64,000 nt of DNA, taken from positions 16,547 to 80,546 of the forward strand of contig UQLN01000002.1 in the NCBI GenBank assembly GCA_900541965.1. Reading direction: 5' to 3'. Origin of the DNA: an uncultured Parabacteroides sp. Its GTDB lineage: Bacteria; Bacteroidota; Bacteroidia; Bacteroidales; Tannerellaceae. This document shows, piece by piece, positions 1 through 64,000 of the stretch (position 1 is its first letter; the number at the start of each line of letters is the position of its first letter). A model generated the notes under the pieces. That model was not told where the DNA came from. It saw only the letters and a list, made by a program, of their open reading frames with translations, and did not search any database. The position numbers and the translations under genes are program-made.

Positions 1-1
1 A

Positions 2-874
2 TACGGAGAATTATTCTTATGGAAAGCAAATAAGAATAATGAGATACAACAGGAAATAATATTCAGTAACCCGGCTTTTGATTTTCGCAAAGTAGTAGTC
101 TACAAAGAAAATATCTACGCACTATCTTATAGAGGTACTTTACTCCATATCGATAAAAATAAAAAGCAGGAAGAGATACCTCTTAATCTGACAGCCCCAA
201 TAGGAATGCTATTTAACAACAATAAAGTATACATTGCCTCTAAAAAAGGAGATATTCAAGTTACCAAGCCGGGCAGATGGAATTTCCAATCCATCTATAC
301 TCATCCCCATCCTATCACCTTTTTCGATATAACAGAAGACGGAATGATATTGGGAGACAACCGGGGAGGCGTATACTTATTGGATGAACAGGGAAAAATC
401 TCGCTTATTTGGAATAAAGTAGAACAAACTGTTACTTACGTCTTATCAAACCGGCAAGAAGGAGTTCAAGCTATCGGATATAAAAACGGGCTTATCCTTT
501 ACCGTAATCCCAAAGAGAATAATTTTAAGGAACTGATCGGGCACATCTCATCCATCACCCGGATAAAATATATCAACAACAAGCTCTTAAGCAGCAGCTA
601 TGACGGTTCAGTCCGCCTCTGGAATAAAATCAACGACAAAGACAAAGTAGAATCAGCCATTGTATACCAACCCTCCGAATGGATACATGTATTCACCATT
701 GCCAGGGACAGCAAACGTATTTTCGTAGGAGACGAAAAAGGAAACCTGAGCACAGTATCCATCTCCCCCAAACAGATGGCAGAACATATCAAAGAAGCAC
801 TCAAACGGAATTTCACCCGGGAAGAATGGCTATATTATATAGGCGAACTAAATGAATATGAAACGTACAAATAA
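2..874 (+). CDS. WD40-like beta-propeller repeat protein. The 5' end is truncated by the window start: the reading frame stays open back to base 2.
   Basis: The ORF at 206..874 has no stop codon upstream in the same frame back to the window start. It shows repeated motifs typical of WD40/beta-propeller folds (GxxxLWN, SSSYDGSVRLWN). Its stop overlaps the start of the sensor kinase gene. Confidence 0.5.
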   Translation, partial: YGELFLWKANKNNEIQQEIIFSNPAFDFRKVVVYKENIYALSYRGTLLHIDKNKKQEEIPLNLTAPIGMLFNNNKVYIASKKGDIQVTKPGRWNFQSIYTHPHPITFFDITEDGMILGDNRGGVYLLDEQGKISLIWNKVEQTVTYVLSNRQEGVQAIGYKNGLILYRNPKENNFKELIGHISSITRIKYINNKLLSSSYDGSVRLWNKINDKDKVESAIVYQPSEWIHVFTIARDSKRIFVGDEKGNLSTVSISPKQMAEHIKEALKRNFTREEWLYYIGELNEYETYK

Positions 875-3866
875 CATACGGGAATATAGGTCTATCATCA
901 TTCTACTGATAGTCTGGGCAGGAACATACTCTCCGGTGTTTGCCCAGATGGGGCTTCCTTTCTTCCAGAATTTTACGTCTCAGGACTATTTGGCGCATAA
1001 CCGGAATTTCGATGTAGTCTGCGATTCTTCAGGCATAGCCTATTTCGCCAACTTTGAAGGAATTATTTATTTTAACGGTGCCGAATGGAATAAAATATTG
1101 ACTCCCGGAATCTCACGCATAACCCGCCTGCATGCAGACAGCAATAACCATATTTGGGCAGGGGGACATAATTATATCGGTAAAATAACCGCATCTACCA
1201 ACGGAAGTCCTGTTCTCGAAACCTTTATATCCGACGACATAAAAGGCAAAAATAACATCCGGATCGGTGAGGTGATTCGTATTACGGAGAAAGGAGACTC
1301 CCTTCTATTCTATACACAACAATACAAAATCAGTATCCGGGATGATTCCATTTCTTCCATAGAAAATTTTTCGATTAAAAACATAAAAACAATAAGTGAC
1401 AGGCCTTTACAACTGTCAAAACAACTTCAGGTTATTATAAACGGAACTGCCGGGCTTTCCTTCCTCGATAAAGATGGTAAAAAACTTTTTTCAATGAGTG
1501 AGGCAAACGGTCTATGCAGTAACACTATAAACCGGATAGCCACAGATAACCAGGGCTCATTGTGGGGAGCTACGGATAATGGAATATTCCGAATCAACAC
1601 CCCGTCCTTTTATACCCATTTCACTTCGGGTGAAGGCCTAAGGGGAGAAGTCACCACCCTGTTCCGCCACAAAAAAGACTTTTATGCCGGAACATTACAC
1701 GGACTATTTATTTATAATAAAGAACATTCCCGCTTCGATCCGCTATCTTCCATTACCCAATCGTGCTGGCAACTGAAAGAAAGCCCTTCCGGTACACTAT
1801 ATGCTGCCACCAGCAACGGATTATTCCGAATTAACGGACACAAAGCCGAAATTGTAAGTGATAACAATACATTCAGCTTACAATTCACCCCCTCCGATCC
1901 GCAAATTATTTACACCGGAGAAATCGACGGAATATATTTCCTCAAAGAAAAAAAGAAAAAGAAAATAGCCAATATTGAAAAAGTAATGAAACTGGAGTTT
2001 GCCTACAACCGGCTTTGGGCAGAAACTTTATATGGTGAAATTTACCGGTTCAATACCGATTTCTCTTCTCCTCTTTTACAGGATTCAACGCAAGGATTAA
2101 AAGCCTCGGGTGGAAACAAAATGTATGTTATAAACCAAGCTATCTATGTATTTTCCCAATATGGTTTCCTGCATTGGGATGAGAACCGGCAACGATTTAT
2201 AAAACAGGCTTCGCCATTAGATTCTTTGATAACAGCCAATACATGGTGGCCGGGGTTATATGCGGAAACTTCCACCGGAAAACAATCGTGGATTACAGGT
2301 GGCGACGGGAAAAGCATTATCACATTTACCAATGGGAAAATAGATAAAGAAAGAAGCCGGACACTACATGCTACTAAAGATTACACAATACGGACCCTTT
2401 ATCCGGAAGAAGACGGAGTTGTATGGCTTGGCGGCGATTTCGGATTAATCAAATTTGATAAAAGACAACCGGATGCAGCTTTTAACCGGAAACCGGAAGT
2501 ATCTATCCGTTGTATCCGTCTGGGAAATGATTCTGTTTATTTCGGAGGAAACAATACCAGCATTGAGCGGGCAGGTATTCTTCCATCCCCTCATTTCAGC
2601 AGTCATATTAAAAATTTTAAATTTATTTTTTCATCAGTAGCAAATGATAAAGTTAATGACGTTTTATACGCCTGTTATCTGGAAGGATTAGACAGCGACT
2701 GGGGACCTTGGGTGGGTTCTTCCGTAAAAGAATACACCAACCTTTCTTTCGGTTCATATACTTTCCATGTCCAAATGATGGATGCTTTCGGGCGGACAAG
2801 TGAAGTAAAGAGTTTTTCGTTTACAATTCAGAAGCCATTCTACCTGAAATGGTACAGCCTGCTGGTTTATACAGGAGTCTTGGTATTGCTAATCCTCTTA
2901 TTCTTCAAATGGAGAACCCGCAAATTACTACAGGAAAAACTACATCTTGAAAATCTGGTGGAGGAACGTACGTTACAAATACGGGAACAGCGGGATGAAA
3001 TTGCAGAAAAGTCTCAAAAACTGGAAACTGCCCTGACAGAACTGAACCAGGCGCAGGACCAACTGATACAACAGGAAAAAGTCGCTACAGTGGGGAAACT
3101 TACCCATGGATTAATAGACCGCATACTGAATCCGTTGAACTACATTATCAATTTCTCTCATTTGTCGACCGTACTCCTGAAAGACATGAAAGATGACATT
3201 GAAGACGAGGAAAATAAAATTACGGAAGATAATTATGAAGATATGCAGGAAATTATGAAGATGTTGAATGTTCACCTTTCCAAAATAGAAGAACATGGAA
3301 ACAGTACCTCCCGTATCCTGAAAGCGATGGAAGAGATATTGTCTGACCACAGTTGCCATTTTTCTTCATTCGATATAAATAAACAAATACATAACAATCT
3401 CAATTTATTAAAGAAACAGTTCCAAAAGGAATTAGAGAAAACAAATATTCGATTTACAGTCGAACCATTGGCAGAAGCTATAGAAATCGAAGCTGATCAA
3501 TCGCAAATCAGCAAGGTGTTAATGAACATCATGCAAAACAGCATCTATGCACTCCAAAAGAAAATTGCAAAAACAAATTTCCAGCCGGAAATACATATCC
3601 GATTAAGTGTAGAGGAAGAACAATTATTCATTTATCTGTATGACAATGGCATAGGCATAGAAAGAAATATTCTTAATAAAGTATTCGACCCGTTCTTTAC
3701 GACAAAAACAACTTCCGAAGCTGCAGGTGTGGGACTTTATCTGAGCCGGGAAATCCTTTTAAGCCATAATGGAACAATTAAAGTACAATCCGAAAAAGAC
3801 GAGTATACCGAATTTATTTTATCAATTCCCATACATCAACCCATTAAACCTAAAAGCAATGGATAA
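852..3866 (+). CDS. Sensor histidine kinase with an N-terminal signal peptide, a periplasmic two-component-regulator propeller / Y_Y_Y-type domain, one TM helix, a coiled coil and a C-terminal HATPase. It has no receiver or AraC output domain.
   Basis: 1004 aa. The signal peptide ends ...PVFAQ. A long beta-propeller-like region is followed by the TM segment WYSLLVYTGVLVLLILLFF and a coiled coil (LQEKLHLENLVEERTLQIREQRDEIAEKSQKLETAL). A candidate H-box reads KLTHGLIDRILNPLN. The C-terminus carries ATPase G-boxes (DNGIGIERNILNKVFDPFFTTKT...GVGLYLSREI). The protein ends right after HATPase. Confidence 0.75.
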   Translation: MNMKRTNNIREYRSIIILLIVWAGTYSPVFAQMGLPFFQNFTSQDYLAHNRNFDVVCDSSGIAYFANFEGIIYFNGAEWNKILTPGISRITRLHADSNNHIWAGGHNYIGKITASTNGSPVLETFISDDIKGKNNIRIGEVIRITEKGDSLLFYTQQYKISIRDDSISSIENFSIKNIKTISDRPLQLSKQLQVIINGTAGLSFLDKDGKKLFSMSEANGLCSNTINRIATDNQGSLWGATDNGIFRINTPSFYTHFTSGEGLRGEVTTLFRHKKDFYAGTLHGLFIYNKEHSRFDPLSSITQSCWQLKESPSGTLYAATSNGLFRINGHKAEIVSDNNTFSLQFTPSDPQIIYTGEIDGIYFLKEKKKKKIANIEKVMKLEFAYNRLWAETLYGEIYRFNTDFSSPLLQDSTQGLKASGGNKMYVINQAIYVFSQYGFLHWDENRQRFIKQASPLDSLITANTWWPGLYAETSTGKQSWITGGDGKSIITFTNGKIDKERSRTLHATKDYTIRTLYPEEDGVVWLGGDFGLIKFDKRQPDAAFNRKPEVSIRCIRLGNDSVYFGGNNTSIERAGILPSPHFSSHIKNFKFIFSSVANDKVNDVLYACYLEGLDSDWGPWVGSSVKEYTNLSFGSYTFHVQMMDAFGRTSEVKSFSFTIQKPFYLKWYSLLVYTGVLVLLILLFFKWRTRKLLQEKLHLENLVEERTLQIREQRDEIAEKSQKLETALTELNQAQDQLIQQEKVATVGKLTHGLIDRILNPLNYIINFSHLSTVLLKDMKDDIEDEENKITEDNYEDMQEIMKMLNVHLSKIEEHGNSTSRILKAMEEILSDHSCHFSSFDINKQIHNNLNLLKKQFQKELEKTNIRFTVEPLAEAIEIEADQSQISKVLMNIMQNSIYALQKKIAKTNFQPEIHIRLSVEEEQLFIYLYDNGIGIERNILNKVFDPFFTTKTTSEAAGVGLYLSREILLSHNGTIKVQSEKDEYTEFILSIPIHQPIKPKSNG

Positions 3867-6258
3867 AACACTCCTATACATAATATCTTTTCTGCTTTTC
3901 CTTTCTCTTCCCGCTTTCGCCCAAGAGAGTGATGTAAGTAAAAGGGAACAGCTTCTCCAAGCAACCGAGGAATACCAGGTAGGACATATCGACAAGGCAA
4001 TCGATATGCTGACACCCTATGTTTCTTCGTATAACGGCACTATAAAAGTAAGTGCTTATAAACTGCTTACTTTATGCTATCTGGCACAAGATGATGCAGA
4101 GAATGCGAACAGATATGCAGACCTTCTTTTGAAAGAAGACCCTTATTATAGTATTTCCCTTCAGGACCCGGAACGCTTTGCCGAATTAATCCGCAACAAA
4201 CGGGATGGTAAAACAACTTTAGTAACCGCCTCCCAACAGGCGGAAACTCTTGAAGAGGCTCCCGTTCCTATCGTCCTGATTACGGAAGACATGATAAAAG
4301 CAATCGGAGCACGGGATTTACGGGATGTATTAACAGCCTATGTCCCAGGAATAACTTCCATTGAGGGAGACCAGGCTAATATCAGTATGCATGGCATTTA
4401 CTCTCCTACCCAGGAAAAGATACTGATTATGCTAAACGGCCACCGGATGAACAGCCGCATAACAAATGCCGAAGCCCCTGATTTCAGAAACAGCCTGGAT
4501 AAGATAAAACGGATAGAAGTACTCCGTGGACCTGCCTCTTCCTTATATGGGAATGTTGCCTTAACAGCAGTTGTCAATATTATCACTAAGTCAGGAAGTG
4601 ATATTAACGGAGCTTATGCCTCGTATGGAATGGGAAGTAATTCCACTTTCAGGGGAGACATATTGTTCGGACGTAGAAACTTGGATACGGATATTTTGGT
4701 TTGGGGGTCTATTTATTCATCCAAAGGAGAAACACGGCACATATCGAGTACGGATGATGATTTCTGGGGCTTTATTCCTATTGACGGATCTATACAGATA
4801 GATGGTTTCAACCATAAACCGGCCTACGACTTTGGAGTTATTTTCAAATGGAATAAAATAAAAGCAATGTTCAACCAACAATATAGCAAAAGGGTTCCCT
4901 CTTATGCTTATGCTGTTTTTATTCCTTCAATTTATTCATATGATAAATATCGCACTTTTAACGGGGCAAAGCCCGGACAAGGCCGTTTATCCACCAGAGG
5001 AGAAATTTCTTATTCCGATAGCCGGAATAATTTTACCTGGGACGTTTCCTTATTTATTGATGCAGATGAATGCTCTAATTATAATGTCACAGGAGATACG
5101 TTGCCTCCATTCACTATAGATAGCCTTGTTGCCATTAAAACATCAAAAGATAGTCTACTCTTCTTGACATCGGGAGTATTCCAAATAGAGAATTGGAGAG
5201 ACTTGAGTTATGGAGGGTGTATCAAGGGAAGCTACAGTTACTGCTCCGGTAAAAAAGCTCATGGAAATATTTTAGTGGGCGTTCAAATAGAAAATTATAA
5301 AATGCAAGAATATATAAACTTAACAGGAGGATTGTTTAATCAGATTAAGACCAATAACCCTGATGATACGAACAATCATACTCTTGCTTTAGGCAGCGAA
5401 TTTAGTTTTTCCATATTCAGCCAGTTAAAGCATCACTTCAATTCCAAATTTATTTTCAACGGAGGATTACGCTATGATTATAAACACAGATATGACCACC
5501 AGATACTTCAGGCATTTTCTCCGCGGATCTCCTTTATTTATTCCATCAATAAAATATGGAATATGAAATTAGGATATTCCCATTCTTTCGTAGATGCACC
5601 CTATTACTATCGTGCATCCGGTATGCATTTCGACAACCTGAAACCGGAAAGCATGGATGCTATTCAATTATCGGCAACAGCCCTGTTCAAGCATCTTCAT
5701 CTTACCTACGATTGTAATCTATATTATAACCAACTAAGTAACATTATTCATAAGGAAAGTTTTCTTTATTATAATACGGGAAAACTTGATCTGATAGGTA
5801 TAGAGAATGTGCTTTCTTATACAGACAAAAATTTAATGGTCACATACAATATGTCTTACCAACATGTCTTGAATGCAGAGCATTATACTTCTAATAAACA
5901 CCAAATTTATAATATTCCTTCATTTTCAGGAAACCTAATCGCAGCAGCAAAGATTTTTTCTTTACCACATGAACAATCATTTTGGCTACGCGGAAATTTA
6001 TCTATTTATTCCTCACAACTATCACCTATTTTAGGATCTAAAGATATATATTCTATTATTTCTTTACCAGATAATAGAGAAAAAGCTCGTGCCATCCTGA
6101 ATATCGGAGGTAGTTACCACTGGAAAAAATTAGAATTAAGTGTCCAATGCTATAACCTCCTTAATACACATTACCGACAAGGAGGCTCCTCTTTAACGCA
6201 TGATATTCCACAACAAGGAAGAAGTTTTCTTGCTAAAATAGCCTATACTATACAATAA
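3859..6258 (+). CDS. TonB-dependent outer membrane receptor with an N-terminal TPR-like segment.
   Basis: I moved the start to the internal ATG at 3859, which gives a signal peptide (MDKTLLYIISFLLFLSLPAFAQ). The start in the ORF track would overlap the kinase by ~100 nt. TPR-like helices come first. A TonB-receptor plug follows (EEAPVPIVLITEDMIKAIGARDLRDVLTAYVPGITSIEGD...IEVLRGPASSLYGNVALTAVVNIITK). The remainder is long and beta-rich. Confidence 0.65.
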   Translation: MDKTLLYIISFLLFLSLPAFAQESDVSKREQLLQATEEYQVGHIDKAIDMLTPYVSSYNGTIKVSAYKLLTLCYLAQDDAENANRYADLLLKEDPYYSISLQDPERFAELIRNKRDGKTTLVTASQQAETLEEAPVPIVLITEDMIKAIGARDLRDVLTAYVPGITSIEGDQANISMHGIYSPTQEKILIMLNGHRMNSRITNAEAPDFRNSLDKIKRIEVLRGPASSLYGNVALTAVVNIITKSGSDINGAYASYGMGSNSTFRGDILFGRRNLDTDILVWGSIYSSKGETRHISSTDDDFWGFIPIDGSIQIDGFNHKPAYDFGVIFKWNKIKAMFNQQYSKRVPSYAYAVFIPSIYSYDKYRTFNGAKPGQGRLSTRGEISYSDSRNNFTWDVSLFIDADECSNYNVTGDTLPPFTIDSLVAIKTSKDSLLFLTSGVFQIENWRDLSYGGCIKGSYSYCSGKKAHGNILVGVQIENYKMQEYINLTGGLFNQIKTNNPDDTNNHTLALGSEFSFSIFSQLKHHFNSKFIFNGGLRYDYKHRYDHQILQAFSPRISFIYSINKIWNMKLGYSHSFVDAPYYYRASGMHFDNLKPESMDAIQLSATALFKHLHLTYDCNLYYNQLSNIIHKESFLYYNTGKLDLIGIENVLSYTDKNLMVTYNMSYQHVLNAEHYTSNKHQIYNIPSFSGNLIAAAKIFSLPHEQSFWLRGNLSIYSSQLSPILGSKDIYSIISLPDNREKARAILNIGGSYHWKKLELSVQCYNLLNTHYRQGGSSLTHDIPQQGRSFLAKIAYTIQ

Positions 6259-6347
6259 GTAAAAGCAGATAACAGGAAAAGAATGTCGGTGCGATTGAAA
6301 TACCGACAACCGTCACTCGAGCTGAATCTGAACCAAATGGCACAAAT

Positions 6348-6851
6348 GTGATTACCCAATCTTGCGGTCAGTTATTTCAGTGGGGACGTAAATTCGGATT
6401 TGAGAATACGAATGATGAGACTTACACTAATGAGCAAACATTTAACGGAGCAACGGAGTCACTTGGTTACCCAAAAGGCGAGGATGCTGTTGCTGAGATG
6501 ATTGATGGCGAATGGTGGGCTATCGGTGCCGGGAATAATTCTGTAACCAAAGACTGGGATTCTACCAATCATTTACTGACTATTGCCGGTGCAGAAAGCG
6601 ACCAGAAACTTATTTTGCCTGCTGCGGGCCAGCGTAACTACAGTTCCGGCGCTTCCAAGGCAGAATACAGTGCCATAAAACAGCTTCGTCCATATACGGA
6701 AGCAGGAAACAGCACTGTATTCCCTCTCCGTATCGGTACGAAAGCAGGACATAGCACTATTTTATACCTCCGTAGCAGTACGGAAGCACTAAATAGCACT
6801 AAAAAGCCCTTCCGTACCAATACGAAAGCACAAAATAGTGCCATAAAGTAG
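6348..6851 (+). pseudogene. Probable gene remnant (lipoprotein-like fragment) whose 3' end runs into the 42-bp tandem repeat array. Unlikely to be a functional gene.
   Basis: The ORF lacks an upstream signal peptide or RBS context. Its first ~100 aa look protein-like (LFQWGRKFGFENTNDETYTNEQTFNGATESLGY...DGEWWAIGAGNN). The last ~60 aa are a translation of the tandem repeats. Confidence 0.2.
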
Positions 6852-6955
6852 TTCCGTACTAGTACGGAAGCATAAAATAGTACCAAAAAGCCGTTCCGTA
6901 TCAGTACGGAGGCATAAAATAGTGCCATGTACCCCTTCCGTACCGATACGGAACG
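6685..6955. repeat. Tandem array of about 6.5 copies of a 42-bp unit. Each unit carries a 16-bp near-palindrome TCCGTAnnnnTACGGA, e.g. TCCGTACTAGTACGGA.
   Basis: Direct reading gives consecutive units beginning TCCGTA at 6727, 6769, 6811, 6853, 6895 and 6937, with a degenerate unit from 6685. Unit consensus: TCCGTAyyrGTACGGAAGCAyAAAATAGTGCCAwAAAGCCnT. Confidence 0.85.
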
Positions 6956-7304
6956 TTTTCTTTCATAATTTATGCACTTAAAAAAACAGTATCCACATGG
7001 CTAAAATTCAAAAAAGTGCAAAGATTGAATATCAACACGCATACGCCCTAAAGCACCAACAAATCACTAATTATCAAACTGTTAAATATTACACAAATTG
7101 TAATTATTTTATTGCCTGAGACAATTTTTTATTATTTTTGCATCGTTTTCACCCTTAATTTATTCAATTTTTAAACTATATAAAAACGATAATAATACCA
7201 TAAAAAAACAACAATGCTGTAAAATTCAACAGCTATAGCCCATATAAATATTACCAACCCGATTATAAAAGAAAAACAATTTAATAATACAAGTATTTTA
7301 AACT

Positions 7305-10301
7305 ATGAAACAAAAACCCAAACTATTATCTTTTAAAGAAATAGTAAAAGTTCCCATCTGTTGTTTGCTATTCTCCGCATTTTCTGCAAATGCAACAGAA
7401 ATGACATCGAAAACATCAGACCAGTCACAAGCAGCTACCATCACACAACAACAGAAAAAAATCACCGGCATCGTTGTGGACAGCAAAGGAGAACCTGTTA
7501 TCGGAGCAAATGTTGTTATAAAAGGAACCACTAATGGAAATATCACAGATATAGATGGTAATTTCTCATTAGAACAAGTACCAGAACATGCGATTCTCCA
7601 AATCTCATATATCGGCTATAAAACTCAGGAAATACCGGTAAAAAACAAACTTCATTTCGACATAACATTATCAGAAGATTCTGAAACGCTGGATGAAGTA
7701 GTCGTTGTAGGTTATGGCAGTACGGTAAAAAAAGACTTGACCACTGCCGTTACAAGTGTAAAAAGTAAAGATTTCCTTCAGGGCGCCTCTAACAGCCCGA
7801 TGCAAATGATTGACGGCAAAGTGGCTGGGGTAAGTGTATCAAGCACTGCTGCTGCCGACCCGAATGCCAGCCCGAGTGTACAAGTCCGCGGTGCGTCTTC
7901 ACTGAAAGCAGGAAACGGCCCGCTGGTCGTTATCGATGGTATGCCGGGTGGCGACCTTCGTAATCTGGCCCAACAGGATATTGAATCCATCACCGTTTTG
8001 AAAGACGGTTCTGCTGCGGCTATCTACGGTTCACGTGGAGCAAATGGGGTTATCCTGGTGCAGACCAAACAAGGTAAATCCGGCAGAGTTTCTATTACAT
8101 ATGATGGATATATTGAACATGATTTTGTTGCTGCACGTCCGGATATTCTGTCTCCCGATGAATTTGTAGAACATAAAATCGGGAAAGATTACGGACATCG
8201 TACAAAATGGTATGACGAATTGCTTAACAAAAAGAACGTTGGCCATAACCATAATATCGCACTTTCCGGAGGTAGCGAAACAACTATTTTCCGTATATCC
8301 GCAAACTACAGAGGCAAAGAAGGTTTGGATATTGCAAGCGACCGTAAAGAATACGGCTTGCGTGCAAACTTCAAACAAACTACCTTGGAAGGATTACTGG
8401 AAGTCGGAGGTAATATCTCTTATCGCTATGCGGATGAAGATTATACGGACTACGGAAGTTTCAAACAGGCTGTAGAACTGAACCCTACTTATTCCATTGA
8501 AGAAATGGATGCTTTCCGTAATAACCACGATAGCTACAATCCGATTTACAACTTGACTCGCCGTATAAATGGAGCAACTCAGGAATATATCACGACAGAT
8601 TTCAACATCAAACTGAATATTCTGAAAAACCTGAATACCGAACTCAAATTAGGACGTCAGGGTACAAATAAAAAACAACGTGAGTATTATTTCAAAGACC
8701 ATCGCGAATCCATCAATAACAGCCGTAACGGACGTGCGCGCCTGGAAGACCAGAAATGGGTGGATTATACTTTGGAATGGTTAGGAAACTACTCTTTGGA
8801 CATCGACAAACATCATATCAAAGTAATGGCCGGTTATTCCTATCAGGAATTCAACTGGGAAAGATTATACGCTGAAAATATGAATTTCCCGACAGATGTT
8901 TTCTTGTACAATAATCTGGATGCAGGAGATTATAACAAAGCAGAAGGACGTTTAGGTATGGGCTCTGATAAAAATCAGGAAAAAACAATCGCTTTCCTGG
9001 GACGTGTGAACTATGATTTCGACAACACATTCCTCTTTACGGGTTCTCTCCGTTATGAAGGAAATACCAAGTTCGGGACAAACCACAAATGGGGAGCTTT
9101 CCCGGCAGCTTCTGCCGCATGGCGTATTTCCCGTTTACCTTATTTTGAAGATTCTTATACGGTCAACGACTTGAAACTTCGTTTTTCTTATGGCGAAACA
9201 GGACGTTCAGGATTTGATAAATATATTTCTCTTGCCAAATATTCCGGATACGGATGGATGCCGAACAGCGAAGGGAAATGGGTTCAGGTGTATGGTCCGG
9301 GCAACAACCCGAATACGAATCTGTCATGGGAACGTCAGATTTCTTACAACTTAGGTATCGATTACACCTTATTCCAATCTACTCTGACCGGTAGTTTAGA
9401 TTTATTCATCCGTAAAGGGAAAGATGTTATCGGTGAATACCAGGTCCCGGTTCCTCCGTATTTGCATGAAAAAATCATGACGAATGTAGGTACTACCAAC
9501 TCAAAAGGGTTTGAGTTACAAATGAACTGGGATGCTGTAAGAGCGAAAGACTTTACCTATTCAACGAATGTAACTCTGGCATATACCAAATCAAAACTGA
9601 CTTCATTCTCCAATGAAAAATATGAATTAGGCTATATGGAAGGCGAAGGCCTGCCTTCACCGGGTAACCCCGGTCCGTGCCAACGTTTGCAGGATGGCAT
9701 TGAAATAGGCTCATTCTATGGCTATCGGTATGCCGGAGTAGATAATGATGGAAATATCCTTGTTTACAAAAACGGGGAAAAAGGAGGTGAAGCTATACGA
9801 GGTCGTGACGCCAGCGAATCGGACAGGACCTATATCGGGAATGGTACTCCCAAGTGGGAGCTTGCCTGGGGTAATAATTTCGCATATAAAGGATTTGACC
9901 TGTCTCTGTATTTCCGCGGACGTTTCGACTATGAAATTTTGAACCAATATCAAATGTATTATGGTTTGCAAGGTGTAACCGGTATCAATAAACTAAGGTC
10001 CGCCTACAATGAAAATGCACATATCAAGGGAGAAAAAATCATGTGCGATTATTTCCTTGATAACGGAAACTTCCTGAAACTCGACAATATAACCATTGGA
10101 TGGACGCCTAAATTGAAAACGAAATGGATTTCCAGCCTGCGCGTTTACGGTACTATTAAAAATGTATTTACCATTACAAAATATTCAGGAGGGATGGACC
10201 CGTCAAGTGTAAACGTTACCGGCCTATGGGCAGGACGTGGTAATATGGACTTATATCCTACTTCCAGAAATCTAACATTCGGTGTTCAAATCAGCTATTA
10301 A
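7305..10301 (+). CDS. susC: SusC/RagA-family TonB-linked outer membrane transporter of polysaccharide utilisation locus 1.
   Basis: 998 aa. It has a signal peptide and an N-terminal carboxypeptidase-regulatory-like domain (GIVVDSKGEPVIGANVVIKGTTNGNITDIDGNFSL). A TonB plug (VVIDGMPGG...ITVLKDGSAAAIYGSRGANGVILVQTK) and a large barrel follow. A SusD-like gene sits 12 nt downstream. Confidence 0.9.
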   Translation: MKQKPKLLSFKEIVKVPICCLLFSAFSANATEMTSKTSDQSQAATITQQQKKITGIVVDSKGEPVIGANVVIKGTTNGNITDIDGNFSLEQVPEHAILQISYIGYKTQEIPVKNKLHFDITLSEDSETLDEVVVVGYGSTVKKDLTTAVTSVKSKDFLQGASNSPMQMIDGKVAGVSVSSTAAADPNASPSVQVRGASSLKAGNGPLVVIDGMPGGDLRNLAQQDIESITVLKDGSAAAIYGSRGANGVILVQTKQGKSGRVSITYDGYIEHDFVAARPDILSPDEFVEHKIGKDYGHRTKWYDELLNKKNVGHNHNIALSGGSETTIFRISANYRGKEGLDIASDRKEYGLRANFKQTTLEGLLEVGGNISYRYADEDYTDYGSFKQAVELNPTYSIEEMDAFRNNHDSYNPIYNLTRRINGATQEYITTDFNIKLNILKNLNTELKLGRQGTNKKQREYYFKDHRESINNSRNGRARLEDQKWVDYTLEWLGNYSLDIDKHHIKVMAGYSYQEFNWERLYAENMNFPTDVFLYNNLDAGDYNKAEGRLGMGSDKNQEKTIAFLGRVNYDFDNTFLFTGSLRYEGNTKFGTNHKWGAFPAASAAWRISRLPYFEDSYTVNDLKLRFSYGETGRSGFDKYISLAKYSGYGWMPNSEGKWVQVYGPGNNPNTNLSWERQISYNLGIDYTLFQSTLTGSLDLFIRKGKDVIGEYQVPVPPYLHEKIMTNVGTTNSKGFELQMNWDAVRAKDFTYSTNVTLAYTKSKLTSFSNEKYELGYMEGEGLPSPGNPGPCQRLQDGIEIGSFYGYRYAGVDNDGNILVYKNGEKGGEAIRGRDASESDRTYIGNGTPKWELAWGNNFAYKGFDLSLYFRGRFDYEILNQYQMYYGLQGVTGINKLRSAYNENAHIKGEKIMCDYFLDNGNFLKLDNITIGWTPKLKTKWISSLRVYGTIKNVFTITKYSGGMDPSSVNVTGLWAGRGNMDLYPTSRNLTFGVQISY

Positions 10302-10313
10302 AAAATAATTCCT

Positions 10314-12032
10314 ATGAAACATATAAAATCAATCTATACAGCAGGCGTAATGATTGCAGCAGCAACTTTTACATCGTGTACTGACCTGACAGAAAAACCC
10401 TATAGCATCCTGACTAATGATAACTATTTTACAGATAAAGCAAGTGTGGAAGCAACCGTACTCCGGCCCTATGAGCATGCCCAATGGTGCGGCTGGGACG
10501 GAGACCGCTGGCAATTGCAGGAACTGACAGCCGACCACTTCGTATGGACACAGAAAGGTCGCCATAGCTATGACGACGGAAAATGGGTCCGCCTGCACGA
10601 ACATAAATGGAATTACGATATGGACCAGATTAATGGCGGTTGGGTAGGACCTTATCAGGGTATCCAGCAGATTAACTCGCTATTCCGCGATTTCAAAAAT
10701 CTGGATTTCCAGGCTATGAAAATTACTGATGCGGAAAAATCGAACTATATGGGAGAGTTACGTGCTTTACGTGCCTGGTTCTATATCTTCCTGATTGACT
10801 TTTATCGTAATGTTCCCATTTTTACGGAGAATAACGCTCCTGATGAATTAATAGCACAATCTACGCCGGAAGAAGTTTTTGCTTTTATCGAGAAAGAATT
10901 GAAAGAAGTATTACCCACTCTGAAGCAGGAACACATCATCGGCAGATTTACCCAAGCTCCAACCGCGGCATTACTGGCTCGTATCTATTTTAATTCTAAA
11001 GTTTGGATTAACATAGACCGCTCAGCAGACTGTAAAACAATGTGTGAAGACATTATTGCCGGCAAATACGGACAATACAGCATCAATCAGCAGGATTATA
11101 AAGACCCGTTCCGTTCAGGTATCAAAGGGTACAAATCTCCGGAAAACCTGTTTGAGTTCCCTCACAAACGGAATGTTTACCAATTCGGAGGTTTCCATGA
11201 CTCCTTCTTGCATTATACTTCCGGACAGGCTTTAGGCAATCCGGATGGTGGTAATAACGGTATCCATCTGCAACCTTCACGCGGTTTAGATAACAACATT
11301 TATACATTCCCAAGCAAACTGGGAACTCCTTATGAAAAATATGCGGATTGCGACTATCGCAAGCAGCCGTTCAAAATAACAAGTGCAACAGGTGGCTATG
11401 AAGGCTTCTTTATGATTGGCAAGCAGTTTAAATTTGACTACTCAAAAGGATACGGTTACACAGATGAACCGGTAAAAGGAACAGAAGAATATAAAGGCGA
11501 ACCGCTAATCTATGTGGACCAGGTAGGGCGTTTTTCCGAAGGCATAGATGTTGCGAAGGAAAAAGGCTCACGGGTGACAACCGGTGAAGAAAATTCAGGT
11601 GTACGCTTCAATAAATTCCCATATCTGCAGGAAGGTGACGGATTGTATATGTGCCAATCTGCCCCGGAAATACGTCTGGCTGAAATCTATTATATGCTTG
11701 CAGAAATTCATTATCGTGCAGGCGATAAAACAAAAGCTGCAGAATTACTGGATTATGTACGTATAAGAAATTATCCGGCTGACCAATGGAACAAGTATAG
11801 CTATGCACAGAATCCGGCTTTACTTACAGACCAGGAATTTATCGATGAATGGGGACGCGAGTTTATTGGTGAACGCCGTCGCCGCATGGACCTGGTTCGT
11901 TGGGGACGTTTTGGCGACACATGGTGGGACAAAAGTGCTGATCCGAACGATAAAGAATACTCTATTTTCCCCATCCCTAAAAGACAACTGGATGCTAATC
12001 CTTTGTTAAAACAAACAACGAAAGGTTGGTAA
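10314..12032 (+). CDS. susD: SusD/RagB-family nutrient-binding outer membrane lipoprotein.
   Basis: 572 aa. The lipoprotein signal reads AAATFTSCTD. Size and W/Y-rich composition are typical of SusD. It sits immediately downstream of SusC. Confidence 0.85.
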   Translation: MKHIKSIYTAGVMIAAATFTSCTDLTEKPYSILTNDNYFTDKASVEATVLRPYEHAQWCGWDGDRWQLQELTADHFVWTQKGRHSYDDGKWVRLHEHKWNYDMDQINGGWVGPYQGIQQINSLFRDFKNLDFQAMKITDAEKSNYMGELRALRAWFYIFLIDFYRNVPIFTENNAPDELIAQSTPEEVFAFIEKELKEVLPTLKQEHIIGRFTQAPTAALLARIYFNSKVWINIDRSADCKTMCEDIIAGKYGQYSINQQDYKDPFRSGIKGYKSPENLFEFPHKRNVYQFGGFHDSFLHYTSGQALGNPDGGNNGIHLQPSRGLDNNIYTFPSKLGTPYEKYADCDYRKQPFKITSATGGYEGFFMIGKQFKFDYSKGYGYTDEPVKGTEEYKGEPLIYVDQVGRFSEGIDVAKEKGSRVTTGEENSGVRFNKFPYLQEGDGLYMCQSAPEIRLAEIYYMLAEIHYRAGDKTKAAELLDYVRIRNYPADQWNKYSYAQNPALLTDQEFIDEWGREFIGERRRRMDLVRWGRFGDTWWDKSADPNDKEYSIFPIPKRQLDANPLLKQTTKGW

Positions 12033-12051
12033 TTCAATCTTAAGAAACATA

Positions 12052-12112
12052 AATACAGGTAAACCATCGGCCTATTTTATTAACAATAGCAAAGAGGTTT
12101 ACCTGTATTTTT
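12052..12112 (+). terminator. Rho-independent terminator after susD.
   Basis: ATACAGGTAAACC ... GGTTTACCTGTAT stem followed by TTTTTT. Confidence 0.5.
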
Positions 12113-12324
12113 TATAGAAAGCCACCCCGCTTTTTGAAAAAAAAACACAATAGACCATGCCTGCAACAAATCACGACAAAACAAGGAAAACAAGATGAAC
12201 AAAGTTCTTTAACGGGAATTACAGGGAGCAAAAGACCAGAACCTACTATTTTCAAAGTCTAAACAAGTATAAATTAGAAAAGTTTTTTGCTAATAAGTAT
12301 TAATTCAGGAGATTTTATCTTATC

Positions 12325-12359
12325 TTTGTCATCCATAATAAAAAAATGATTTAGTTTTG
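12325..12359 (+). promoter_or_regulatory. Candidate Bacteroides sigma-A promoter (TTTG -33 element and TAGTTTTG -7 element) for the downstream lipoprotein gene.
   Basis: TTTG lies at 12325-12328 and TAgtTTTG at 12352-12359, about 23 bp apart and ~70 nt upstream of the ATG at 12432. This matches the TTTG / TAnnTTTG Bacteroides consensus. Confidence 0.35.
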
Positions 12360-12431
12360 CACGTTGATGGATAAGGAATATATTGGAAGTGAATATATAA
12401 ACATAGTAACATTTTAAACTTACATCAAATT

Positions 12432-14123
12432 ATGAACAAAAAGTCATTATTGTCATTTTTCATGATGGCAGCGATTTTAACTCTTTCTTCTTGTTCTAAC
12501 AAGTTGAAACCGTTAGCTGAAGAGTACATTAAAGCTGAACCGCAGCCGCTTGAGGCCATCGGTGGCAAGGTTCCTGTAACAATCAATGCAACATTCCCTG
12601 CAAAATGGTTCAACAAGAAAGCTGTTGTAACTGTAACTCCGGTTTTGCGTTATGCAGGTGGAGAAGCTTGGGGTACATCCTACACTTACCAAGGTGAAAA
12701 AGTAAAAGGAAACAATCAGGTTATCCCACAGAAAGAAGGCGCTAATGTAACAATGAAATCTTCTTTCACTTACAAACCTGAAATGAAGAAATCCGAACTG
12801 TACCTGACTTTTGATGCAAAAATCAAAAACAAAACAGTTAAATTACCGGATGTAAAAATCGGCGACGGTGTTATCTCTACTTCTGAACTGGCTGATGCAG
12901 CTACTGCAAACGCAGCTATCGCAGCAGATAAGTTCCAGCGTATCATTAAGGAAGCTCACGATGCAAACATCATGTTCCTTATTCAACAGGCTGAACTTCG
13001 TTCTAAAGAATTGAGCAAAGAAGAAATCAAAAATTGGAAAGACCTTGTTAAGAACGCTGAAGAAGCTCCTAACCAGAACGTAGCAATCGAAATTTCTGCT
13101 TACGCATCTCCTGATGGTGGTGTTAAATTGAACACTGGTTTGGCTGAAAAACGTGAAGGCAATACTAACAAGTATCTGGCTAAAGAATTGAAGAAAATGA
13201 AAGTTGAAGCTCCGGTTGATGCTCGTTACACTGCTCAGGACTGGGAAGGCTTCCAGGAATTGGTTTCAAAATCTAACATTCAGGATAAAGACTTAGTATT
13301 ACGTGTTCTTTCTATGTACAAAGATCCGGAACAACGTGAAAAAGAAATCAAAAATATCTCTTCTGTATTCAGTGTATTGGCTGAAGAAATCCTGCCGCAG
13401 TTGCGTCGTTCTCGTTTGACTGCTAACATCGAAATCATCGGTAAGTCTGACGACGAAATCAGCGCATTAGCTAAGAGCAATCCTTCTGAACTGAACGTAG
13501 AAGAAATTCTTTACGCTGCTACATTAACTAACAACGATGCAGAAAAAGCTGCTATCTATGCAAAAGCTTCTCAATTGTATCCGAACGACTATCGTACTTG
13601 GAACAACGTTGGTATGATGGCATTCCGTGCTGGTGACATGGCTAAGGCTGAACAAATGTTCAACAAGTCTAACTCAGTTAAACCTAACAACGAAGCTAAC
13701 ATGAACTTAGGTTTGATCGCTTTGACTAAGGGTGACCAAGCTAAGGCTCAGCAGTTGTTCGGTAGCGCTGCTGGCGTAGCTGAATTAAGCGAAGCTCTGG
13801 GTGTTCTGTATCTGGAACAAGGCGAATGGGCTAAGGCTGCAAACTCTTTCGGTTCTGTTAAGTCTAACAACGCTGCTTTAGCTCAGATCCTGACTAAAGA
13901 CTACAGCAAAGCTTCTCAGACTTTGAACGCAGTTGCTAAACCTGATGCTACAACTTCTTATTTGAAAGCTATCGTTGCAGCTCGTACAAACGATGCTAAC
14001 GGTGTTGTTAACAATCTGAAAGCTGCTATCGCTGCTGACAAGAACATGGCTAAAGAAGCTGCTATCGATTTGGAATTTGCTAAATATGCAACTAATGCAG
14101 ATTTCGCTGCTTTGGTTAAGTAA
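12432..14123 (+). CDS. TPR-repeat lipoprotein of unknown function, strongly codon-optimised.
   Basis: 563 aa. The lipobox reads LTLSSCSN. The C-terminal half holds repeated TPR-like helices (AKAEQMFNKSNSVKPNNEANMNLGLIALTKGDQAKAQQLF...). Codon usage is extreme (Ala=GCT, Val=GTT, Gly=GGT, Arg=CGT) and unlike the flanking genes. A strong terminator follows. Confidence 0.7.
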   Translation: MNKKSLLSFFMMAAILTLSSCSNKLKPLAEEYIKAEPQPLEAIGGKVPVTINATFPAKWFNKKAVVTVTPVLRYAGGEAWGTSYTYQGEKVKGNNQVIPQKEGANVTMKSSFTYKPEMKKSELYLTFDAKIKNKTVKLPDVKIGDGVISTSELADAATANAAIAADKFQRIIKEAHDANIMFLIQQAELRSKELSKEEIKNWKDLVKNAEEAPNQNVAIEISAYASPDGGVKLNTGLAEKREGNTNKYLAKELKKMKVEAPVDARYTAQDWEGFQELVSKSNIQDKDLVLRVLSMYKDPEQREKEIKNISSVFSVLAEEILPQLRRSRLTANIEIIGKSDDEISALAKSNPSELNVEEILYAATLTNNDAEKAAIYAKASQLYPNDYRTWNNVGMMAFRAGDMAKAEQMFNKSNSVKPNNEANMNLGLIALTKGDQAKAQQLFGSAAGVAELSEALGVLYLEQGEWAKAANSFGSVKSNNAALAQILTKDYSKASQTLNAVAKPDATTSYLKAIVAARTNDANGVVNNLKAAIAADKNMAKEAAIDLEFAKYATNADFAALVK

Positions 14124-14148
14124 TTAACAGACCCTATCATATTAAAAT

Positions 14149-14181
14149 AGGCATTCCTGAAAAGGGATGCCTATTTTTTTA
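14149..14181 (+). terminator. Rho-independent terminator.
   Basis: AGGCATTCCTGAAAAGGGATGCCT hairpin followed by TTTTTTT. Confidence 0.8.
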
Positions 14182-14262
14182 CATAATCTTTAATACTATT
14201 TATTTTGTAATCTTCCTAACGTTTTCCACCTTTGCAAAAATTCTAAGAAAAAGAGGTTTTGT

Positions 14263-14691
14263 ATGAAAAAAGTATTAGCAGTATTCATGTTTATCTGTTT
14301 GCTTCTTGCAGGAGCACAAGATGGAGTGAACACTGTAAAAACAGAAATACAAAACATTTCCACCTTACAGGAGCAGGCTTCTATCTCCTCTGAAGAAAAA
14401 GAACTTGAATGTAATTTCATACAACAATCCAAAGAGCAATTCTCTTTTTTTGCTGACAATACAGAATACGTCAGAAATCTTTACCGTATATCACAAGGAA
14501 ACGAACAACTCAGTTCCTCTATCGGACAAATACGGTCATTTCATAAGATTTTAGCCGACTTTGTACTGAAAGATTATAACTCCGGACAAAAAATATCCGA
14601 GACAGTATCTACGTCCCAGATAATCATACAATCTACCCTGTTTTACCGTTCTGCACATCAAATATACCAGTTGCAGAAAATCGTTATTTAA
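14263..14691 (+). CDS. Small secreted hypothetical protein.
   Basis: 142 aa with an N-terminal signal peptide (MKKVLAVFMFICLLLAGAQ). No recognisable domain. Confidence 0.4.
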   Translation: MKKVLAVFMFICLLLAGAQDGVNTVKTEIQNISTLQEQASISSEEKELECNFIQQSKEQFSFFADNTEYVRNLYRISQGNEQLSSSIGQIRSFHKILADFVLKDYNSGQKISETVSTSQIIIQSTLFYRSAHQIYQLQKIVI

Positions 14692-14892
14692 CCCCTTCGG
14701 TTATTGAGGAACATACAAACGGAGCTTCACCTCTTCAGGCAAGCTAAATAATTATTGTGGACAATCGAAATCCATAATTTATAAATTCCATGCCTGAACC
14801 ATATCTGGATAGCAGCAGATATATTTATGTATCCTTACCAAGCCTATAGCCCTGTTATATTCTATTCATACCAATTTTACAATTCATAAATT

Positions 14893-15243
14893 ATGGGAGC
14901 AATATCAATTTTAGCCATGTTGCTCGCAGGTATCGGCTTTGCCGGCCTGGCAATAGGCGTGGGAAAACTCGTTTCCATTAAACGAAGCAACCCGATTAAA
15001 GGACAAGCTTACGAGTGCGGTATGCCCAGTGAGGGTACAACCTGGGCACAATTCAATGTAGGCTACTACCTCTTTTCTCTCACCTTCCTCATCTTCGATG
15101 TGGAAATGGTATTCCTGTATCCCTGGGCAGTAACCCTGAAAGAGATAGGGATACCCGCCCTTATAGAGATTGTCTTTTTTATGTTATTCCTATTCATGGG
15201 ATTGCTTTACGCTTATAAAAAGAAAGCATTACAATGGAAATGA
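14893..15243 (+). CDS. nuoA: NADH-quinone oxidoreductase subunit A.
   Basis: NuoA/ND3 signature [41 protein letters not shown]. Confidence 0.9.
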
Positions 15244-15776
15244 AGAAAGATTTTTTGCCCGAGTTACCTGAAGAATTCAAGGAAAACCTGGGGCGTAACG
15301 TGCTGGTTACAACGATCGATAAAATAGCCGGATGGGCACGGAGCAATTCGCTTTGGCCCTTAAGTTTCGGAACCAGTTGCTGTGCCATCGAAATGATGAG
15401 TGCGGCATCTGCCAAGTACGACTGGTCCCGTTTCGGATTTGAAGTGGCCCGTGCTTCTCCACGTCAGGCGGATCTCATCATCGTAGCCGGTACAATCACA
15501 AAAAAAATGGCACCGGTATTGCGTCGTTTATACGACCAGATACCCGAACCCAAATATGTAATCGCCATGGGAGCCTGCACTATAACCGGAGGTCCGTTTG
15601 CCAAAGACAGCTATTCTGTCGTAGCCGGTGTAGACAAAATTATCCCTGTAGACGTATATATTCCCGGATGCCCTCCCCGACCGGAAGCATTGCTTCAAGG
15701 AATGATGGCATTGCAACAAAAAATAAAAGAAGAAAGAGCATACGTTATTGAAAAACCAAAGGAGGAAAAACAATGA
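15234..15776 (+). CDS. nuoB: NADH-quinone oxidoreductase subunit B.
   Basis: Fe-S motifs [23 protein letters not shown] and [10 protein letters not shown]. Overlaps nuoA by 10 nt. Confidence 0.9.
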
Positions 15777-16222
15777 GCAACCATACATTAACTGAAGCCC
15801 TTGCCGACCGGTTCAAAGACAAACAGATCGAAGAAAGTTTCGGCATGCCGGCCCTACACATAGAGAAAGACGAGCTGATAGCATGTGCCCGCACATTAAA
15901 AGAAGAAAAAGTATTTGATTTTAAGATGTTAGTTTGCGAAACAGCTGTAGACCGGACTGAACATTTCGAATTAGTTTGCCATTTACGTTCATTATCACAC
16001 GGCCATGAAATGATTCTGAAAACACATGTAGAGCGGGACGGGACACCCGAACTCCACTCTCTCTACGGTTTGTGGCATGCTGCAGAACTATTTGAAGATG
16101 AAATCTACGACCTCTTCGGCATACGTTTCGCGGGACATCCTTTCCTAAGACGAATTATGCTCGACGACTCATTCAACGGATACCCTCTGCGGAAAGATTT
16201 CATAAACACAGAGGAATTATAA
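15773..16222 (+). CDS. nuoC: NADH-quinone oxidoreductase subunit C.
   Basis: 149 aa with NuoC-like [24 protein letters not shown]. Overlaps nuoB by 4 nt. Confidence 0.85.
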
Positions 16223-16244
16223 CAACAGGAAGAGTTAATAAATT

Positions 16245-17366
16245 ATGAACAATTATATACAAGTAACACCCGATGAAACCGACGGATTTATCGTCAACAT
16301 CGGCCCCCAGCATCCTTCCACCCATGGTGTTCTTCGCCTGCGCACACAACTGGACGGAGAAACCATACTGAATATGGAACCCTATCTGGGCTATATCCAC
16401 CGGGGCATCGAAAAGATGTGCGAGTCGCTGGGATACAAACAGTTCATTTACCTGACCAGCCGTATGGACTACCTGTCGGCACATATGAACAACCAGGCAT
16501 GCGCCCTATGTATAGAAAAAGGAGCACAAATAGAAGTGCCGGAACGCGCACAAGTCATCCGTGTTATCATGGCAGAGTTGCAGCGCCTTGCCTCCCATTT
16601 GTTATGGTGGGGAAGTATGGGACTCGACCTCGGTGCCGTATCCCCCTTCTTCTATGCTTTCCGCGAACGGGAAATGATTCTGGAAATATTTGAAGAAACA
16701 GGTGGCAACCGGTTGACAATGAATTATATCACACCCGGTGGAGTCATGCACGACCTCCATCCGGATTTTGTACGGAAAGTCAAAGAGGTCATCGCCTCTT
16801 TAAAAAAGCATGAACATGAATACAGCGAACTGATGACAGGCAACATCATTTTCAGAAAACGCGTAGAAAATGTAGGCTACCTCACACCGGAAATGGCAAT
16901 CTCTCTGGGTTGCACAGGACCTGTTGCACGTGGTTCCGGTATCTCCTGCGACGTACGCAAACATGCTCCTTACGATGTATATGGGCAAGTCGAATTTAAA
17001 GAAATCCTACTCGACGGTTGCGATTGCATGAGCCGGTACATGGTACGTATGGAAGAAATGAAACAATCCATTGCCATCATTGACCAGTTGATAGACCATA
17101 TACCGGAAGGTTCCTACAGAAATAAACCCAAAGGCGTTATCAAACTACCTGCCGGCGAATATTACAGCCGCGTGGAAACCGCCCGTGGCGAACTGGGGGT
17201 ATATATCGTAGCTGATGGAACGGGAAAACCCTGGCGCGTCAAATTCCGTACCCCTAATTTCAGCAACCTGGCAGCAATGAAACCTCTGGTGAAAGGAGCT
17301 AAGATAGGCGATTTGGTCGCTATCATGTCGACACTCGATTTAATTATTCCGGATATTGACCGATAA
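16245..17366 (+). CDS. nuoD: NADH-quinone oxidoreductase subunit D.
   Basis: 373 aa with NuoD (49-kDa subunit) motifs HPSTHGVLRL and IGYLTPEMA, and the end ...DLVAIMSTLDLIIPDIDR. Confidence 0.9.
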   Translation: MNNYIQVTPDETDGFIVNIGPQHPSTHGVLRLRTQLDGETILNMEPYLGYIHRGIEKMCESLGYKQFIYLTSRMDYLSAHMNNQACALCIEKGAQIEVPERAQVIRVIMAELQRLASHLLWWGSMGLDLGAVSPFFYAFREREMILEIFEETGGNRLTMNYITPGGVMHDLHPDFVRKVKEVIASLKKHEHEYSELMTGNIIFRKRVENVGYLTPEMAISLGCTGPVARGSGISCDVRKHAPYDVYGQVEFKEILLDGCDCMSRYMVRMEEMKQSIAIIDQLIDHIPEGSYRNKPKGVIKLPAGEYYSRVETARGELGVYIVADGTGKPWRVKFRTPNFSNLAAMKPLVKGAKIGDLVAIMSTLDLIIPDIDR

Positions 17367-17380
17367 AAAGTATTGAAAAG

Positions 17381-18466
17381 ATGAAATCACAAATAGACTT
17401 CACAGGTCTGACACAATGGATACACCAGACATTATCCGCCTATCTGTCGCCAGGTTGGGTATTAACACTGGAACTGGTAGCGTCGGTGCTCGCCATTATC
17501 GTTATGATCGTTGTCATGGTAATCCTTATGATTTATGCCGAACGGAAAATAGCCGGATTCATGCAATTGCGCCTCGGGCCGATGCGCGTAGGCTGGTGTG
17601 GTTCCGGACAAGCGATTGCCGACGTACTGAAACTGTTGCTGAAAGAATGCGTAACACCCTTTCAGGCAGACAAACTATTGTTCTCGCTCGCCCCGTTCGT
17701 TGTTCTGGCAACCAGCTTCCTGTCAATTATGCCTTTCTCCTATGCCCCGGGATTACAACTCTGGGACATCAACATCGGCGTCTTATACGTTACTGCCGTC
17801 TCATCCATCAGCGTAATGGGCGTTATGATGGCAGGATGGGCAAGCCATAATAAATATTCTTTATTGGGAGCGATGCGTAGCGGAGCACAAATCGTAAGTT
17901 ATGAACTTTCGATGGGGATGGCGCTGGTCACCATTATCGCTATGAGCGGCGCCCTGTCCGTCAACGATATTATCATGTCTCAAGCAGACGGCTGGTGGTT
18001 ATTTAAAGGGCATGTACCCGCCATCTTCGCCTTTGTCATTTTCATTATCGCCTCTACAGCAGAATTAAACCGCGCACCTTTCGACCTTGCCGAAGCGGAA
18101 CAGGAATTAACAGCCGGCTTCCATACCGAATATTCCGGTATGCAGTTCGCCATGTTTTTCCTTGCGGAATATTCCAATATGCTGATAGCTTCGATGATGG
18201 CTGCAACCGTTTTTTTGGGAGGCTGGCAGCCCCTGCATATCCAGGGATTGGACGGCTTCAATCAAGTGATGGATTTCATACCCGGCATACTCTGGTTCTT
18301 CGGTAAGATTTTCTTTGTAATCTTCCTGATTATGTGGTTCCGCTGGACATTTCCACGCCTGCGTATCGACCAGTTATTACGTTTGGAATGGAAATACCTG
18401 CTACCCATCAGCATCGTAAATGTAATACTTGCCGCTTGCGTTGCCGTATTCGGCTGGTATTTGTAA
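17381..18466 (+). CDS. nuoH: NADH-quinone oxidoreductase subunit H.
   Basis: Polytopic membrane protein with NuoH/ND1 motifs YAERKIAGFMQLRLGPMRVG and ELTAGFHTEYSGM. Confidence 0.9.
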   Translation: MKSQIDFTGLTQWIHQTLSAYLSPGWVLTLELVASVLAIIVMIVVMVILMIYAERKIAGFMQLRLGPMRVGWCGSGQAIADVLKLLLKECVTPFQADKLLFSLAPFVVLATSFLSIMPFSYAPGLQLWDINIGVLYVTAVSSISVMGVMMAGWASHNKYSLLGAMRSGAQIVSYELSMGMALVTIIAMSGALSVNDIIMSQADGWWLFKGHVPAIFAFVIFIIASTAELNRAPFDLAEAEQELTAGFHTEYSGMQFAMFFLAEYSNMLIASMMAATVFLGGWQPLHIQGLDGFNQVMDFIPGILWFFGKIFFVIFLIMWFRWTFPRLRIDQLLRLEWKYLLPISIVNVILAACVAVFGWYL

Positions 18467-18490
18467 ACAGATTTCAATTAAATAAAGATT

Positions 18491-18970
18491 ATGAATAAAG
18501 CATTTGGATATATCTACTCGATAGGGGCATCGTTCGTTTCCCTCGGAAAGGGGATGTTTCGTACACTAAGCAGTATGACACATCCCAAAAGGATATTGAC
18601 CCTGCAATATCCCGAAAACAGAGGAACGACCCTGTACATTCCCGAACGCTTCCAGGCGAATCTGGAACTTATCCGCGGAGAAGAAGGGCTGAAATGTACC
18701 GCCTGTACCCTCTGCCAGACAGCCTGCCCCAACGGAACAATCACCATTACCACACGGAAAATAACTACTCCCGAAGGAAAAACCAAGCGGGAACTGGACC
18801 AGTACATCTACGACCTCGGTCGCTGTACCTTCTGTGGACAGTGTGTGGATGCCTGTAATTTCGGGGCATTGGAAATGACGAACCATTTCGAGAACAGTGA
18901 ATATGACAAACAAAAACTGGTGCGCATCCTGAACGCACCTGAAATCAAACAACGGGAGGAACAGAAATGA
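18491..18970 (+). CDS. nuoI: NADH-quinone oxidoreductase subunit I (2x[4Fe-4S] ferredoxin).
   Basis: CTACTLCQTACP and CTFCGQCVDACN cysteine clusters. Confidence 0.9.
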   Translation: MNKAFGYIYSIGASFVSLGKGMFRTLSSMTHPKRILTLQYPENRGTTLYIPERFQANLELIRGEEGLKCTACTLCQTACPNGTITITTRKITTPEGKTKRELDQYIYDLGRCTFCGQCVDACNFGALEMTNHFENSEYDKQKLVRILNAPEIKQREEQK

Positions 18971-19500
18971 ATGCAGAAGCCATTTTATTCTATATAATAG
19001 CAGCACTGGTACTTCTTATGGGTACTCTTTGCGTGTTTAGCCGGCATATCTTCCGGTCTGCCGTGTACCTGCTGTTCTGCCTCATCGGAGTAGCCGGTAT
19101 TTATATAATGATGGATGTAAACTTCGTTGCCGCTCTGCAAATCATGATTTATGTAGGAGGTATCGTAGTCCTTATCATTTTCTCCATCTTCCTGACACAC
19201 AATACCGGCTCCAAATTGCCGATACCGATACCGAGGCGTATGTTCTGGGCTCTGTTTATCCCGGCTTCCGGCTTTGCACTGGTACTCTGGGTACTCCTCC
19301 AGCATCCTTTCCGGACAGAAGTTATTTCCAAGGAAGGGCTGGATATCCACGAAATCGGGCACCAATTGTTTAATCTGAACGACTACGGATACATCTTCCC
19401 CTTCGAAATGGTCAGCGTATTATTGCTGGCAGCTTTAGTCGGGAGCATCGTCATTGCCCAGAATAATAAAAAGAAATCCAATCAACAACCGGAAAAATAG
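18967..19500 (+). CDS. nuoJ: NADH-quinone oxidoreductase subunit J.
   Basis: 177-aa membrane protein positioned between nuoI and nuoK. Overlaps nuoI by 4 nt. Confidence 0.8.
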   Translation: MNAEAILFYIIAALVLLMGTLCVFSRHIFRSAVYLLFCLIGVAGIYIMMDVNFVAALQIMIYVGGIVVLIIFSIFLTHNTGSKLPIPIPRRMFWALFIPASGFALVLWVLLQHPFRTEVISKEGLDIHEIGHQLFNLNDYGYIFPFEMVSVLLLAALVGSIVIAQNNKKKSNQQPEK

Positions 19501-19506
19501 AAACAT

Positions 19507-19821
19507 ATGGAACAGATACCTCTTTCACATATACTGATTCTCAGTTCCGCCCTGTTTTTCCTGGGCGTATACGGTTTCTTCTCACGCAGGAACCTGATAA
19601 CTGTGCTGATGTCGACGGAATTGATTTTGAACAGTGTCAACATCAATTTTATCGCCTTCAACAAATACCTCTATCCCGAGGCTCTGGAAGGCGTGTTCTT
19701 CACGCTATTCATCATTATTGTTGCAGCCGCAGAAGTCTCGCTTGCAATAGCAATCATCATCAACCTATACCGGAAGTTCAAGACGATCGATATAGACGAT
19801 ACAACAACAATGAAATTCTGA
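19507..19821 (+). CDS. nuoK: NADH-quinone oxidoreductase subunit K.
   Basis: 104-aa, three-TM protein. NuoK/ND4L-like sequence (LFFLGVYGFFSRRNLITVLMSTELILNSVNINFIAF). Confidence 0.85.
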   Translation: MEQIPLSHILILSSALFFLGVYGFFSRRNLITVLMSTELILNSVNINFIAFNKYLYPEALEGVFFTLFIIIVAAAEVSLAIAIIINLYRKFKTIDIDDTTTMKF

Positions 19822-19827
19822 TATCCT

Positions 19828-21756
19828 ATGAATAATTATGAATTACAGGCAGGACTTGTTCTTCTGCTTCCACTTGCCGGGTTTATCACGCTTGCGCTGT
19901 ACGGGCGGAAACTCCCTGAACGCACATCCGGTATTCTGGCAACCTCATTGCTGGGATTGACGACACTGTTTGCCTGGATGGTAGCCCTCGGATACTTTTT
20001 TGATTTCGGCCAAAAAGGAGACAGCTATTTCCCCATACGATTGTTGTCATTCAACTGGCTCCAGTTCAATGACAGCTTGTCCATCGATGCAGGCATCGTG
20101 CTGAATCCTATTTCAGCCATGATGCTGATTGTTATCCCTACCGTCTCTTTTCTTGTACATTTATACAGTATAAGCTATATGAAAGGAGAAGGGCGGCTCA
20201 GCAGTTATTTTGCTTACCTGCAACTGTTTACTTTCTCAATGCTCGGATTAGTCGTAGCCTTCAATATTTTCCAGATTTACTTCTTCTGGGAACTGGTCGG
20301 AGTCTCTTCTTTCCTGCTGATAGGCTTTTACTTTACACAACCGGCTGCCATTGCCGCCGCTAAAAAAGCATTCATTGTAACCCGGTTTGCCGATTTAGGC
20401 TTCCTGATTGGTATCCTGATACTCGGCATCGGTAGCAATTCATTCGATATCGAAACGATAACCGGCACACTAACCAACCCTATATCTCCGGAACTGGCGA
20501 CGTTTACCCAAACCTCTTTCCTCGGTGTATCCCTGCTGACCTGGGCTTTATTGCTTGTCTTCATGGGAGGTGCAGGAAAATCCGCAATTTTCCCGCTACA
20601 CGTATGGTTGCCGGATGCAATGGAAGGTCCTACCCCGGTTTCGGCATTAATCCATGCGGCAACCATGGTTGTTGCAGGCGTGTTCCTCGTAGCACGGCTC
20701 TTCCCGATATATGCCATTTCAGCTCCGGATGCCTTGGAAGTTATTGCCGTATTGAGCGCTTTTACCGCGCTGTTTGCCGCAGTTGTAGCCTGTACACAAA
20801 CCGAATTGAAAAAGGTACTCGCATTTTCCACCATCTCCCAAATCGCTTACATGCTGCTGGCTTTGGGAGTAGCCGGTTGGGGAAACGGGCATGACGAAGG
20901 ATATACGGCATCCATGTTCCATCTTTTCACCCATGCATTCTTTAAAGCTTCCCTGTTCCTTTGTGCCGGAGTCGTTATCCACCTGGTACATTCGGGAAAC
21001 CTGATAGATATGGGAGGGCTCCGGAAACGGCTGCCCGTTACAAATATAGTTTTCCTGCTTGCCGCCTTATCCATTTCCGGATTCCCATTCCTGTCCGGAT
21101 TTTTCAGTAAGGAAATGATTCTGGCATCCGTATGGGAATCACATCCGATACTGTATATCGTGGCCGTGCTGACCAGCGGATTAACTGCATTCTATATGTT
21201 CCGCATCTACTACCTGGTATTCTATAATAAAAAGGCAGTAGAAGCAGATACACATTCCCACGAAAGCTGGTTGATGAAAATACCCTTGTTAGTACTGACA
21301 GTCGGAACCGTATTTGCCGGATATATTCCTTTCGGGAAATACGTAACAGCTACCGGGCAACCACTTGAAGTCCATATAGATATTTTAAGTTCACTATTTC
21401 CTGTAGCAGTAGGGCTGACAGGCATTCTGATTGCCACACTCTTTTATCTGAAAAAAAACGAAAAACCGGCTATTTGGGCAAGACGGATGGGGGCCTTTTA
21501 CCGTGGCGCACTCCACAAGTTCTATATAGACAACGCCTACCTGTTTTTTGCTAAAAAGGTTATGGACCGCTGGATAGGCGGACTTTGTACCTTTATAGAC
21601 ACACGTTTCATACAAGGTGGGCTTACCGAACTGGCATCCGGCACACTCTCGTTCAGTAACCAAATTAAGAAGATGCAGTCCGGACGCATACAGACCTACG
21701 GATTCTTCTTCCTTGGTGGTATTCTGGTGATGGCAATCCTGTTGATTTTAACTTAA
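19828..21756 (+). CDS. nuoL: NADH-quinone oxidoreductase subunit L.
   Basis: 642-aa antiporter-like subunit. Motifs: WLPDAMEGPTPVSALIHAATMVVAGVFL. Confidence 0.9.
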   Translation: MNNYELQAGLVLLLPLAGFITLALYGRKLPERTSGILATSLLGLTTLFAWMVALGYFFDFGQKGDSYFPIRLLSFNWLQFNDSLSIDAGIVLNPISAMMLIVIPTVSFLVHLYSISYMKGEGRLSSYFAYLQLFTFSMLGLVVAFNIFQIYFFWELVGVSSFLLIGFYFTQPAAIAAAKKAFIVTRFADLGFLIGILILGIGSNSFDIETITGTLTNPISPELATFTQTSFLGVSLLTWALLLVFMGGAGKSAIFPLHVWLPDAMEGPTPVSALIHAATMVVAGVFLVARLFPIYAISAPDALEVIAVLSAFTALFAAVVACTQTELKKVLAFSTISQIAYMLLALGVAGWGNGHDEGYTASMFHLFTHAFFKASLFLCAGVVIHLVHSGNLIDMGGLRKRLPVTNIVFLLAALSISGFPFLSGFFSKEMILASVWESHPILYIVAVLTSGLTAFYMFRIYYLVFYNKKAVEADTHSHESWLMKIPLLVLTVGTVFAGYIPFGKYVTATGQPLEVHIDILSSLFPVAVGLTGILIATLFYLKKNEKPAIWARRMGAFYRGALHKFYIDNAYLFFAKKVMDRWIGGLCTFIDTRFIQGGLTELASGTLSFSNQIKKMQSGRIQTYGFFFLGGILVMAILLILT

Positions 21757-21769
21757 TAGATGACTCAAT

Positions 21770-23284
21770 ATGAATTTACTAACGATACTTTTATTGATTC
21801 CGGGTATTACACTTCTGCTTTTGTTGCTGTTACCGTCCAAAAAGAATGCAGCCATACGAAACATGGCAATTACGGGAGCTGCCTTGCAATTCCTATACAC
21901 CTGTTTCCTTGCCTATAGTTTTATACAAGCAAAAGGGGAGCTTAGCGGAGATACATTACTCTTTACCCAATCTTTTGACTGGTTCGAGCCGTTGGATATC
22001 CATTTCAGCTACGGACTGGACGGAATTTCGTTGATTATGGTCCTGCTTACTTCGATGGTTGTATTTGCAGGTATTCTGGTTTCCGGAAATATACAGCAGC
22101 AATCCAAGGAGTTTTATATTCTGATGACATTGTTGGGATTCGGAGCTTACGGTTTCTTTATCGCGACAGACTTGTTCATGCTGTTTTTCTTCCTCGAAAT
22201 TGCAGTGGTTCCCAAATACCTGTTGATTGGCATGTATGGTTCCGGTGCACGGGAACGAAATGCCATGAAACTAGCCCTGATGCTGATGGGAGGCTCGGCA
22301 CTGGTGTTTATCGGTATTGTCGCACTCTATTTCTTTAGCGGAAAAATCTCCGGCAATTACACTTGGAACATACAGGAGTTGGCACTGGAACATATCCCGC
22401 TTCAATACCAGCAATGGTTATATATGCTCACTTTCATCGGCTTCGGAGTCTTTACCGCCCTGTTCCCTTTCCACTCCTGGGCACCGGACGGGCATTCTTC
22501 CGCCCCGACTGCCGCATCCATGTTTTTGGCAGGGGTTTCAATGAAATTAGGAGGTTACGGATGTTTACGCGTTTCTACCTTCTTATTCCCGGATGCAGCC
22601 GACCAGCTTTCATGGATTTTCATTATCCTGGCATCCATCGCCATCCTGTATGGAGCAATGGTCACCCTGACACAGAAAGACCTGAAATATATGAATGCCT
22701 TCTCGTCTGTCAGCCATTGCGGCTTTGTTGTATTAGGTATCGCAATGCTTACCCGTACCGCAATCATGGGAGCTGTCATGCAAATGGTTTCACACGGGGT
22801 AATGACAGCCTTGTTCTTCGGTATCATCGGCATGATTTACCAACGTACACATACCCGCCAAATCAATGAGCTGGGCGGCATATTGCATCAAACTCCCTTC
22901 ATCGGGTCTATGTTTCTGATTGTAGGGCTTTGTTCACTGGGACTGCCGGGAATGAGTGGCTTTGTTTCCGAAATGACCGTATTCGTCGGCTCATGGGAAC
23001 GTACCGGACTATTCTACCGGATTGCTACGGTAATTGCTTGTGCCTCTATCGTAGTCACGGCAGTTTATATCCTTCGGGCTATAGGTTCCGTAATATGGGG
23101 AAGTGTACGTAATGAAGCCGTCAAAAAAATGGCTGATGCCACTCCTTCCGAACGAGTTGCTTCCATCCTGTTGGCCGCCGCTATTTTCCTGATTGGTACC
23201 TGTCCGTTCTGGGTAGTGCGCCTGATAGAAAACGACAGCCTGGCAATAGCCCGCCGGTTATTGACACAAGCATTCCAATATTAA
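21770..23284 (+). CDS. nuoM: NADH-quinone oxidoreductase subunit M.
   Basis: 504-aa antiporter-like subunit (ND4 family) sitting between L and N. Confidence 0.85.
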   Translation: MNLLTILLLIPGITLLLLLLLPSKKNAAIRNMAITGAALQFLYTCFLAYSFIQAKGELSGDTLLFTQSFDWFEPLDIHFSYGLDGISLIMVLLTSMVVFAGILVSGNIQQQSKEFYILMTLLGFGAYGFFIATDLFMLFFFLEIAVVPKYLLIGMYGSGARERNAMKLALMLMGGSALVFIGIVALYFFSGKISGNYTWNIQELALEHIPLQYQQWLYMLTFIGFGVFTALFPFHSWAPDGHSSAPTAASMFLAGVSMKLGGYGCLRVSTFLFPDAADQLSWIFIILASIAILYGAMVTLTQKDLKYMNAFSSVSHCGFVVLGIAMLTRTAIMGAVMQMVSHGVMTALFFGIIGMIYQRTHTRQINELGGILHQTPFIGSMFLIVGLCSLGLPGMSGFVSEMTVFVGSWERTGLFYRIATVIACASIVVTAVYILRAIGSVIWGSVRNEAVKKMADATPSERVASILLAAAIFLIGTCPFWVVRLIENDSLAIARRLLTQAFQY

Positions 23285-23297
23285 CAGATAAAAATTC

Positions 23298-24719
23298 ATG
23301 ATTATGAGCCTCGAACTCTTTTCTATATTACGATTTGAATTAGTCGTTTGTCTCCTTATATTTATCCTGCTGGTGATGAAACTGGCGGATGCGGACAAAC
23401 ACCTCAAATCTTTTCTGATAACAGTAAATACATTGCTGTTTATCAATTTTGCGATAAGTTTCCTTCCTGTCGACATGGGCGTTTTATTCAAAGGCTTCTT
23501 CTTTTCTAACGACCTCATCGAAATGGAAAAAACAATGCTGAATCTGGGGGTTTTACTGATATCCCTGCTTTCCGGCAGATGGCTTCACAAACATGCAGAC
23601 TTATGCGTTGAATTTTACATCCTGATATTATGTAGTTTATTAGGAGCATTCCTGATGTTGTCGAGCGGACATATCCTGATGCTCTATCTGGGAATCGAAA
23701 TTTCCACCATACCCATCACCGCATTGTCCAATTTCAATAAGGAAGAACGGCGTTCCTCGGAAGCAGGTATTAAATTTATCCTGTCATCCGCTTTCTCCTC
23801 CGGCATCATGCTGTTCGGTATCTCTATGTTATATGGTGCATACGGCAATCTGAGTTTCAGTTTCCTGCATCTGAATCTGGAACCCAACCTATTGACAATT
23901 GTAGCGTTTGCATTTATGATGGGAGGTTTCTTCTTTAAAATGTCGGCAGTCCCGTTTCACCTGTGGACAGCCGATGTATACGAAGGCTCTCCGATCCCGG
24001 TTACCAGCTATTTGTCGGTAATTTCCAAAGGATCTATCATTTTCGTATTCGTTTCCATCCTGATGACCGTATTCCAGAATATGCATGTTGAATGGAAAGA
24101 AGTCATTACCGTCATCTCTATCCTGAGTATGACAGTTGGTAATCTGTTTGCCATGCGCCAACAGAACCTCAAACGGTTACTGGCATTCTCCTCCATCTCG
24201 CAAGTCGGATTTGTGCTGGTCGGTATTACAGGCAACAGCATTATGGGATTGGATTCCACACTGTACTTTATGTTGATTTACATGCTGAGCAATATCTGTT
24301 TCTTCGGAGTACTCAGTGTTGTTTCCGACTCGACAAAGAAAGAAGACCTTCGTTCATTCAAAGGTTTCTACCGGACTAATCCATTCCTTGCCCTGATGAT
24401 GGGAGTCAGCCTCTTCTCATTAGCAGGTGTTCCCCCCACTTCCGGCTTCTTCGGGAAATTGTTCCTGCTGGTATCTTCCATGGGAGACGAAATGTACGTA
24501 TTGGTTGGATTTGCCGGATTAAACCTAGTTCTTTCACTCTACAACTATCTGCGTATTGTGAAATGTATCTTCATTGATGAACCGGAAGAGCAGCTCTGTA
24601 TCGGCAAAAACCGGGTAGTATCGGCAACGCTTGCTTTCTGTTGCATAGCCATCTTAAGCATTGGATTTATTTCATCCGTATTCCAGTATATCGACTGGGC
24701 GGCACGGCAGATGATTTGA
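23298..24719 (+). CDS. nuoN: NADH-quinone oxidoreductase subunit N.
   Basis: 473-aa antiporter-like subunit (ND2 family): FHLWTADVYEGSPIPVTSYLSV. Confidence 0.85.
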   Translation: MIMSLELFSILRFELVVCLLIFILLVMKLADADKHLKSFLITVNTLLFINFAISFLPVDMGVLFKGFFFSNDLIEMEKTMLNLGVLLISLLSGRWLHKHADLCVEFYILILCSLLGAFLMLSSGHILMLYLGIEISTIPITALSNFNKEERRSSEAGIKFILSSAFSSGIMLFGISMLYGAYGNLSFSFLHLNLEPNLLTIVAFAFMMGGFFFKMSAVPFHLWTADVYEGSPIPVTSYLSVISKGSIIFVFVSILMTVFQNMHVEWKEVITVISILSMTVGNLFAMRQQNLKRLLAFSSISQVGFVLVGITGNSIMGLDSTLYFMLIYMLSNICFFGVLSVVSDSTKKEDLRSFKGFYRTNPFLALMMGVSLFSLAGVPPTSGFFGKLFLLVSSMGDEMYVLVGFAGLNLVLSLYNYLRIVKCIFIDEPEEQLCIGKNRVVSATLAFCCIAILSIGFISSVFQYIDWAARQMI

Positions 24720-24740
24720 AAAATCACTCACAAAAGACAT

Positions 24741-24790
24741 AACAGGTAAATCAGACTCATATACTGAGTATCAGATTTACCTGTTATATG
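24741..24790 (+). terminator. Hairpin terminator after the nuo operon.
   Basis: AACAGGTAAATC ... GATTTACCTGTT 12-bp arms around a loop that is itself palindromic. The trailing T-run is weak. Confidence 0.45.
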
Positions 24791-24885
24791 CTTTAAAAGT
24801 AATCTCTTAGAAAAATCCTATTTCCCATTTTGCCATGTCCGAAACTTTATCTATTTTTCGGTGTACATTAATCAACAAGTGTATT

Positions 24886-25548
24886 ATGAAAAAACAGATT
24901 TTGATTCTCATCGCATTTCTGGCAGTCCTAACAAACTTATCAGCTCAGGAAGACATAGACAGCACACAATTTCTATTCAACAAATTCCAGGATGGCTCCG
25001 TTTACTATAAAGACGGACGAGTTTATAATGCCCGGTTAAATTATCATTTATGGGGTAACTGCTTTCTTTTTATAGACACAAATGACGACAATGCCATAAA
25101 AGAGTTTGGAGAGGTCAATCAAATCAGTGCGGTGAAGGTTGCCGGCAAATCTTTCCTTATGCAAAATGACGGCAGTGCATACGAAGTTATCCAATTTGAC
25201 CCGATGATAGCAGTCAAGCACCAGGGACGGTTCAAGAAAGAAGGGAAAAATTCCGGCTACGGAGGACGCTCGGAGACTGGCTCCATCGATGCCTTTTCCA
25301 GTATCAGGAATAATGGGGAAAGCCATACCCTGTCGACCGGCAAGTATATCCTTATCGGCATAGATAAAGCCTACCTGATTGAAAAAGACGGTAAAAGGAA
25401 ATCTTTCAGGACAGAAAAACAATTTCTGAAACTCTATCCGAAACATACGGACGAACTACAAAAATATATCGAAGAGAAAAAAGTAAAACTCAATGATGTC
25501 GAACAAATGACAAAATTGATTCGTTATGCCAATACCCTGAAACCATAA
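24886..25548 (+). CDS. Secreted hypothetical protein.
   Basis: Start moved to the internal ATG, which gives the signal peptide MKKQILILIAFLAVLTNLSAQ. No recognisable domain. Confidence 0.5.
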   Translation: MKKQILILIAFLAVLTNLSAQEDIDSTQFLFNKFQDGSVYYKDGRVYNARLNYHLWGNCFLFIDTNDDNAIKEFGEVNQISAVKVAGKSFLMQNDGSAYEVIQFDPMIAVKHQGRFKKEGKNSGYGGRSETGSIDAFSSIRNNGESHTLSTGKYILIGIDKAYLIEKDGKRKSFRTEKQFLKLYPKHTDELQKYIEEKKVKLNDVEQMTKLIRYANTLKP

Positions 25549-25553
25549 ACATA

Positions 25554-25590
25554 AAAAAGGTTAGCTGAAATTTATCAACCAACCTTTTTT
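25554..25590. terminator. Bidirectional rho-independent terminator between the convergent hypothetical gene and typA.
   Basis: AAAAAAGGTTAGCTGA...TCAACCAACCTTTTTT: a stem with A-run and T-run on either side. Confidence 0.7.
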
Positions 25591-25595
25591 AGCAT

Positions 25596-25653
25596 ATCAT
25601 AGTTATTATTTTTCCAAATCATAGTTATGAATTTGAAAAACCATAGTTATGAT
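25596..25653. repeat. Three direct copies of CATAGTTATG (the first reads CATAGTTATT) at exact 22-bp spacing. The same element recurs at 59112..59169.
   Basis: Copies start at 25598, 25620 and 25642. The spacers contain TTTGAAAAA / TTTTTCCAAAT. The element sits directly after the typA stop. Confidence 0.8.
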
Positions 25654-25668
25654 TTTTTTACGGAGAAC

Positions 25669-27465
25669 TTATCTTCCCTGACGTTTACGCTCTATTTCAT
25701 CCAGAATGACTTTACGCATACGCATATTATTAGGAGTGATTTCCACATATTCATCACCCTTAATATATTCCAACGCATCTTCCAGGCTGAATACAACAGG
25801 AGGAGCCAATGATACTTTATCATCAGAACCAGAAGCACGCATATTGGTCAGTTTCTTTGATTTGGTAACATTCACAACCAAATCATTATCTTTCGAATGT
25901 TCACCAACCACCTGTCCGGCATACACTTCTTCACCCGGTGCAATAAAGAAACGTCCGCGTGATTGAAGGTTATTCAAGGCATAAGCAAAAGCAGAACCTG
26001 TTTCCATAGCGATAATAGAACCGTTCACACGACGTTCGATTTCACCTTTCCAAGGTTGGTATTCAAGGAAACGGTGTGCCATAATCGCTTCACCGGCTGA
26101 AGCAGTCAACACTGCATTGTTCAAACCGATAATACCACGGGAAGGAATTGTAAATTCCAGATGCATACGACCATTCTTGCTTTCCATCATGGTCATTTCA
26201 CCCTTACGTTTTGTCACCATATCGATGATGCGGCTGGAACAATCTTCCGGCAAGTTAACTGTAAGCTGTTCAACCGGCTCGCATTTCTCACCATTGATTT
26301 CCTTGATGATTACCTGTGGCTGGCCTACCTGCAATTCATAGCCTTCACGACGCATTGTTTCAATCAAGACAGACAAGTGAAGCACACCGCGTCCGTATAC
26401 CAACCATGAATCGGCAGATTCAGTCGGAACAACACGCAAAGCCAGATTCTTATCCAACTCTTTCTGTAAACGGTCGTAAATATGACGTGAAGTAACGAAC
26501 TTACCATCTTTTCCGAAGAACGGAGAATTGTTGATAGTGAAGAGCATAGACATTGTCGGCTCGTCAATAGCTATTGTAGGCAGTGGCTCCGGTTCATTTA
26601 CATCGGCAATTGTTTCTCCGATTTCGAAACCATCGATACCGATAATCGCACAAATATCACCGGATTTAACCGATGAAACTTTTGTTCGTCCCAAACCCTC
26701 GAATACATCAACTTCTTTGATTCTGGATTTAACCATCGACCCATCGCGTTTGCAAAGCATGATATCCTGGCCTTCTTTCAACTCTCCACGATGAACACGT
26801 CCCACAGCGATACGTCCTACATATTTGGAATAGTCCAAAGAAGTAATCAACATCTGAGGCGTTCCTTCCAATATCTCCGGTCCCGGAATATATTCGATAA
26901 TAGCGTCCAGCAACGCATAAATATCTTCTTTCGGTTCATTCCAGTCTGTAGACATCCAACCCTGTTTTGCCGAACCATAGATAGTAGGAAAATCCAACTG
27001 CTCTTCCGTTGCATCCAAGCTAAACATCAGGTCGAACACCATTTCCTGCACTTCCGAAGGACGGCAGTTCGGTTTGTCTACCTTGTTAATAACCACGATT
27101 GGCTTTAAACCCATCTGAATAGCTTTCTGAAGAACGAAACGGGTCTGAGGCATCGGACCTTCGAAGGCATCTACCAACAGAAGGCAACCGTCCGCCATAT
27201 TCAATACACGTTCAACTTCACCTCCGAAATCGGCGTGTCCCGGAGTATCAATAATATTGATTTTGCAATCCTTGTAATTAATAGATACGTTTTTGGCGAG
27301 AATTGTAATTCCTCGTTCACGTTCCAAATCATTGTTGTCCAGGAACTGATCCGGCTCTGCCTGTCCTTCACGGAAAAGCTTACCGGCTAATAACATCTTA
27401 TCCACGAGCGTTGTTTTGCCGTGGTCTACGTGCGCGATAATCGCGATGTTTCTGATTTTTTGCAT
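25669..27465 (-). CDS. typA: Translational GTPase TypA/BipA.
   Basis: 598 aa starting [22 protein letters not shown], with the DTPGHADF G-domain and EF-G-like domains. Confidence 0.95.
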
Positions 27466-27636
27466 CGAAGACTAATTTATTGGCTGCAAAAATACGACTT
27501 TTTTACGATATCTATGTGATATTCATACGTCAAAATAAAAAAAGTAAAAGAAAATCCCTTGCTAATCAAAAAGTAATACCTACCTTTGTCCCCGCTTAGA
27601 TAACATAGTATTAATTTATTAAAGTACAAAAGAATC

Positions 27637-27906
27637 ATGTATTTAGATTCAGCAAAAAAACAAGAACTTTTTGAAAAGTATGGCAAATCAGCTACAGACA
27701 CAGGTTCTGCAGAAAGCCAGATTGCATTATTTACAGTACGCATCGCTCACCTGACTGAGCACCTGAAAGCGAATCATAAAGATTACAGCACAGAACGCGC
27801 ACTGAAAATGTTGGTAGGTAAACGTCGTCGCTTATTGGATTATCTGATCAAAACAGATATTACAAGATATCGTGCTATCATCAAAGAACTTGGTATCAGA
27901 AAGTAA
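27637..27906 (+). CDS. rpsO: 30S ribosomal protein S15.
   Basis: 89 aa with the conserved S15 sequence LTEHLKANHKDYSTERALKMLVGKRRRLLDYL. Confidence 0.95.
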   Translation: MYLDSAKKQELFEKYGKSATDTGSAESQIALFTVRIAHLTEHLKANHKDYSTERALKMLVGKRRRLLDYLIKTDITRYRAIIKELGIRK

Positions 27907-27930
27907 TTATTCTCTTTGGAGATATTATAA

Positions 27931-27965
27931 AAAGGATAACCTCTTACAGGGTTATCCTTTTTTCT
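27931..27965 (+). terminator. Rho-independent terminator after rpsO.
   Basis: AAAGGATAACCctcttacaGGGTTATCCTTTTTTTC. Confidence 0.8.
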
Positions 27966-28056
27966 TTTACAAATATCCTTCTAAAAATGAAAAATTAATG
28001 TACATTTGCCGCCATTAGTTACAATTTAATAGCAATCAATAAAATAAATCATACTT

Positions 28057-28641
28057 ATGGGGAACAACAAGATTATTGGTGCAAAAATTAAAAGCATCCG
28101 CGAATCGAAACAATTAGCAATAGAAGAAGTTGCCGAACGGTCGGGATTAAGCATTGAACAAATAGAACGTATAGAAAGCAATATAGACTTTCCTTCATTA
28201 GCTCCGTTAATTAAAATAGCCAGAGTATTAGGGGTACGCTTAGGTACGTTCCTGGACGACCAGTCTGAACTGGGTCCTGTTATCTGCCGAAAAAAAGACA
28301 GCAACGAAACAAACAGCATAGGATTTACGAACAATTCCGTTAAGGCACGCAAACATATGGAATACCATTCTTTGTCTCAAGACAAATCCGGGCGCCACAT
28401 GGAACCGTTCCTGATAGATGTTGCCCCTTCTGAAGAAGGTGTCGATTTCGTATTGTCCACCCACGAAGGTGAAGAATTTATCTATGTATTGGAAGGTGTA
28501 CTTGAAATCAATTACGGCAAAAATACCTATGTACTGGAAGAAGGCGACAGCATTTACTATGACTCGATTGTTGCCCATCATGTACATGCCGCAGCCGACA
28601 ATACAGCCAAAATTTTAGGTGTAGTATATACTCCTTATTAA
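28057..28641 (+). CDS. XRE-family helix-turn-helix transcriptional regulator with a C-terminal cupin domain.
   Basis: N-terminal HTH ([32 protein letters not shown]). C-terminal cupin-like beta region ([30 protein letters not shown]). The stop is 13 nt from the next start. Confidence 0.8.
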
Positions 28642-28654
28642 TATCCGTGCTGTT

Positions 28655-30310
28655 ATGGAAGTACAATTACAGAATAAGACACTCGGACAGTGGATGGAAC
28701 ACTGGGCCGAAACTACCCCGGATAAAGAATACCTGGTATATTCCGACCGTGACCTGCGTTTCACATGGAAAGAGTTCAATGAACGGGTAGACAGGATGGC
28801 GAAAGGAATGCTTTCTATCGGCATTAAGCACGGAACTCATGTGGGTATCTGGGCCACGAATGTGCCCGACTGGCTGACATTCCTGTATGCCGGTGCCAAA
28901 ATCGGAGCCGTTTTAGTCACTATAAATACCAACTACAAACAGAACGAACTAGAGTTTCTGGTTGAAAATGCAGATATACATACGTTATGCATTACCGACG
29001 GCGTATTCGATGGAAGCTATATAGATATGGTATACACCATGCTCCCCGAGTTAAAAGAATCACAACGCGGATACCTGAAAAGTAAACGTTTCCCGGTTTT
29101 AAAGAATGTAGTATACATCGGACAGGAGAAATACCGTGGAATGTATAACACGCCGGAATTACTTTTGCTGGGAGAAAATATCAGTGACGATAAACTGGAT
29201 GCTGCCAAAAAACTTGTCGATTGCCACGATGTTGTCAATATGCAATATACTTCCGGTACGACCGGTTTCCCTAAAGGGGTCATGTTGACACATTACAATA
29301 TCGCAAATAACGGCTTGCTGACCGGCGAACATATGAAATTCACAGCCGCCGACAAGCTTTGCTGTTGTGTCCCTCTTTTCCACTGTTTCGGTGTTGTACT
29401 GGCATCCATGAACGTTCTGACACACGGTTGTACACAGGTTATGGTCGAGAAGTTTGACCCGCTGGTTGTACTGGCATCCATACATAAAGAACGATGCACG
29501 GCACTTTACGGAGTACCCACCATGTTTATTGCCGAGTTGAACCATCCGATGTTCCCCATGTTCGACCTGACTTCACTCCGGACCGGAATCATGGCCGGCT
29601 CGCTCTGCCCGGTAGAACTGATGCGCCAGGTAGAAGAAAAGATGTTCATGCGTGTAACCAGTGTATACGGGTTAACCGAAGCATCACCTGGTATGACTCA
29701 TTCCCGTATTGATGATGATGCGGATATACGATATAATACTGTCGGACGTGATTTCGAATTTACAGAAGTACGTGTTATCGATCCCGAAACAGGCGAAGAA
29801 TGCCCGGTTGGCGTACAAGGAGAAATGTGTAACCGTGGTTACAATACAATGAAAGGTTACTACAATAATCCGGCTGCGACCAATGAAGTAATCGATAAAA
29901 GCGGCTTTCTTCATAGTGGCGACCTTGGCGTGAAAGATGAAAACGGCAACTACCGTATCACCGGACGCATTAAGGATATGATTATCCGCGGAGGAGAAAA
30001 TATCTATCCGCGCGAAATAGAAGAATTCCTTTACCATCTGGAAGGAGTGAAAGATGTGCAGGTAGCAGCTGTTCCTTCCAAGAAATACGGGGAAGAAGTC
30101 GGCGCCTTTATCATCCTCCATGAAGATGCATCCCTGACAGAAGAAATAGTAAAAGATTTCTGTCGTGGTAAAATTGCCCGCCACAAAATACCGAAATACA
30201 TCTTTTTTGTAGATACCTTCCCTATGACAGGAAGCGGTAAAATCCAAAAATTCAAGCTGAAAGATTTAGGACTGCAATTACTGCTGGAAAAAGGAATCGA
30301 ACCAGCTTAA
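28655..30310 (+). CDS. AMP-dependent acyl-CoA synthetase/ligase.
   Basis: 551 aa with the AMP-binding motif [16 protein letters not shown], plus [20 protein letters not shown] and GKIQKF near the C-terminus. Confidence 0.85.
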
Positions 30311-30313
30311 AGA

Positions 30314-30445
30314 GTTGACAGTTGACAAGTGACAGTTGACAGTTCGCTTCCGGTATATAAACTGGTTGAAGCGGGAATAACTGTCAACTGTCACTTGTCA
30401 ACTGTCAACTACTACCTACTCCTGCCACTTGTCAATTATCAACTG
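30314..30445. repeat. Inverted-repeat element. Four tandem TGACAGT heptamers form the left arm. A conserved core follows (CTTCGCTTCCGGTATATAAACTGGTTGAAGCG). Four inverted heptamers (CTGTCAA) form the right arm.
   Basis: Left arm 30314-30342 is GTTGACAGTTGACAAGTGACAGTTGACAG. Right arm 30381-30409 is its perfect reverse complement. Additional partial heptamers lie downstream. A homologous element sits at 31941-32046. Confidence 0.85.
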
Positions 30446-30518
30446 AAAAAACCGCATTTACTCCGCTCTTTTTCTTACCTTTGTTGCCGAATATTTAAAT
30501 TAATAATACAATTTAATA

Positions 30519-31937
30519 ATGGTATCTTTATTTCCAACAGATTTGCCATACAAAGTGGCAGATATGAATCTGGTGGATTTCGGTCGCAAAGAGATTGAAA
30601 TCGCCGAACACGAAATGCCGGGTCTTATGGCTCTTCGCCAGAAATATGCAGACCAGAAACCGCTGAAAGGCGCGCGCATCACCGGCTCACTGCACATGAC
30701 TATCCAGACGGCAGTGTTAATCGAAACATTAGTTGCGTTGGGAGCAGATGTCCGTTGGGCAAGCTGCAACATCTTCTCCACACAGGACCATGCTGCGGCA
30801 GCTATTGCAGCAAGTGGAGTTCCTGTTTTTGCCTGGAAAGGTGAAACACTGGAAGAATACTGGTGGTGTACTGAAATGGCACTCCGTTTCCCCGGTGGCA
30901 AAGGACCGCATATGATTGTAGACGATGGTGGCGATGCCTCCCTGCTGATACATATGGGATACCGCGCAGAGAATGATGCAGAAACCATTAACCGTAAAGG
31001 CAGCAATCATGAAGAGCAAGTAATTCTGGATACGCTTCACCGCATTCTTGAGGAAGATAATGCACGCTGGCATCGTACGGTTGCTGAAATGAAAGGTGTT
31101 TCCGAAGAAACAACAACAGGCGTACACCGTTTGTACCAGATGATGGAAAGAGGCGAACTGCTGGTTCCCGCCATCAATGTAAACGACTCTGTTACAAAAT
31201 CCAAGTTTGACAACCTGTACGGTTGCCGCGAATCGTTGGCAGACGGTATCAAACGTGCTACAGATGTTATGATTGCAGGAAAAGTTGTTGTCGTTGCAGG
31301 ATACGGCGATGTAGGAAAAGGATGTTCACATTCCATGCGTTCATACGGAGCCCGTGTGTTGGTAACTGAAATTGACCCGATTTGTGCTTTACAGGCAGCC
31401 ATGGAAGGTTTTGAAGTTACAACGATGGAAGAAGCTGTGAAAGAAGGTAACATCTTCGTCACGACAACCGGAAACTGCGACATTATCACAATCGAGCATA
31501 TGTCACAGATGAAAGACCAGGCGATTGTTTGCAACATCGGTCACTTCGATAACGAAATACAGGTAGAAAAGTTGGTTAACTTCCCGAATATCAAACATAC
31601 CAATATCAAACCGCAGGTTGATAAATATACATTCCCGACAGGGAACTCTATCTTCTTGCTGGCAGAAGGTCGTTTGGTTAACCTGGGTTGTGCAACCGGC
31701 CACCCTTCTTTCGTAATGAGTAATTCTTTCACGAACCAAGTATTGGCACAGATGGATTTATGGACAATGCCTTATGAAATAGGTGTATATCGTCTGCCTA
31801 AACGTCTGGACGAAGAAGTTGCACGTCTCCACCTTGAACGTATCGGCGTAAAACTGAGCAAACTGACACAGAAACAGGCCGATTATATAGGTGTTCCTGT
31901 AGAAGGGCCCTATAAAGCGGACCACTACAGATACTAA
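30519..31937 (+). CDS. ahcY: Adenosylhomocysteinase (S-adenosyl-L-homocysteine hydrolase).
   Basis: 472 aa with a strong AhcY signature throughout: [10 protein letters not shown]..., the NAD-binding GYGDVGKGC, and the end ...HYRY. Confidence 0.95.
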
Positions 31938-31940
31938 TTC

Positions 31941-32046
31941 AGGTGACAGGTGACAATTGACAGGTGACAGTCAGGCTTCGCGTCCGATATACAAAATCGG
32001 TTGAAAGCTGAAGAATTGTCAACTGTCATTTGCTACTTGTCAACTG
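31941..32046. repeat. Second, more degenerate copy of the heptamer inverted-repeat element.
   Basis: Left arm GGTGACAGGTGACAATTGACAGGTGACAGT. Core CTTCGCGTCCGATATACAAAATCGGTTGAAAGC. Right arm TTGTCAACTGTCAtttgctaCTTGTCAACTG. Same orientation and the same 7-bp periodicity as the 30314 element. Confidence 0.8.
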
Positions 32047-32061
32047 CTAACCGATTTCGCG

Positions 32062-32853
32062 ATGCAGAAAAGACATTCCGACAGGGTTTTATACTTTAGG
32101 GAGCAAGCCTATACCACTCAAAAATACGTTATCCCTTTTATAGAAAAGCATCATCCAATAACAGCCGAAACCACAGTGCTTGAGATTGGGTGTGGCGAAG
32201 GGGGTAATATTCAACCATTTCTGGATTTAGGTTGCAAGGTAACCGGTATCGACCTCAATGGTGTACAAATAGAGAAAGCCAAAGATTTTTATGCCAACCA
32301 CCCTAATTACTTGAACCTTTCACTGATTTGCCGGGATATTTACCAGGTAACCGACCTGGATGAAACTTTCGATATTATCATTATTCGCGATGTCATCGAA
32401 CATATCCCCAACCAGGAAAGATTTCTTCCTTTTATTAAACGTTTTCTAAATCCCCGGGGTGTTATTTTTGTAGCATTTCCTCCCTGGCAAAACCCATTCG
32501 GAGGACATCAACAAATTTGCAGTAATAAGTATTTATCCCATCTCCCGTGGATACATTTGCTTCCTCGCAGTTTATATAAAAAATTGCTGGAATGGGGAGG
32601 TATAAATCCGAATGAACTATTGGAAATTAAGGATACCGGGATTTCCCTCGAACGCTATTTATCCATTGTAAACAAAGAACAATACAATATAAAAGAAGAG
32701 GTACTCTATTTCATCAATCCTAATTATGAAATAAAGTTCGGGCTCCGTCCCCGCGAATTATGGAAACTATTAAATATTCCCTATATTCGTAATTTCTATA
32801 CGACATGCGGATATTATTTATTAGACCTGAAAACAGAACAAAATGATTTATAG
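32062..32853 (+). CDS. Class I SAM-dependent methyltransferase.
   Basis: 263 aa with the SAM-binding motif VLEIGCGEGGNIQPFLDLGCKVTGIDL. Its 3' end overlaps the next gene by 11 nt. Confidence 0.7.
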   Translation: MQKRHSDRVLYFREQAYTTQKYVIPFIEKHHPITAETTVLEIGCGEGGNIQPFLDLGCKVTGIDLNGVQIEKAKDFYANHPNYLNLSLICRDIYQVTDLDETFDIIIIRDVIEHIPNQERFLPFIKRFLNPRGVIFVAFPPWQNPFGGHQQICSNKYLSHLPWIHLLPRSLYKKLLEWGGINPNELLEIKDTGISLERYLSIVNKEQYNIKEEVLYFINPNYEIKFGLRPRELWKLLNIPYIRNFYTTCGYYLLDLKTEQNDL

Positions 32854-33880
32854 GAGTAAAGCGCCATTCCGGCTGGGTATTGCAGGAGGAGGAACAGATG
32901 TTTCTCCTTATTCCGACATCTATGGAGGAGCCATACTGAATGTCACTATTAATTTATATGCCCATGCGACTATCCGCCCTTTGGACAACGGCAAAATCAG
33001 ATTTGTACATATAAACGATAATATAGTAGAAGAATTTGATGCAATAAGCCAGCTTCCCCTCGAAGGGCCTTTGGTATTGCAACATGGTATTTATAATTCC
33101 ATCGTTGCCCGGCACAATAACGGTAAACCACTCTCTTTTGAACTGATTACCAGTATGGACGTTCCTTCCGGTTCCGGGCTGGGAACTTCATCCACATTAG
33201 TCGTTTCCATCCTCGGTGCATTTACCGAATGGCTTAAACTGCCTCTCGGACGCTATGATATAGCTCATTATGCCTATGAAATAGAACGTATAGACCTGCA
33301 AATGGCTGGAGGGAAACAAGACCAGTATGCAGCCACTTTCGGAGGTGTCAATTTTATGGAGTTTCTGGAAAACGACCGCGTAATTGTAAATCCCCTGCGA
33401 ATTAATGATGATATTTTACAGGAATGGGCGATGAATACCGTCCTGTTTTATACAAACAAACAACGCTGTTCCTCTAAAATCATTGAAGAACAGGCAGAGA
33501 ATGTAAAGAGACAAAACCTGGACTCGCTGGAAGCCATGCACAATGTTAAGAAAGAGGCATTCCGTATGAAAAACTGCTTATTGCGTGACGAGTTATGGGA
33601 ATTAGGAAAAGCCCTGAACTCGAGCTGGAACAACAAAAAGAAAATGGCCCGTCATATCTCCAACGAGTTTATCGACCATATTTATGAAACGGCTATAGCC
33701 AATGGTGCTTTAGGCGGTAAAATCTCCGGAGCGGGAGGAGGAGGTTTTATGTTCTTCTATTGTCCCGGTAATACCTGTTACAAGGTTTCCGAGGCGTTGA
33801 CAAACCTCAATATCGGTAATGTAAAGTATTTCGAATTTTGCAAAAGAGGACTTATAACATGGACTATAAAGGAATCATAA
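32843..33880 (+). CDS. hddA: GHMP-family sugar kinase, probably D-glycero-alpha-D-manno-heptose 7-phosphate kinase.
   Basis: 345 aa with GHMP motifs (PSGSGLGTSSTLVVSILGA; GGKISGAGGGGFMFFY). The gene context holds gmhA, a nucleotidyltransferase and gmhB. Confidence 0.65.
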   Translation: MIYRSKAPFRLGIAGGGTDVSPYSDIYGGAILNVTINLYAHATIRPLDNGKIRFVHINDNIVEEFDAISQLPLEGPLVLQHGIYNSIVARHNNGKPLSFELITSMDVPSGSGLGTSSTLVVSILGAFTEWLKLPLGRYDIAHYAYEIERIDLQMAGGKQDQYAATFGGVNFMEFLENDRVIVNPLRINDDILQEWAMNTVLFYTNKQRCSSKIIEEQAENVKRQNLDSLEAMHNVKKEAFRMKNCLLRDELWELGKALNSSWNNKKKMARHISNEFIDHIYETAIANGALGGKISGAGGGGFMFFYCPGNTCYKVSEALTNLNIGNVKYFEFCKRGLITWTIKES

Positions 33881-34443
33881 AAGACAGGCTGTTACAGCAT
33901 CAGGAAATAATCCGGCAAATCATGGCCGATCCGCAGTTGCACACTGCAATTAATGACGCTGTAGAAACGATTATTACCTGTTTCAAATACGGTGGTAAAG
34001 TTTATTTTTGCGGAAACGGAGGCAGTGCCGCCGATGCCCAGCACCTTGCTGCTGAATTTTCCGGTAAATTTTATATCGACCGGAGAGTGCTGCCATCCGA
34101 AGCCTTGCATTGCAACACTTCATATCTGACTGCCGTAGGTAACGACTATTCATTCGATATTATTTATGCCCGCCTGATGTCCGGGCTTGGTAAACCGGGA
34201 GATGTATTAGTAGGTCTTTCTACTTCAGGGAACTCAACCAATATTGTCAAGGCCTTTGAGGTATGTAAAGAAAAAGGAATTACAACGATTGCCTTTACCG
34301 GCAGAAGCGGAGGAGAATTAAAATCCAAAGCAGGTATCCTGATTAATGTTCCTTCAAGCGACACACCACGCATACAAGAAGGGCATATCACTATCGGACA
34401 CATCATTTGTGAACTGGTTGAGGCAGCAATCTTTGATAAATAA
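33859..34443 (+). CDS. gmhA: SIS-domain phosphoheptose isomerase (sedoheptulose-7-phosphate isomerase).
   Basis: GmhA-like FCGNGGSAADAQHLAAEF and GLSTSGNSTNI. I chose the internal ATG (MDYKG) as the start, which leaves a 22-nt overlap with the upstream gene. Confidence 0.75.
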   Translation: MDYKGIIKDRLLQHQEIIRQIMADPQLHTAINDAVETIITCFKYGGKVYFCGNGGSAADAQHLAAEFSGKFYIDRRVLPSEALHCNTSYLTAVGNDYSFDIIYARLMSGLGKPGDVLVGLSTSGNSTNIVKAFEVCKEKGITTIAFTGRSGGELKSKAGILINVPSSDTPRIQEGHITIGHIICELVEAAIFDK

Positions 34444-34447
34444 GAAA

Positions 34448-35152
34448 ATGGAATGTATCATATTGGCAGGAGGAATGGGAACGCGTTTACAAAGCGTCGT
34501 CTCGGATGTTCCTAAATGTATGGCCCCGGTAGCCGGCAGACCATTCCTCCATTATTTATTGGAAACATTGGAGCAAAACGGCTTCACCCATGTCATATTA
34601 TCACTCGGATACAAACACGAAGTGATAGGAGAATGGATAAAAGGATTTCAAACGTCCCTGCAAATCAGTTCTGTCATAGAGAAACAGCCTTTAGGAACCG
34701 GCGGAGCTGTAAAGTTCGCTTTATCCCAAGCGAACCAAGAAGAAGTCTTCATTTTAAACGGGGATACATTCCTGGGAATTGATTATCCTGAAATGCTTGC
34801 AATACACCGGGATACACAGGCAAAAGCGACTCTTGCCTTGAAAAAAATGACAAATTTCGACCGCTACGGACTGGTTGAAACAGATTGTCAAACCCATAAA
34901 ATCAATGCTTTTAGAGAGAAGCAATTCTGTGAATCCGGATTAATAAACGGAGGGGTGTACCTGATAAACAGGAAAGAGCTACGGGAATATCCGGAAAAAT
35001 TCTCTTTAGAAAAAGACTTTTTTGAAACAATAGTGCCATCCGGTGGATTATCAGGATACATATCCGATGGGTATTTTATTGATATTGGCATACCTGCTGA
35101 TTATTCACAGGCTCAAATCGATTTCAGGGATGGGAAATATAAAACATTATAA
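34448..35152 (+). CDS. hddC: Sugar-1-phosphate nucleotidyltransferase, probably D-glycero-alpha-D-manno-heptose-1-phosphate guanylyltransferase.
   Basis: Starts MECIILAGGMGTRL (the nucleotidyltransferase G-loop). The start sits 5 nt after the gmhA stop. Confidence 0.7.
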   Translation: MECIILAGGMGTRLQSVVSDVPKCMAPVAGRPFLHYLLETLEQNGFTHVILSLGYKHEVIGEWIKGFQTSLQISSVIEKQPLGTGGAVKFALSQANQEEVFILNGDTFLGIDYPEMLAIHRDTQAKATLALKKMTNFDRYGLVETDCQTHKINAFREKQFCESGLINGGVYLINRKELREYPEKFSLEKDFFETIVPSGGLSGYISDGYFIDIGIPADYSQAQIDFRDGKYKTL

Positions 35153-35687
35153 TACACTGTTTCTGGACCGCGACGGGGTTATCAACCGGCAACGTCCGAA
35201 TGATTATGTGAAATCACCTGAAGAGTTTATCTTTATCGAAGGGGTAACTGAGGCTCTGAAATTGCTTGCACCACTTTTCTCCCATATTCTGATTGTGACT
35301 AATCAACGGGGCGTAGGACGCGGGCTGATGACAGAAGAAAATTTGGGAACTATCCATCGCCAAATGCTTGAAACCATACAAAACAACGGAGGAAGAATAG
35401 ATAAAATATATGTTTGTACAGAAACAGACTCCCATAATCCAAACAGAAAACCGAATCCAGGCATGGCTATGCAGGCACTACAGGATTTCCCCGATATTGA
35501 CTTTTCCCAAAGTTTACTTGCAGGAGACAGCCTGTCCGATATTGAATTTGCCAACAACGCACATATTCCGGCTGTCTTAATTGGCAATAAATATAAGGAA
35601 GAAGAACTTGCCGGGCTAAGAATTTACAGACATTATCCGGATTTGCTTACCTTTGCAACTGAAATTAATAAGGAATTACATTTATGA
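35130..35687 (+). CDS. gmhB: HAD-superfamily D,D-heptose 1,7-bisphosphate phosphatase.
   Basis: Carries LFLDRDGVIN (HAD motif I) and a GmhB-like length. The start is at the internal MGNIKHYN, overlapping hddC. Confidence 0.7.
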   Translation: MGNIKHYNTLFLDRDGVINRQRPNDYVKSPEEFIFIEGVTEALKLLAPLFSHILIVTNQRGVGRGLMTEENLGTIHRQMLETIQNNGGRIDKIYVCTETDSHNPNRKPNPGMAMQALQDFPDIDFSQSLLAGDSLSDIEFANNAHIPAVLIGNKYKEEELAGLRIYRHYPDLLTFATEINKELHL

Positions 35688-36802
35688 AAATTGCATATCT
35701 TTCTACTTTCTATCCTTTTCGCGGAGGAATTGCACAATTCAACGCTAATTTATATGAAGCACTCGGAAAAGAACATGAAGTACTTCCTTTTACCTTCAAA
35801 AGACAATATCCGGATTTCCTCTTCCCGGGAAAGACTCAATATGTAACAGCAGAAGACAATGCGGTTATCATAAACAGCATCCCTGTATTGGACACTGCCA
35901 ACCCTTTGACTTATCTCAGCGCTGCCAACCGCATAGCCAAAGAAAAGCCGGATGTGCTGGTTATGAAATACTGGATGTCTTATTTCGCTCCTTCCTTGGG
36001 TACAGTAGCACACAAGCTTAAAAAACAAGGATGTAAAGTAATTACTGTACTGGATAACGTAATCCCCCACGAACAGAAGTTCTTTGATAAACCGCTGACT
36101 ACATGGTTTCTGAAACAAAATAGCGGTTTTATTGCAATGAGTGAGTCCGTACAAAAGGATTTACTGGCTCTGCGTCCGGATGCACCGCATCTGTTAAAAC
36201 CCCATCCTTTATATAATCACTTCGGTGATAAAGTAGAGGTTACCGAAGCCAGAAAAACATTAGGCATAGATACGGATAAAAAGACCCTTTTGTTCTTCGG
36301 GCTGATACGCGACTATAAAGGTTTGGATTTATTGATCGAAGCAGTAAACCGGTTGGATGACAGTTACCAACTAATCATTGCCGGAGAAAGCTATGGCAGC
36401 TTCGATAAGTATACCGAGCAAATAAAAAATATCCGCAATCCGGAACGTGTCAAAGTATTCAACCGCTATATCAGCGACAATGAAGTTCCTTTATTTTTCT
36501 CTGCGGCAGATGTCTGCGTTTTGCCCTATCGCTCGGCAACCCAAAGCGGCATTACTTCTATTGCTTTCCATTTCGAACTGCCTCTGATTGCAACTAACAC
36601 TGGTGGGCTAAGTGAAAACATTGAAAAACCGGGAGCCGGACTCATGGTACCGGAAATAAATGCAGGTGACATAGCTAAAACTATCCAAGCTTTTTATAAC
36701 AAGAATCGTCAGGTCTTCGTCTCCAATATTCAAAAGGAGAAGGCCCTGTTAACCTGGGAGAATTTTTCAGAAGCGCTTATCTCTTTCTCTAAACAACTCT
36801 AA
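35684..36802 (+). CDS. Family 4 (GT-B) glycosyltransferase.
   Basis: 372 aa. The C-terminal GT1/GT4 domain includes FFGLIRDYKGLDLLIEA and the EX7E-like region SATQSGITSIAFHFELPLIATNTGGLSENIEK. Its start overlaps the gmhB stop (ATGA). Confidence 0.8.
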   Translation: MKIAYLSTFYPFRGGIAQFNANLYEALGKEHEVLPFTFKRQYPDFLFPGKTQYVTAEDNAVIINSIPVLDTANPLTYLSAANRIAKEKPDVLVMKYWMSYFAPSLGTVAHKLKKQGCKVITVLDNVIPHEQKFFDKPLTTWFLKQNSGFIAMSESVQKDLLALRPDAPHLLKPHPLYNHFGDKVEVTEARKTLGIDTDKKTLLFFGLIRDYKGLDLLIEAVNRLDDSYQLIIAGESYGSFDKYTEQIKNIRNPERVKVFNRYISDNEVPLFFSAADVCVLPYRSATQSGITSIAFHFELPLIATNTGGLSENIEKPGAGLMVPEINAGDIAKTIQAFYNKNRQVFVSNIQKEKALLTWENFSEALISFSKQL

Positions 36803-36828
36803 ATATCAGTCACATACGCATATAGCCT

Positions 36829-36898
36829 CACTATCTGCACAAAACGTATTCGTTGCCTGTGTATATAATTCTCATAATACACACAGGCAACGAATACG
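36829..36898. terminator. Long perfect hairpin (~27-bp arms), acting as a terminator for the heptose operon.
   Basis: ACAAAACGTATTCGTTGCCTGTGTAT -11 nt- ATACACACAGGCAACGAATACGTTTTGT. Confidence 0.55.
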
Positions 36899-37569
36899 TT
36901 TTGTACAATAATATTTGATTCTAATCCAGTAGAGTTAATAACTTATCATTTTTGTTTGGTCCATACCTCATTTATTCATAGTTAGCGGGTAGAAAAAAGA
37001 GACTGTAAATACGATAAAATCACCATAGTTTTAGTAGAACTCATTACTATTTTTGTTTTTTCATGCATAAATCGACTATCTAAGACTGCTTATACCTTAC
37101 GAAAACCTAACAGTGTTTATCGATTGTTAAATAATTCATCGCGTAAAATTATATAATTTATCCAAATATAAAAGTTAAAGACGGTATTTTTTTTGCTTTT
37201 TGCTCAAAAATATATTTGAAAAGGATAAAAAAAGCATCTATAAGAGCTAAAGTAATTATTTCATGGGGTTAAGAATAATCATATTGCCACTACCTAAAAA
37301 ATCATTCTGATTCATTTTACAGACTTATCGAGTCATTTATCTACATTAGATTTAGTGTACATGCACTTTTAAGGAAATTACCACCATTCTTATAAATACA
37401 ATATTTTCAAATATTGAGTTAAACACCCAAAATCTATAATTTCTTTTAAGATCTCGACTATGACAATATTTTACAAATATCCCTCTTTTTTTTACTTAGT
37501 TCTACTAAGACTATGGCATATGAGACGTTGCATTATTTCAATTTAGTCGAATCTATAAGAATGTGTATT

Positions 37570-40500
37570 ATGATGAAAAAGTTAACTTTTATCTTGCTTT
37601 TCTTCTTTGTGGGGATTAGTATGATTGTTGCCCAAACTAAGAAAGTAGAGGGTACGGTTACTTCCGCAGACGACGGATTACCAGTTATCGGAGCATCCAT
37701 CGTTGTAAAAGGAACAACGGTCGGAACAGTAACAGATACCGATGGTAGATTTACTCTGGAAGTGCCGGATGGAGCCAAAATTCTCCAGATTTCTTTTGTA
37801 GGTATGAACACACAAGATGTGGCAGTAAAACCTAAAATTAATGTCGTTCTTCAATCCGACACTCAGGATTTGGAAGAAGTTGTAGTTACAGCACAAGGAC
37901 TTACCCGTCAACAGAAATCTTTGGGTTATGCCACCCAACAACTAAAAGCAGACGAACTGGTTCAAACCCGCCAGACTGACTTAAACAATGCATTGGTTGG
38001 TAAAGTTTCCGGTGTACGTTTCTTAGGTGGTTCCGGTGCAAAATTCGATGCCGGTAAAATTGTATTACGTGGTACCAGCGGATTAACAGATGCAGGTGGT
38101 AGCGAACCTATTTATGTAGTAGACGGTGTCATTGCAAATGCCAACTCCATCAATATGGACGACGTTGAATCCGTAAATGTACTGAAAGGCCCGGCCGCAA
38201 CTGCATTGTATGGTGCACGTGGAGGTAACGGTGCAATTATTATCACAACCAAAGGACTTACTGGTGATAAGATGGAATTTAATGTAAGCCACACGCTTTC
38301 ATTTGAAACTCCGTATATCCATGCAAAACTTCAAGACCAATACGGTGGTGGATATTATGGTGCCGATGGAGAATTGGATGTATTCAATTATGACCCGAGC
38401 ATACATCCGGCTTATTTGCAACAAATGAATGGAAAAGCTTACTATGATTTTGGTGATGACGCCAGTTGGGGACCCAAATTTGACGGACGTGAATATGCTC
38501 CCTGGTATTCATGGGATCCTACTCATCCTTTATTCGGTCAGACTGAAAAATGGGAAAACCGTATGAATCTGAAAGATTTGTTCAACACAGGTGTGTCCAA
38601 CACAACAAACCTTTCATTTGCCCGTTCCGGCAAAGATTATATGTCTCGCATTTCTTTTACAAACTCAGCCCGTACAGGTATTACCCCGAACAGTGACGCT
38701 ATCCGTCGTTTCTTATCTGTGAAAACACAGTTCAAACCGGTAGACCGCTTAACTGTCAATTTGGATTATAAATATACCTATCGTAAGAATCATAACGCAG
38801 CACAGGAAGGTTATGGTGGAACCGGTAATGCACTTTATTCATACATCCAATGGGGACATACCAATGTCGATCTAAGCCAGTTAAAAGATTTCCGCCGTCC
38901 TGACGGTACATTCTATACTTGGAATATCAACGGACCGACAAACCTGACTCCGGCATATCATGAAAACCCATATGCTTTGTTTGAAACAATCAACAGAGAT
39001 GAAATATACCAGTGGAATGTTTTCAATGCTGATGCATCTTTAGACATTATCGGAAACTTAAAAGCAGGTATCCGTGTAAACGGAAACATCCGTAATTATT
39101 TCTATGATTTATCTGTACCTTTCAACATCTTGGGTGAAACACCAAGACTGGAAGAAGAACAGAACTCTATCATCGATATCCAGACACAAGGACGTTTGAC
39201 ATGGAATGACCATTTCATCGACAATCGTCTTTCAATCGATGCTGCTTTATTCCTTGAAGCCAGAAATTATTCCTATAAACGTACGTTAGCAAAAACAACA
39301 GACGGTTTGTTCCAGGATGAATTCTTCAGTACAGCAGGTTCAGTTGGTAAACCGGAAGGAACAACTATAAAAACATACCAGAAAGACCGCAGTATTTTCG
39401 GAACAGGAACAATCGGATGGGATAACACCTACTATCTGGATTTCTCATTACGTAATGACTGGACATCTACCTTGCACCCGGACAAAAACAGTTATTTATA
39501 CGGAGGTGTTTCTGTTGCTGCAATCGCAAGTAACTGGATTAAAAACGCTGAATGGCTGGACTTTTGGAAACTGCGTGCATCTATGGCACAAGTTGGTTCT
39601 ACGATGTCTGCTTATAACGTATATCCTACTTATAAAGTAAAAGACGGTAGTGGTAATCTGATAAAATACGGTTCTTTCTCTAATATGTGGTACGATCCGA
39701 ACCTGAAAGATCCTTATATCAAACCGACTATCTCAACGTCCTATGAAGTAGGTACGGAATTCCGTATGTTCAAGAACCGTTTCTGGGGAGACTTCAACTT
39801 CTATAACCGTGATTCCAAAAACCAGATTATTAATGTAAACACGACTCCTGCCAGTGGTTATACTTCCCGCAAATTGAATGCTGGTTTAATCCGCAACCGT
39901 GGTATCGAAATCTCTTTGGGAGGTGCACCTATACAGACAAAAGACTGGACATGGGAAATCAATGCTAATATTTCAAAGAATAGCAATACATTGGAAGAAC
40001 TTGCCGAAGGTGTAGATGAGTATCGTATTACTTACTATGGTTTAGGAGCCTCTTATGTTTATTCTTATGCAGAAGTCGGCGAACCGATCGGTGTAATCCG
40101 TGGTTCTTCCTGGACTAAAGACCCGAACGGAAATATCATTATGAAAAAATCTGGCAATCCGTCAATAGGAGAATATTATCCGGTACCGAAAACAAACTCT
40201 TTGGATGTATTAGGCAATGTACAACCAGACTTCACCGGAGGTTTCTCTACCTCTCTTCGCTTCAAAGATTTCCGCCTGGCAGCTTCATTTGACTTCCAGA
40301 TTGGAGGTAGCCTGGTTTCCTTCACTAACTTAAACGGTAATGGTTCCGGTTTATTAGAAGAGACTGCCGGCCTAAATGATAAAGGCAATCCTATTCGTAA
40401 TTCCGTTGCCGATGGTGGTGGTGTAAGAGTTGATGGTGTTGTAGACAATGGAGACGGAACATATACTCCGGTAAGTTCATATGTAGACGCACAATACTAT

Positions 40501-40791
40501 TACCAATCTCTCCGTTCCACAATTTTGGAAGGATCCGTATATGATGCAAGTTATTTGAAAATGCGTGAGTTGTCTATTACTTATGATGTACCGGCTCCTT
40601 TCTTACAGAGAACACGTACAGGCATCAAGAAAGCAAGCGTTTCATTTGTTGCACAGAACCCCTGGTTGATTTATTCCGGAATTCCTAATGTTGACCCATC
40701 TGAAGCAGGTGCCGCATATTGGAACTATATCGAAACCGGCCAGGCAGCTTCTACCCGCTCATTCGGATGCACAGTAAGTCTTACATTTTAA
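37570..40791 (+). CDS. susC: SusC/RagA-family TonB-linked outer membrane transporter of polysaccharide utilisation locus 2.
   Basis: The start is at MMKKLTFILLFFFVGISMIVAQ. An N-terminal regulatory domain (GTVTSADDGLPVIGASIVVKGTTVGTVTDTDGRFTL) and a plug (VVDGVIANANSINMDDVESVNVLKGPAATALYGARGGNGAIIITTK) follow. The protein ends in an aromatic residue (SLTF). Confidence 0.9.
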   Translation: MMKKLTFILLFFFVGISMIVAQTKKVEGTVTSADDGLPVIGASIVVKGTTVGTVTDTDGRFTLEVPDGAKILQISFVGMNTQDVAVKPKINVVLQSDTQDLEEVVVTAQGLTRQQKSLGYATQQLKADELVQTRQTDLNNALVGKVSGVRFLGGSGAKFDAGKIVLRGTSGLTDAGGSEPIYVVDGVIANANSINMDDVESVNVLKGPAATALYGARGGNGAIIITTKGLTGDKMEFNVSHTLSFETPYIHAKLQDQYGGGYYGADGELDVFNYDPSIHPAYLQQMNGKAYYDFGDDASWGPKFDGREYAPWYSWDPTHPLFGQTEKWENRMNLKDLFNTGVSNTTNLSFARSGKDYMSRISFTNSARTGITPNSDAIRRFLSVKTQFKPVDRLTVNLDYKYTYRKNHNAAQEGYGGTGNALYSYIQWGHTNVDLSQLKDFRRPDGTFYTWNINGPTNLTPAYHENPYALFETINRDEIYQWNVFNADASLDIIGNLKAGIRVNGNIRNYFYDLSVPFNILGETPRLEEEQNSIIDIQTQGRLTWNDHFIDNRLSIDAALFLEARNYSYKRTLAKTTDGLFQDEFFSTAGSVGKPEGTTIKTYQKDRSIFGTGTIGWDNTYYLDFSLRNDWTSTLHPDKNSYLYGGVSVAAIASNWIKNAEWLDFWKLRASMAQVGSTMSAYNVYPTYKVKDGSGNLIKYGSFSNMWYDPNLKDPYIKPTISTSYEVGTEFRMFKNRFWGDFNFYNRDSKNQIINVNTTPASGYTSRKLNAGLIRNRGIEISLGGAPIQTKDWTWEINANISKNSNTLEELAEGVDEYRITYYGLGASYVYSYAEVGEPIGVIRGSSWTKDPNGNIIMKKSGNPSIGEYYPVPKTNSLDVLGNVQPDFTGGFSTSLRFKDFRLAASFDFQIGGSLVSFTNLNGNGSGLLEETAGLNDKGNPIRNSVADGGGVRVDGVVDNGDGTYTPVSSYVDAQYYYQSLRSTILEGSVYDASYLKMRELSITYDVPAPFLQRTRTGIKKASVSFVAQNPWLIYSGIPNVDPSEAGAAYWNYIETGQAASTRSFGCTVSLTF

Positions 40792-40811
40792 AATTAAGGA
40801 GAATTACAGAT

Positions 40812-42293
40812 ATGAATAAAATTAAATTAATGATATTAGCTTTAGCCGGAATGATAACTGTTACCGGCTGTGGAGATTTTGGTGATACGAATGTGGATCC
40901 GAATAACCCATCCAAGCCTGATACACGCTTTCTGTTTTCTTATGCGTGCAAAAAGGTTCCCACTCTGTCTATGGTCAGCACATTTAACCCATGGACACAA
41001 ATTTATCCTCAATATGTTTCAGAAGGTAAATCAATCCAGTTTACAAACTTTTCACAGCCGCAGTTTGCAACTACAAGTTACTATACTGAGACACTGCGTA
41101 ACCTGGAAGGTATCATTAAACTAAACACAGACGAAGAAACAAAAAATGAGTCGTATGTTGTTCAGCTCGGGTCGGCAGCCAATCAGATTGCCGCTTGTAG
41201 AACATTGCGTGCGCTCTTTTATATGAGTTTGACCGATGCTCAGGGCATGGTTGCCTATTCGGAAGCATTAAAGGGTGATGATGCCAACTTTACACCTAAA
41301 TACGATTCACAGGAATCTATCTATACAGACCTGGATAAAGAATTAACTGAAGCATATGCACAGTTTGACGCATCCAGTTCATTAGATAAGAATTTCGATA
41401 TTTTATATGCCGGCAATATCTCTAACTGGAAAAAGTTAAATGCCTCTATCCGTATGATGATGGCAATCAAACTGAGCGATGTTGCACCCGGAGTAGGTAA
41501 AGAACGTTTTGCAAAGGCATATACAGACGGCGGCATGACAGACAATGACGAAATGCTGGTTTACAAATATCTGCAAGAAACAGCCAATCAAAACCCGATG
41601 TATGACAACATGGTTGTTTCCGGACGTAAAGATTATGCTCCTTCAAAAACAATCCTCGATCAGCTATTGGCCTACAACGACCCGCGTATTCACGCTTATG
41701 CCGTTCCAAACTCTCTGGGAGAGTATAAAGGCGTTCCTTTCGGGCTTATTCAGGCAGACGTTACAAATTATAAAGATTGTGCAGCTTTTGCTGAACGTTA
41801 TTACCAACAGAATTCACCGGTTGTTGTAATCTCTCCGTCGCATATCCTGCTTATCGAAGCAGAAGCCGCTGTACGTGGCTGGATCAATGCCGATCCTGCT
41901 GATTTATATAAAGCCGGCATTACAGCTTCTTTCGCTCAATATGATGATATCGACGAACTGAAAAATCCGGAAGAAGCAGCTGAAACTTATTGTGCTCAAG
42001 CTGATATCAAATTTGAAGGTACCGATGCCCAGAAAATTGAAAAAATTGCTATGCAACGTTGGTTGGCAAACTTCATGCAGAACGGTTTCGAAGCATGGTC
42101 TGACTGGAGACGTCTGAATGTTCCGAAGTTAAAAGTAGGTCCGAACGCATTGGTAGACCATATACCCTACCGCATGACTTACAGCGCACCGGATTATAAT
42201 ACCAACATGGATAATTATAATGCAGCTGTAGCAGAGCAAGGACCAGACAATATCGAAACTCGCGTATGGTGGGATGTAGCTCCCAATAACTAA
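40812..42293 (+). CDS. susD: SusD/RagB-family outer membrane lipoprotein.
   Basis: The start is at MNKIKLMILALAGMITVTGC (lipobox). It lies 20 nt downstream of SusC. About 490 aa, W/Y-rich. Confidence 0.8.
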   Translation: MNKIKLMILALAGMITVTGCGDFGDTNVDPNNPSKPDTRFLFSYACKKVPTLSMVSTFNPWTQIYPQYVSEGKSIQFTNFSQPQFATTSYYTETLRNLEGIIKLNTDEETKNESYVVQLGSAANQIAACRTLRALFYMSLTDAQGMVAYSEALKGDDANFTPKYDSQESIYTDLDKELTEAYAQFDASSSLDKNFDILYAGNISNWKKLNASIRMMMAIKLSDVAPGVGKERFAKAYTDGGMTDNDEMLVYKYLQETANQNPMYDNMVVSGRKDYAPSKTILDQLLAYNDPRIHAYAVPNSLGEYKGVPFGLIQADVTNYKDCAAFAERYYQQNSPVVVISPSHILLIEAEAAVRGWINADPADLYKAGITASFAQYDDIDELKNPEEAAETYCAQADIKFEGTDAQKIEKIAMQRWLANFMQNGFEAWSDWRRLNVPKLKVGPNALVDHIPYRMTYSAPDYNTNMDNYNAAVAEQGPDNIETRVWWDVAPNN

Positions 42294-42374
42294 AGAATGT
42301 CATTAATTTATGAGATATATAACCAAAACATGACATTTTAAACACATTTTTTAAACACATTTTTAGACACACTT

Positions 42375-42410
42375 AATCTGGACCAGTAGAGAATACTCGT
42401 CCAGATTTTT
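42375..42410 (+). terminator. Rho-independent terminator after susD of locus 2.
   Basis: AATCTGGACcagtagagaatactcGTCCAGATTTTTTT. Confidence 0.75.
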
Positions 42411-42562
42411 TTCCTTTTCAAAAAGAGCAACGCCCCCAAGTCTGCCAAGACTTCTACTATAATAAATGCTTATAATACAATTATATCACCTACAAAAACA
42501 GATATATGGAGATAGCCATCGATAAATGTGTGGATTCTTACGTTACTAAAAATAAACTTATC

Positions 42563-43072
42563 ATGAAAATATTATTTATTATCATTTTTGTAAGTCTATT
42601 CAATATAGTAACACACGCACAAAAGTCCCAGTATTTTTTAATAGAGAAAAATACTCATTCTGTTTACATATTACCACAAAAACTATATCTACCAGAAATA
42701 ATCGGTCCATTAGACAACAGGTTTACCGTGAAAAAAGATTTAAAACCGCTAATGGATAGCTGCTCATTATATTTAAATGAAGCATTCGAAGGCATTGAAC
42801 TTAATGCAGAAGATTTAAAGGCATTCCATCATACAACATTTTCTTTATTTTTTGATAAAAATATAGACATAATATACTATAGATTCATTATTATAGGTCC
42901 AACATATGCTAAAAACATATTAAAATGGGAAAAGCAATTACATAGATTTACACAAAAAATAAACTCGTTAAATCTCAAACCTTATATCGAAATACAGAAT
43001 AAATCTTTATTCAAACGTGTAGAATTAAGTACTGGAGATTTAGGAAGGAAATTCAAAAATAAAAAGGAATAA
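42563..43072 (+). CDS. Secreted protein of a novel tandemly duplicated family (copy 1, single domain).
   Basis: Signal peptide MKILFIIIFVSLFNIVTHAQ. Conserved motifs shared with the downstream copies: KSQYFLI, LKPLMDSCSL, DLKAFHHTTFS, ILKWEKQLH+F+QK and LKPYIEI. Confidence 0.6.
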   Translation: MKILFIIIFVSLFNIVTHAQKSQYFLIEKNTHSVYILPQKLYLPEIIGPLDNRFTVKKDLKPLMDSCSLYLNEAFEGIELNAEDLKAFHHTTFSLFFDKNIDIIYYRFIIIGPTYAKNILKWEKQLHRFTQKINSLNLKPYIEIQNKSLFKRVELSTGDLGRKFKNKKE

Positions 43073-43111
43073 CAAATCATCAATAATTATTAACCTACAA
43101 ATAACAAAATC

Positions 43112-44089
43112 ATGAAAACATTATTTATTATCACTTTTATAAGTCTATTCAGCATACAAACATATGCACAAAAGTCGCAGTACTTCTTAATTAAGGAAGA
43201 TTCCTCAGAAATAGTACCCAAAGACCTTCATTTACCAGAGATAACAGGTCCGTCAGATAACAGTGTTACTCTAAAAGGGAATCTAAAACCGCTAATGGAT
43301 AGTTGCTCATTATTTTTAAATGAAGCATTTGATGGCATTGAACTTAATACAGAAGATTTAAAAGCATTCCATCATACAACATTTTCTTTCATCTTTGATA
43401 AAGATGGAAAAATGATATACTATAGATACACTGTTATAGGTTCGAAATATACTAAAGATATATTAAAATGGGAAAAACGATTATATAAATTTGCACAAAA
43501 GATGAAATCGCTCAATCTTAAACCTTATATCGAAATACGGGACGAATCGTTATTCAAACGTGGATCATTTAATATTGGAGATTTAGGAAGAAAATTTCAA
43601 AACAAAAATAAAGGACAAACATCATCTTATTTTATAATTGAAAAATCAAAATCAGATACAATCTTGTATTTAAAACCGAAAGACCTTGTATTAAAGGAGA
43701 TCGACTCATCCCATGACAATCGATACTGGTTTATAAATCCCAAAGAAATGAAAATAGTATTAGATTCGTTGATACAACAATCTTTTGAAGGATTAAATCT
43801 AAAAGATATATGCCTATTGGATCATTTAAATTTCGTTGCTTATTTTGATAATCAATACAATTTGATATATTATCAATACTATTTTCCCAAAAAGCATGCA
43901 GATAAACTAAAGAATATAGATAAACAATTGTATAAATTCACTCAAATGCTCAGACAAATAGACATTAAGTCTTATATCAAAATACATAATGAGAAGTCAT
44001 TCAAACAAGCAAGTTTTGGCATTATCAACTTTAAAGATAAATACGAAAATAAATATTCTAATAAACCTAATGGTTCGTTAAATAATTGA
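43112..44089 (+). CDS. Secreted protein of the same family (copy 2), made of two tandem domains.
   Basis: 325 aa with the signal peptide MKTLFIITFISLFSIQTYAQ. Residues ~20-165 and ~170-325 each repeat the family motifs (YF(L/I)I...F(E/D)G(I/L)(E/N)L...LKAFHHTTF / HLNFVAYF...IYY(R/Q)Y...LYKF(A/T)Q...(K/S)YI(E/K)I). Confidence 0.6.
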   Translation: MKTLFIITFISLFSIQTYAQKSQYFLIKEDSSEIVPKDLHLPEITGPSDNSVTLKGNLKPLMDSCSLFLNEAFDGIELNTEDLKAFHHTTFSFIFDKDGKMIYYRYTVIGSKYTKDILKWEKRLYKFAQKMKSLNLKPYIEIRDESLFKRGSFNIGDLGRKFQNKNKGQTSSYFIIEKSKSDTILYLKPKDLVLKEIDSSHDNRYWFINPKEMKIVLDSLIQQSFEGLNLKDICLLDHLNFVAYFDNQYNLIYYQYYFPKKHADKLKNIDKQLYKFTQMLRQIDIKSYIKIHNEKSFKQASFGIINFKDKYENKYSNKPNGSLNN

Positions 44090-44188
44090 TTAAAATCTGA
44101 TAATACATCCTCTATAAATATCATTTATTAGCATATAATATATCACTAAAAAAACAGACAAATAGAAAAACACAAATTAAAACTCATT

Positions 44189-44710
44189 ATGAAAACATTA
44201 TTTATCATCACCTTTATAAGTCTATTCAACATACTGGCGTATGCACAAAAGTCGCAGTACTTTTTAATAAGAAAAGACTCCTCCGAAATAGTACCCAAAG
44301 ACCTATTCCTTCCAGAAGTAACAGGTCCGTCAGATAGTAGATTTACTCAAAAAGGAAATCAAAAACAACTAATGGATAGTTGTATATTGTTTTTTAATGA
44401 AGTATTTGATAGAGTTGAACTTACCGCGGAAGATATAAAAGGATTCCATCATACAACATTTTCTGTCACTTTTGATAAAGAAGGGAAAGTTATATATTAT
44501 AGATATATTATCATAGGTTCAGGTCACACGAAGAATCTATTAAAATGGGAGAAACAATTATATGAATTCGCACAAAAAATGGCTTCTATCAATTTTAAAC
44601 CTTACGTTGAAATACACAATGAACCTCTATTCAAGTATGGCACATTAAGTATAGGACGATTAGATAGGAAATTCAAGAATAGAAACTCTGCGAACCTTAA
44701 TACAAAGTGA
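44189..44710 (+). CDS. Secreted protein of the same family (copy 3, single domain).
   Basis: 173 aa with the signal peptide MKTLFIITFISLFNILAYAQ. About 70-80% identical to domain 1 of copy 2 over its full length. Confidence 0.6.
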   Translation: MKTLFIITFISLFNILAYAQKSQYFLIRKDSSEIVPKDLFLPEVTGPSDSRFTQKGNQKQLMDSCILFFNEVFDRVELTAEDIKGFHHTTFSVTFDKEGKVIYYRYIIIGSGHTKNLLKWEKQLYEFAQKMASINFKPYVEIHNEPLFKYGTLSIGRLDRKFKNRNSANLNTK

Positions 44711-45051
44711 TATAAAATAACCTTATTTTTATTGGAGAATAAGCACTTAAGACGTTCAAAATGCCCTTCTCCATTAAGTTCAGACCCCCATCTGGACGGT
44801 ACTGAGACCTGGGTCTCGATGCCATCCGGATGAGGATCTGAATAATAACAAACACCTATATTATTGTAAATAAACAAACTACATTACTAAAAAAGCATCT
44901 TATGTATACAACAATAGATGAGAGTATGATGGTAGCCTGATAGTTCAAAAACACAACCATCATACCATCAACAGCATGAAAATAAACTTGTTATACAAAA
45001 AGATGATAGTATGACAGTATAAATTGTGAACACGCATAAGTATCCCGGTTG

Positions 45052-47556
45052 TTACTCTTTCCGTTTAACTAAACGAACCACGGCGAAAACAACAGCACCG
45101 GCAAACAGCAACAATATCAATAAACCGCCATAATAGGCTACCGTACTTGCTGCCAAATAACCATCCGGAATAAACTTAAAGACAATCTGATGCTCACCGG
45201 CCGGAACACGCATAGCCCTCAGCGTCCAGTCCGCACGGAAATGAGGTACTTCCTTTCCATCGACATAAGCTTTCCATCCCGGCTGATAATAAATTTCCGA
45301 GAAGACGGCTAATTGCTCATTTGCCGCTTTGCTCTTATAGGTTAATTCTTTCGGCGTATATTTTTCCAGCACAATTGTTGCTGTACTATCTTTTTGAGGG
45401 ACGAAACCTTCTATATCCTTTATGAAACGTTTGTCCACTACGGCCGTCTCCAACGGATTCAAAGTATTTAAAGCAGCCATTTCTTCATCTGCATTCTCCA
45501 CCATCCTGATAGCATCCACAAACCAGGCATTTCCATACGCATACGGATTCTTCAATGCAGGCTGTCCAGCATTATAAATAATATAACGCATATTCAACAT
45601 ATTCAGAGAAGTGGCCGAAGCCAAAGCCGGTAAGATGTCTTCCAAAGACTGGGCTTTTTGGAAAGCACCTATAATCGCACGGTATTCGGGATCCAGACGA
45701 CGATCAATCAGTTCCTGGTAACGTTGAAGTTTTGCCGCATGATAACCGCCAATCGATTTATGGTAATAAGAAGTAAACGTCTCCTGCCAAGGATTATTCA
45801 AATTCAATACACGATAAGAAGGATCTTTATCTTTCAATATATCCTGGTCGGCAACTGATTCTTTGAAGTTTGCCTGCAATTGCTCATTTGTAAAATTAGA
45901 CGCATTCAAATAGCGTTTATCAACACTCCAGAAGTCCGCCAGCATCAATACGATCATACCTATACTTACATAAGTAGCAGCCGTCTGTTTATTTTTTGCT
46001 GTCCAGAAATAGAACAACAAACCGGCACTCAACAAAATAAATACCAGCGAACGGAATGCATCGGCAGAAGCAAGCGAAGCACGGTCCATCAACAATGCCG
46101 GATAAAACCAATCCGGAACCTGATTCTGGAACTGGGCATCATAAGCAGACTGGAAATTAAGCAATAGTGTCGGCATTAACCAGACAACTACACACAAACC
46201 ACCGGTTATCCCTAAAGCCCAAAGGCCTCCTTTTTTCAACAATTTATCATCAACTTTTTCCGACAGGATTTCTTTAAGCCCCCAGATAGCAATCAACGGG
46301 AAGACTAAGCCGGGTATTACCAAAGCCATTTCCGGCGTACGGAATTTATTATACATAGGCAGGTGATGGAACATAAAATCATTGAACAAATCGAAATTAC
46401 GCCCCAACGACAAGAACGCAAAGAACAGTGCACCGGCAAACAGCCACCATTTCATCTGATTTCTCACCACAAACATTCCCAGTACAAACAGGAAACAAAC
46501 AATCGCCCCGAAATAGACCGGACCGGAAGTAAATATCTTGTCTCCCCAATAGGTTGGCGCCTGCAAGGTATTGCCTACCTGCGCCCCATTTTTACGGTAT
46601 TCCTGGTACAGCTTGGACGAATCGTCCAATGTTCCTCCCGAACTACCGCCATAAACATCCGGTATCAGAACCGTAAGCAATTCTTTTACTCCATAACTCC
46701 ATTGGAAGGCATATTCTTTATCCAGGCCGGAAGATTTCTTTTGGGTTCCGAGTGTTTCACCGACAGGTTGAGTTAGTTCCGAAGTACCACGGGTACTTGT
46801 CTTACTCATTTCATAATTCATATACAGGTTCCCGATATTCGGAGTCATAGCCAACAAGACACCTGCCAACAACATGCCTGTTACTTTCAGCAACTCTGGA
46901 TAAAGTTTATCTTTCATCTTTTTCCAAGCAAAACACAGATAGATGAAAACACAGAAAAATGCGAGATAATACGTAATCTGAAGATGTCCTTCCAGAACAG
47001 AAAGCGCCGTACCGATTGTGAAAAGTATGACTCCCCAAAGATATTTCTGCTTAAACAGCAGGAACATGCCTCCTACAGTAAGCGGCATATAAGCTATGGC
47101 ATATGCTTTCGAGACATGTCCCGCCTCGATAATAATAATATTATAAGAAGCTAACGCATAGGCAATCGCACCGGCAATCGCCAACCAGCGGTTTACCCCC
47201 ATGATACACATCAGGATATAAAATGCAATCAATCCGGTAAGCACCATTCCGGCACCCATCGGATCTATACTTTTGATTATATTACCCAGGTAACTTACCG
47301 GATTAGGTTTCATACCGGGCATTGCCACCTGATAAGAAGGCATACCGGAAAACATGCTGCCCAGCCATTCGGAAACTACATGATCCTTATTATAATAGTC
47401 CGTTAATTCTTTTGCCATCCCGACAACTTTCATAGAATCGCCCTGCCTCAACACTTTCCCGTCTATCACAGACGGAGCAAAATAAACAACAACTAATCCT
47501 ATAAACAATAAGACAGCTATCAGATGTCTACCGTATTTCTTCCACAAATCTTGCAT
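45052..47556 (-). CDS. YfhO-family polytopic membrane protein (putative glycosyltransferase-like membrane protein).
   Basis: 834 aa with more than 12 predicted TM helices in the N-terminal two-thirds and a soluble C-terminal region. Overall size and architecture match the bacterial YfhO membrane protein family. Confidence 0.65.
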   Translation of the reverse strand: MQDLWKKYGRHLIAVLLFIGLVVVYFAPSVIDGKVLRQGDSMKVVGMAKELTDYYNKDHVVSEWLGSMFSGMPSYQVAMPGMKPNPVSYLGNIIKSIDPMGAGMVLTGLIAFYILMCIMGVNRWLAIAGAIAYALASYNIIIIEAGHVSKAYAIAYMPLTVGGMFLLFKQKYLWGVILFTIGTALSVLEGHLQITYYLAFFCVFIYLCFAWKKMKDKLYPELLKVTGMLLAGVLLAMTPNIGNLYMNYEMSKTSTRGTSELTQPVGETLGTQKKSSGLDKEYAFQWSYGVKELLTVLIPDVYGGSSGGTLDDSSKLYQEYRKNGAQVGNTLQAPTYWGDKIFTSGPVYFGAIVCFLFVLGMFVVRNQMKWWLFAGALFFAFLSLGRNFDLFNDFMFHHLPMYNKFRTPEMALVIPGLVFPLIAIWGLKEILSEKVDDKLLKKGGLWALGITGGLCVVVWLMPTLLLNFQSAYDAQFQNQVPDWFYPALLMDRASLASADAFRSLVFILLSAGLLFYFWTAKNKQTAATYVSIGMIVLMLADFWSVDKRYLNASNFTNEQLQANFKESVADQDILKDKDPSYRVLNLNNPWQETFTSYYHKSIGGYHAAKLQRYQELIDRRLDPEYRAIIGAFQKAQSLEDILPALASATSLNMLNMRYIIYNAGQPALKNPYAYGNAWFVDAIRMVENADEEMAALNTLNPLETAVVDKRFIKDIEGFVPQKDSTATIVLEKYTPKELTYKSKAANEQLAVFSEIYYQPGWKAYVDGKEVPHFRADWTLRAMRVPAGEHQIVFKFIPDGYLAASTVAYYGGLLILLLFAGAVVFAVVRLVKRKE

Positions 47557-47660
47557 ATTCTAAAAAATTTTATCCTGTGCAAAAGTAGGGGATTTATTTT
47601 AATGCACAGTAAGGCTCTATAAAATAAATACATATATTTGTCTACGAAAAATTAAAAGGA

Positions 47661-48758
47661 ATGAAACAAGTACTTTTCATCAGATATCGTAAATCCGGGA
47701 ATATTGACGCAGGGGGCGAACAAGTAGCCAATGCCAACTATCTCGCCTTATGCCGGATATTCGGGGAAGAAAATGTTACGGTATACCATATACACGAAAA
47801 GCAAAATAAAATAAAAGTCCTGCTGAGCGGTATCTCCATATTAATCAATTTCCTGAAAGGTTATTATTACGGACTTTCCCCAAAGAAAGTCGATAAGATT
47901 GTATCATTAGCGGAAAGCTTCCCCTATGTATTTATAGACAGAAGCATTTTCGGCATCTTGGCTAAAGTCCTCCGGAATAAAGAATACAAAGGAAAAATCA
48001 TTACCTTTTTCCACAATGTAGAACCTGTTTATTTTGAAGCGAAGATAGGGAAGAATAAGCCCTGGTGTTCCATTGTAGTAGATTGTGTAGCCAAAAACGA
48101 CCAGCAGGCTTGTGATTATTCCGATATTATAATTGCTCTGAACAAGCGTGACGAGCAGGAAATAGTACAACGTTACCACCGGATACCGGATATTTTATCC
48201 CCGGTTGTTTTCAAAGATACATATAAGCAGGAAACATATCCGGAAGGCAATACTGATACGGTTCCCGTATGTCTTTTCCTTGGCACTTATTTTCCAATGA
48301 ATGTCCGCGGGATTTTATGGTTCGTACATGAGGTGTTACCCCATGTCAACATACGTCTCCTGATTGTAGGCAAAGGGATGAAAGCCATCCTGCCTATGGT
48401 TGAAAAGTATAACAATATTGAAGTATTCAGTGATGTTCCCGACCTGAAACCCTATATTGAAAAGGCAGACTTCATGCTACTTCCTATCTTCGAAGGCAGC
48501 GGCATGAAGGTGAAAACCTGCGAAGCACTTATGTACGGGAAGAATATCATCGGAACCACCGAAGCGTTCGAAGGATATGAAGTCGCATTTGATAAGGTGG
48601 GAGCATGTTGCAATACGAAAGAAGAGTTTATTGCAACATTGAACCGGGTATCAGCCCACCCGGTTCCAAAGTTCAACAGATATGCAAGAGAAACATTTGT
48701 GGACAATTATTCCGAGGAAGAAAAAATCAAACGGTTCAAGGAAGTATTCCAACTATAA
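47661..48758 (+). CDS. GT-B fold glycosyltransferase (GT4/GT1-like).
   Basis: 365 aa. The C-terminal domain reads LLIVGKGMKAILPMVEKYNNIEVFSDVPDLKPYIEKADFMLLPIFEGSGMKVKTCEALMYGKNIIGT, typical of retaining GT-B enzymes. Confidence 0.6.
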   Translation: MKQVLFIRYRKSGNIDAGGEQVANANYLALCRIFGEENVTVYHIHEKQNKIKVLLSGISILINFLKGYYYGLSPKKVDKIVSLAESFPYVFIDRSIFGILAKVLRNKEYKGKIITFFHNVEPVYFEAKIGKNKPWCSIVVDCVAKNDQQACDYSDIIIALNKRDEQEIVQRYHRIPDILSPVVFKDTYKQETYPEGNTDTVPVCLFLGTYFPMNVRGILWFVHEVLPHVNIRLLIVGKGMKAILPMVEKYNNIEVFSDVPDLKPYIEKADFMLLPIFEGSGMKVKTCEALMYGKNIIGTTEAFEGYEVAFDKVGACCNTKEEFIATLNRVSAHPVPKFNRYARETFVDNYSEEEKIKRFKEVFQL

Positions 48759-50117
48759 CGACTGTTCCTCTTTAATAATTCCTACGCAACAAGCGCCTAT
48801 AATCAGGCAAACTCCGGCTAATACCAACATATCGACTTCCGGAGCTACTGCACCGGGTGTTGTAAACCGGCTCAGAATCATACCGCCGAACGAAGCTGCC
48901 ACTATCTGGGGAATACAAATCGTCCCGTTGAATAACCCGAGATATGTTCCCATATGCCCGAAAGTAAGCGCATTGGTAAGGATGGTAAAAGGCAATGCCA
49001 GCATTGCCGCCCATGCACAACCAATCAATAAGAATGAAGCAAACAATACATACGGATCATGAATGAAAAAAACAGAAATAAATCCGGCACCTCCCAATAA
49101 CAAACTAAACGCATAAGCAAACTTCCGGTTCTTAATCACTGGAATAAGAGCTGCCCAGATAACCGAACCGATTGCCTGTACTGCAAATAAAATTCCCACC
49201 CAGTCGGCAGCACTCTGGTATTGGAGCGATTGGGTATCCAGTACCGTTTTAGATACACCACCGACTATTTTCTCCACAGTTGGCGTGTCGAACACGTTCA
49301 ATGCAACAGTACCGTTAGTATAAGTCCACATAAACATAAAGGCTGCCCAACAAAAAAACTGCACCAGCCCTACCGTCCAAAATACTTTTGGCGCCTTCAC
49401 CAGAAGTTTGAATATATTGACTTTTTCTTTTTTGTTTTCACCGGCAATGCCATGATAAGCGGCATATTCCTTGGGAGGATATTCTTTTACCTTTATAGAA
49501 GTATAAATAACGCATAGAATCAGAATCAGGGCGCCGATATAAAACGAATAAATTACCGAATCGGGAATTACTCCCTTCGAAGCGGTATTACTAATGCCGA
49601 TAGCAGCAAAAATAAACGGGAATAAATAGCCGGCAAGGCTTCCGGCATTACAAAGAAAACTCTGGATAGAATAAGCCAGCCCCTTCTGCTTTTCATTCAC
49701 CATATCGCCAACCATCATCTTAAAAGGTTGCATTGCCACATTAATGGATGTATCGAGGAACATTAAAGAAAACAGGCCGAACAACATGGCTGTACCGACA
49801 GTCATTCCAAAACTCCCGGCATTAGGCAGTAAACACATTACACAGACCGCCCCCAATGCACCGACAAACAAATAAGGTATACGCCGCCCGAACCGTGTCC
49901 AAGTACGGTCGCTCAGCACGCCTATAATGGGCTGGACTATAATTCCGGCCAATGGCGGAAGAATCCAGAAGTAACTTAATTCATGCGGGTCCGCCCCCAA
50001 TGTAGAGAAGATACGGCTGATATTGGCACTTTGCAAAGCATAAGCGATCTGCACGCCAAAGAATCCGAAACTAATATTCCATAGCTGCCAGAATCCCAAA
50101 TCCGGAATTTTTTTCAT
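48753..50117 (-). CDS. MFS transporter of the glycoside-pentoside-hexuronide / SLC45-like type.
   Basis: 454 aa with 12 TM segments. The N-terminal GPH-like motif reads GVLSDRTWTRFGRRIPYLF. Confidence 0.75.
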   Translation of the reverse strand: MKKIPDLGFWQLWNISFGFFGVQIAYALQSANISRIFSTLGADPHELSYFWILPPLAGIIVQPIIGVLSDRTWTRFGRRIPYLFVGALGAVCVMCLLPNAGSFGMTVGTAMLFGLFSLMFLDTSINVAMQPFKMMVGDMVNEKQKGLAYSIQSFLCNAGSLAGYLFPFIFAAIGISNTASKGVIPDSVIYSFYIGALILILCVIYTSIKVKEYPPKEYAAYHGIAGENKKEKVNIFKLLVKAPKVFWTVGLVQFFCWAAFMFMWTYTNGTVALNVFDTPTVEKIVGGVSKTVLDTQSLQYQSAADWVGILFAVQAIGSVIWAALIPVIKNRKFAYAFSLLLGGAGFISVFFIHDPYVLFASFLLIGCAWAAMLALPFTILTNALTFGHMGTYLGLFNGTICIPQIVAASFGGMILSRFTTPGAVAPEVDMLVLAGVCLIIGACCVGIIKEEQSL

Positions 50118-50378
50118 GGTAAATTGAGTTAGTGGTTTAAAGCCTCAAAATTAAAACGATTCTGTCGAAGAATTTAGACTATTACTGAAAATCCAACTAA
50201 AATAAAGGCCTTTTCCCTGTACCTCATCTTTCCTTATTACAGCATCCACCTTATTTATCAGAAGGGACAATCAAAGTCTACATTTTTATTCTTTCTGGGT
50301 TTTAGAAAAAATATATAAACAAAAAAGCCCCGGTTCCATCAGAAACCAGAGCTAACCTTTACATTTATACAAGGTATC

Positions 50379-51326
50379 TTACCAAATTCTCCAATCCGGG
50401 ATATCAATAGAATAAGCCTTTTCGGGAGACATCCGCATACCCAGATACATGCCCGGATTAGAACTGAATGTTCCGATAAACAGTTCCGCTTCCGCCAATA
50501 CATCCATCGAAGCAAACAGTTTGATATAACGGTTTTTCTTTACTTCCGGCGCTTCATGCTTGAATGTATTATGGAAATACCCCCTTTCCTCTTTTCCACA
50601 AAATGTCCGGAACGACCAGGATGGATAATTTTTCTCTAATTCCTCAATCACCGCATAATCGTCTGTAAGGACAAATGCGGAACGGATATCCGACAGTTGT
50701 TCCGCTTTGCCTATATATTGCCTGCAACCGAGGATTTCAGCTTCGCTAAATTTATCACCTCCCCGTATATGAAAACCAATATATCGATCCGGTAGATTTA
50801 CGGACTGTTTATACCGTTGTACTTCCTCTGCCGTCTTTCCATTATACACCCATGTCATTTCTATCAGTTTACGGCAGATGGCACGCAAATCACCTTTCAA
50901 TCCCAACTCAGAGAAGTTATATTCCGAAGGATGGGCTTGCGAACGCAAAGCATCCCACAAATCAAAAGTGGTAAGCACACGGGGGTTAACAGACCGGAAA
51001 ACAGCAGTCAACCATGTATCGGCTTTCCTCAGCAAGGAGTTTTTAAAGCGATGGTTCGGACGCCGGTTAAAATAAGCATGCAGGAAATTACCTCCCTCCT
51101 CACAAAAAGGGGAAAAATAATCATTCCAGCCCTCTTTATATTTAAAATTAGCATCCTTGGAATAGATGGAAAACCGTATCTTCTTGTCCAGGCAATACAG
51201 AATAGCAAGAATCATATTATTGTATTCCGAAAAAAAACCGGAATCACCTCCCAGATGATAAACAAAACGGGGACTACTCCGGTCATTTACCCGGTGGTAT
51301 AAATCTAACAATGTCTTTTCCGCCAT
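50379..51326 (-). CDS. Hypothetical protein with a fucosyltransferase-superfamily-like motif (possible GT11/GT23-related glycosyltransferase).
   Basis: 315 aa. GFHIRGGDKF resembles the HxRRGDY motif I of alpha1,2- / alpha1,6- / O-fucosyltransferases. It is embedded in the glycosyltransferase locus. No other recognisable motif. Confidence 0.4.
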   Translation of the reverse strand: MAEKTLLDLYHRVNDRSSPRFVYHLGGDSGFFSEYNNMILAILYCLDKKIRFSIYSKDANFKYKEGWNDYFSPFCEEGGNFLHAYFNRRPNHRFKNSLLRKADTWLTAVFRSVNPRVLTTFDLWDALRSQAHPSEYNFSELGLKGDLRAICRKLIEMTWVYNGKTAEEVQRYKQSVNLPDRYIGFHIRGGDKFSEAEILGCRQYIGKAEQLSDIRSAFVLTDDYAVIEELEKNYPSWSFRTFCGKEERGYFHNTFKHEAPEVKKNRYIKLFASMDVLAEAELFIGTFSSNPGMYLGMRMSPEKAYSIDIPDWRIW

Positions 51327-51327
51327 A

Positions 51328-52266
51328 CTATTTCAAATTTCTCAAGATAGGGAGAGCCGCCAGTTTGGCAAAACGGGCTTCCTTATATTTTTTCATTACG
51401 GCATAACCGAACACAGTACGTCTTACTGCCTGTTCAAACGGTTGGTCGAATATATTGCACAAGAAAGCAACGAGCTCCTGCATCCAGTCCTTTTCCTGCT
51501 GCTCTTTCGTCTGCCAGGGAAGGGATAACTTCTGTAAATAGGCCTCATCATCATTATCCAGACGGATGATTTCCTCCACAGCCTCATCCATATTATTGAA
51601 TAACTGAATATTTATGATAGATTCCGGATTAAAATCCGAATGTACATTCGGATTTCCCCAATATATTGGGAGTGAGTTTACCACCATCGGCTCCATCAAC
51701 TTTTCCGTAGTGTATCCGGACAAAGCACTGTTCTCAAAAGCAATTGTAAACTTATAATCCCGGATAAACGTCATTTTATCAGAAACAGGTCCACCTACAT
51801 TATTCAGCAAACGTCCTCCCGAATCCACCTTCTTGTATTCGGACAACCGGTGGAAAAATTGTTCGCGAAGCGGTGTAGAATACATGCTGTTGGAATATAC
51901 AAAATTACAGAATTTACGATTTACCAGCGATTTATCCACCTGTTTCTTTCCTAACCGCTCGTATCCCTTATAAAATAAATACAAGGGAAACCGGAGATAA
52001 CGGTCTTCAAAAGTAATATGCTGAAAACCCATGCCATAATCACAGAAATTAAAATCTGGAACATCATTCTCACCGGTGAAATAAATCTTTATGCAATCTT
52101 TATAGTCCAGATGGCTGAATCCGAAAGTAGAATAAAAAAGATAGTCCGGATTAGTATCAATAACAACATCATAGTAACCGGATAATGTATTAACAATCAA
52201 ATTATCCTGAGGATCAAAGCCTTGCCAGAAATCAACGAAATTTATCTTTATCTTTTTCATACGCAT
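51328..52266 (-). CDS. GT10-family alpha-(1,3)-fucosyltransferase.
   Basis: KFTIAFENSALSGYTTEKLMEP matches the GT10 FxFENSxxxxYxTEK signature. The start is at MRMKKIKINF, 2 nt after the upstream gene's stop. Confidence 0.75.
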   Translation of the reverse strand: MRMKKIKINFVDFWQGFDPQDNLIVNTLSGYYDVVIDTNPDYLFYSTFGFSHLDYKDCIKIYFTGENDVPDFNFCDYGMGFQHITFEDRYLRFPLYLFYKGYERLGKKQVDKSLVNRKFCNFVYSNSMYSTPLREQFFHRLSEYKKVDSGGRLLNNVGGPVSDKMTFIRDYKFTIAFENSALSGYTTEKLMEPMVVNSLPIYWGNPNVHSDFNPESIINIQLFNNMDEAVEEIIRLDNDDEAYLQKLSLPWQTKEQQEKDWMQELVAFLCNIFDQPFEQAVRRTVFGYAVMKKYKEARFAKLAALPILRNLK

Positions 52267-52268
52267 GC

Positions 52269-53243
52269 TCAAAGTGTTGCCTTCACATATAAACAAGCCA
52301 AACGAACGGGCAATTTATACGCTAATAGTTTCAAATTAGACATAAACGGATACTTACGCCAAGAAAAACTGTTGTAACCTTTAAATATCTGATTTACTCT
52401 TTGTATTCTTTCCCGGATAACAGAAGTCTTCACATGATTACGAAGCAATTCCTTAAAGAAATAAATCCGCTGGTTCGCCAAATAATCGAACAAGAGAGGA
52501 GTCAACGGCATATTCCTGTTTTTCATCTCTTTCACAGTTTCACGGAAAACAATTTCCAAGCTGTCAAAATTCCTGTCACTCATTTTCTGGGTGATAGAAC
52601 CCGGACGTACCCGGTATTTATATGTAATCTTTTTAGTGACAAGCAGTTCTGATGCCCTGGCAGCCAAACAGAAAGACCATAGGATGTCTTCATGCAGGAT
52701 TCCTTCATAAAACCAACAGGACTGTTCGGTAAACATCCTTCTCCTTACCAGTTTATTCCATGCCATCCCATGCCACAACCGGGCAAAAAGTTTATCTGCA
52801 ATATCCTGGTCTGCCAGACATGTTCCGTCCATTAATTCGGTCTCCGGATATTTCAGCCGGTCATTCGAGCCTAACAACTCGTATTCACCAATCACAAAGT
52901 CGGCATATATCCCATTCATAGCTTTCACTAATATCTCGATGGCATCCGAAGGCAACATGTCATCACTATCCAAAAAAAACAGAAACTCTCCGATGGAATT
53001 ACGTATACCGGTATTTCTTGCAGCAGACAGGCCGCGGTTCTCATCGTGTGATAAAAAGTGAACTTTATCTTTACAAGGATGTGCATCTACAATCTTCCGG
53101 GCCTTTGTCATGCTGTCATCCGGAGAGGCATCGTCAACCAACAAGATTTCCAACTCTTCATACGTCTGGTTTAACGCAGAAAGTAAACATTCCTCTATAT
53201 AGTCGGAAACGTTGTATACAGGTATGACAATAGATACTTTCAT
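52269..53243 (-). CDS. GT2-family glycosyltransferase.
   Basis: MKVSIVIPVYNVSDYIEECLLSALNQTYEELEILLVDDASPDDS is the classic GT2 N-terminus with a DxD motif. Confidence 0.8.
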   Translation of the reverse strand: MKVSIVIPVYNVSDYIEECLLSALNQTYEELEILLVDDASPDDSMTKARKIVDAHPCKDKVHFLSHDENRGLSAARNTGIRNSIGEFLFFLDSDDMLPSDAIEILVKAMNGIYADFVIGEYELLGSNDRLKYPETELMDGTCLADQDIADKLFARLWHGMAWNKLVRRRMFTEQSCWFYEGILHEDILWSFCLAARASELLVTKKITYKYRVRPGSITQKMSDRNFDSLEIVFRETVKEMKNRNMPLTPLLFDYLANQRIYFFKELLRNHVKTSVIRERIQRVNQIFKGYNSFSWRKYPFMSNLKLLAYKLPVRLACLYVKATL

Positions 53244-54139
53244 ATTTTTATCCAGCTATCTGGTATTAAATCGGGAGTAGTTTCCGTATTCAAAAAGAGC
53301 GAAGGGGCAATTACCACCTTCTTTTTATTGGGGTTCAACCAGGCACCCCACCAACTAAACGTACTGTTTGCTATAATATTATGCTTACAACAAGACATCA
53401 AATACATATCCTGCCACGAATCGATTCCCTTATTCCAATCGACATAAACAGGAGAAGGTATATCGAGATGTTCTTTTACCCATTTCATATCATCGGAAAA
53501 AACAAAAAAAGTTGCTTCCGGAACTTTTTTTCCAAGCATGGCTATTGCTCGTTTATAATAATCTATCGTACAAATATTTCCATAAAGGTGTTTATACTTG
53601 TCAGACAAATAATCACCTCTTCGAATATGGATGGAAACACTATCTGTTTTTTGTATCTGCACCAATAAATCGGCAGTTAACTTGGATATCTCCAAGTTAA
53701 CCTGATATTGCCGTAATATCAAATCTTTTACGTTATAAAAATATTTCTCACTCTGCCAGAAACCAAATGTCAGGGTCAAACCGGACTGTTCTTCCAGATA
53801 AGCCTTATCAAACACCCCTGCCTGCTGCTCTTGTACAATCTTTACACCCAACAGACGCAATAAGGACAAAAAGGTCCGGGCTGCATATTTTATCATTCCC
53901 CTATCTTTGAAAAGCAACAACTTACGAACTACCCGGACAAGAAACTCATAATATCTGTTTCTCTCCCCCAAAGAGATACCGAACAGACGTTCTAATTCCA
54001 ACCCGTTGTGTGTTGCTTCCCTACGGATAGAATAATCACTTAAATATAATTTCTTATTTACCGCCGCCCGCTTGCTTACGTAAAATGCGTACTCAAACAT
54101 TTGGTTGCCCAAACCTCCTGAAAGAACTATAATTTCCAT
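53240..54139 (-). CDS. GT11-family alpha-(1,2)-fucosyltransferase.
   Basis: It carries the GT11 motifs LSGGLGNQMFEYAF and SIHIRRGDY, then FFVFSDDMKWVKEH and DMYLMSCCKHNIIANSTFSWWGAWLN. This is the same motif set as Helicobacter FutC and B. fragilis fucosyltransferases. Confidence 0.85.
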   Translation of the reverse strand: MEIIVLSGGLGNQMFEYAFYVSKRAAVNKKLYLSDYSIRREATHNGLELERLFGISLGERNRYYEFLVRVVRKLLLFKDRGMIKYAARTFLSLLRLLGVKIVQEQQAGVFDKAYLEEQSGLTLTFGFWQSEKYFYNVKDLILRQYQVNLEISKLTADLLVQIQKTDSVSIHIRRGDYLSDKYKHLYGNICTIDYYKRAIAMLGKKVPEATFFVFSDDMKWVKEHLDIPSPVYVDWNKGIDSWQDMYLMSCCKHNIIANSTFSWWGAWLNPNKKKVVIAPSLFLNTETTPDLIPDSWIKI

Positions 54140-54143
54140 ACGT

Positions 54144-55037
54144 TTATACCAATGCCCTCTTCAACTGTTTTAAATACCGGATTATATTTTGTTTGAGTTT
54201 TAACAAATAAATAATACCCGTTTCCATACTACTCAAGGTTGCATCAATACCTGCCTGCATAATATCCTCATTGGTGAAAATATTGTACAAGGCAAATTTA
54301 TCCAGCAAGACGATATAATCCCTCACATTTCTTTCTAAAGATAATTTCTTAAACATATACAAGTATTCTCCAATAACCAACTTGCTATTTTCAATACAAT
54401 CATTCGTTATCTGGAACTCACTAAGTCCTACATCTATCAAGGGTTCGTTAATCACCGTGAAATGCTTATTCATCCTCAGCATCCGGATATAAAACTCGGT
54501 ATCCACCAACCATATCAGACGTTCATCGAAGTAAAGCCCCTGATTGTTCCTGAAAATAGTCACACTGGGAGCTCCTATGCAATTCTTATCATACAATATT
54601 TCCGGAATATAGGGCAGCTTTGATACCTTTTTTGTCAATATCGGCCTGTTTATTACTTTGTCTTTTCCTACTTGCCTGGATGCAGAAAAGGCAAACAGAG
54701 AGGATGGATTTTCTTCCAATGCCTGCACAAAGCGGGATAACGCATCCGGAGATGAAAACCAGTCATCATGATGCATAATCTTAATATATTTCCCTTTTGC
54801 AAGAGATATCGCTTTATTCCAATTGGCAGGACTACCCAACGGCTGTTCATTCTTAACATAAACAATCCGCTCGTCCTTTTCACTCAACGGCTTCAGTTCA
54901 TCTGTAGGAGAATCGTCAGTGATAACAATTTCATACTGCTGAAAGGACTGTTGAAGAATCGAATCCAGACACCTCTCTAAAAAATCGGCACGCTTATATG
55001 CCGGGATACAAATACTGACTATTATTTCTTGTTCCAT
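54144..55037 (-). CDS. GT2-family glycosyltransferase.
   Basis: IVSICIPAYKRADFLERCLDSILQQSFQQYEIVITDDSPTD. Confidence 0.8.
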   Translation of the reverse strand: MEQEIIVSICIPAYKRADFLERCLDSILQQSFQQYEIVITDDSPTDELKPLSEKDERIVYVKNEQPLGSPANWNKAISLAKGKYIKIMHHDDWFSSPDALSRFVQALEENPSSLFAFSASRQVGKDKVINRPILTKKVSKLPYIPEILYDKNCIGAPSVTIFRNNQGLYFDERLIWLVDTEFYIRMLRMNKHFTVINEPLIDVGLSEFQITNDCIENSKLVIGEYLYMFKKLSLERNVRDYIVLLDKFALYNIFTNEDIMQAGIDATLSSMETGIIYLLKLKQNIIRYLKQLKRALV

Positions 55038-55051
55038 TTATATACGACTGG

Positions 55052-56491
55052 CTATTGTTTCTTTTTCAGAAGAAAAGACAACACTTCCCTGAATATGACA
55101 GCAGACGAAAACCACATTGCCGCCACATAAAATACGGCAACCAACAATACTTTCGCTATCAGCTTTATATATAGATTTTCTATCTGCTTTGTTATCAACC
55201 AGGCTATTACTATGCTAACAAAGACAATAAGCAAATAAGGCACCGTATCTTTCAGGAAATTAAAGAATGACAGCGGAATCAGTTTGCTTACCGAAATATG
55301 CCAAATCAAAAGAATCAGAAAAGATACAATCAGGTTTGCCATCGCTATCCAGTACAGACCGTAAGGACAGGCTAGGAATGTAACCGCTATCTGTATAATC
55401 GAACTGACCAGGGTACACCAGAAATAGAAGTTTGAACGCCCATGCGCAATAATTATCTGGATATAAAGGGAGGAAAACAGATAGACACATCCCCACATGC
55501 AATACATCTGCAATATCGGGACAGCAGGTAAAAAGTTACTGTTTATAATTGTAATAAAATCGCGGCTGATAAAAGCCAGCCCCAACAATGCCGGAAAAGA
55601 AATAAAAGAGATAAAACGTACCATCTTCCTCAACATATGGGATTGACGCTCTTTTTCAGACTGGACTTGCACAAACACCGGTTGTGCCACACTGTAAATC
55701 ATTCCATTAATAACCTGGGTTCCCATTCCTGCCCATTTCGTTCCCTGCGAATAGAAGCCCACATACGCTTTCGTATAGAACTTACCGAGCAATACAGAGA
55801 ATATATTTATCTGAACCTGACTCACAATGGAAGATACCAGCATCTTAAAACTAAATCCGAACATCTCCTTTACAGGAGTAAAATCTATCGAAAAGCCAGG
55901 TCGCCAAGGGGAGAAATACCAACGGAGAAGAGTTCCCAAAGTCGAAGCAGCCAAAGTCTGTATCGCCAAAGCCCAATAACCATAACCGTTTAATACCATA
56001 TAGATACCGATAACACCGGATATAGCTGTAGCAAAGATATCGACCTTTGCCCTTTCCTTTACCATCAACTTTTTAAATAAGACGGCATTATGGGCTATCC
56101 CCATACTTCCTACGACAATGGAAAGGAATAATACCCGGGAAAGGGGTATCAGGGCTGGTTCCCTATAAAATCCGGCAATCAGGGGGGCACAGAAATATAA
56201 AACAACATAGATACTGCTACCCACAATCAGGTTAAACCAGAAAACAGCATTGTAATCATTATCCTTAAATACCGGGCGGTTCGTCAGTGCGGCAATAAAG
56301 CCACTCTCCTGTATAGTACTTGCAATCGCGATAAAAATAGCAAGCATACCTACCAGCCCGTAATCATCTTCCGTCAGGTTTTTCAGGAGAATTATTCCTA
56401 TTAGGACACCCAGCACTTGTTGAACACCATTGCTGATACCACCCCAGAAAAGCCCTTTTGCCGTTTTCTCTTTTAGAGTCTGTTCTGCCAT
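55052..56491 (-). CDS. wzx: Wzx-type oligosaccharide flippase (MOP superfamily polysaccharide biosynthesis protein).
   Basis: 479 aa with ~12-14 TM helices. The N-terminus KGLFWGGISNGVQQVLGVLIGIILLKNLTEDDYGLVGMLAIF is typical of Wzx/RfbX. Confidence 0.85.
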   Translation of the reverse strand: MAEQTLKEKTAKGLFWGGISNGVQQVLGVLIGIILLKNLTEDDYGLVGMLAIFIAIASTIQESGFIAALTNRPVFKDNDYNAVFWFNLIVGSSIYVVLYFCAPLIAGFYREPALIPLSRVLFLSIVVGSMGIAHNAVLFKKLMVKERAKVDIFATAISGVIGIYMVLNGYGYWALAIQTLAASTLGTLLRWYFSPWRPGFSIDFTPVKEMFGFSFKMLVSSIVSQVQINIFSVLLGKFYTKAYVGFYSQGTKWAGMGTQVINGMIYSVAQPVFVQVQSEKERQSHMLRKMVRFISFISFPALLGLAFISRDFITIINSNFLPAVPILQMYCMWGCVYLFSSLYIQIIIAHGRSNFYFWCTLVSSIIQIAVTFLACPYGLYWIAMANLIVSFLILLIWHISVSKLIPLSFFNFLKDTVPYLLIVFVSIVIAWLITKQIENLYIKLIAKVLLVAVFYVAAMWFSSAVIFREVLSFLLKKKQ

Positions 56492-56497
56492 AAAGCA

Positions 56498-57382
56498 TTA
56501 TTTAAACCGCATGACGGCAGGACGCATTTCTTTTTCAACATACAAATATCCGGGGCATAGGGTCGTTTCTAATTTATGTTCTCGTAATATGCCTTGTATA
56601 ACAGGTACATCATCAGATAAGTGATAGACACATACCGAACCGGATATATTCTTTGCCTTACTTAATAAACAGGAAGCTCCCCGCAAAGCCTTACGTTCAT
56701 AACCTTCTATATCCATCTTCAAAAATAAATTGTCTGAAGGTTTATCTTTAAAATAGTCGTCCAATGTTACGTTATTTTCATCATTCATATCGCTAACGTA
56801 TTTACGGACAATCGTCACTTTCTCTTTCCAAGGGGCAAATGTAGCTTGTAAAGCTTCAATCCATCCCTCATTGCATTCGAACAGATAAGCATGGTCAATC
56901 TCTTCGATAGTATCGAGGGTAAAAATAGCTTCCGCACAGCCTATGTCCAGCAAGGTCTTTCCCTTCAATTCCTGATAAGATTCCACATAGCGATGGGCAC
57001 AGCGGCTGTCTTGCTCCATTAATAGCTCTTTATAAGAACCGGATACGCGATGAAACATATCACGCCTGAAATAAAGCCTCTTCCCTTTATGATACACATA
57101 TGGCAATCCGTTTTCCGCATCTACAGCCACATCAATTTGCAAACGATCATATTCTTTCTTCCACAAATAAGGGAAAGGCGTCGGGCCTGTTTTTCCTAAT
57201 ATCCAGAATGCCTGCTCCTTTTCTGTCTCCGGTTTGATAACAGAATAATATAAATAATAGCCTTTACATCTTAACCAATCCCGGGTTCTCCGGTATGCAG
57301 ACAGGAAATCACCCAGAAAAGCATTATAAATGGATTGCCGGACTTGCTCAGAGACAAGTGTTCTGTATAATCGGGTTATCAT
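56498..57382 (-). CDS. FkbM-family SAM-dependent methyltransferase.
   Basis: LLDIGCAEAIFTLD is a SAM-binding loop. FLKMDIEGYERKALRGA is the FkbM-family signature. Confidence 0.7.
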   Translation of the reverse strand: MITRLYRTLVSEQVRQSIYNAFLGDFLSAYRRTRDWLRCKGYYLYYSVIKPETEKEQAFWILGKTGPTPFPYLWKKEYDRLQIDVAVDAENGLPYVYHKGKRLYFRRDMFHRVSGSYKELLMEQDSRCAHRYVESYQELKGKTLLDIGCAEAIFTLDTIEEIDHAYLFECNEGWIEALQATFAPWKEKVTIVRKYVSDMNDENNVTLDDYFKDKPSDNLFLKMDIEGYERKALRGASCLLSKAKNISGSVCVYHLSDDVPVIQGILREHKLETTLCPGYLYVEKEMRPAVMRFK

Positions 57383-57393
57383 AGTTTATTTTT

Positions 57394-58707
57394 TTATCTG
57401 CCGATGCAATGATAAATAAAACCATTCTCTTCCAGCTCGGCAGCATCATAAATATTGCGTCCGTCAAGGATTACCGGGGTAGCCATCAGTTTCTTTATTG
57501 CCGACCAGGAAGGCAGGCGAAATTCTTTCCATTCCGTAACCAGAAGCAAAGCATCGGCATCCACAACCGTGTCATATATATCTTTAGCATAATGAACGCT
57601 ATCCCCCAAAAGACGACGCGTTTCGTCCATTGCCACCGGGTCGTATACATAGACGTTACAACCGGCAGCCAACAACCTGTTTATAAGTACTAATGAAGGG
57701 GCTTCACGCATATCGTCCGTCTCCGGTTTAAAGGCAAGTCCCCAGATTGCAACCCGCCTGTGTTGTAAATCCCCTTTGAAATAATTATTCAACTTATGAA
57801 ACAGGATTGATTTCTGTTTCTCGTTTACATCCTCAACAGCTTCCAAGATACGCATATCATATGCATATTGTTTTGCAGTCTTGATAAGCGCTTTTATATC
57901 TTTCGGGAAACAAGAACCTCCATATCCGCAACCGGCATACAGGAAACGATTACCTATACGGGCATCCGAACCGATTCCCTTACGAACCATATTGACATCG
58001 GCGCCAACAATCTCACACAGGTTGGCAATATCATTCATAAAACTGATACGGGTGGCAAGCATTGCATTAGCCGCATATTTAGTCATTTCGGCAGAAGGCA
58101 CATCCATAAAAATAACACGGAAATTATTTAACAGGAAAGGCCGGTACAAACGCGTCATCAATTCTTTCGCCCTATCGGATTCCACTCCGACAACCACCCG
58201 GTCCGGACTCATAAAGTCCTTGATGGCTGCTCCTTCTTTCAAAAATTCCGGATTGGATGCCACATCAAACTCAATCTTCAGATTCCGTTTATCCAACTCT
58301 TCCTGAATAACCTGGCGAACCTTTCGAGCCGTACCTACCGGCACCGTACTTTTATTTACAATAAGAAGGTGTTGTTTCATATGCTGTCCGACCATACGCG
58401 CTACATCCAGCACATATGTAAGATCAGCACTGCCGTCTTCGCCGGGAGGAGTACCAACAGCACAAAACAGGACCTGAACCTTATCCAGACATTCCGTCAA
58501 ATTCGTGGTAAAATGCAAACGACCTGCTTGCTGGTTACGCCGTACCATTTCTTCAAGTCCGGGCTCATAGATTGGAATAATACCTTGTTTCAGATTCTCT
58601 ATTTTTTCCGTGTTTACATCCACACAAAAAACATCTGTTCCCATTTCTGCAAAACAGGTTCCTGTCACAAGCCCTACATAGCCAGTCCCTACTATCGCTA
58701 CTCTCAT
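57394..58707 (-). CDS. ugd: UDP-glucose 6-dehydrogenase.
   Basis: 437 aa. It has the MRVAIVGTGYVGLVTG Rossmann motif and the catalytic region GGSCFPKD. The full length is UDP-glucose/GDP-mannose dehydrogenase-like. Confidence 0.9.
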   Translation of the reverse strand: MRVAIVGTGYVGLVTGTCFAEMGTDVFCVDVNTEKIENLKQGIIPIYEPGLEEMVRRNQQAGRLHFTTNLTECLDKVQVLFCAVGTPPGEDGSADLTYVLDVARMVGQHMKQHLLIVNKSTVPVGTARKVRQVIQEELDKRNLKIEFDVASNPEFLKEGAAIKDFMSPDRVVVGVESDRAKELMTRLYRPFLLNNFRVIFMDVPSAEMTKYAANAMLATRISFMNDIANLCEIVGADVNMVRKGIGSDARIGNRFLYAGCGYGGSCFPKDIKALIKTAKQYAYDMRILEAVEDVNEKQKSILFHKLNNYFKGDLQHRRVAIWGLAFKPETDDMREAPSLVLINRLLAAGCNVYVYDPVAMDETRRLLGDSVHYAKDIYDTVVDADALLLVTEWKEFRLPSWSAIKKLMATPVILDGRNIYDAAELEENGFIYHCIGR

Positions 58708-59111
58708 AATTATATTTCCCTTTGAAAGGTCCTCCTGTTTTTAATTGCCATCCAGATACATAAAGGTTCGTCACTCCCGATATGGGAATAACAAACATAT
58801 GACAAAGATAACACGTTTATATATATCTAAAGGAGTTGAACCTGAAAAACCACAATAAACCAGTTCTATAGCAAATAAAAACAGGGAGGAAGAACAGAAC
58901 CTGCCTGTCTTCCTCCCTTTCCATAGTTAAGGTCCACTGTAAATTGCAATTTTACAAGTAGAGTTTCTTGTGTGCTTTTATTAATGCCTACCCTCTATTT
59001 CCCTCTTTCTGTTTTTATAAACGGACTTGAATATATATTATTATATATGCCGTAAAAAAAATTAAAGACACAAATCTAAACAAGCTCTATAGACAGGACA
59101 CTTTTTCCTAA

Positions 59112-59169
59112 TTCATAGTTATGGTTTTTGAAAATCATAACTATGAATTCAGAAAACCATAACTATGAA
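59112..59169. repeat. Second copy of the CATAGTTATG x3 element at 22-bp spacing. Here one unit is forward and two are inverted (CATAACTATG).
   Basis: Units start at 59114 (CATAGTTATG), 59136 (CATAACTATG) and 59158 (CATAACTATG). The spacers are GTTTTTGAAAAT / AATTCAGAAAAC. It lies between the metG 3' end and the ugd start. Confidence 0.8.
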
Positions 59170-59197
59170 GAATAAGACTGCTCTTTCCACCTGATTG

Positions 59198-59246
59198 TAT
59201 ACGAAGCGACCCCAAAAAGCTATGCAATATTCATTTGCATAACTTT
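59198..59246. terminator. Hairpin terminator downstream of metG (stem GACCCCAAAAAG / CTTTTTGGGGTC).
   Basis: A 12-bp perfect stem with internal A/T runs and a 22-nt loop. It sits 44 nt from the metG stop. Confidence 0.55.
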
Positions 59247-59289
59247 TTGGGGTCACTCTCTGGCTATCTTAGCCTATATATAAGTAACC

Positions 59290-61329
59290 TTATTTTACTT
59301 CGCTTCCCGGTTTTACTTCTTTTTGCGGAGTGATGACAGACAGTTTTCCGTCAAAATCCTCAGCAGAAAGAATCATACCTTCGGATACGATGCCTTTTAA
59401 TTTACGGGGAGCCAGATTTGCTACAAAACAAACCTGTTTACCTACCAGTTCTTCCGGGGCATAATGCTGGGCAATTCCCGAAACAATCGTACGTTTTTCC
59501 AGGCCGTCGTCAATACGGAATTGAAGCAGTTTATCCGCTTTTGGAACTTTTGTACATTCAAGAATGGTTCCTACACGGATATCCAATTTCATAAAGTCAT
59601 CGAACTCAATGTTTTCACGGATTGGTTTTGCCTTGTAATTTGCTTCTTCATTTGCTTTCTTGGTATCGAGAAGTTTCTGTACTTGTGCCTCAATTACGCT
59701 ATCTTCCATTTTTTCAAACAAAAGTTCGGATTTACCTAACTGATGGCCGGCTTCCAGCAAATCGGTAGAGCCTAAACGATCCCAACCCAGCGGCTGTACA
59801 TTCAGCATCTTGTTCAAACGTTCCATGCTGAAAGGCAGGAACGGTTCAAAAGCAATAGCCAGGTTTGCCGTAATCTGCAAAGCGATATTCATGATAGTTG
59901 CCACGCGCGACATATCCGTTTTAGCCAGTTTCCAAGGTTCCGTGTCAGCAAGGTATTTATTACCGATACGTGCCAGATTCATCGCTTCTTTTTGTGCATC
60001 ACGGAAATGGTATGCATCGAGCAGGCGCTCCACATCTTCCTTCACATTTGCAAAATCGGTCATAGTCTGACGGTCATAGTCGGTCAACTCTCCAGCCGCA
60101 GGTACTTTGCCATCAAAATATTTTTCGGTAAGAACAAGGGCACGGTTCACGAAGTTACCCAGAATAGCAACCAGCTCGTTATTGTTGCGTGCCTGGAAAT
60201 CTTTCCAGGTAAAGTCGTTATCTTTTGTTTCCGGGGCATTAGCAGTTAGGACATAACGCAATACATCCTGCTTACCCGGCATATCTACCAGATATTCATT
60301 CAACCATACAGCCCAGTTACGGGATGTGGAGATTTTATCACCTTCCAGGTTAAGGAACTCATTTGCAGGTACATTTTCCGGAAGGTTATAGGAACCTTCC
60401 GCCTTCAGCATCGATGGAAATACGATGCAGTGGAATACGATATTATCTTTACCGATAAAATGAACCATCTTTGTTTCCGGATCTTTCCACCACGTTTCCC
60501 AAGAATCGGGAAGCAATTCTTTTGTATTGGAGATATATCCGATAGGAGCATCAAACCAGACATAGAGCACTTTACCTTCGGCGCCTTCCACCGGCACAGG
60601 TATGCCCCAGTCCAGGTCGCGACTTACTGCGCGTGGCTGAAGTCCCATATCCAGCCAGCTTTTACACTGTCCGTATACATTCGGTTTCCATTCTTTATGA
60701 CCTTCCAGAATCCATTCGCGCAAGAAAGGTTCCCATTTGTCAAGAGGCAGGTACCAGTGTTTGGTTTCCTTCATCACGGGCTTGCTTCCACTGATTGCCG
60801 ACTTCGGGTCGATCAGGTCTGTCGGACTAAGCGAGGTACCGCAGGCTTCACACTGATCGCCATAGGCTTTCTCGTTACCGCAATGAGGGCATGTTCCGGT
60901 TATATAACGGTCGGCAAGGAATTGTTTAGCTTCCTCATCGTAATATTGTTCGCTTGTTTTCTCAATAAATTCGCCTTTATCATATAAGGTACGGAAGAAA
61001 TCCGAAGCCATCTGATGGTGCGTAGCTGAAGTAGTGCGGGAATAGATATCGAAAGTTATCCCGAAATCTTCAAAAGATTTCTTGATAATGCCATGATACC
61101 GGTCCACTACATCCTGTGGAGTTATCCCTTCTTTCTTTGCTCTCAGAGTAATAGGTACCCCATGCTCATCCGAGCCGCCAATCATCAGTACTTCTTCCCC
61201 TTTCAACCGAAGATAACGCGCATAAATATCAGCAGGCACATATACCCCCGCCAAATGACCAATATGCACCGGTCCGTTAGCATACGGCAACGCTGTTGTT
61301 ATCAGCGTTCTTTTAAATCGCTTTTCCAT
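59290..61329 (-). CDS. metG: Methionine--tRNA ligase.
   Basis: The start is at [25 protein letters not shown] (HIGH motif). It carries the KMSKS-equivalent, Zn-knuckle cysteines ([18 protein letters not shown]) and a C-terminal tRNA-binding EMAP-like domain. Confidence 0.95.
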
Positions 61330-61380
61330 ACCTTTTGTTCTATTTTTGAGGCACAAAGGTAAGGAATAATTTGAAATGTA

Positions 61381-63012
61381 TTACTCAAATACCAGCTCAA
61401 ACTCATCCAGATACAATGCACTGCTGGTACTTCCGGTAAAGTAATCGCCATATTTACTTGCAGAAGCCACAATCAAAACATAAGTAGGCTTCGTAAAATA
61501 ATCCCGGTATTGAAGATTAATATTGAAGGTGCTATATTCCTTATTCTCCGTACCGGCTTTAAATTCTCCAAAAGCAATCATAGACTCGTTCTTCCAGCTC
61601 AAATCAACAAACTGTCCTTTTTGAGTATTCACCCTGAAAGGTTGCGTCCAGTCAAATAATGCGATATAAATATGGCAAGAATCCTTTTGCCCCATCATCT
61701 CGCTATATGCAGGACCTGCATAATCAATTGTCCCGGGACGATAACTATAATATCCTTTCATTCCGGAAGGACGGCCTGAATACGGTCTTCCAAAATCCAA
61801 CTCAGCTCCCGGATTTTTAATATCCATAATCGCTTTAATAAATTGTCCCGTATAAATATTACCGGCGGCAAACGCTACCATCGCATATTCAGAATGAAGA
61901 TATGCGGCAGAACCTTTAATTACATTTCGCTTTTCTTCTTCCGTTGGAGTCTTACCAGCTGTTTTTGCCCCTCCATTCCCTGAATCCCAGAAATAATTGT
62001 CATCTAAGTCTTTATTTGGATAATATGTTCCATTAGCCGCTATCCAATTATCAAAATTCAGGTTTGGTACTTGCAAGACTGTTTCAGTAGTAATTTCTTT
62101 TATTCCTTCAGATTTTCCATCGACAATTACCTCATATTGATAAGTAGTCTGAGGTTGCAAATGTGTCATCATCGCCAAATAAGTATCCTCTTCAAACGAG
62201 ATTTCATGAGATAAAACAGAATCCCACTCTTCTGCTTCTTTCTCTTTATAACGAATTACAACTGAATTATTTTTCGTGTTTCCTCTCAGATAAACACGTT
62301 TAGCCCACACTGATACTTCTGCCGTTTTCTCGTCCTCATTCTGGTGTAAAACACTAACAGTCCATTTCTCCGTTACTCCGAAGGTAGTGACTTCAAAAAA
62401 CCGAGGACGCCTAAAATCATGGACTTCTGTCGGTTCAGGAACTGTTACGGCCACAGAACTTCCTAATTGCAAGCTCTCTATCTCTATATTATCAAAGGTT
62501 GGCTGTTTTGCTCCATCTACATAAATAATAACATGTTTTGTCACAGCATCGACAAGCGGGGTACCCTCCTGATTCTTTACTTTAATAATCCGGTTTATAT
62601 CGTGCTCTACAGAAACAGTCCACCAATAATCCTGGTAAAGTTTTAAAAGAAAAGATACCGGTTCCCTAAAATTCATACGAGTATTGACCAACTGAGGCAT
62701 ACTATCTACAGAAGAAAATCCCGTATCCGGGAAATGAATAAAATCAATACATTTACTTGAATCCGGAATCAAGGTCATGCCCGATGTAATTTCCAATGTT
62801 TTTATGCGTACATCTTTCAAATCAATCGTATCAGCAATTTTAACTTTCACTGTATTAGTTTCTACATCTATTTTAGAAGAAACCATTCCATCGACCTCAA
62901 ATTTCAATATCTCACCTTTAATTATAGGACACGGTATATCATTCTCTATACAACTTGACAAGAGAAAAAATAAACAGAACCACAACCCCGGATATATGAT
63001 TTTATTTCTCAT
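61381..63012 (-). CDS. Hypothetical lipoprotein (possible PCMD-like, carbohydrate-associated).
   Basis: 543 aa with the lipobox FLLSSCIEND. The C-terminal motif SKYGDYFTGSTSSALYLDEFELVF is shared with the partial gene at the window end. Confidence 0.45.
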   Translation of the reverse strand: MRNKIIYPGLWFCLFFLLSSCIENDIPCPIIKGEILKFEVDGMVSSKIDVETNTVKVKIADTIDLKDVRIKTLEITSGMTLIPDSSKCIDFIHFPDTGFSSVDSMPQLVNTRMNFREPVSFLLKLYQDYWWTVSVEHDINRIIKVKNQEGTPLVDAVTKHVIIYVDGAKQPTFDNIEIESLQLGSSVAVTVPEPTEVHDFRRPRFFEVTTFGVTEKWTVSVLHQNEDEKTAEVSVWAKRVYLRGNTKNNSVVIRYKEKEAEEWDSVLSHEISFEEDTYLAMMTHLQPQTTYQYEVIVDGKSEGIKEITTETVLQVPNLNFDNWIAANGTYYPNKDLDDNYFWDSGNGGAKTAGKTPTEEEKRNVIKGSAAYLHSEYAMVAFAAGNIYTGQFIKAIMDIKNPGAELDFGRPYSGRPSGMKGYYSYRPGTIDYAGPAYSEMMGQKDSCHIYIALFDWTQPFRVNTQKGQFVDLSWKNESMIAFGEFKAGTENKEYSTFNINLQYRDYFTKPTYVLIVASASKYGDYFTGSTSSALYLDEFELVFE

Positions 63013-63018
63013 TTCTTT

Positions 63019-63765
63019 TTACAGGTAAAAGACAATTCCTAAATCTATCGACAAAAGATTTATTTTAAAATTTGCAGAACTGGCATGACGGGAACCTTTA
63101 TAAACCTGGTCTTTTGTCTGGTCATACCATTTAAAATCCAAACCGGCTACATTTACTGATGCTTCCACTGCTGCATAATCATTAATGAAAACTGTCAACC
63201 CAGGAGCCACACCAATATTCAAAGAGTGCTTCAATTGATGTACACCGCTCAAATCAACACCTGTACCACTGGTAGACTTACTGGTTGAATAACCATAAGT
63301 TACCCGTGCTTCATTAAATAAACCAAAACGTTTACTATCCCCAAGATTCAAATATGTCCGCAAAAAGACTGCACCGGAAATAGTATGGGATACATCATGA
63401 TAATCCTCTATGTCAAAACTCAAATCATCACCTAATGATAAGCTGATATTATCCAACTTTGTATAAGAACGGGAATACGCTAAACGCCCTCCAATCGAGA
63501 TGTTATTCCGAATAGCATAACTGACTAAAGGGGTTATTTTGAATGTATATCCTTCACTGTCTATATCTTTCAAAACAGACAAAAATTCAAAATTATCATC
63601 TACATGCTCCGAATATGAAAAGGTAGTACCTACCATCCATTGCCCTTTCGGAATAAAAGTTTTCATCACGATCCCACGATCGTATTTAGTATCTTTGGCT
63701 TCTTTTCCGAAAACAGATAGAGGAAAAATAACCAGGCAAAGAATATACAAGATATTTTTTATCAT
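63019..63765 (-). CDS. Outer membrane beta-barrel protein (porin-like).
   Basis: The start is at MIKNILYILCLVIFPLSVFG, placed 1 nt after the upstream gene's stop. Alternating hydrophobic beta-strand pattern. It ends with an aromatic residue (...GIVFYL). Confidence 0.5.
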   Translation of the reverse strand: MIKNILYILCLVIFPLSVFGKEAKDTKYDRGIVMKTFIPKGQWMVGTTFSYSEHVDDNFEFLSVLKDIDSEGYTFKITPLVSYAIRNNISIGGRLAYSRSYTKLDNISLSLGDDLSFDIEDYHDVSHTISGAVFLRTYLNLGDSKRFGLFNEARVTYGYSTSKSTSGTGVDLSGVHQLKHSLNIGVAPGLTVFINDYAAVEASVNVAGLDFKWYDQTKDQVYKGSRHASSANFKINLLSIDLGIVFYL

Positions 63766-63766
63766 A

Positions 63767-64000
63767 TTATTTAAAAGATTTTTCATTATAATCAAAAGAT
63801 AACGATAAGTTGTCGACATATAGCACACTTCCAATACCCATTTTGCCTGTAACCTTTGAACCTGTAAATATTCCACCATATTTACTTGATGACATAACAA
63901 TCGCTATTGTTTTAGGAATCACATTCTTTTCTGTGTATTTTATATCTATCTCAAATTTTGTATACTCATCAACTTTCTGGCTGGAATTAAAACGTCCGTA
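63767..64000 (-). CDS. 3' end of a paralog of the 61381..63012 lipoprotein (truncated by the window end).
   Basis: The minus-strand frame is open from the window end down to TAA at 63769-63767. The translation ...MSSSKYGGIFTGSKVTGKMGIGSVLYVDNLSLSF aligns with the C-terminus of the 61381 gene. Confidence 0.4.
   Translation of the reverse strand, partial: YGRFNSSQKVDEYTKFEIDIKYTEKNVIPKTIAIVMSSSKYGGIFTGSKVTGKMGIGSVLYVDNLSLSFDYNEKSFK

Follow-up and report, generated by a model that had tools for sequence, protein, structure and literature searches.

Two short arrays in the window, the name used here for the whole 64,000-nucleotide stretch of Parabacteroides DNA under analysis, are copies of a dispersed, non-coding, multi-copy intergenic repeat family. 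The family is gained and lost between species, and its spacers are far less well preserved than its decamer and 22-bp phase. The feature is genuine and not an ordinary one; among the dispersed bacterial intergenic repeats, to which it belongs, it represents no new category. In the best available explanation, to which we give an even chance, it is a minisatellite-like dispersed repeat whose decamer would be the recognition site of a symmetric dimeric protein acting in trans. The interest of the family lies in a 10-bp palindrome conserved across phyla, in the strict 12-bp gap and in the testable prediction of a specific binding protein.

Two phased arrays in the window

Each array contains three decamers whose starts lie exactly 22 bp apart. 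On the + strand, site 1 reads CATAGTTATT at 25598, CATAGTTATG at 25620 and CATAGTTATG at 25642, and site 2 reads CATAGTTATG at 59114, CATAACTATG at 59136 and CATAACTATG at 59158. The features at both sites are listed below.

25552..25591, no strand: terminator hairpin flanked by A and T runs, common to the convergent genes; outside the repeat
25596..25653, - strand: repeat element copy 1 (site 1), three 22-bp units; nhmmer match 25596-25655, minus, E 2.8e-12
25642..25651, - strand: copy 1 unit 1 decamer, CATAACTATG on the - strand
25620..25629, - strand: copy 1 unit 2 decamer, CATAACTATG on the - strand; predicted hairpin apex
25598..25607, - strand: degenerate unit 3 decamer of copy 1, AATAACTATG on the - strand; the orthologue in HRGM_3439 has GATAACTATG
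59103..59169, + strand: repeat element copy 2 (site 2), spacer-like leader and three 22-bp units, near-perfect palindrome; nhmmer match 59103-59169, plus, E 5e-16
59114..59123, + strand: copy 2 unit 1 decamer, CATAGTTATG, GT centre
59136..59145, + strand: copy 2 unit 2 decamer, CATAACTATG, AC centre; predicted hairpin apex
59158..59167, + strand: copy 2 unit 3 decamer, CATAACTATG, AC centre
59205..59257, no strand: hairpin with 23-nt arms just 3' of the metG stop; context, not part of the repeat

The - strand of site 1 could be aligned with the + strand of site 2 over about 57 bp, the T-run/A-run spacers included, with the shared letters TCATA..TATGGTTTTT.AAA.TCATAACTATGA.TT...AAAA..ATAACTATGA. 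The two sites are thus oppositely oriented copies of one element.

The pattern CATANNTATG-N12-CATANNTATG with at most 3 mismatches was found 7 times in the window against 0.41 expected, and all 4 matches with 0-1 mismatch fall at sites 1 and 2. Similarly, CATARYTATG was found 6 times against 0.33 expected, 5 of these matches being in the two arrays. The phased pattern is far above expectation and its origin by chance is excluded, in agreement with the initial annotation, which had held that two phased loci could not be accidental. The same annotation had described three identical decamers at exact 22-bp phasing at both sites. The phasing and its recurrence were reproduced, and the identity of the decamers was reproduced in part: at site 1, the decamers at 25620 and 25642 are as described, whereas that at 25598 (CATAGTTATT) is one mismatch away, and at 59112-59169 the spacing is the same but only the decamer at 59114 reads CATAGTTATG on the + strand. 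Because those at 59136 and 59158 are CATAACTATG, with the centre AC instead of GT, site 2 is not the same direct triple.

Two isolated decamer-like sequences were also noted in the window. The perfectly palindromic CATAGCTATG lies at 10563-10572, outside the arrays, and CATAGTTAAG lies at 58922-58931, 192 bp from copy 2 and out of phase with it.

Gene context of the window copies

Copy 1 is located between two convergent genes, one encoding a hypothetical protein of 237 aa (24835-25548, + strand) and the other being typA (25669-27465, - strand). The typA stop codon occupies 25669-25671 on the - strand; the array lies 17 nt past it and 5 nt before the terminator hairpin. The initial annotation had correctly placed the array next to the typA stop codon and a bidirectional terminator. 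The terminator scan assigns 25552-25591 to the - strand, and the terminator is read as bidirectional by its symmetry. Copy 2 is located 36 nt from the hairpin that follows metG and 406 bp upstream of ugd. The intergenic gap in which it lies measures 582 bp, from the metG stop (59290, - strand) to the start of ugd (58707, - strand). No credible ORF overlaps either site, and the window copies are without a demonstrable gene-specific role.

Size and taxonomic range of the family

The exact pattern CATAACTATG-N12-CATAACTATG was scanned against GTDB contigs containing one genome per species (596 Gb). The matches listed comprise at least 92 loci in 27 genomes, and by our own arithmetic about 1 match to 20 fixed bases is expected by chance in 596 Gb. 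At least 26 loci were found in Parabacteroides sp. Marseille-P3160 (P3160) and at least 25 in Parabacteroides sp. HRGM_Genome_3439 (HRGM_3439). Further matches listed belong to P. chinchillae, UMGS1511, P. distasonis, Massilibacteroides, Prevotella, Porphyromonas, several Bacteroidales from rumen and wastewater, Cruoricaptor (Flavobacteriales), Lentimicrobiaceae, Prolixibacteraceae, two Kiritimatiellia and one "Verrucomicrobia" metagenome genome. The "Verrucomicrobia" contig is genuinely Kiritimatiellia-like: its G+C content is 57%, and one neighbouring gene matches a protein named from Kiritimatiellia at 86% identity. The initial proposal of a small dispersed repeat family is, therefore, strongly supported, with dozens of intergenic copies per genome in several Parabacteroides and related arrays in many Bacteroidota and in Kiritimatiellia.

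In P3160, the 26 copies sampled are evenly distributed over the 4.76-Mb chromosome, and no strand switch was observed among them; on this ground, a role in replication polarity (Ter- or KOPS-like) was rejected. The pattern CATAACTATG-N12-CATAACTATG had 0 matches in 2.9 million viral contigs. A BLAST search of a plasmid collection returned only intergenic sites on large P. distasonis records, and that of a phage collection returned only chance 25-nt matches. A phage or plasmid origin was rejected on these results.

The window also contains a second, unrelated intergenic palindromic repeat at 30311-30440 and 31937-32050, built of tandem heptamers (TGACAGT/TGACAAG/TGACAGG) in inverted blocks. Each of the two lies immediately past the stop of a + strand gene (28655-30310 and 30519-31937, respectively). 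With at most 1 mismatch, TGACAGNTGACA was found 11 times in the window against 0.63 expected, 10 of these matches being at 30311-30440 and 31937-32050. The orthologue of the gene at 30519-31937 is flanked instead by a CATAACTATG array in P3160 (locus L091) and in Massilibacteroides (L087).

Unit anatomy and conservation

The unit is 22 bp long and consists of the degenerate palindrome CATA-RY-TATG and a 12-bp lineage-specific spacer. Arrays contain 2-10 units, and those of the window's family usually contain three. Steps between successive exact decamers were 22 bp in 164 cases, 44 bp in 4 and 66 bp in 2. The 22-bp count is biased because the search had fixed a 12-nt gap and, therefore, metagenomes were scanned with gaps of 1-31 allowed. 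Among the 120 loci obtained, gap 12 was found at 53 and gap 11 at 16, and each other gap was found at 1-6; nearly all gap-11 loci are one gut locus from many samples, and many loci with other gaps are unrelated things.

The central dinucleotide, counted over all in-phase units, was AC in 151, GT in 77, GC in 14 and AT in 7, and non-RY centres were rare. Since nearly all centres are RY, the motif is a degenerate perfect palindrome. An apparent inversion of a unit requires just two point changes, via a perfectly palindromic intermediate. The same decamer was found with at least 12 different spacer families in two phyla, true Kiritimatiellia contigs included. Spacers of several groups are given below.

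Window's group: T-run/A-run
P3160: aacgaatgcaat
UR.bin43 and Lentimicrobiaceae: tacgacctcgag
WFFMC genomes: gaaataaatttg/cacgtaaatttg
RUG14757: ctgctgcggtgg
Kiritimatiellae: actctgggaagt

The family in P3160 is a larger variant of about 140 bp with the ends GTCAAAAG...CTTTTGAC.

Part of the apparent conservation of the decamer is an artefact of locus finding because the search fixed two exact decamers. Decamers that had not been selected by the search showed 98% per-site identity among 17 paralogous copies of HRGM_3439, compared with 78-84% for the spacers; among 18 paralogous copies of P3160, the values were 94-98% and 75-79%, respectively. No decayed extra copies were detected with the family profile in about 750 kb of loci and the window. 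Drift of the decamer was observed inside some long arrays (e.g., CATCCCTATG, CATGGCTACT and ACAGCTGTG), which is the behaviour expected of a neutral minisatellite.

In comparison with the orthologue in HRGM_3439 (about 96% identical), 0 of 67 columns differ in the site 2 array, versus 34 of 526 in the remaining intergenic region. In the site 1 array, 2 of 59 columns differ from the orthologue in the genome of about 94% identity (one substitution and one 1-bp indel), and the indication of constraint at this site is weak. At four P. distasonis-type loci with population variants, polymorphic columns were fewer in the arrays than in the flanks, the numbers being small.

At two loci (L023, 6050-6601, and L005, 4718-5269), several different arrays with a 22-bp period stand side by side (e.g., ttcactcaaaaCATGGCTACT, CATAACTATGttttactcaaaa and ggaagcttcgctcgacttaata), in L023 at a distance of 158 bp from a transposase gene of the IS256 family. 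The 22-bp period would thus seem to be a more general minisatellite property in these genomes. The 10-mer itself was also found within a different motif, AAAA(A/T)ACTTTACATAACTATG(G/A), at the marine loci L098, L106, L111, L125, L127, L130, L153, L164, L184 and L212. The gaps of this marine motif vary from 17 to 31 nt; it is unrelated to the 22-bp arrays and looks like a recurring promoter for a T7-like phage RNA polymerase.

Turnover of the arrays

HRGM_3439 is the nearest relative of the window (94-96% nucleotide identity), and both sites occupy orthologous places in it (L090 and L030). The array 3' of typA is lacking in three sister species, namely, P. massiliensis, another Parabacteroides and Ca. 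P. intestinigallinarum, where the stop codon is simply followed by a terminator hairpin; the TypA proteins of these species are 91-94% identical to that of the window. Independent samples encoding an identical TypA or Ugd protein carry identical arrays. Because the typA copy is absent in the sister species and identical across samples, it is lineage-specific and stable within species. The connection with typA implied by the initial annotation was not confirmed, and the copy is neither a typA-specific control site nor an ancient control element of that gene.

Among 27 aligned copies of the window's family, neither a target-site duplication at the borders nor a sharp element boundary was found, and filled and empty typA sites were not alignable. 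A difference in unit number was observed at one gut locus, where L126 has an extra 21-bp unit (CATAACTATGaaataaaaagt) compared with L100 and L117.

Three further observations concern individual loci. L177 (2560-2920), when compared with L128 and L117, is a hybrid in which two P. distasonis-type array loci are combined and a segment bordered by an array is exchanged; one junction is inside the decamer array, and the other coincides with the first codons of a gene for a tyrosine integrase and shows the microhomology GAAAGAT. In L138, when compared with L200 and L094, the right flanks of two different arrays are joined in inverted order. Both L138 and L177 are low-coverage gut contigs and are possibly array-mediated rearrangements or assembly chimeras. 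In another Parabacteroides (L217-L219), cactattttttccaaaatgtcatatt, located 10-45 nt past the typA stop, resembles the tail of one decamer joined through a spacer to the head of another; it could be what is left of a decayed array in this position, or the likeness could be accidental.

Folding potential and pairing tests

Both window copies are predicted to fold as one long hairpin with the middle decamer at its centre. The hairpin z-scores ranged from -3.8 to -7.6 overall (RNA, -4.6 to -6.5; DNA, -3.9 to -7.6). For site 2, the RNA energy was -27.8 kcal/mol (z = -6.2) and the DNA z-score was -7.6; for site 1, the RNA z-score was -4.6. In many lineages, the flanks of the decamer show a tendency to extend the palindrome, with complementarity of 0.46-0.64 at positions ±1 to ±4 versus 0.17-0.49 in shifted controls.

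Covariation between spacers was not detected among 25 HRGM copies, in which 7.72 pairs of 12 were formed within copies and 7.87 between copies (p = 0.74). There were no compensatory changes at the decamer pairs 1-10, 2-9, 3-8 and 4-7, and many lineages have purely direct arrays that are incapable of forming a long hairpin. Because of this lack of covariation and the existence of direct arrays, the folding potential is attributed to the consensus (a palindromic core with T/A runs) and not to selection for pairing. The absence of pairing selection speaks for a site that is read in duplex DNA rather than for a structured RNA or a REP-type function.

In P3160, the outer A-run/stem and stem/T-run differ between copies, with complementarity kept. 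A gapped test of this outer stem gave 7.2 within copies versus 5.4 between copies (p ~0.0005), with only 12 copies, anchored by eye, so that this result calls for caution. It looks as if the P3160 copies sit inside terminator-like palindromes.

An Rfam search of the whole window at the gathering score gave 0 matches, and at E <=1 around site 2 it gave only sub-threshold noise of generic miRNA-precursor-like hairpins. A known structured RNA family was rejected, there being neither an Rfam match nor covariation.

Placement relative to genes and search for a partner gene

Decamers separated by 12 nt form many phased arrays elsewhere. None of 94 arrays is located inside an ORF of at least 150 aa. 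The flanking gene pairs are convergent in 19 cases, divergent in 19 and tandem in 30, so that neither the promoter side nor the terminator side is preferred. By eye, the units of the window's family lack the Bacteroides -7 motif TAnnTTTG; a sigma-70 promoter scan is uninformative for Bacteroidota.

All-against-all clustering of the ORFs within 3 kb of the 94 arrays (about 750 kb) revealed no recurrent neighbour family. The few clusters of long proteins were inconsistent in their position relative to the arrays and, judged by size, look like common SusC/SusD-type families. Pfam analysis of 30 immediate neighbours identified ordinary genes, among them RF3, galactokinase, MnmA, peptidase M3, urocanase, topA, dxs, a SusC-like receptor and an AraC regulator; genes of mobile type were represented by one IS256 transposase (L023) and one tyrosine integrase (L117). 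No binding protein, transposase or recombinase was found as a consistent partner of the arrays, either by ORF clustering at the 94 loci or by Pfam among the 30 neighbours. A cis-encoded partner was rejected since no family recurs near the 94 arrays and the Pfam neighbours are mostly housekeeping genes.

Possible explanations

According to the preferred reading, which we hold at even chances, the decamer would be bound sequence-specifically by a symmetric (dimeric) protein whose gene lies elsewhere in the genome. With 2-10 sites two helical turns apart, the bound dimers would be on one face of the helix and could bind cooperatively. Array length would change via slippage of units, and arrays might reach new intergenic places by transposition-like mobilisation by the same protein or by recombination. 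It counts against this reading that the palindrome, at 10 bp, is shorter than is usual for helix-turn-helix dimers, that decamers drift in some long arrays, that the 27 aligned copies show neither a target-site duplication nor a sharp boundary, and that no binding protein, transposase or recombinase emerged from the clustering at the 94 loci and the Pfam analysis of 30 neighbours. A broader idea, which is speculative and in our opinion rather unlikely, is that the CATARYTATG arrays are landing pads for a conserved chromosomal DNA-binding protein of Bacteroidota and gut and rumen Kiritimatiellia and form a system of genome-wide organisation, insulation or recombination. Such a protein could be small, dimeric and ribbon-helix-helix-like, a nucleoid-associated factor or a domesticated transposase. 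If this idea were true, the arrays would be a genome-wide system and not junk repeats.

Two other explanations are a REP-like structural element and a neutral minisatellite. A REP-like structural element would act as a hairpin in RNA or single-stranded DNA, stabilising or terminating upstream transcripts or serving as the target of a RAYT-type transposase. The long hairpins predicted around the middle decamers agree with such a role, as do the position of copy 1 in the typA 3' region directly ahead of a terminator, the prolonged palindromes in many lineages, the copy-specific terminator-like outer stems of P3160 (12 copies picked by eye) and the different palindromic repeat at the 3' end of a window gene where P3160 has a decamer array. 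However, spacers do not covary within copies, decamer pairs show no compensatory changes, many lineages have purely direct arrays, divergent intergenic regions are as frequent as convergent ones, Rfam gave no match, the consensus has no GTAG/CGTC tag, and a recurrent RAYT-type neighbour was not found in about 750 kb of flanks; we therefore regard this role as possible but improbable. The arrays might also be a neutral minisatellite, i.e., a 22-bp unit of single origin spread by slippage and occasional recombination or horizontal transfer, in which the decamer is functionless and merely the slowest to decay. This would account for the variable unit number (2-10, with an extra unit in some samples), the drift of units in long arrays, the unrelated 22-bp arrays alongside in L005 and L023, the presence or absence of arrays between species and the breaking of metagenome contigs at arrays. 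It is made improbable by the recurrence of the same 10-mer and 12-bp gap with at least 12 unrelated spacers in two phyla, by the far better preservation of search-unselected decamers than of spacers among paralogues, by the avoidance of non-RY centres, which preserves the palindrome, and by the failure to find decayed copies in about 750 kb and the window.

The remaining two explanations are a local operator and iterons. LytTR sites are 9-10-bp direct repeats with 12-13-bp spacers and a GTT core and are located upstream of the regulated promoter. A local cis-regulatory operator of typA or of ugd/metG, e.g., a site of this type bound by a response regulator, would agree with the geometry and spacing of the arrays and with the position of copy 2 upstream of ugd. 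Nevertheless, it is quite improbable, since copy 1 is downstream of both convergent genes, the typA array is absent from sister species, dozens of copies stand beside unrelated housekeeping genes, and the motif is palindromic rather than directional, agreeing with only 7 of 9 positions of the LytTR consensus. Iterons of an integrated plasmid or phage replication origin would explain the 22-bp period, which is also that of R6K and pPS10. The initial suggestion of an iteron-like array for a dimeric or oligomeric protein is in accord with the anatomy, namely, a palindromic 10-mer, a strict 22-bp phase and decamers better kept than spacers. However, the arrays have no link to a replicon origin, rep gene, plasmid or phage, and no binder was found: rep or mobile-element genes are lacking near the window copies and rep genes at the 94 loci, the viral contigs contain no match, plasmid matches are confined to intergenic sites of large P. 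distasonis records, and copies are dispersed by the dozen along each chromosome. An integrated replicon is therefore extremely unlikely and is effectively refuted by context.

Small dispersed repeats are poorly catalogued in Bacteroidota, a dominant gut phylum, and the architecture of this family (10-bp palindromes at a constant distance of 12 bp, with spacers free to vary) is unusually clean. The presence of the core in many genera and a second phylum points to a specific recognition protein, for which an array could be used as bait. In practical terms, the arrays break metagenome assemblies, may mediate rearrangements and place strong predicted hairpins near the terminators and promoters of housekeeping genes. 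In the annotation of Parabacteroides, they should not be taken for gene-specific operators.

Comparison with known repeats and binding sites

A full-text literature search for the decamer returned nothing relevant, and searches on Parabacteroides and Bacteroidetes repeats yielded only general MITE and REP papers and the description of BrickBuilt. Several known systems were rejected. A CRISPR array is incompatible with 12-bp spacers that are themselves repeated and conserved; the sites of Tn7 TnsB, hix/lox-type sites, NikR, Fur and Zur boxes and IHF sites do not match the palindrome or the conservation pattern.

The 22-bp period is classic in the iterons of the R6K gamma origin and pPS10, which form a single origin beside a rep gene. 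The family shares with plasmid iterons the tandem period (repeats of about 17-22 bp) and the placement of bound proteins on one helical face, whereas its arrays are chromosomal, number dozens, have a palindromic core and lack a nearby rep gene; no rep gene is present among the genes flanking the window copies (typA, the hypothetical gene, metG and ugd) or at any of the 94 loci. Ribbon-helix-helix operators, such as MetJ met-boxes and ParR centromere repeats, are short tandem palindromes that bind dimers cooperatively at specific promoters or plasmid centromeres. Tandem short palindromes are common to both, and 10 bp suits recognition in a single major groove, but no ribbon-helix-helix gene is linked to the arrays, and their spacers of 12 bp greatly exceed those of met-box arrays. 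MIRU of Mycobacterium and STAR of Staphylococcus are scattered intergenic minisatellites with units of 40-100 bp and no palindromic core, each found in one genus. They resemble the family in being chromosome-wide intergenic tandem repeats of variable unit number and differ from it in that its unit is 22 bp, has a palindromic core and occurs in many genera.

Like MITEs, the arrays are multi-copy (at least 25-26 loci per genome) and intergenic (0 of 94 in ORFs), but the 27 aligned copies show no target-site duplication. The whole element is quasi-palindromic, and in the window's family no discrete terminal repeat stands apart from the units; the P3160 family has the ends GTCAAAAG...CTTTTGAC. Among the 30 neighbours analysed, the only IS gene is of the IS256 family (L023). 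REP, BIME and REPIN sequences of Proteobacteria are likewise short, palindromic, multi-copy and extragenic and often stand by terminators. Their recognition is attributed to a trans-acting protein (RAYT) and to host proteins. REPs are single GC-rich hairpins of 20-40 bp with a GTAG or CGTC tag (PMC3733652). The family shares the predicted hairpin, but its consensus has no such tag and a RAYT neighbour was not found in the ORF clustering; in addition, it consists of phased tandem arrays of an AT-rich 10-mer that do not avoid promoter-side regions.

Among published elements, BrickBuilt, a minisatellite-MITE of P. gingivalis (Klein et al. 2015), is the closest analogue. It consists of 23-nt tandem direct repeats without unique spacers and has about 19 dispersed copies per genome, always intergenic, with a variable repeat number and long predicted stem-loops (PMC4596501). 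BrickBuilt has a defined leader and tail, whose terminal inverted repeats match those of ISPg elements, and was reported to be P. gingivalis-specific, with no BLAST matches elsewhere (PMC4596501). Both families occur in Bacteroidales as intergenic, multi-copy elements with a tandem unit of about two helical turns and a variable number of units. The BrickBuilt unit AGAYCATARTATCCTCTCRTRTG contains CATARTAT, which seems to resemble the CATARYTAT of the window's family, while the rest of the unit differs. Unlike BrickBuilt, the window's family has a 22-bp unit, mostly three units per array and no leader, tail or IS-like inverted repeats, and its core spans many genera and two phyla.

Arrays of UR.bin43 (L005, L009, L043, L045 and L059), L019 and L107 are located at contig ends and have conserved flanking segments. 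In the UR.bin43 type, the flanks contain …attggtgtcagggaaaataagtg… on one side and …gaggaaggyttgcaaccaaaa… on the other and are reminiscent of the BrickBuilt leader and tail. The arrays of L005 and L011 adjoin putative tRNA genes, as read by eye.

Follow-up and report, generated by a model that had tools for sequence, protein, structure and literature searches.

The arms of REPINs are REP sequences, each of which is a short imperfect palindrome linked to a RAYT transposase gene. Joined as doublets, REP sequences form hairpins (Bertels & Rainey 2011, PMC3116915). The Parabacteroides elements described here resemble REPINs in their length of ~100 nt, in having two inverted repeats around a spacer and a predicted hairpin in single-stranded DNA or mRNA, and in being multi-copy, extragenic and non-autonomous (PMC3116915). 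Unlike REPINs, they have arms of 7-nt units in tandem, which lack self-complementarity and fall outside the definition of a REP palindrome, and no RAYT was seen in the flanks of any copy. Like MITEs such as Correia and ERIC, the elements are short and non-coding, have inverted termini and a variable core, are dispersed between genes, and fold stably when co-transcribed (PMC3184786). The TA-containing ends of one 145-nt subfamily recall elements that duplicate a TA target. Unlike MITEs, the family has termini that are internally 7-nt periodic, and its length changes by whole heptamers. Effects of REP sequences on mRNA stability have been reviewed alongside MITEs and the terminator-like SPRITE repeat (PMC3184786). 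Our family likewise resembles SPRITE as a dispersed repeat of ~105 nt that looks like a transcript 3'-end hairpin and sits at gene ends (PMC3184786). Unlike SPRITE, which is terminator-like by its name, it has no U-tract, and 1% of its copies are T-rich after the stem.

Heptanucleotide tandem repeats, among them the cyanobacterial STRR repeats, offer a second point of comparison. TAACTGA heptanucleotide repeats occur in Beggiatoaceae, Cyanobacteria and Bacteroidetes, and prokaryotic heptamer repeats have been proposed to arise by polymerase slippage (MacGregor 2015, PMC4679880). The same paper cites Mrazek 2007 for heptanucleotides being the commonest long simple-sequence repeats in prokaryotes. 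Our elements share with TAACTGA and STRR-type repeats the intergenic 7-nt tandem unit and a scattered phylogeny that includes Bacteroidetes. The TAACTGA repeats, however, are direct arrays found mostly just before start codons, with one inverted case in Beggiatoa (PMC4679880). Here, unlike in heptanucleotide tandem repeats, a pair of arrays in inverted orientation makes up a hairpin with a loop or core at gene 3' ends. For chloroplast hairpins, minute loop inversions were reportedly described by Kelchner and Wendel in 1996, and flip/flop isomers are known for terminal palindromes. As in those cases, which unlike ours are organelle or viral, closely related assemblies differ here only in the orientation of a short spacer that lies between perfect inverted repeats. 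Bacteroidales invertons are hundreds of bp long, carry a promoter inside and require a site-specific recombinase. The family resembles them in showing, within the same order and at the level of assemblies, inversion between inverted repeats; unlike theirs, its segment is 34 bp and a recognisable promoter is absent.

In the window, by which we mean the whole 64-kb stretch of DNA that was analysed, two such hairpins flank ahcY. They are palindromic repeat copies of ~100 bases each (98-107 nt, non-coding) with arms made of 7-base repeats (Table 1). The two inverted heptamer-repeat elements that the sequence-only reading had described around ahcY are real, with arms, period 7 and homologous cores all recovered. 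The genes named in that reading (ligase, ahcY, methyltransferase/heptose operon) were likewise confirmed as AMP-binding, AdoHcyase and class I methyltransferase genes, with GHMP kinase, SIS and nucleotidyltransferase genes downstream of the methyltransferase.

Table 1. Features of the ahcY locus, in window coordinates.
Feature	Position	Strand	Description
AMP-binding (acyl-CoA ligase-type) gene	28655..30310	+	copy 1 follows its 3' end
Copy 1, whole element	30313..30410		
Copy 1 left arm	30313..30344		32 nt: AGTTGAC AGTTGAC AAGTGAC AGTTGAC AGTT; begins 3 nt past ligase stop
Copy 1 core/spacer	30345..30378	+	34 nt, CGCTTCCGGTATATAAACTGGTTGAAGCGGGAAT; the L017 and L023 assemblies carry its exact reverse complement
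Copy 1 right arm	30379..30410		complements left arm perfectly
Partial duplicate of copy 1 right arm	30422..30444		87% identity to 30388-30410
Conserved stretch before ahcY	30476..30518	+	TACCTTTG ... ATG; 94-100% identity among strain assemblies
ahcY, S-adenosylhomocysteine hydrolase (AdoHcyase)	30519..31937	+	between the two copies
Copy 2, whole element	31940..32046		
Copy 2 left arm	31940..31971		heptamers AGGTGAC, AATTGAC; begins 3 nt past ahcY stop
Copy 2 core	31972..32013	+	CAGGCTTCGCGTCCGATATACAAAATCGGTTGAAAGCTGAAG; homologous to family core rGGCTTCGCG..CGrTAwAyAAATCGGCTGAAAGCC
Copy 2 right arm	32014..32046		degenerate; one heptamer is TGCTACT; ends 15 nt upstream of methyltransferase ATG
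Class I SAM-dependent methyltransferase gene	32062..32853	+	directly downstream of copy 2

Perfect complementarity had been claimed for the upstream arms over 29 nt; the complementarity stands (100%, around a 34-nt spacer), and its measured length is 32 nt. Pairing does extend through CGCTTC/GAAGCG, as had also been proposed, but it is not a contiguous ~36 nt because a 5-nt bulge on the 3' side comes first. Tandem Repeats Finder reports a period of 7 with 4.6 copies in each arm of copy 1 and 4.4 copies in the left arm of copy 2. Copy 2 is a degenerate relative of copy 1 with a homologous core; the mismatches of its degenerate arms are periodic, and TCCGrTATAyAAA and GGTTGAA are common to both cores. 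A pattern of three TGACA heptamers matches 16 times in the window, against 0.62 times expected by chance, and all 16 matches fall in the two elements or in the adjoining partial arm. The latter (30422-30444) had gone unmentioned in the sequence-only reading. A search with the family profile in nhmmer yielded no additional copy within the 64 kb. As RNA, copy 1 has a predicted fold of -68 kcal/mol (z = -11.1) and copy 2 one of -45 kcal/mol (z = -4.4), and the minus strands of both are predicted to fold almost equally stably. The arms, read directly, are not internally self-complementary. Neither element has a plausible ORF of its own. One mechanical 89-aa ORF (30329-30598) begins in copy 1, crosses the intergenic region and enters ahcY out of frame.

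Rather than occurring only here, which the sequence-only reading had named as grounds for abandoning its view, arms and core recur at ~39 unrelated loci. The core-plus-arm pattern matched 77 elements in 75 metagenome stretches, one of which (L189) is 99.5% identical to the window. Together with the strain loci these make 86 elements in 43 locus groups; four groups are unrelated sequences from other phyla, and ~39 are distinct, Parabacteroides-like and carry both arms and core. Their neighbours are unrelated housekeeping genes, for example purD, pyrI, thrA, leuB, a ROK-family gene and GH92. The consensus arm is CAGTTGACAGTTGACAAGTGACAGTTGACAGTT, the 32-nt arms being perfect complements of each other, and the core, which is optional, reads rGGCTTCGCG-yyCGGTAAATAAA-TCGGCTGAAAGCCGA-AATA. 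Loops vary widely between copies. Among the matches listed, arms with other loops are found in named Parabacteroides genomes, and an irregular arm order, ..TTGACAAGTGACAGTTGACAG.., with differing loops in P. faecis, P. goldsteinii, P. distasonis and a Tannerellaceae MAG. The subfamily of ~145 nt with TA-containing ends comprises six loci. The elements are thus short, non-coding, bounded by terminal inverted repeats and dispersed in many copies at unrelated loci, and the MITE/REP-like interpretation offered earlier is supported in the sense of a dispersed repeat family. Viral contigs gave no match to the core pattern. When the family consensus was compared by BLAST with collections of phages and plasmids, only the arms matched, in one faecal phage and in three P. 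distasonis records; these matches are uninformative.

We think it probable, though well short of certain, that both elements belong to a dispersed ~100-nt non-coding family of palindromic repeats of Parabacteroides (Tannerellaceae) that is MITE/REPIN-like, has been remodelled by slippage and by recombination within the palindrome, and probably forms an RNA hairpin at transcript 3' ends. The copies may have dispersed by transposition, or by another copying process, driven in trans by a factor that recognises the arms. The arms would be reshuffled, and yet stay complementary, through replication slippage by 7 nt at a time together with template switching or recombination within a single palindrome, from one arm to the other. 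Such arm-arm exchange would also invert the core, in flip-flop fashion.

Tandem-repeat arms are atypical for the terminal inverted repeats that transposases recognise. No consistent target-site duplication was seen by eye at ~20 loci or in the 145-nt subfamily; the flanks are rich in A and T and too inconsistent to establish one. Clustering of all ORFs across 75 family loci gave no recurring protein family beyond same-locus orthologues, and in the flanks of family loci there was neither a transposase nor a RAYT, nor a parent insertion sequence with these arms. Pfam places the genes enclosed by paired copies, which are housekeeping genes, in ROK, PyrI, sodium:solute symporter and 23S-rRNA-IVP, with no transposase among them. 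Nor was a clean pair of filled and empty orthologous sites found: the ahcY relatives that have no copy 1 differ beyond a simple insertion, and L204, which shares flanks with 57388-60201 of the window, is unusable for this comparison because the regions differ by ~3 kb of other genes. In the L149-151 lineage the ligase-ahcY spacer is 36 nt and has no copy 1, and the window has ~70 nt of other extra sequence there, which blurs the element's boundaries. The idea that ahcY is a mobile cassette between the two elements was rejected because that lineage keeps the ligase-ahcY-methyltransferase synteny without copy 1.

Family elements almost always lie within ~20 nt of a stop codon. Their contexts are convergent in 18 cases, co-directional in 19 and divergent in 3, and the corresponding counts in a wider sample of TGACA hairpins are 42, 44 and 11. 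Among the co-directional family copies the core is sense in 10 and antisense in 9, so that there is no strand preference. A T-rich tail, defined on either strand as 6 or more T among the 9 nt past the stem, accompanies 1 of 72 family copies (1%). A terminator scan called neither element and found a canonical A/T-flanked terminator at 27929-27962. The earlier statement that these are not plain intrinsic terminators was therefore right: neither has a T-tract, and with no U-tract they are not canonical terminators. In Bacteroidota, 3' stem-loops usually look like canonical intrinsic terminators, and stem-loops are associated with transcript 3' ends whatever termination factor is used (PMC13613805).

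If transcribed within a 3'-UTR or between cistrons, a hairpin of -45 to -68 kcal/mol would be a putative 3'-end barrier or processing site, and it could serve in mRNA stabilisation, in partial attenuation or as an RNase III target. The ligase transcript would then have its 3' end at copy 1, and copy 2 would be an intercistronic hairpin between ahcY and the methyltransferase and heptose genes downstream. Three other Parabacteroides lineages share the TACCTTTG motif of the conserved stretch before ahcY, and we infer that the stretch is the putative promoter and leader of ahcY; copy 1 would therefore lie upstream of the promoter. It had been suggested that the elements insulate ahcY or co-regulate it with the methylation genes. 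Such a specific role finds no support because the family adjoins unrelated housekeeping genes. The family is more probably a selfish or structural repeat than an ahcY-specific regulator, as it is scattered at gene ends with its middle segment in both orientations between strain assemblies.

The strong bias toward gene 3' ends would also be expected if these were host-selected 3'-end or intercistronic hairpins that evolve in place and serve 3'-end definition, stabilisation or attenuation. Arms would then turn over by concerted evolution of the 7-nt unit, and the similarity between loci would come from gene conversion or convergence. We consider this rather unlikely, although several observations speak for it. 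Whichever factor terminates transcription, stem-loops are associated with the 3' ends of transcripts (PMC13613805), and the orthologous loci of L077 and L217 both retain the element at a flank identity of 88.6%. Of five other Bacteroidales lineages that were compared, four also have a heptamer hairpin directly 3' of ahcY. Its unit differs between lineages: TGACAG in the window species, ATTGAAA in P. distasonis, ATTGGCA in P. goldsteinii and ATTGACA in B. intestinalis, with an imperfect ACGGATT-like hairpin in L149-151. Against evolution in place, L148 lacks the hairpin and has a gap of only 4 nt behind ahcY, the U-tract is absent, the elements evolve faster than synonymous sites, and the core flips and shows no strand preference. 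In addition, ~39 loci beside unrelated genes share ~100 nt at high identity, non-palindromic core included, and without copying such sharing is hard to explain.

The hairpin after ahcY abuts the ATG of the next gene in P. distasonis and P. goldsteinii; in the window it ends 15 nt before. As a counterpoint to mobility, the presence of a different unit at this position in each of four other lineages could reflect a host-selected structure that evolves in place.

Comparison of seven assemblies with identical AhcY shows how unstable the elements are. The two copies had been described as sharing one orientation; this holds within the window but not as a fixed feature, since core orientation varies among assemblies. 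The copy 1 core of L017 and L023 is the exact reverse complement of that in the window, L018 and L019, and core orientation is polymorphic at 3 of the 22 loci sampled at least twice (copy 1 and two others). All of the evidence for these flips is at the level of assemblies. L019 is missing 21 nt, or three heptamers. L017 is missing 34 nt between direct repeats (the 30388-30410 / 30422-30444 pair), a difference that fits a repeat-mediated insertion or deletion. Between the L020-22 lineage and the window, elements are 61-74% identical, as against 87% at third codon positions of ahcY and 94-96% in the adjacent putative promoter segment; the elements diverge faster than synonymous sites. Changes in the innermost heptamer are matched on both arms (e.g. 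AGAT/ATCT and AGGT/ACCT).

A segment that lies between inverted repeats and occurs in both orientations, at the assembly level only, is what an inverton would show, and a recombinase that inverts the 34-nt core could switch ahcY or its neighbours. Both orientations do occur in otherwise near-identical assemblies, at the copy upstream of ahcY and at two other loci, and the literature describes Bacteroidales as rich in invertible promoters. We nevertheless regard an inverton as improbable. The core contains no Bacteroidetes-type (-7/-33) promoter motif that could be recognised by eye in either orientation, and the conserved promoter-like segment of ahcY lies downstream of copy 1. Inversion leaves the hairpin stem unchanged, and little functional difference is therefore expected. 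Known invertase substrates are far longer than a 34-bp spacer. The flips could also be assembly artefacts: De Bruijn assemblers can mis-orient a segment between perfect 32-nt inverted repeats when the effective k-mer is at most 32.

The only sigma-70-like promoter match of the scan combines TTGACA in the arm with TAAACT or TAAATA in the core. The Bacteroidetes promoter consensus differs from the sigma-70 type. Because of this difference, and because the core flips, it was rejected as a function.

The regular spacing of TGACA, strictly every 7 nt in both arms, and the conservation of the arm sequence over many loci speak for the view that TGACA/TGTCA half-sites form a binding array for a regulator or nucleoid protein linking ahcY with SAM-dependent genes. 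This nevertheless seems very improbable. Heptamers unrelated to TGACA make up the same architecture elsewhere, with 34 such units in 865 kb of related loci, and ATTGAAA or ATTGGCA does so at the very position 3' of ahcY; moreover, the flanking genes are functionally unrelated, and the elements lie at 3' ends rather than in promoter regions.

SAH riboswitches control ahcY-class genes in other phyla. With copy 1 upstream of ahcY, small hairpins in the core and some one-sided changes that are wobble-compatible, the core might be thought a structured cis-regulatory RNA, for example one giving SAH- or SAM-responsive control of ahcY. We find this extremely unlikely. Rfam at the gathering score had no match in the whole window, the SAH riboswitch included, and at a permissive E-value it gave in the element region only sub-threshold matches to microRNA precursors, which are typical of long hairpins. 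The covariance check that had been proposed returned a negligible RNAalifold covariation term (-0.21 kcal/mol). Loops are variable, the core is inverted in some assemblies with no strand bias (10/9 sense/antisense) and adjoins unrelated genes as well, and the probable promoter of ahcY lies downstream of copy 1.

The searchable literature yielded no account of this family, nor of hairpins made from inverted heptamer arrays in general. Searched as exact strings, the arm sequences retrieved one unrelated Candida paper, and a large MITE survey treats Parabacteroides in aggregate only. Work on heptamers, hairpins, MITEs, Bacteroides and terminators describes related but different phenomena. Parabacteroides is a major human gut genus, and here ~100-nt palindromes sit at dozens of its gene ends. 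The family is a built-in source of strain variation, since heptamers are gained or lost, deletions occur and the core may be inverted. It is likely to cause assembly errors and false calls by tools for invertible DNA, and it may affect transcript 3' ends and expression within operons, as of ahcY relative to the downstream LPS/heptose genes.

It is tempting to speculate, although we hold it on balance doubtful, that the ahcY elements are one example of a general and undescribed class of hairpins at gene 3' ends, made of inverted 7-nt arrays with a variable unit. If this is true, a specific mechanism operating across phyla would build and homogenise palindromes in 7-nt steps and flip their loops; replication slippage with intra-hairpin template switching, or an enzyme, would be the candidates. 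Single hairpins could then escape as mobile families, as seemingly happened in Parabacteroides. A 7-nt rule of this breadth would bear on the excess of heptanucleotides among long simple-sequence repeats of prokaryotes, and the natural flip and length polymorphism would provide a tractable system for the building and maintenance of palindromes in bacteria. In the 865 kb of loci, a set of related loci selected by a TGACA-based search, 126 of the 198 long hairpins have 7-nt-periodic arms, and any other period is found in 6. Within the 126, 37 hairpins use 34 heptamer units unrelated to TGACA. The loci span Acidobacteriota, Bacteroidota, Verrucomicrobiota, Planctomycetota, Actinomycetota, Clostridia and others.

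Our sequence comparisons clearly indicate that copies 1 and 2, the two heptamer-repeat hairpins bracketing ahcY, are real elements and belong to a multi-copy family situated at gene 3' ends. A search pattern demanding GGYTGAAR together with two heptamers per side had no match in viral contigs; in metagenome contigs, scanned to the end, it recovered 75 stretches, among them L189, which represents the window locus itself (99.5% identity). Grouping by flanks gave 43 locus groups, 4 of them unrelated sequences from other phyla, so the architecture is multi-copy and extends beyond ahcY; L217 matches L077, a locus of a named Parabacteroides genome. The family copies align clearly, with CAGTTGACAGTTGACAAGTGACAGTTGACAGTT as left arm, its perfect complement as right arm, and the core rGGCTTCGCG-yyCGGTAAATAAA-TCGGCTGAAAGCCGA-AATA. 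Copies 1 and 2 are somewhat diverged members, with GGTTGAA where the family has GGCTGAA. Because copies flank ordinary, unrelated housekeeping genes at many loci, we reject an ahcY-specific device, and the regulation specific to ahcY that had been suggested from position is not supported.

The sequence-only reading described both elements well, apart from the length of the copy 1 arms (32 nt) and a 5-nt bulge that interrupts the folded stem of copy 1 before CGCTTC/GAAGCG pairing resumes. Copy 1 has 4.6 heptamers per arm at period 7 (Tandem Repeats Finder) and a 34-nt spacer between arms; one heptamer in the right arm of copy 2 is TGCTACT, and the two cores have TCCGrTATAyAAA and GGTTGAA in common. 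All 16 matches to a three-heptamer TGACA pattern in the window (0.62 expected) fall in copy 1, copy 2 or the partial extra arm, and the window holds no further family copies. Gene order was confirmed as AMP-binding ligase, AdoHcyase and class I methyltransferase, then GHMP kinase, SIS and nucleotidyltransferase genes, in a Parabacteroides species near P. distasonis. Each copy starts 3 nt past a stop codon, and the methyltransferase ATG lies 15 nt beyond the end of copy 2.

Features of the window and of related loci (positions in the window unless a locus is named)
Feature	Position	Description
Copy 1, left arm	30313-30344	32 nt, 100% complementary to right arm
Copy 1, right arm	30379-30410	32 nt, 100% complementary to left arm
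Partial extra right arm of copy 1	30422-30444	
Copy 2	31940-32046	Left arm 4.4 heptamers; right arm degenerate
Canonical bidirectional terminator	27929-27962	A/T-flanked, AAAAAGGATAACC...GGTTATCCTTTTT; downstream of S15 gene
42-nt tandem repeat	6769-6953	4.4 copies (TCCGTACCAGTACGGAAGCACAAAATAGTACCAAAAAGCCGT)
22-nt tandem repeat	25587-25656	3.2 copies (TTTTAACAAATCATAGTTATGA)
BipA/TypA gene	25669-27465	Minus strand
Small-hairpin array upstream of ahcY, P. goldsteinii (L144-L147)	~1270-1400	Period ~22 nt
Small-hairpin array upstream of ahcY, P. distasonis (L227-L231)	~1295-1385	Period ~22 nt
Region with PF05635 (Avd-like) gene, L186	7261-7854	119-aa 23S-rRNA-intervening-sequence protein; between two family elements
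Heptamer hairpin, L049 (Clostridia MAG)	2694-2790	GTGACAA-type
Heptamer hairpin directly after ahcY, window species		TGACAG
Heptamer hairpin directly after ahcY, P. distasonis		ATTGAAA, four per arm
Heptamer hairpin directly after ahcY, P. goldsteinii		TGCCAAT/ATTGGCA
Heptamer hairpin directly after ahcY, Bacteroides intestinalis		ATTGACA

Comparison of strains reveals elements that are, at the sequence level, hypervariable through gain and loss of heptamers, deletions and, in assemblies, inversion of the core. Among seven assemblies encoding exactly identical AhcY protein, the spacer upstream of ahcY measures 174, 184, 187 or 208 nt. One lacks 21 nt, or three heptamers, from the left arm only (L019), and another lacks 34 nt between right-arm direct repeats (L017). 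Two assemblies, L017 and L023, carry the 34-nt copy 1 core exactly reverse-complemented relative to the window, between unchanged arms and flanks; L023 otherwise differs from the window by one base. Both core orientations occur at 3 of the 22 loci for which two or more samples exist. All inversions were seen in assemblies, and at small k de Bruijn assemblers can be misled by an inverted repeat that is perfect over 32 nt. In the diverged lineage L020-22, identity to the window is 94-96% in the promoter-proximal spacer and 87% at ahcY third codon positions, and merely 61-74% in both elements, which by this measure change faster than synonymous sites. Slippage, repeat-mediated deletion and inter-arm recombination would be expected to leave changes like these. 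Slippage and template switching inside the palindrome probably maintain the palindromes, and a trans-acting mechanism probably spread the family.

The family arms, irregular AAGTGAC heptamer included, enclose loops of very different kinds in P. faecis, P. goldsteinii, P. distasonis and further Tannerellaceae among the matches listed, and L172 has them around a minimal loop of 11 nt. This suggests that the arms are the constant component and that the core is cargo a copy can do without. Of the kinds already known, the closest are REPINs, MITEs and SPRITE, a terminator-like repeat (PMC3116915, PMC3184786). However, heptamer-built arms and a core that flips in assemblies set the family apart as a distinct variant, not a member of any of them. 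A subfamily of ~145 nt with extra terminal segments TAGAAAAATGTGAAACATTTTT ... TTTGAAATGGCTCACTTTTGATAA occurs in the same set of assemblies at six separate loci (L168, L173, L180, L185, L188, L191, L195, L197, L201, L213 with two copies, and L222); these segments include a small AAAAATGT-GAA-ACATTTTT hairpin, and the ends contain TA. At several loci, as at ahcY, paired copies bracket one small gene. The PF05635 gene of L186, between thrA and a phosphoglycerate-mutase-like gene, looks with its bracketing elements like an inserted cassette.

An array of TGACA half-sites for a binding protein had also been proposed. A core-free heptamer scan (at least 120 loci) found multi-heptamer inverted arrays in Acidobacteriota (many), Bacteroidota, Verrucomicrobiota, Planctomycetota, Actinomycetota, Clostridia and cyanobacteria. 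A second scan, for any long hairpin whatever its sequence in 865 kb of the loci listed, yielded 198, with period 7 in 126, period 8 in 3, period 9 in 3 and none in 66, figures that are not genome-wide frequencies since each locus was chosen for one TGACA hairpin; that search pattern had no bearing, however, on the further hairpins or on the loci picked through ahcY. In 37 of the 126 the repeat unit bears no relation to TGACA, and 34 such units occur among them. Seven-base periodicity thus appears general and TGACA not special, which leaves a TGACA-binding protein without its chief support. According to PMC4679880, no long simple-sequence repeats are commoner in prokaryotes than heptanucleotides, and TAACTGA is known in direct arrays from Beggiatoaceae, cyanobacteria and certain Bacteroidetes; our literature search returned no description of an inverted, hairpin-forming arrangement. 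Hairpins with GATGACA/GCTGACA arms in Kitasatospora and Streptomyces (L029, L061, L082, L083, L085, L117) have a palindromic loop, ATTTCGAAATC or ATTTCAGA, in common, suggesting a separate Actinomycetota family. Pyrinomonadaceae and related MAGs (L037, L054, L074, L092, L108, L112, L122) carry up to five different heptamer hairpins per 8-kb block, each with its own unit (e.g. AGTCCCA, GGGATGA, AGAGGTC, TTAGCGA), and many are flanked by A-rich sequence on the 5' side and T-rich sequence on the 3' side, as in bidirectional terminators.

At the RNA level, plus-strand folds are predicted at -68 kcal/mol for copy 1 (z = -11.1) and -45 kcal/mol for copy 2 (z = -4.4), and the minus strands are predicted to be nearly as stable. 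When elements are oriented by their cores, 18 family contexts are convergent, 10 co-directional sense, 9 co-directional antisense and 3 divergent, usually with a stop codon within about 20 nt; the wider TGACA-hairpin sample has 42 convergent, 44 co-directional and 11 divergent among matches listed. This distribution is as expected for terminators, REPs and MITEs. The core favours neither strand, which speaks against its having a strand-specific role in RNA. RNAalifold recovers the arms and a local CGGCU-GAA-AGCCG hairpin with a covariation term of just -0.21 kcal/mol. Rfam searches of the window and elements matched no family, returning only sub-threshold microRNA-precursor models, as any long hairpin would. 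The suggestion of a structured RNA is therefore not supported, and we reject a known RNA family. Where the innermost heptamers change, one arm mirrors the other, which shows that complementarity is actively maintained. Conservation appears higher in the right half of the element than in the left, where the heptamers shift register, an asymmetry that may partly reflect the search pattern.

The earlier view that these are not plain intrinsic terminators holds. A T-rich tail follows the stem, on either strand, in 1 of 72 family copies, below background, and a consensus terminator scan called neither copy; we thus reject a canonical terminator. The same scan found the terminator downstream of the S15 gene, so this genome uses ordinary A/T-flanked terminators, and P. 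goldsteinii has a canonical one directly past its ligase gene. A recent survey (PMC13613805) reports that the 3' stem-loops of Bacteroidota depart only slightly from canonical intrinsic terminators, and that stem-loops mark the 3' ends of transcripts regardless of termination factor. Lacking a U-tract, the hairpin is by this comparison less likely to be a terminator than a barrier or processing site at the transcript 3' end, and the elements may act on RNA as a 3' hairpin.

A conserved TACCTTTG...ATG segment separates copy 1 from ahcY in strain assemblies, and its TACCTTTG motif recurs in three other Parabacteroides lineages. This segment probably contains the ahcY promoter; if so, copy 1 would be a 3' element of the ligase gene, not an ahcY leader. 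No counterpart of copy 1 was found in three relatives: the ligase-ahcY spacer is 36 nt in L149-151, P. goldsteinii has a terminator and a GTTTCC/GGAAAC hairpin array, and P. distasonis an ACTGCAA/TTGCAGT hairpin array. The ~22-nt arrays of the latter two species are a second, different repeat type where the window has copy 1. Directly after ahcY, heptamer hairpins differ in unit among species (see table); in the L149 lineage the hairpin at this position is imperfect and ACGGATT-like, and L148 lacks one. Either an old hairpin has evolved in concert or the site has been repeatedly re-occupied.

Two AhcY homologues, P0001 (560 aa) and P0002 (589 aa), exceed the usual 472 residues by ~90-120, and may be gene calls reading through an upstream hairpin region, or fusions. 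In L049 the gene immediately before the hairpin encodes an AMP-binding ligase with 49% identity to that of the window, probably a coincidence. Elsewhere in the window, the 22-nt tandem repeat lies just past the 3' end of the BipA/TypA gene, and the 42-nt repeat, with a small hairpin in each unit (TCCGTAC...GTACGGA), resembles the small-hairpin arrays upstream of ahcY in other Parabacteroides species.

Follow-up and report, generated by a model that had tools for sequence, protein, structure and literature searches.

We describe a four-gene set, predicted to make GDP-heptose, that has been inserted directly 5' of a resident GT4 glycosyltransferase gene in a gut Parabacteroides, and we lean, by a modest amount, towards the explanation that this glycosyltransferase uses the product on an acceptor of the cell envelope. 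The window, i.e., the whole stretch of 64,000 nucleotides that was analysed, carries hddA, gmhA, hddC and gmhB contiguously at 32843-35687, with all four enzyme families clustered. The pathway type is already known; the gut Parabacteroides set adjoins a GT4 gene that close relatives keep without the sugar genes. Our evidence comes from the genes present, their homologies and motifs, and statistics of linkage; from these we infer the enzyme specificities as well as the donor and the acceptor of the GT4 enzyme.

Organization of the locus

The ORF listing of the window places six co-directional reading frames on the + strand at 32062-36802 (Table 1), the same limits as in the initial annotation. 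With start codons supported by alignments of homologues and by independent gene calls from metagenomes, the successive junctions from methyltransferase (MT)/hddA to gmhB/GT4 are -11, -22, +4, -23 and -4 nt. The six genes therefore overlap or abut as the initial annotation had described, the widest overlap being 23 nt, and their spacing is compatible with translational coupling.

Table 1. Features of the predicted heptose locus and its surroundings (positions in the window)
Feature	Position	Strand	Description
Heptamer-repeat (GTTGACA-like) hairpin	30313-30444	.	Between acyl-CoA synthetase gene and ahcY
ahcY (adenosylhomocysteinase)	30519-31937	+	TIGR00936
Second, imperfect heptamer-repeat hairpin copy	31940-32051	.	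Between ahcY and MT
Methyltransferase (MT)	32062-32853	+	Class I SAM methyltransferase; Methyltransf_11/23/25 matches
hddA	32843-33880	+	GHMP kinase; HddA-type D-glycero-D-manno-heptose-7-phosphate kinase (predicted)
gmhA	33859-34443	+	SIS domain; sedoheptulose-7-phosphate isomerase (predicted)
hddC	34448-35152	+	NTP_transferase; HddC-type heptose-1-phosphate guanylyltransferase (predicted)
gmhB	35130-35687	+	HAD-IIIA; GmhB-type heptose-1,7-bisphosphate 7-phosphatase (predicted)
GT4	35684-36802	+	Glycos_transf_1; GT-B glycosyltransferase, uncharacterised Bacteroidota-wide subfamily
Long hairpin 3' of operon	36836-36907	.	34 nt past GT4 stop codon
Wzx	55052-56491		lfg-like locus, separate from operon

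Strong hairpins lie on both sides of the six-gene block and argue for operon boundaries. The hairpin following GT4 (34-nt arms, 91% complementary, 4-nt loop; RNA fold -44.6 kcal/mol, z -10.1) is probably the 3' end of the operon, and the imperfect repeat copy in front of the block (-45 kcal/mol, z -5.2), which ends about 10-15 nt 5' of the MT start codon, may be a terminator or attenuator of ahcY transcripts. Together with the copy upstream of ahcY (32-nt arms, 100% complementary; -67.7 kcal/mol, z -10.9) it brackets ahcY, as had been noted earlier. The upstream copy matched no real family in the Rfam comparison and is context, outside the pathway. The heptamer-repeat pattern has 13 matches in the window versus 0.39 expected.

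The ORF list and a Pfam scan revealed no flippase or ABC transporter, polymerase or initiating transferase within 32062-36802, which agrees with the initial annotation, and the block is not a capsule, S-layer or O-antigen assembly locus. Since the operon has no assembly and export genes, its product must feed a glycoconjugate made elsewhere, as was also proposed. The destination suggested for it, at 45-58 kb, consists of a YfhO-like gene and an lfg-like protein O-glycosylation locus (50-58 kb) beside metG; apart from the synteny of the YfhO gene, which is family-level, nothing ties this region to heptose, and the suggestion found no further support.

The predicted GDP-heptose enzymes

The assignment of the four middle genes to GDP-heptose synthesis agrees with their closest solved homologues and with a motif in HddC, all four proteins scoring below the NCBIfam equivalog cut-offs. 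For each of them a heptose-specific model is the top NCBIfam match: NF049969 for HddA (399 bits over the full length, cut-off 600), TIGR00441 for GmhA (189.8 bits, cut-off 209), NF049965 for HddC (217.5 bits, cut-off 300) and PRK08942 for GmhB (127.5 bits, cut-off 178; TIGR01656 and TIGR01662 exceed their cut-offs). Because the top matches are heptose-specific and full length, we consider the proteins divergent orthologues rather than members of another family. Their identities to solved heptose-enzyme structures are 36-50%.

HddA has GHMP_kinases_N/C domains and the motif PSGSGLGTS, and is most similar to PDB 3K85 (E = 1e-100, 50% identity), followed by WcbL 4USK and the C. jejuni HddA-type 4N3O (E up to 1e-93); it is thus a GHMP-type HddA, the predicted maker of an alpha-1-phosphate, and not a PfkB-type HldE. 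GmhA is 47% identical (E = 4e-56) to the phosphoheptose isomerase PDB 2XBL, with 2X3Y also close. HddC is 38% identical (E = 1e-45) to the Y. pseudotuberculosis enzyme (YpHddC; PDB 5XHW/6JQ8), its loop ILSLGYK aligns with ILSLSYK of YpHddC, and its residues 78-87 read EKQPLGTGGA, matching EXXPLGTGGA, the guanine-binding (GTP-selecting) motif that includes Glu80 in YpHddC (PMC6981941). GmhB contains the motifs DRDGV and GDSLSD, matches the GmhB structures 4PNH, 3L8H and 3L8E, and shares 52% identity with its counterpart in a Bacteroides-type CPS locus, where HddA is 99% identical to PDB 3K85. The GmhB of B. thetaiotaomicron is reported to favour the alpha anomer (Wang 2010, as cited in PMC8204981).

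Judged from these similarities, the enzymes would act as follows: 1) GmhA would convert sedoheptulose-7-P to D-glycero-D-manno-heptose-7-P, 2) HddA would phosphorylate C1, giving the alpha-1,7-bisphosphate, 3) GmhB would remove the 7-phosphate and 4) HddC would couple the alpha-1-phosphate with GTP. Pfam scans of most ORFs of at least 150 aa, with metagenome calls for the nuo genes, found no HldE- or HldD-like ORF in the window; ORFs resembling SusC/SusD (7305-12032) and a pair in the nuo region (18491-19500) stayed without annotation. Among the annotated ORFs, therefore, the earlier distinction from the ADP-heptose route with its hldE and hldD genes holds, a GHMP kinase being present instead.

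Linkage between the cassette and GT4

Linkage was counted in two ways, using informative loci only: in loci found through hddA and in loci found through GT4. A GT4 orthologue adjoins the cassette, on either side, in 65 of the 74 (88%) loci found through hddA, and hddA is present in only 7 of the 48 loci found through GT4. The glycosyltransferase gene follows gmhB in Tannerellaceae and other Bacteroidales and immediately precedes hddA in Paludibacteraceae, Prolixibacteraceae, Chitinophagales and Sphingobacteriaceae; in some Chitinophagales only GT4 and hddA are adjacent. The pairing is consequently seen in two gene orders and with at least three unrelated flanks, namely ahcY, MATE and lpxB/surE (the last divergent from GT4 in Prolixibacter).

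These counts have to be weighed against the possible but rather doubtful explanation that GT4 is a housekeeping envelope enzyme with a non-heptose donor, with GDP-heptose going to another transferase whose gene lies elsewhere (a capsule locus, the lfg-like O-glycan locus and a GT2/YfhO system are examples); the two would then be adjacent because they share a pathway or because the site favours insertion, and not as a pairing of donor and enzyme. Such an enzyme would fit the 41 of 48 GT4 loci that have no heptose genes, and near-identical relatives that are separated by a clean four-gene indel directly 5' of GT4 (2.8 kb in the pair L029/L099, where GT4 is still 85% identical). It would also fit the GT4 alignment, in which no column distinguishes cassette-linked from cassette-less members, the cassettes of P. 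goldsteinii, P. gordonii, P. segnis and P. leei, where GT2 (beside YfhO) replaces GT4, and the Bacteroides-type CPS locus, whose 3K85-type cassette is followed by a glycosyltransferase with no detectable sequence similarity to that of the window. Against it stand the 88% adjacency and the 4-nt overlap of gmhB and GT4, and without functional coupling one can hardly account for the repetition of the pairing in two gene orders and unrelated flanks.

GT4 orthologues at 81-85% identity occur both with and without the cassette. Because of this, and because GT4 is mostly found without heptose genes, it is not a dedicated part of the heptose operon, and we rejected it as a dedicated heptosyltransferase. 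Cassette-less orthologues have a GT9 gene immediately upstream in 13 loci and bamA-uppS-...-ompH upstream in about 30-37 loci; the divergent lpxB/surE of Prolixibacter adds to this envelope context. From the linkage, the indel and these envelope neighbours we conclude that GT4 is a resident, widely conserved Bacteroidota envelope glycosyltransferase, and it is the probable, though unproven, consumer of GDP-heptose. The earlier suggestion that GT4 transfers the heptose of the operon is accordingly upheld in that the linkage is non-random, and weakened by the many GT4 loci that have no heptose genes.

Properties and predicted role of GT4

The GT4 protein has a Glycos_transf_1 C-terminal domain (PF00534, 74 bits versus a cut-off of 26) and, in its AF2 model (pLDDT 91.9), the two-Rossmann GT-B fold; no specific model matched in the NCBIfam search, and there is no match to Glyco_transf_9 (PF01075), so it is not a GT9 enzyme like WaaC/WaaF. 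Family GT4 is a retaining family in the CAZy classification. Both glutamates of its canonical EX7E motif are replaced, in the alignment to SPS 6KIH as well as across the subfamily, the aligned positions reading PY(R/K)SATQSG...(F/Y)HF(E/D/N)xP, which counts against a heptose-transferring GT4.

Foldseek neighbours include GlgM, MshA, sucrose-phosphate synthase (SPS), BshA, PimA and WaaG, most of the top-ranked GlgM, MshA, BshA and PimA chains giving TM 0.70-0.77. That the nearest of them (GlgM, MshA, SPS, BshA, LmbT and a tetrahydrobiopterin glucosyltransferase) use small soluble acceptors counts against an envelope heptose and would speak for a soluble heptoside or mannoside (a compatible solute or cofactor-like glycoside), as does the operon's lack of membrane or export genes. 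We nevertheless consider this product very unlikely: the neighbours are only 14-18% identical, PimA, WaaG and PglA follow close behind in the list, GT9 and bamA/ompH genes lie beside cassette-less orthologues, and a conserved hydrophobic loop, QYPxFLFPGKTQY, would suit interfacial binding.

In the explanation that we prefer, GT4, whose gene overlaps gmhB, most likely takes GDP-heptose and would transfer D,D-heptose, in alpha linkage, to an envelope acceptor that is conserved and exposed at the cytoplasmic face; the LPS/LOS core or some other lipid-linked glycan is the most plausible candidate. Where relatives have no cassette, it would presumably work on a related donor, e.g., GDP-mannose. That one enzyme family could serve either mannose or heptose is made plausible by heptose-less LPS cores, in which alpha-mannose takes the place of heptose on Kdo; an example is Rhizobium LpcC, a GDP-mannose-dependent GT4 that, by description, resembles the window enzyme in family and would resemble its predicted activity in using a GDP-activated manno-configured sugar and in acting on the LPS core. 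The characterised LPS cores that one review describes for B. vulgatus, B. thetaiotaomicron, B. eggerthii, P. dorei and Segatella copri carry rhamnose or mannose on Kdo, not heptose (PMC12890309), and these Bacteroides/Phocaeicola and Segatella structures count against heptose in the LPS core.

The methyltransferase and ahcY

In the initial annotation the six genes were regarded as a single dedicated unit for the synthesis and transfer of an O-methyl-heptose, ahcY clearing the SAH by-product. The 11-nt overlap of MT and hddA and the six co-directional genes between hairpins are consistent with such a unit, and the order MT-cassette-GT4 is repeated in seven other loci (e.g., L008, L015, L020, L093 and P. 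pacaensis L090). In contrast, of the 28 ahcY-adjacent loci just 7 have MT and 21 do not, five are ahcY-GT4 with no cassette, ahcY adjoins GT4 without either MT or cassette in L101 and L162-L167, and in L104 GT4 comes straight after MT, the cassette being absent. Orthologues of MT (57-59% and 65% identity) are found in surroundings free of heptose genes, namely following aspS, gltX or mdh or next to a kdsB-like gene. The NCBIfam search gave only sub-threshold UbiG-like matches to MT, and its best matches are generic class I enzymes, none pointing specifically to a known sugar O-methyltransferase (a glucose O-MT reached only E = 3e-4); a role for MT as a heptose O-methyltransferase is unsupported.

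The ahcY gene itself is well identified (TIGR00936, 635 bits versus a cut-off of 497.6) and ends 124 nt upstream of MT. It is adjacent in Tannerellaceae regardless of MT or even of the cassette; it is a syntenic neighbour whose functional tie to the operon is unsupported, and the adjacency is family-level synteny. With MT orthologues in housekeeping contexts and ahcY synteny mostly lacking MT, the ideas of an O-methyl-heptose and of a functional meaning of the ahcY placement are therefore unsupported, and the dedicated unit as a whole is improbable. In the preferred explanation MT and ahcY would be neighbours by synteny, MT being co-transcribed in this lineage.

Comparison with known systems

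Known GDP-heptose systems include the capsules of Campylobacter jejuni (Cj1423-1425) and Burkholderia pseudomallei (WcbL, WcbM, WcbN, GmhA) and the O-antigen of Yersinia pseudotuberculosis. The window set has in common with them the four enzyme families with heptose-specific best matches, a GHMP kinase instead of HldE, and the guanine-binding motif of HddC. Unlike them, it lies outside any capsule, S-layer or O-antigen locus, lacks a dehydratase, epimerase or reductase for modifying the heptose, and is paired with a GT4 family absent from those systems. The ADP-heptose/GT9 route to the LPS core shares the GmhA and GmhB steps, and GT9 genes lie beside cassette-less GT4 orthologues in 13 loci; the window differs from it in the GHMP-type kinase, the HddC-type nucleotidyltransferase, the use of GT4 rather than GT9 and the absence of HldE/HldD among the ORFs scanned. 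The Bacteroides-type capsule locus has the same order hddA-gmhA-hddC-gmhB, likewise followed by a glycosyltransferase gene that overlaps gmhB by 4 nt, and its GmhB has the same Cys-poor loop. In contrast to the window set, that cassette sits in a classical Wzx/Wza/Wzc/WbaP capsule locus, and the two HddA proteins share just 50% identity.

Organization of the operon

The segment 32062–36802 contains six co-directional ORFs, and a check of the ORFs, their limits, and their direction confirms the layout proposed in the initial annotation. Start codons were chosen from alignments to solved homologues and from independent gene calls in six metagenome contigs, in which HddA is 100% identical and the neighboring proteins are 99–100% identical. 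The junctions from the methyltransferase gene (MT) through hddA, gmhA, hddC, and gmhB to the glycosyltransferase gene GT4 measure, in order, -11, -22, +4, -23, and -4 nt. The host is a Parabacteroides: the MT product shares 99% identity with a Parabacteroides sp. APC149_11_2_Y6 protein, and HddA finds its best matches among species-representative genomes in P. goldsteinii and P. gordonii (86–87% identity).

Table. Features of the window discussed in the text
Feature	Position	Strand	Description
nuo operon	15234–24719		NADH:quinone oxidoreductase
Heptamer-repeat (GTTGACA-like) hairpin	30313–30444		5' side of ahcY; predicted fold -67.7 kcal/mol, z -10.9
ahcY	30519–31937		124 nt upstream of operon
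Heptamer-repeat hairpin	31940–32051		3' side of ahcY; predicted fold -45 kcal/mol, z -5.2
MT	32062–32853		Class I SAM methyltransferase
hddA	32843–33880		HddA kinase; best NCBIfam match NF049969
gmhA	33859–34443		GmhA isomerase; best NCBIfam match TIGR00441
hddC	34448–35152		HddC nucleotidyltransferase; best NCBIfam match NF049965
gmhB	35130–35687		GmhB phosphatase; best NCBIfam match PRK08942
GT4	35684–36802		Glycos_transf_1 GT-B protein
SusC/SusD pair and three paralogous hypothetical genes	37513–44710		Hypothetical proteins of 188, 325, and 173 aa
YfhO-like gene	45052–47556	-	Membrane protein, 834 aa
Glyco_trans_1_4 gene	47661–48758	+	Divergent from YfhO-like gene
Glycan locus	50379–58707	-	GT10, GT2, GT11, GT2, Wzx flippase, FkbM-type methyltransferase, Ugd (UDP-glucose dehydrogenase)
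metG	59290–61356		Adjoins glycan locus

The predicted GDP-heptose pathway

Aneurinibacillus, Campylobacter, Burkholderia, and Yersinia all have a well-characterized GDP-heptose pathway, and single B. thetaiotaomicron enzymes have been studied as well. The assignment of the four middle genes (hddA-gmhA-hddC-gmhB, hereafter the cassette) to this pathway, made originally by inspection, is supported by the fact that the best NCBIfam match of each gene is a heptose-specific model, by the nearest solved structures, which in all four cases are heptose enzymes, and by a guanine-binding motif in HddC. The NCBIfam scores are 399 bits for HddA over its full length (cut-off 600), 217 bits for HddC (cut-off 300), 190 bits for GmhA (cut-off 209), and 127 bits for GmhB (cut-off 178). 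Because all four fall below the curated cut-offs, we regard the enzymes as divergent orthologues and infer their activities. Among solved structures, HddA matches 3K85 (50% identity), B. pseudomallei WcbL, and 4N3O with E = 1e-100 to 1e-93; HddC matches Y. pseudotuberculosis HddC (E = 1e-45, 38% identity); GmhA matches the phosphoheptose isomerases 2XBL and 2X3Y (E = 4e-56, 47% identity); and GmhB matches 4PNH, 3L8H, and 3L8E. The HddC motif EKQPLGTGGA is of the EXXPLGTGGA type; in the structure of YpHddC with GMPPN, the glutamate of this motif (Glu80) makes a hydrogen bond to guanine (PMC6981941). Catalytic motifs are intact in GmhB (DRDGV, GDSLSD) and HddA (PSGSGLGTS). GmhB also shares 52% identity with its counterpart in a capsule locus of the Bacteroides type; for the B. 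thetaiotaomicron enzyme, a preference for the alpha-anomer is reported (Wang 2010, as cited in PMC8204981). No HldE- or HldD-like ORF turned up when most ORFs of at least 150 aa in the window were scanned with Pfam.

Linkage of the cassette to a conserved glycosyltransferase

The GT4 protein has a confident AlphaFold model (pLDDT 91.9). An NCBIfam scan placed it in no specific family and its sequence similarity to PDB entries is weak; its Foldseek neighbors share 14–18% identity, with GlgM, MshA, sucrose-phosphate synthase, and BshA ahead of PimA, PglA, and WaaG. Its family carries strongly conserved motifs, namely P(F/L/Y)RGG, QYPxFLFPGKTQY, DNxIPHE, HPLYxxFG, LLFFGxIRxYKGLD, and PY(K/R)SATQSG, and lacks the canonical EX7E glutamates. 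The Glyco_trans_1_4 gene of the window was tested as a paralogue of GT4 and rejected.

The association between the cassette and GT4 was assessed from both sides. The hddA-side scan sampled each species by a single genome and retained 80 loci, 74 of them informative, and a GT4 orthologue adjoins the cassette in 65 of these 74. It lies 3' of gmhB in Tannerellaceae and other Bacteroidales (53–85% identity) and directly 5' of hddA in Paludibacteraceae, Prolixibacteraceae, Chitinophagales, and Sphingobacteriaceae (37–44% identity), the adjacency being limited to GT4-hddA in some Chitinophagales. In Prolixibacter, surE-lpxB and the GT4-hddA unit run in divergent directions. The GT4-side scan of metagenome contigs likewise kept 80 loci, and hddA is present in only 7 of the 48 that were informative. 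The cassette-less GT4 orthologues (52–62% identity) occupy two recurrent neighborhoods: a GT9 gene stands directly 5' of GT4 in 13 loci, and bamA-uppS-NAD kinase-pdxJ-ompH lies upstream in about 30–37 loci.

Asymmetric linkage of this kind would be expected if a module that supplies a precursor is coupled to the enzyme that uses it. We read GT4 as a resident, conserved, envelope-associated glycosyltransferase rather than a dedicated component of the operon, and the cassette as an accessory supply module that is almost always docked beside it. The original suggestion that GT4 transfers the heptose stands in part: the 65/74 linkage makes GT4 the probable consumer, a role that the linkage does not prove, and the 7/48 count speaks against its being a dedicated part of the operon.

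The presence of the cassette is patchy on the GT4 tree, and some close relatives differ in little else. One comparison locus, L029, reads RsgA-MATE-hddA-gmhA-hddC-gmhB-GT4 and another, L099, reads RsgA-MATE-GT4; their GT4s are 85% identical, the flanking proteins are mostly 85–99% identical (one truncated match at 78%), and in the DNA alignment the four cassette genes form a clean gap. Similar presence and absence between ahcY and GT4 is seen in L095 versus L101 (GT4s 81% identical) and L014 versus L162 (71%). The group of P. goldsteinii, P. gordonii, P. segnis, and P. leei carries the cassette, and in place of GT4 it has a convergent GT2 that adjoins a YfhO-like gene. The cassette of the 3K85 type has the same gene order as that of the window but differs in its setting, which is a classical Wzx/WbaP/Wza/Wzc capsule locus where the next glycosyltransferase has no detectable similarity to GT4.

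Several features of individual loci were also noted. The GT9 gene beside GT4 (L112, L115, L128, L133, and nine other metagenome loci) belongs to the heptosyltransferase family, and the GT9 of these GT9-GT4 pairs has a Cys-rich N-terminal extension (FDCKYFRGGIPCKPN...CGNCSYY); a few such loci have a lone GmhB-like HAD phosphatase about 3 kb away. A nitroreductase-family gene separates hddA and gmhA in about eight loci (L054, L048, L060, and related Prolixibacteraceae).

The methyltransferase and ahcY

It had been proposed that the operon makes an O-methyl-heptose, and a link to the adjacent ahcY, which clears the SAH formed by methylation, had been hinted at. Both ideas are without comparative support. 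MT is a generic class I SAM methyltransferase whose orthologues (57–65% identity) occur in unrelated contexts: after gltX (in Paludibacter), aspS, or mdh, or divergent from a kdsB-like gene. Among 28 ahcY-adjacent loci, MT is present in only 7, and ahcY is followed by GT4 without MT or cassette in 5. At one locus (L104) MT is followed directly by GT4 and the cassette is absent, so that the cassette appears to lie between two resident genes. The order MT-cassette-GT4 recurs in a subset of Tannerellaceae, which makes co-transcription of MT likely in this lineage.

Possible destination of the heptose

Where GT4 is kept and the cassette is absent, the transferase would use another donor, unless heptose genes are located elsewhere in the genome; GDP-mannose is the obvious candidate. 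No alignment column separates cassette-linked from cassette-less GT4s as a signature of donor specificity. A broader proposal, which we consider rather unlikely, is that the phylum-wide Bacteroidota GT4 subfamily (QYPxFLFPGKTQY, DNxIPHE, PY(K/R)SATQSG; no EX7E) adds the manno-configured sugar to a conserved glycan of the envelope, probably the inner core of LPS/LOS, and that the portable GDP-heptose cassette decides, among closely related Bacteroidales of the gut, whether this sugar is mannose or D,D-heptose. If so, there would be a natural on/off polymorphism for heptose in the LPS of a group whose LPS is believed to lack heptose. A 2026 review describes LPS cores of Bacteroides/Phocaeicola and Segatella copri with rhamnose or mannose on Kdo, not heptose, and Parabacteroides LPS is structurally undefined (PMC12890309); a 2026 probe study notes that the status of heptose in B. 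thetaiotaomicron is unresolved (PMC13417296). Glycoconjugates that bear heptose are not known to have been described from gut Bacteroidales, and our literature searches returned nothing positive on heptose in Bacteroides, Parabacteroides, or Bacteroidetes glycans.

With the LPS core as the target, the polymorphism would mean that strains differ in an abundant gut molecule of immunological relevance; with any other target, the finding would be a correctly recognized sugar-nucleotide operon and no more. Across Bacteroidota, the genes for a complete GDP-heptose pathway are conserved next to one glycosyltransferase in particular, and the on/off polymorphism of the cassette beside this conserved, uncharacterized GT4 is a useful comparative lead. 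The candidate transferase and the naturally occurring pairs of close relatives with and without the cassette offer handles on the destination of the heptose, for which a mass shift of 30 Da per residue is predicted between heptose and hexose.

Surrounding loci and intergenic hairpins

A glycan assembled at the 45–58 kb locus had been suggested as a possible recipient of the heptose; nothing specific ties the genes at 50.4–58.7 kb to it. Their fucosyltransferases are alpha-1,3-FucT-like (GT10) and alpha-1,2-FucT-like (GT11), and we take the locus to resemble the Bacteroides lfg locus for general protein O-glycosylation, which likewise lies beside metG. The YfhO-like gene converges on the operon end in most Tannerellaceae; in this window the SusC/SusD pair and the three hypothetical genes, which are paralogous and low in GC (37.5–44.7 kb), are inserted between it and GT4. 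This insert has very low GC (29–30% at 42–45 kb) and no Pfam matches, and its 325-aa hypothetical protein seems to contain the domain of the paralogues twice in tandem. In the P. goldsteinii group the YfhO-like gene is paired with the GT2 that replaces GT4, an arrangement that could represent a polyprenol-phosphate-sugar/GT-C route. A link between YfhO and heptose beyond Tannerellaceae was rejected, as no YfhO-like gene turned up within 7 kb in taxa farther away.

The nuo operon and the region to its left (852–12032), with a hybrid two-component-like sensor (Reg_prop/Y_Y_Y/HATPase_c matches), a TonB-dependent receptor, and SusC/SusD-like ORFs (7305–12032), are ordinary Bacteroidales content.

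A scan for sigma-70 promoters, a model that does not apply to Bacteroidota promoters, gave no more sites than in shuffled sequences, and the region around ahcY and the operon, scanned against Rfam for riboswitches and known RNAs, yielded nothing beyond miRNA-hairpin artefacts below threshold. On the 3' side of the GT4 stop codon lies a hairpin whose arms are 34 nt long. The heptamer pattern of the hairpins flanking ahcY has 13 matches in the window versus 0.39 expected. These tandem arrays (GTTGACA/GTGACAG) form very stable intergenic hairpins and could be terminators or a REP-like element class. Similar arrays are found in L070 (1041–1087, 4894–4908, 6126) and L080 (5076–5108), where they are intergenic and adjoin GT4-hddA genes of unrelated rumen Bacteroidales.

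Follow-up and report, generated by a model that had tools for sequence, protein, structure and literature searches.

An eight-gene glycan operon

The window analysed here, a 64-kb stretch of DNA from a human-gut Parabacteroides, contains a minus-strand operon of eight genes: ugd, a gene for an FkbM-like methyltransferase, wzx, genes for a GT2, a GT11, a second GT2 and a GT10 glycosyltransferase, and a gene for a protein of 315 aa. Beyond the operon lie a gene for an MFS transporter, a plus-strand GT1 gene and yfhO. An earlier note on this DNA had named the glycan genes at 45052-58707, and every one of them is present with its coordinates right and a significant Pfam family match. The note had also counted a glycosyltransferase and YfhO with the minus-strand run; both genes exist, but the co-directional, tightly packed unit extends only from ugd to the 315-aa gene, and the GT1 lies outside it on the opposite strand. 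A Pfam scan of the ORFs between 45 and 59 kb found no Wzy, Wzz, UpxY/NusG or initiating phosphoglycosyltransferase family, in agreement with the note on the first three, and apart from Wzx, the MFS transporter and YfhO the region encodes no membrane proteins. The hallmarks of Upx-type capsule loci in Bacteroides (UpxY/UpxZ, Wzy and an initiating transferase) were likewise not found between 45 and 62 kb.

The first gene, ugd (57394..58707, minus strand), encodes a UDP-glucose 6-dehydrogenase with three UDPG_MGDP_dh domains in Pfam, which would supply UDP-GlcA; among NCBIfam models it matches the TuaD-type at 557 bits and the NDP-sugar dehydrogenase at 463 bits. It is followed by a probable FkbM-family methyltransferase gene (56498..57382, minus strand), whose product may O-methylate sugars. 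Its match to Pfam Methyltransf_21 is weak (26.6 bits, cutoff 22.7), and at 30 bits it falls under the cutoff of the NCBIfam fkbM_fam model; it is, however, 66% identical to the protein encoded before wzx in the P. gordonii-type lfg locus (L090). The flippase gene wzx (55052..56491, minus strand; Polysacc_synt_3, 229 bits) has as its best model NCBIfam NF058658, 'O-glycosylation flippase', with 599.7 bits over positions 1-477 of 478, the next flippase model reaching 182 bits. This score is below the NCBI cutoff of 720 bits, as are those of the Wzx proteins of canonical Parabacteroides lfg loci (663-693 bits). The Wzx proteins of other loci that lack GtfE score 619-680 bits; the comparison covered Wzx proteins of canonical lfg and of GtfE-less loci.

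The glycosyltransferase genes follow on the same strand. GT2a (54144..55037; Pfam Glycos_transf_2, E 1e-25) precedes GT11 (53240..54139), a predicted alpha-1,2-fucosyltransferase that matches Glyco_transf_11 with E 2.5e-37 (129 bits) and carries an HIRRGDY motif at residues 171-177; the copy in strain APC149 is named alpha-1,2-fucosyltransferase by NCBI. GT2b (52269..53243; Glycos_transf_2, E 3.5e-34) opens a recurrent module of GT2b, GT10 and a FUT8-like gene, with orthologs of 39-47% identity beside GT10 in five other lineages (L008, L010, L012, L021 and L029). GT10 (51328..52296) is a predicted alpha-1,3/4-fucosyltransferase with matches to Pfam FucT_N (E 1e-34) and Glyco_transf_10 (E 9e-21) and to the Helicobacter pylori FucT structure 2NZW (E 4e-40). 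It carries the motif FENSALSGYTTEK, and its likely start at 52260 or 52266 gives a protein of 310-312 aa.

The last gene of the operon (50379..51326) encodes the 315-aa protein, a predicted fucosyltransferase of FUT8/NodZ-like (GT23-like) type. Its family match to FUT8 is weak, and a profile search of the PDB returned FUT8 at E 2e-5. Its AF2 model has a pLDDT of 89.4, and a Foldseek search with this model placed human FUT8 first (E 1.9e-12, TM 0.66), followed by POFUT1/2, NodZ and AtFUT1. The protein contains an HIRGGDK motif and has 409 homologs. Its gene is the most variable of the operon within the species, with 88.9% nucleotide identity in L002 between flanks that are 100% identical. Membership of the BF4306 family of GT2 proteins of ~255 aa was considered for it and rejected in favour of a FUT8/NodZ-like GT-B assignment. 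Judged by these sequence signatures and the structural model, the operon is predicted to encode three fucosyltransferases (GT11, GT10 and FUT8/NodZ-like), all with their signatures intact.

The metG boundary and the yfhO side

Upstream of the operon on the same strand lies metG (59290..61356; Pfam tRNA-synt_1g, E 1e-163), encoding a methionyl-tRNA synthetase of 679 aa in the ATG-start form called elsewhere. It is 88-95% identical to the metG genes that head the lfg loci of other Parabacteroides, and is separated from the ugd start at 58707 by a spacer of 582 bp (58708..59289, read on the minus strand) with inverted repeats (I1-I3). Co-transcription of the operon with metG is doubtful because this spacer contains two long and strong hairpins (59205-59257 and 59103-69). 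The element TAtcTTTG at 58810-58803 fits the Bacteroidetes -7 promoter motif, stands 96 nt ahead of the ATG of ugd and may be a promoter. At the other end, a terminator-like hairpin with a 12-bp stem, followed by TTTTTTGTTTA (50326..50353, minus strand), places hairpin and T-run 26-53 nt past the stop codon of the 315-aa gene. Just past this hairpin, APC149 and a second strain (L007) carry a SusC/SusD insertion of ~9.4 kb, which in APC149 comprises four genes.

Between the 315-aa gene and GT1, the MFS transporter gene overlooked in the earlier inventory occupies 48753..50117 (minus strand; Pfam MFS_1 and MFS_2). No homolog of it was found in the related loci compared, the gene being seen in this species only, and it probably stands outside the glycan pathway. 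The GT1/GT4-type glycosyltransferase gene (47661..48758, plus strand; Pfam Glyco_trans_1_4, E 6e-14) diverges from yfhO and fills the slot that gtfL and gtfE hold in other Parabacteroides. In L008, L092 and L093, genes of 70-80% identity lie at the corresponding place and face the same way. Three related lineages share this arrangement, in which GtfE is lacking and a conserved GT1 stands beside yfhO.

The yfhO gene (45052..47556, minus strand) encodes a YfhO-family GT-C membrane glycosyltransferase that passes the Pfam gathering score (PF09586, 40.5 bits, cutoff 28.5) and matches the NCBIfam PgfM2 model weakly. Its AF2 model (pLDDT 77) has a GT-C fold; the Foldseek matches of highest probability are the GT-C enzymes AftD, ArnT, PglB, STT3 and Pmt, at low TM values (~0.3). 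Rather than an operon accessory, YfhO is a conserved neighbour of lfg loci, and it has been predicted to be the missing O-oligosaccharyltransferase of the system (July 2026 preprint, 10.64898/2026.07.27.740950); the protein encoded here is a candidate for that role. On the far flank of yfhO (30519..36802, plus strand) lie genes for SahH, a methyltransferase, HddA-like, GmhA, HddC-like and GmhB proteins and a GT4 (Pfam; NCBIfam for GmhA and GmhB). The HddA-like, GmhA, HddC-like and GmhB genes belong to the GDP-heptose pathway, and the block from sahH through the GDP-heptose genes to GT4 is also found beside yfhO in L008, L013, L090 and L093.

Relation to lfg loci and other known systems

In Bacteroides, metG marks the 5′ start of lfg loci; wzx and variable glycosyltransferase genes follow, and a conserved pair of glycosyltransferase genes closes the locus (PMC8698959, PMC12871550). 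The adjacency of metG and lfg that the earlier note had stated is therefore correct. Its assignment of the locus to the lfg type holds for the metG adjacency, for the NF058658-type Wzx and for the slot between metG and yfhO, but not for the terminal pair: orthologs of BF4305/GtfL (GT-B, ~420 aa, the penultimate gene of lfg loci) and BF4306/GtfE (a GT2-type L-fucosyltransferase of ~255 aa, the last gene) are both absent from the whole 64-kb window. When BF4306, Tanf_01305, Phep_4048 and the L070 ortholog were compared with the window by tblastn, only the N-terminus of GT2b was matched, at 26-31% identity overall and 28-31% for the first three proteins, over ~120-140 aa, whereas true GtfE orthologs are 46-58% identical among themselves. 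GT2b was rejected as a BF4306 ortholog, its identity being only 28% over 140 aa. The 420-aa GtfL-like protein of L070 has no tblastn match in the window at E 1e-3, while it matches L013, L054, L063, L065, L073, L077 and L090. Among the members seen of ten GtfE protein clusters, none came from APC149.

The closest counterparts are the canonical lfg loci of other Parabacteroides, such as those of Parabacteroides sp. ZJ-118 (L070), the P. gordonii type (L090) and P. faecis (L088), which occupy the same interval (metG ... yfhO - GT - sahH - AMP-ligase - BipA). The outer flanks are collinear with these genomes (BipA, HTH-cupin, AMP-ligase, sahH, GT4). Wzx is 47-52% identical to its canonical counterparts, an FkbM-like gene also precedes wzx in L090, and several of these loci include a FUT8-like gene. 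In L013, L070 and L073 the order is metG (88-95% identity), wzx (47-50%), a GtfL-like gene, the GtfE ortholog and yfhO (59-62%), and the GtfE orthologs of these three are 53-58% identical to BF4306/Tanf_01305. The GtfE ortholog directly abuts yfhO in seven lineages (L013, L070, L073, L087, P. faecis, L090 and L091). The canonical loci end with a 420-aa GtfL-like protein and a GtfE of 252-258 aa next to yfhO, whereas a terminator, the MFS gene and an opposite-facing GT1 are found here.

The comparison with BF4298-BF4306 of B. fragilis, which the earlier note had proposed, bears out the position downstream of metG on the same strand and the NF058658-like Wzx, but not the BF4305 and BF4306 orthologs. 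Both loci have a run of variable glycosyltransferase genes after wzx in which Wzy, Wzz and the Upx regulators are lacking (here by Pfam, for every ORF of the interval), and fucose and GlcA are predicted in both products. The locus described here starts with ugd and a methyltransferase gene, after a structured spacer of 582 bp behind metG, and has GT10, GT11 and FUT8-like fucosyltransferases in place of a GT2-type one. Linkage to yfhO is direct here and unmentioned in published descriptions of Bacteroides lfg, with which the comparison was made. The O-glycosylation cluster of Tannerella forsythia, also of the Tannerellaceae, is likewise bounded by wzx (Tanf_01180 wzx to Tanf_01305 gtfE) and combines methyltransferase with glycosyltransferase genes, and its O-glycan contains fucose and GlcA, as would be expected here. 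It differs in its gtfL-gtfE boundary and its genes for nonulosonic acid synthesis, and metG adjacency is unmentioned in the descriptions consulted. YfhO-family GT-C enzymes that use lipid-linked sugar donors on the external side of the membrane are also known from Firmicutes (Bacillus subtilis YfhO-CsbB, Streptococcus mutans PgfM2). In Bacteroidota, by contrast, YfhO is linked to lfg genes and to either sahH or luxS, with a predicted action on protein sequons, and neither a GT2 nor a GtrA partner was identified next to it.

Interpretation of the locus

We consider it reasonably probable, at about 60%, that the metG-yfhO interval is a variant lfg-type locus for a species-specific outer glycan of general protein O-glycosylation, its variant features being the canonical GtfL/GtfE pair missing from the window, the conserved GT1 beside yfhO in its place and the three predicted fucosyltransferases. 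This reading draws on the adjacency and strand of metG, the O-glycosylation-type Wzx, the synteny with canonical Parabacteroides lfg, the lack of Wzy, Wzz, UpxY and an initiating transferase, the three intact fucosyltransferase signatures and the GT-C fold of YfhO. Against it stand the absence of both conserved terminal genes from the 64-kb window, the Wzx score under 720 bits and the spacer hairpins. The first and last of these points would also fit an operon for some other Wzx-dependent, non-polymerised glycan (for instance a glycolipid, a lone O-unit or the outer core of a lipooligosaccharide), with the true outer-O-glycan genes, including gtfL and gtfE, lying elsewhere in the genome. GtfE is reported to be near-universal, with one ortholog per genome, and its gene can lie apart from other glycosylation genes, which are dispersed in Porphyromonas gingivalis; a MAG of this species has GT11 homologs labelled as O-antigen enzymes (WbnK). 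Such a reading is nevertheless rather unlikely: the flippase is of the O-glycosylation type, the operon sits exactly in the lfg slot of seven other Parabacteroides lineages, neither a WaaL-type ligase gene nor one for the lipid A-core was found nearby, and the GtfE-less layout in three related lineages points to a stable clade-level architecture and not to a stray locus.

It is improbable that the glycan bears a host-mimicking determinant similar to Lewis x/y, as made with GT10 and GT11 in H. pylori and as the earlier note had proposed. The two families, intact and in one operon, do carry their catalytic motifs, including the alpha-1,2-fucosyltransferase motif in GT11, and GT10 is clearly related to the H. 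pylori alpha-1,3-fucosyltransferase; a Lewis-like epitope is a speculation drawn from their presence. The acceptor does not follow from the enzyme family, however, and no LacNAc-forming Gal/GlcNAc transferase of the GT25 or GT31 type was identified, the two GT2 enzymes having no assignable specificity. The GT2b-GT10-FUT8-like module also occurs in Dysgonomonadaceae from termite guts and from the environment (L012, L021 and L029), where mimicry of human antigens would be unexpected, a distinct GT10 gene is present in another Parabacteroides lfg (L091), and in known Bacteroidota O-glycans fucose sits on Glc, Gal or GlcA. The H. pylori enzymes (FutA/FutB of GT10, FutC of GT11) act on LacNAc acceptors of the LPS O-antigen and are encoded by scattered, phase-variable genes, in contrast to the single O-glycosylation-type operon seen here, and GT10 (310-322 aa) is much shorter than the FucT constructs from H. 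pylori deposited in the PDB (371 and 420 residues). A capsular or exopolysaccharide locus is very improbable indeed: wzx, ugd and several glycosyltransferases are common in capsule loci too, but polymerase, chain-length regulator, export proteins, UpxY/UpxZ and initiating transferase were not found, Wzx is of the O-glycosylation type, and the chromosomal position beside housekeeping genes is conserved.

For the variant lfg-type locus, we infer the following substrates, steps and order of assembly. Ugd would provide UDP-GlcA, and the two GT2 enzymes together with GT11, GT10 and the FUT8/NodZ-like protein, all three predicted to depend on GDP-fucose, would assemble a short oligosaccharide rich in fucose, carried on undecaprenyl and facing the cytoplasm. 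The FkbM-like enzyme would probably add an O-methyl group to a sugar; GlcA, fucose and O-methyl groups recur in known Bacteroidota O-glycans. The lfg-type Wzx would then move the glycan to the periplasm. There it would be attached to the core glycan that exported proteins carry on Ser/Thr of the motif D(S/T)(A/I/L/V/M/T), and the GT-C neighbour YfhO is the foremost candidate for carrying out a transfer step.

Gene order and transcription signals

The operon lies between metG (59290-61356) and yfhO (45052-47556) and, like both of these genes, is on the minus strand. In the ORF map, a 582-bp spacer separates metG from ugd (57394-58707), and the ORF map and Pfam searches together identify these genes as well as wzx (55052-56491), a GT2 glycosyltransferase gene (GT2a, 54144-55037), GT11 (53240-54139), a second GT2 gene (GT2b, 52269-53243) and GT10 (51328-52296). 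Two further members have weak Pfam matches: an FkbM-family methyltransferase gene (56498-57382) between ugd and wzx, and a terminal gene for a 315-aa protein that matches FUT8 (50379-51326; the FUT8-like gene). The compact unit extends from ugd through the FUT8-like gene. It is followed by an MFS transporter gene (48753-50117, minus strand) and, beside yfhO, by a GT1-type glycosyltransferase gene (GT1, 47661-48758) on the plus strand (both ORF map and Pfam). The gene list of the earlier note, with its coordinates, was borne out. Its minus-strand run holds from ugd to the FUT8-like gene; GT1, which it had included, is on the opposite strand, and the MFS transporter was missing from it. In line with it, the ORF and Pfam scans detected no Wzy, Wzz or UpxY family, and they also detected no initiating transferase family.

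Directly 3' of the stop codon of the FUT8-like gene is a hairpin with a 12-bp stem and a T-run. The metG-ugd spacer contains two long hairpins and, 96 nt 5' of the ugd start, a match to the Bacteroidetes -7 promoter motif (TAtcTTTG), so that the operon may have its own promoter instead of depending on read-through from metG. A sigma-70 promoter scan, which is ill-suited to Bacteroidetes, found 48 candidates against 45 expected from shuffles, i.e. not above expectation, and an Rfam search of the whole window gave no match. A 17-nt element, yTCATAGTTATGrTTTT, occurs six times in the window against 0.11 matches expected by chance: three copies closely follow the bipA stop, spaced 22 nt apart (25596-25656), and three more, in the form of 26-28-nt inverted repeats, lie about 120 nt 3' of the metG stop (59103-59169). 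It may serve as a terminator or an operator, or be REP-like.

Exact copies of the window proteins are present in many human-gut metagenomes. Parabacteroides sp. APC149_11_2_Y6, whose complete genome is CP173709.1, encodes closely related versions (92-99% protein identity). Among species representatives, the nearest one is L007, a MAG of Parabacteroides whose metG is 98% identical.

The lfg slot and its conserved terminal pair

General protein O-glycosylation is essential for the fitness of gut Bacteroidales. In all Bacteroides lfg loci analysed, metG comes first and wzx lies within, and the 3' end consists of two glycosyltransferases conserved across species, the final one being the BF4306/GtfE fucosyltransferase (PMC8698959, PMC12871550, PMC6120980). 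The statement in the earlier note that lfg regions adjoin metG is right, because these published definitions put metG at the lfg start. As of 2025, the oligosaccharyltransferase, ligase and core-glycan genes of the system were still unidentified.

Related loci were gathered with the FUT8-like protein and later with YfhO homologues as anchors, and the window proteins were mapped onto them by tblastn. Three Parabacteroides lineages (L013, L070 and L073) have metG, wzx, a GtfL-like gene, a GtfE ortholog and yfhO within one interval, and in four further lineages (L087, P. faecis L088/L089, the P. gordonii-type L090 and L091) the GtfE ortholog immediately adjoins yfhO. Past yfhO come a glycosyltransferase gene, sometimes methyltransferase and GDP-heptose genes, and then sahH, AMP-ligase, HTH-cupin and BipA genes, in the same order as in the window. 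Judged by this metG-to-yfhO synteny and identical flank order, the window operon occupies the position that the lfg has in Parabacteroides. The Wzx of the operon matches NF058658, the NCBIfam O-glycosylation flippase model, over its full length with 599.7 bits (runner-up model, 182 bits); Wzx proteins of canonical loci score 663-693 bits.

The terminal pair is a different matter. BF4306, Tanf_01305 and Phep_4048, taken from the PMC8698959 supplement (Figure S3), are GT2 proteins of about 255 aa with 47-58% mutual identity. Across the whole window their matches (28-31% identity) are confined to the GT-A domain at the N terminus of GT2b, and a GtfL-like 420-aa protein from a canonical Parabacteroides locus found no match in the window. 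Neither gtfL nor gtfE is found in Parabacteroides sp. Marseille-P3160 (L008), L092 or L093 either, and these three share the same GT1 (70-80% identical), transcribed divergently from yfhO (68-78% identical). GT10 and the FUT8-like gene recur in L008 and L092, and neither is present in L093. The GT2b-GT10-FUT8-like module also accompanies an lfg-type wzx in Massilibacteroides and Dysgonomonadaceae (L010, L012, L021, L029), with GT11 in addition in L010 and L012. As far as gene content tells, the layout without GtfE is no isolated case and is a clade-level variant. Strict replacement of gtfL-gtfE by GT2b-GT10 was rejected, as L091 has both a GT10-family gene and gtfE, and L093 has neither gtfE nor any fucosyltransferase. 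We propose only tentatively that the clade (the window species, Marseille-P3160 and two metagenomic lineages) might have swapped the phylum-wide GtfL/GtfE pair beside yfhO for the divergently transcribed GT1, with GT10, the FUT8-like protein and GT11 taking over fucosylation in the window species.

Between sahH and yfhO, 32062-36802 encodes a methyltransferase, all enzymes of the GDP-D-glycero-D-manno-heptose pathway (HddA-like kinase, GmhA, HddC-like transferase and GmhB) and a GT4; this block also lies beside yfhO in L008, L013, L090 and L093. A 7.2-kb block (37513-44710) between GT4 and yfhO, encoding SusC, SusD and three proteins without a family match, has a GC content down to 0.30 at 42-44 kb; it looks like an insertion, because in other Parabacteroides little or nothing lies between GT4 and yfhO. 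In APC149 (L086 10958-19669) and L007, an insertion of about 9.4 kb lies exactly past the operon-end hairpin, between the FUT8-like and MFS genes. Its four opposite-strand genes (SusC, SusD, DUF6057 and PD40-like) part the operon from MFS-GT1-yfhO. Mobile-element-type genes occur in or beside the lfg end near yfhO in L087 (3060-5707; DnaB/primase) and L093 (5965-8636; HU-HIG and a VapE-like protein). The junction between the lfg end and yfhO seems to be a hot spot for insertions.

Three predicted fucosyltransferases and the glycan they may build

The FUT8-like protein matches FUT8 in a profile search (E 2e-5), and its AlphaFold model (pLDDT 89.4) has human FUT8 as its nearest structure (E 1.9e-12), followed by POFUT1/2, NodZ and AtFUT1; it carries an HIRGGDK motif. 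The earlier note's 'FucT-like hypothetical' is of another family than BF4306, and its reading as a BF4306 ortholog was rejected, the BF4306 family being GT2 proteins of about 255 aa without an ortholog in the window. GT11 carries an HIRRGDY motif (a PDB sequence search with GT11 gave no match), and GT10 carries FENSALSGYTTEK and matches H. pylori FucT with E 4e-40. From this family evidence and the terminal-gene test, the operon therefore holds three predicted fucosyltransferases of three families, without the lfg-defining one. At the nucleotide level the FUT8-like gene (50379-51326) is 88.9% identical in the related locus L002, where the genes on either side are 100% identical, 89.5% in L007 and 93.2% in APC149. 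It is a within-species hot spot, which suggests allele replacement by recombination. The GT10 ortholog of the related metagenomic lineage L092 (2-797) is broken up into ORFs of 143 and 135 aa; it is a pseudogene with a frameshift, or else the assembly is in error.

The best explanation, to which we give a probability of roughly 0.6, is that the operon is a variant lfg. Its product would be an oligosaccharide that contains GlcA, is methylated and carries several fucoses; assembled on undecaprenyl phosphate, it would be flipped by the lfg-type Wzx for attachment to core-glycosylated proteins. The lfg-type reading in the earlier note is partly supported: the metG adjacency, the slot and the Wzx type speak for it, and the lack of the GtfL/GtfE pair in the window speaks against it. 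On gene content the operon does not count as a canonical lfg, since a search of the window for the two defining genes found neither; it most likely works like one. The main rival, rather unlikely, is that the operon makes some other short glycan on a lipid carrier, with gtfE and gtfL elsewhere in the genome. Dispersed gtfE and gtfL in P. gingivalis speak for such an arrangement; among homologues of the L070 GtfE ortholog, seen in ten clusters at partial coverage, there was no member from APC149, of the same species. A Lewis-like epitope on the glycan, as the earlier note had predicted, is improbable, its basis being family names alone.

YfhO and protein O-glycosylation

A July 2026 preprint (10.64898/2026.07.27.740950) predicts YfhO to be the missing O-oligosaccharyltransferase and places it next to sahH or luxS; the terms 'lfg' and 'metG' do not occur in its text. 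A PDB sequence search with the YfhO profile gave no match. The highest-probability matches of the YfhO model (pLDDT 77) are the GT-C enzymes AftD, ArnT, PglB, STT3 and Pmt, which agrees with an oligosaccharyltransferase and equally fits a ligase or a monosaccharide transferase. YfhO divergence does not follow locus type, the identity matrix having no clear split. In P. faecis (L088 and L089, 10001-15059), yfhO occurs after the GtfE ortholog as a tandem pair of paralogs (838 and 841 aa), and these two GT-C enzymes could provide the two missing activities, oligosaccharyltransferase and outer-glycan ligase. The conserved yfhO neighbours (glycosyltransferase, methyltransferase and heptose genes) could be candidates for the core-glycan machinery.

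The lfg end and yfhO are tightly linked in Tannerellaceae and Dysgonomonadaceae. This linkage would argue independently, on genomic grounds, for the handling of the O-glycan by YfhO, either as oligosaccharyltransferase or as outer-glycan ligase, and its recurrence adds support from gene order to the very recent prediction of an oligosaccharyltransferase that had long been sought. A natural lfg variant without the 'invariant' GtfL/GtfE would test the universality of that step; if the proposed swap has taken place, the 'universal' step of GtfE can be dispensed with or replaced. A glycan carrying as many as three fucoses, present on hundreds of proteins of the surface and periplasm, could affect host lectin recognition and strain-level antigenic variation.
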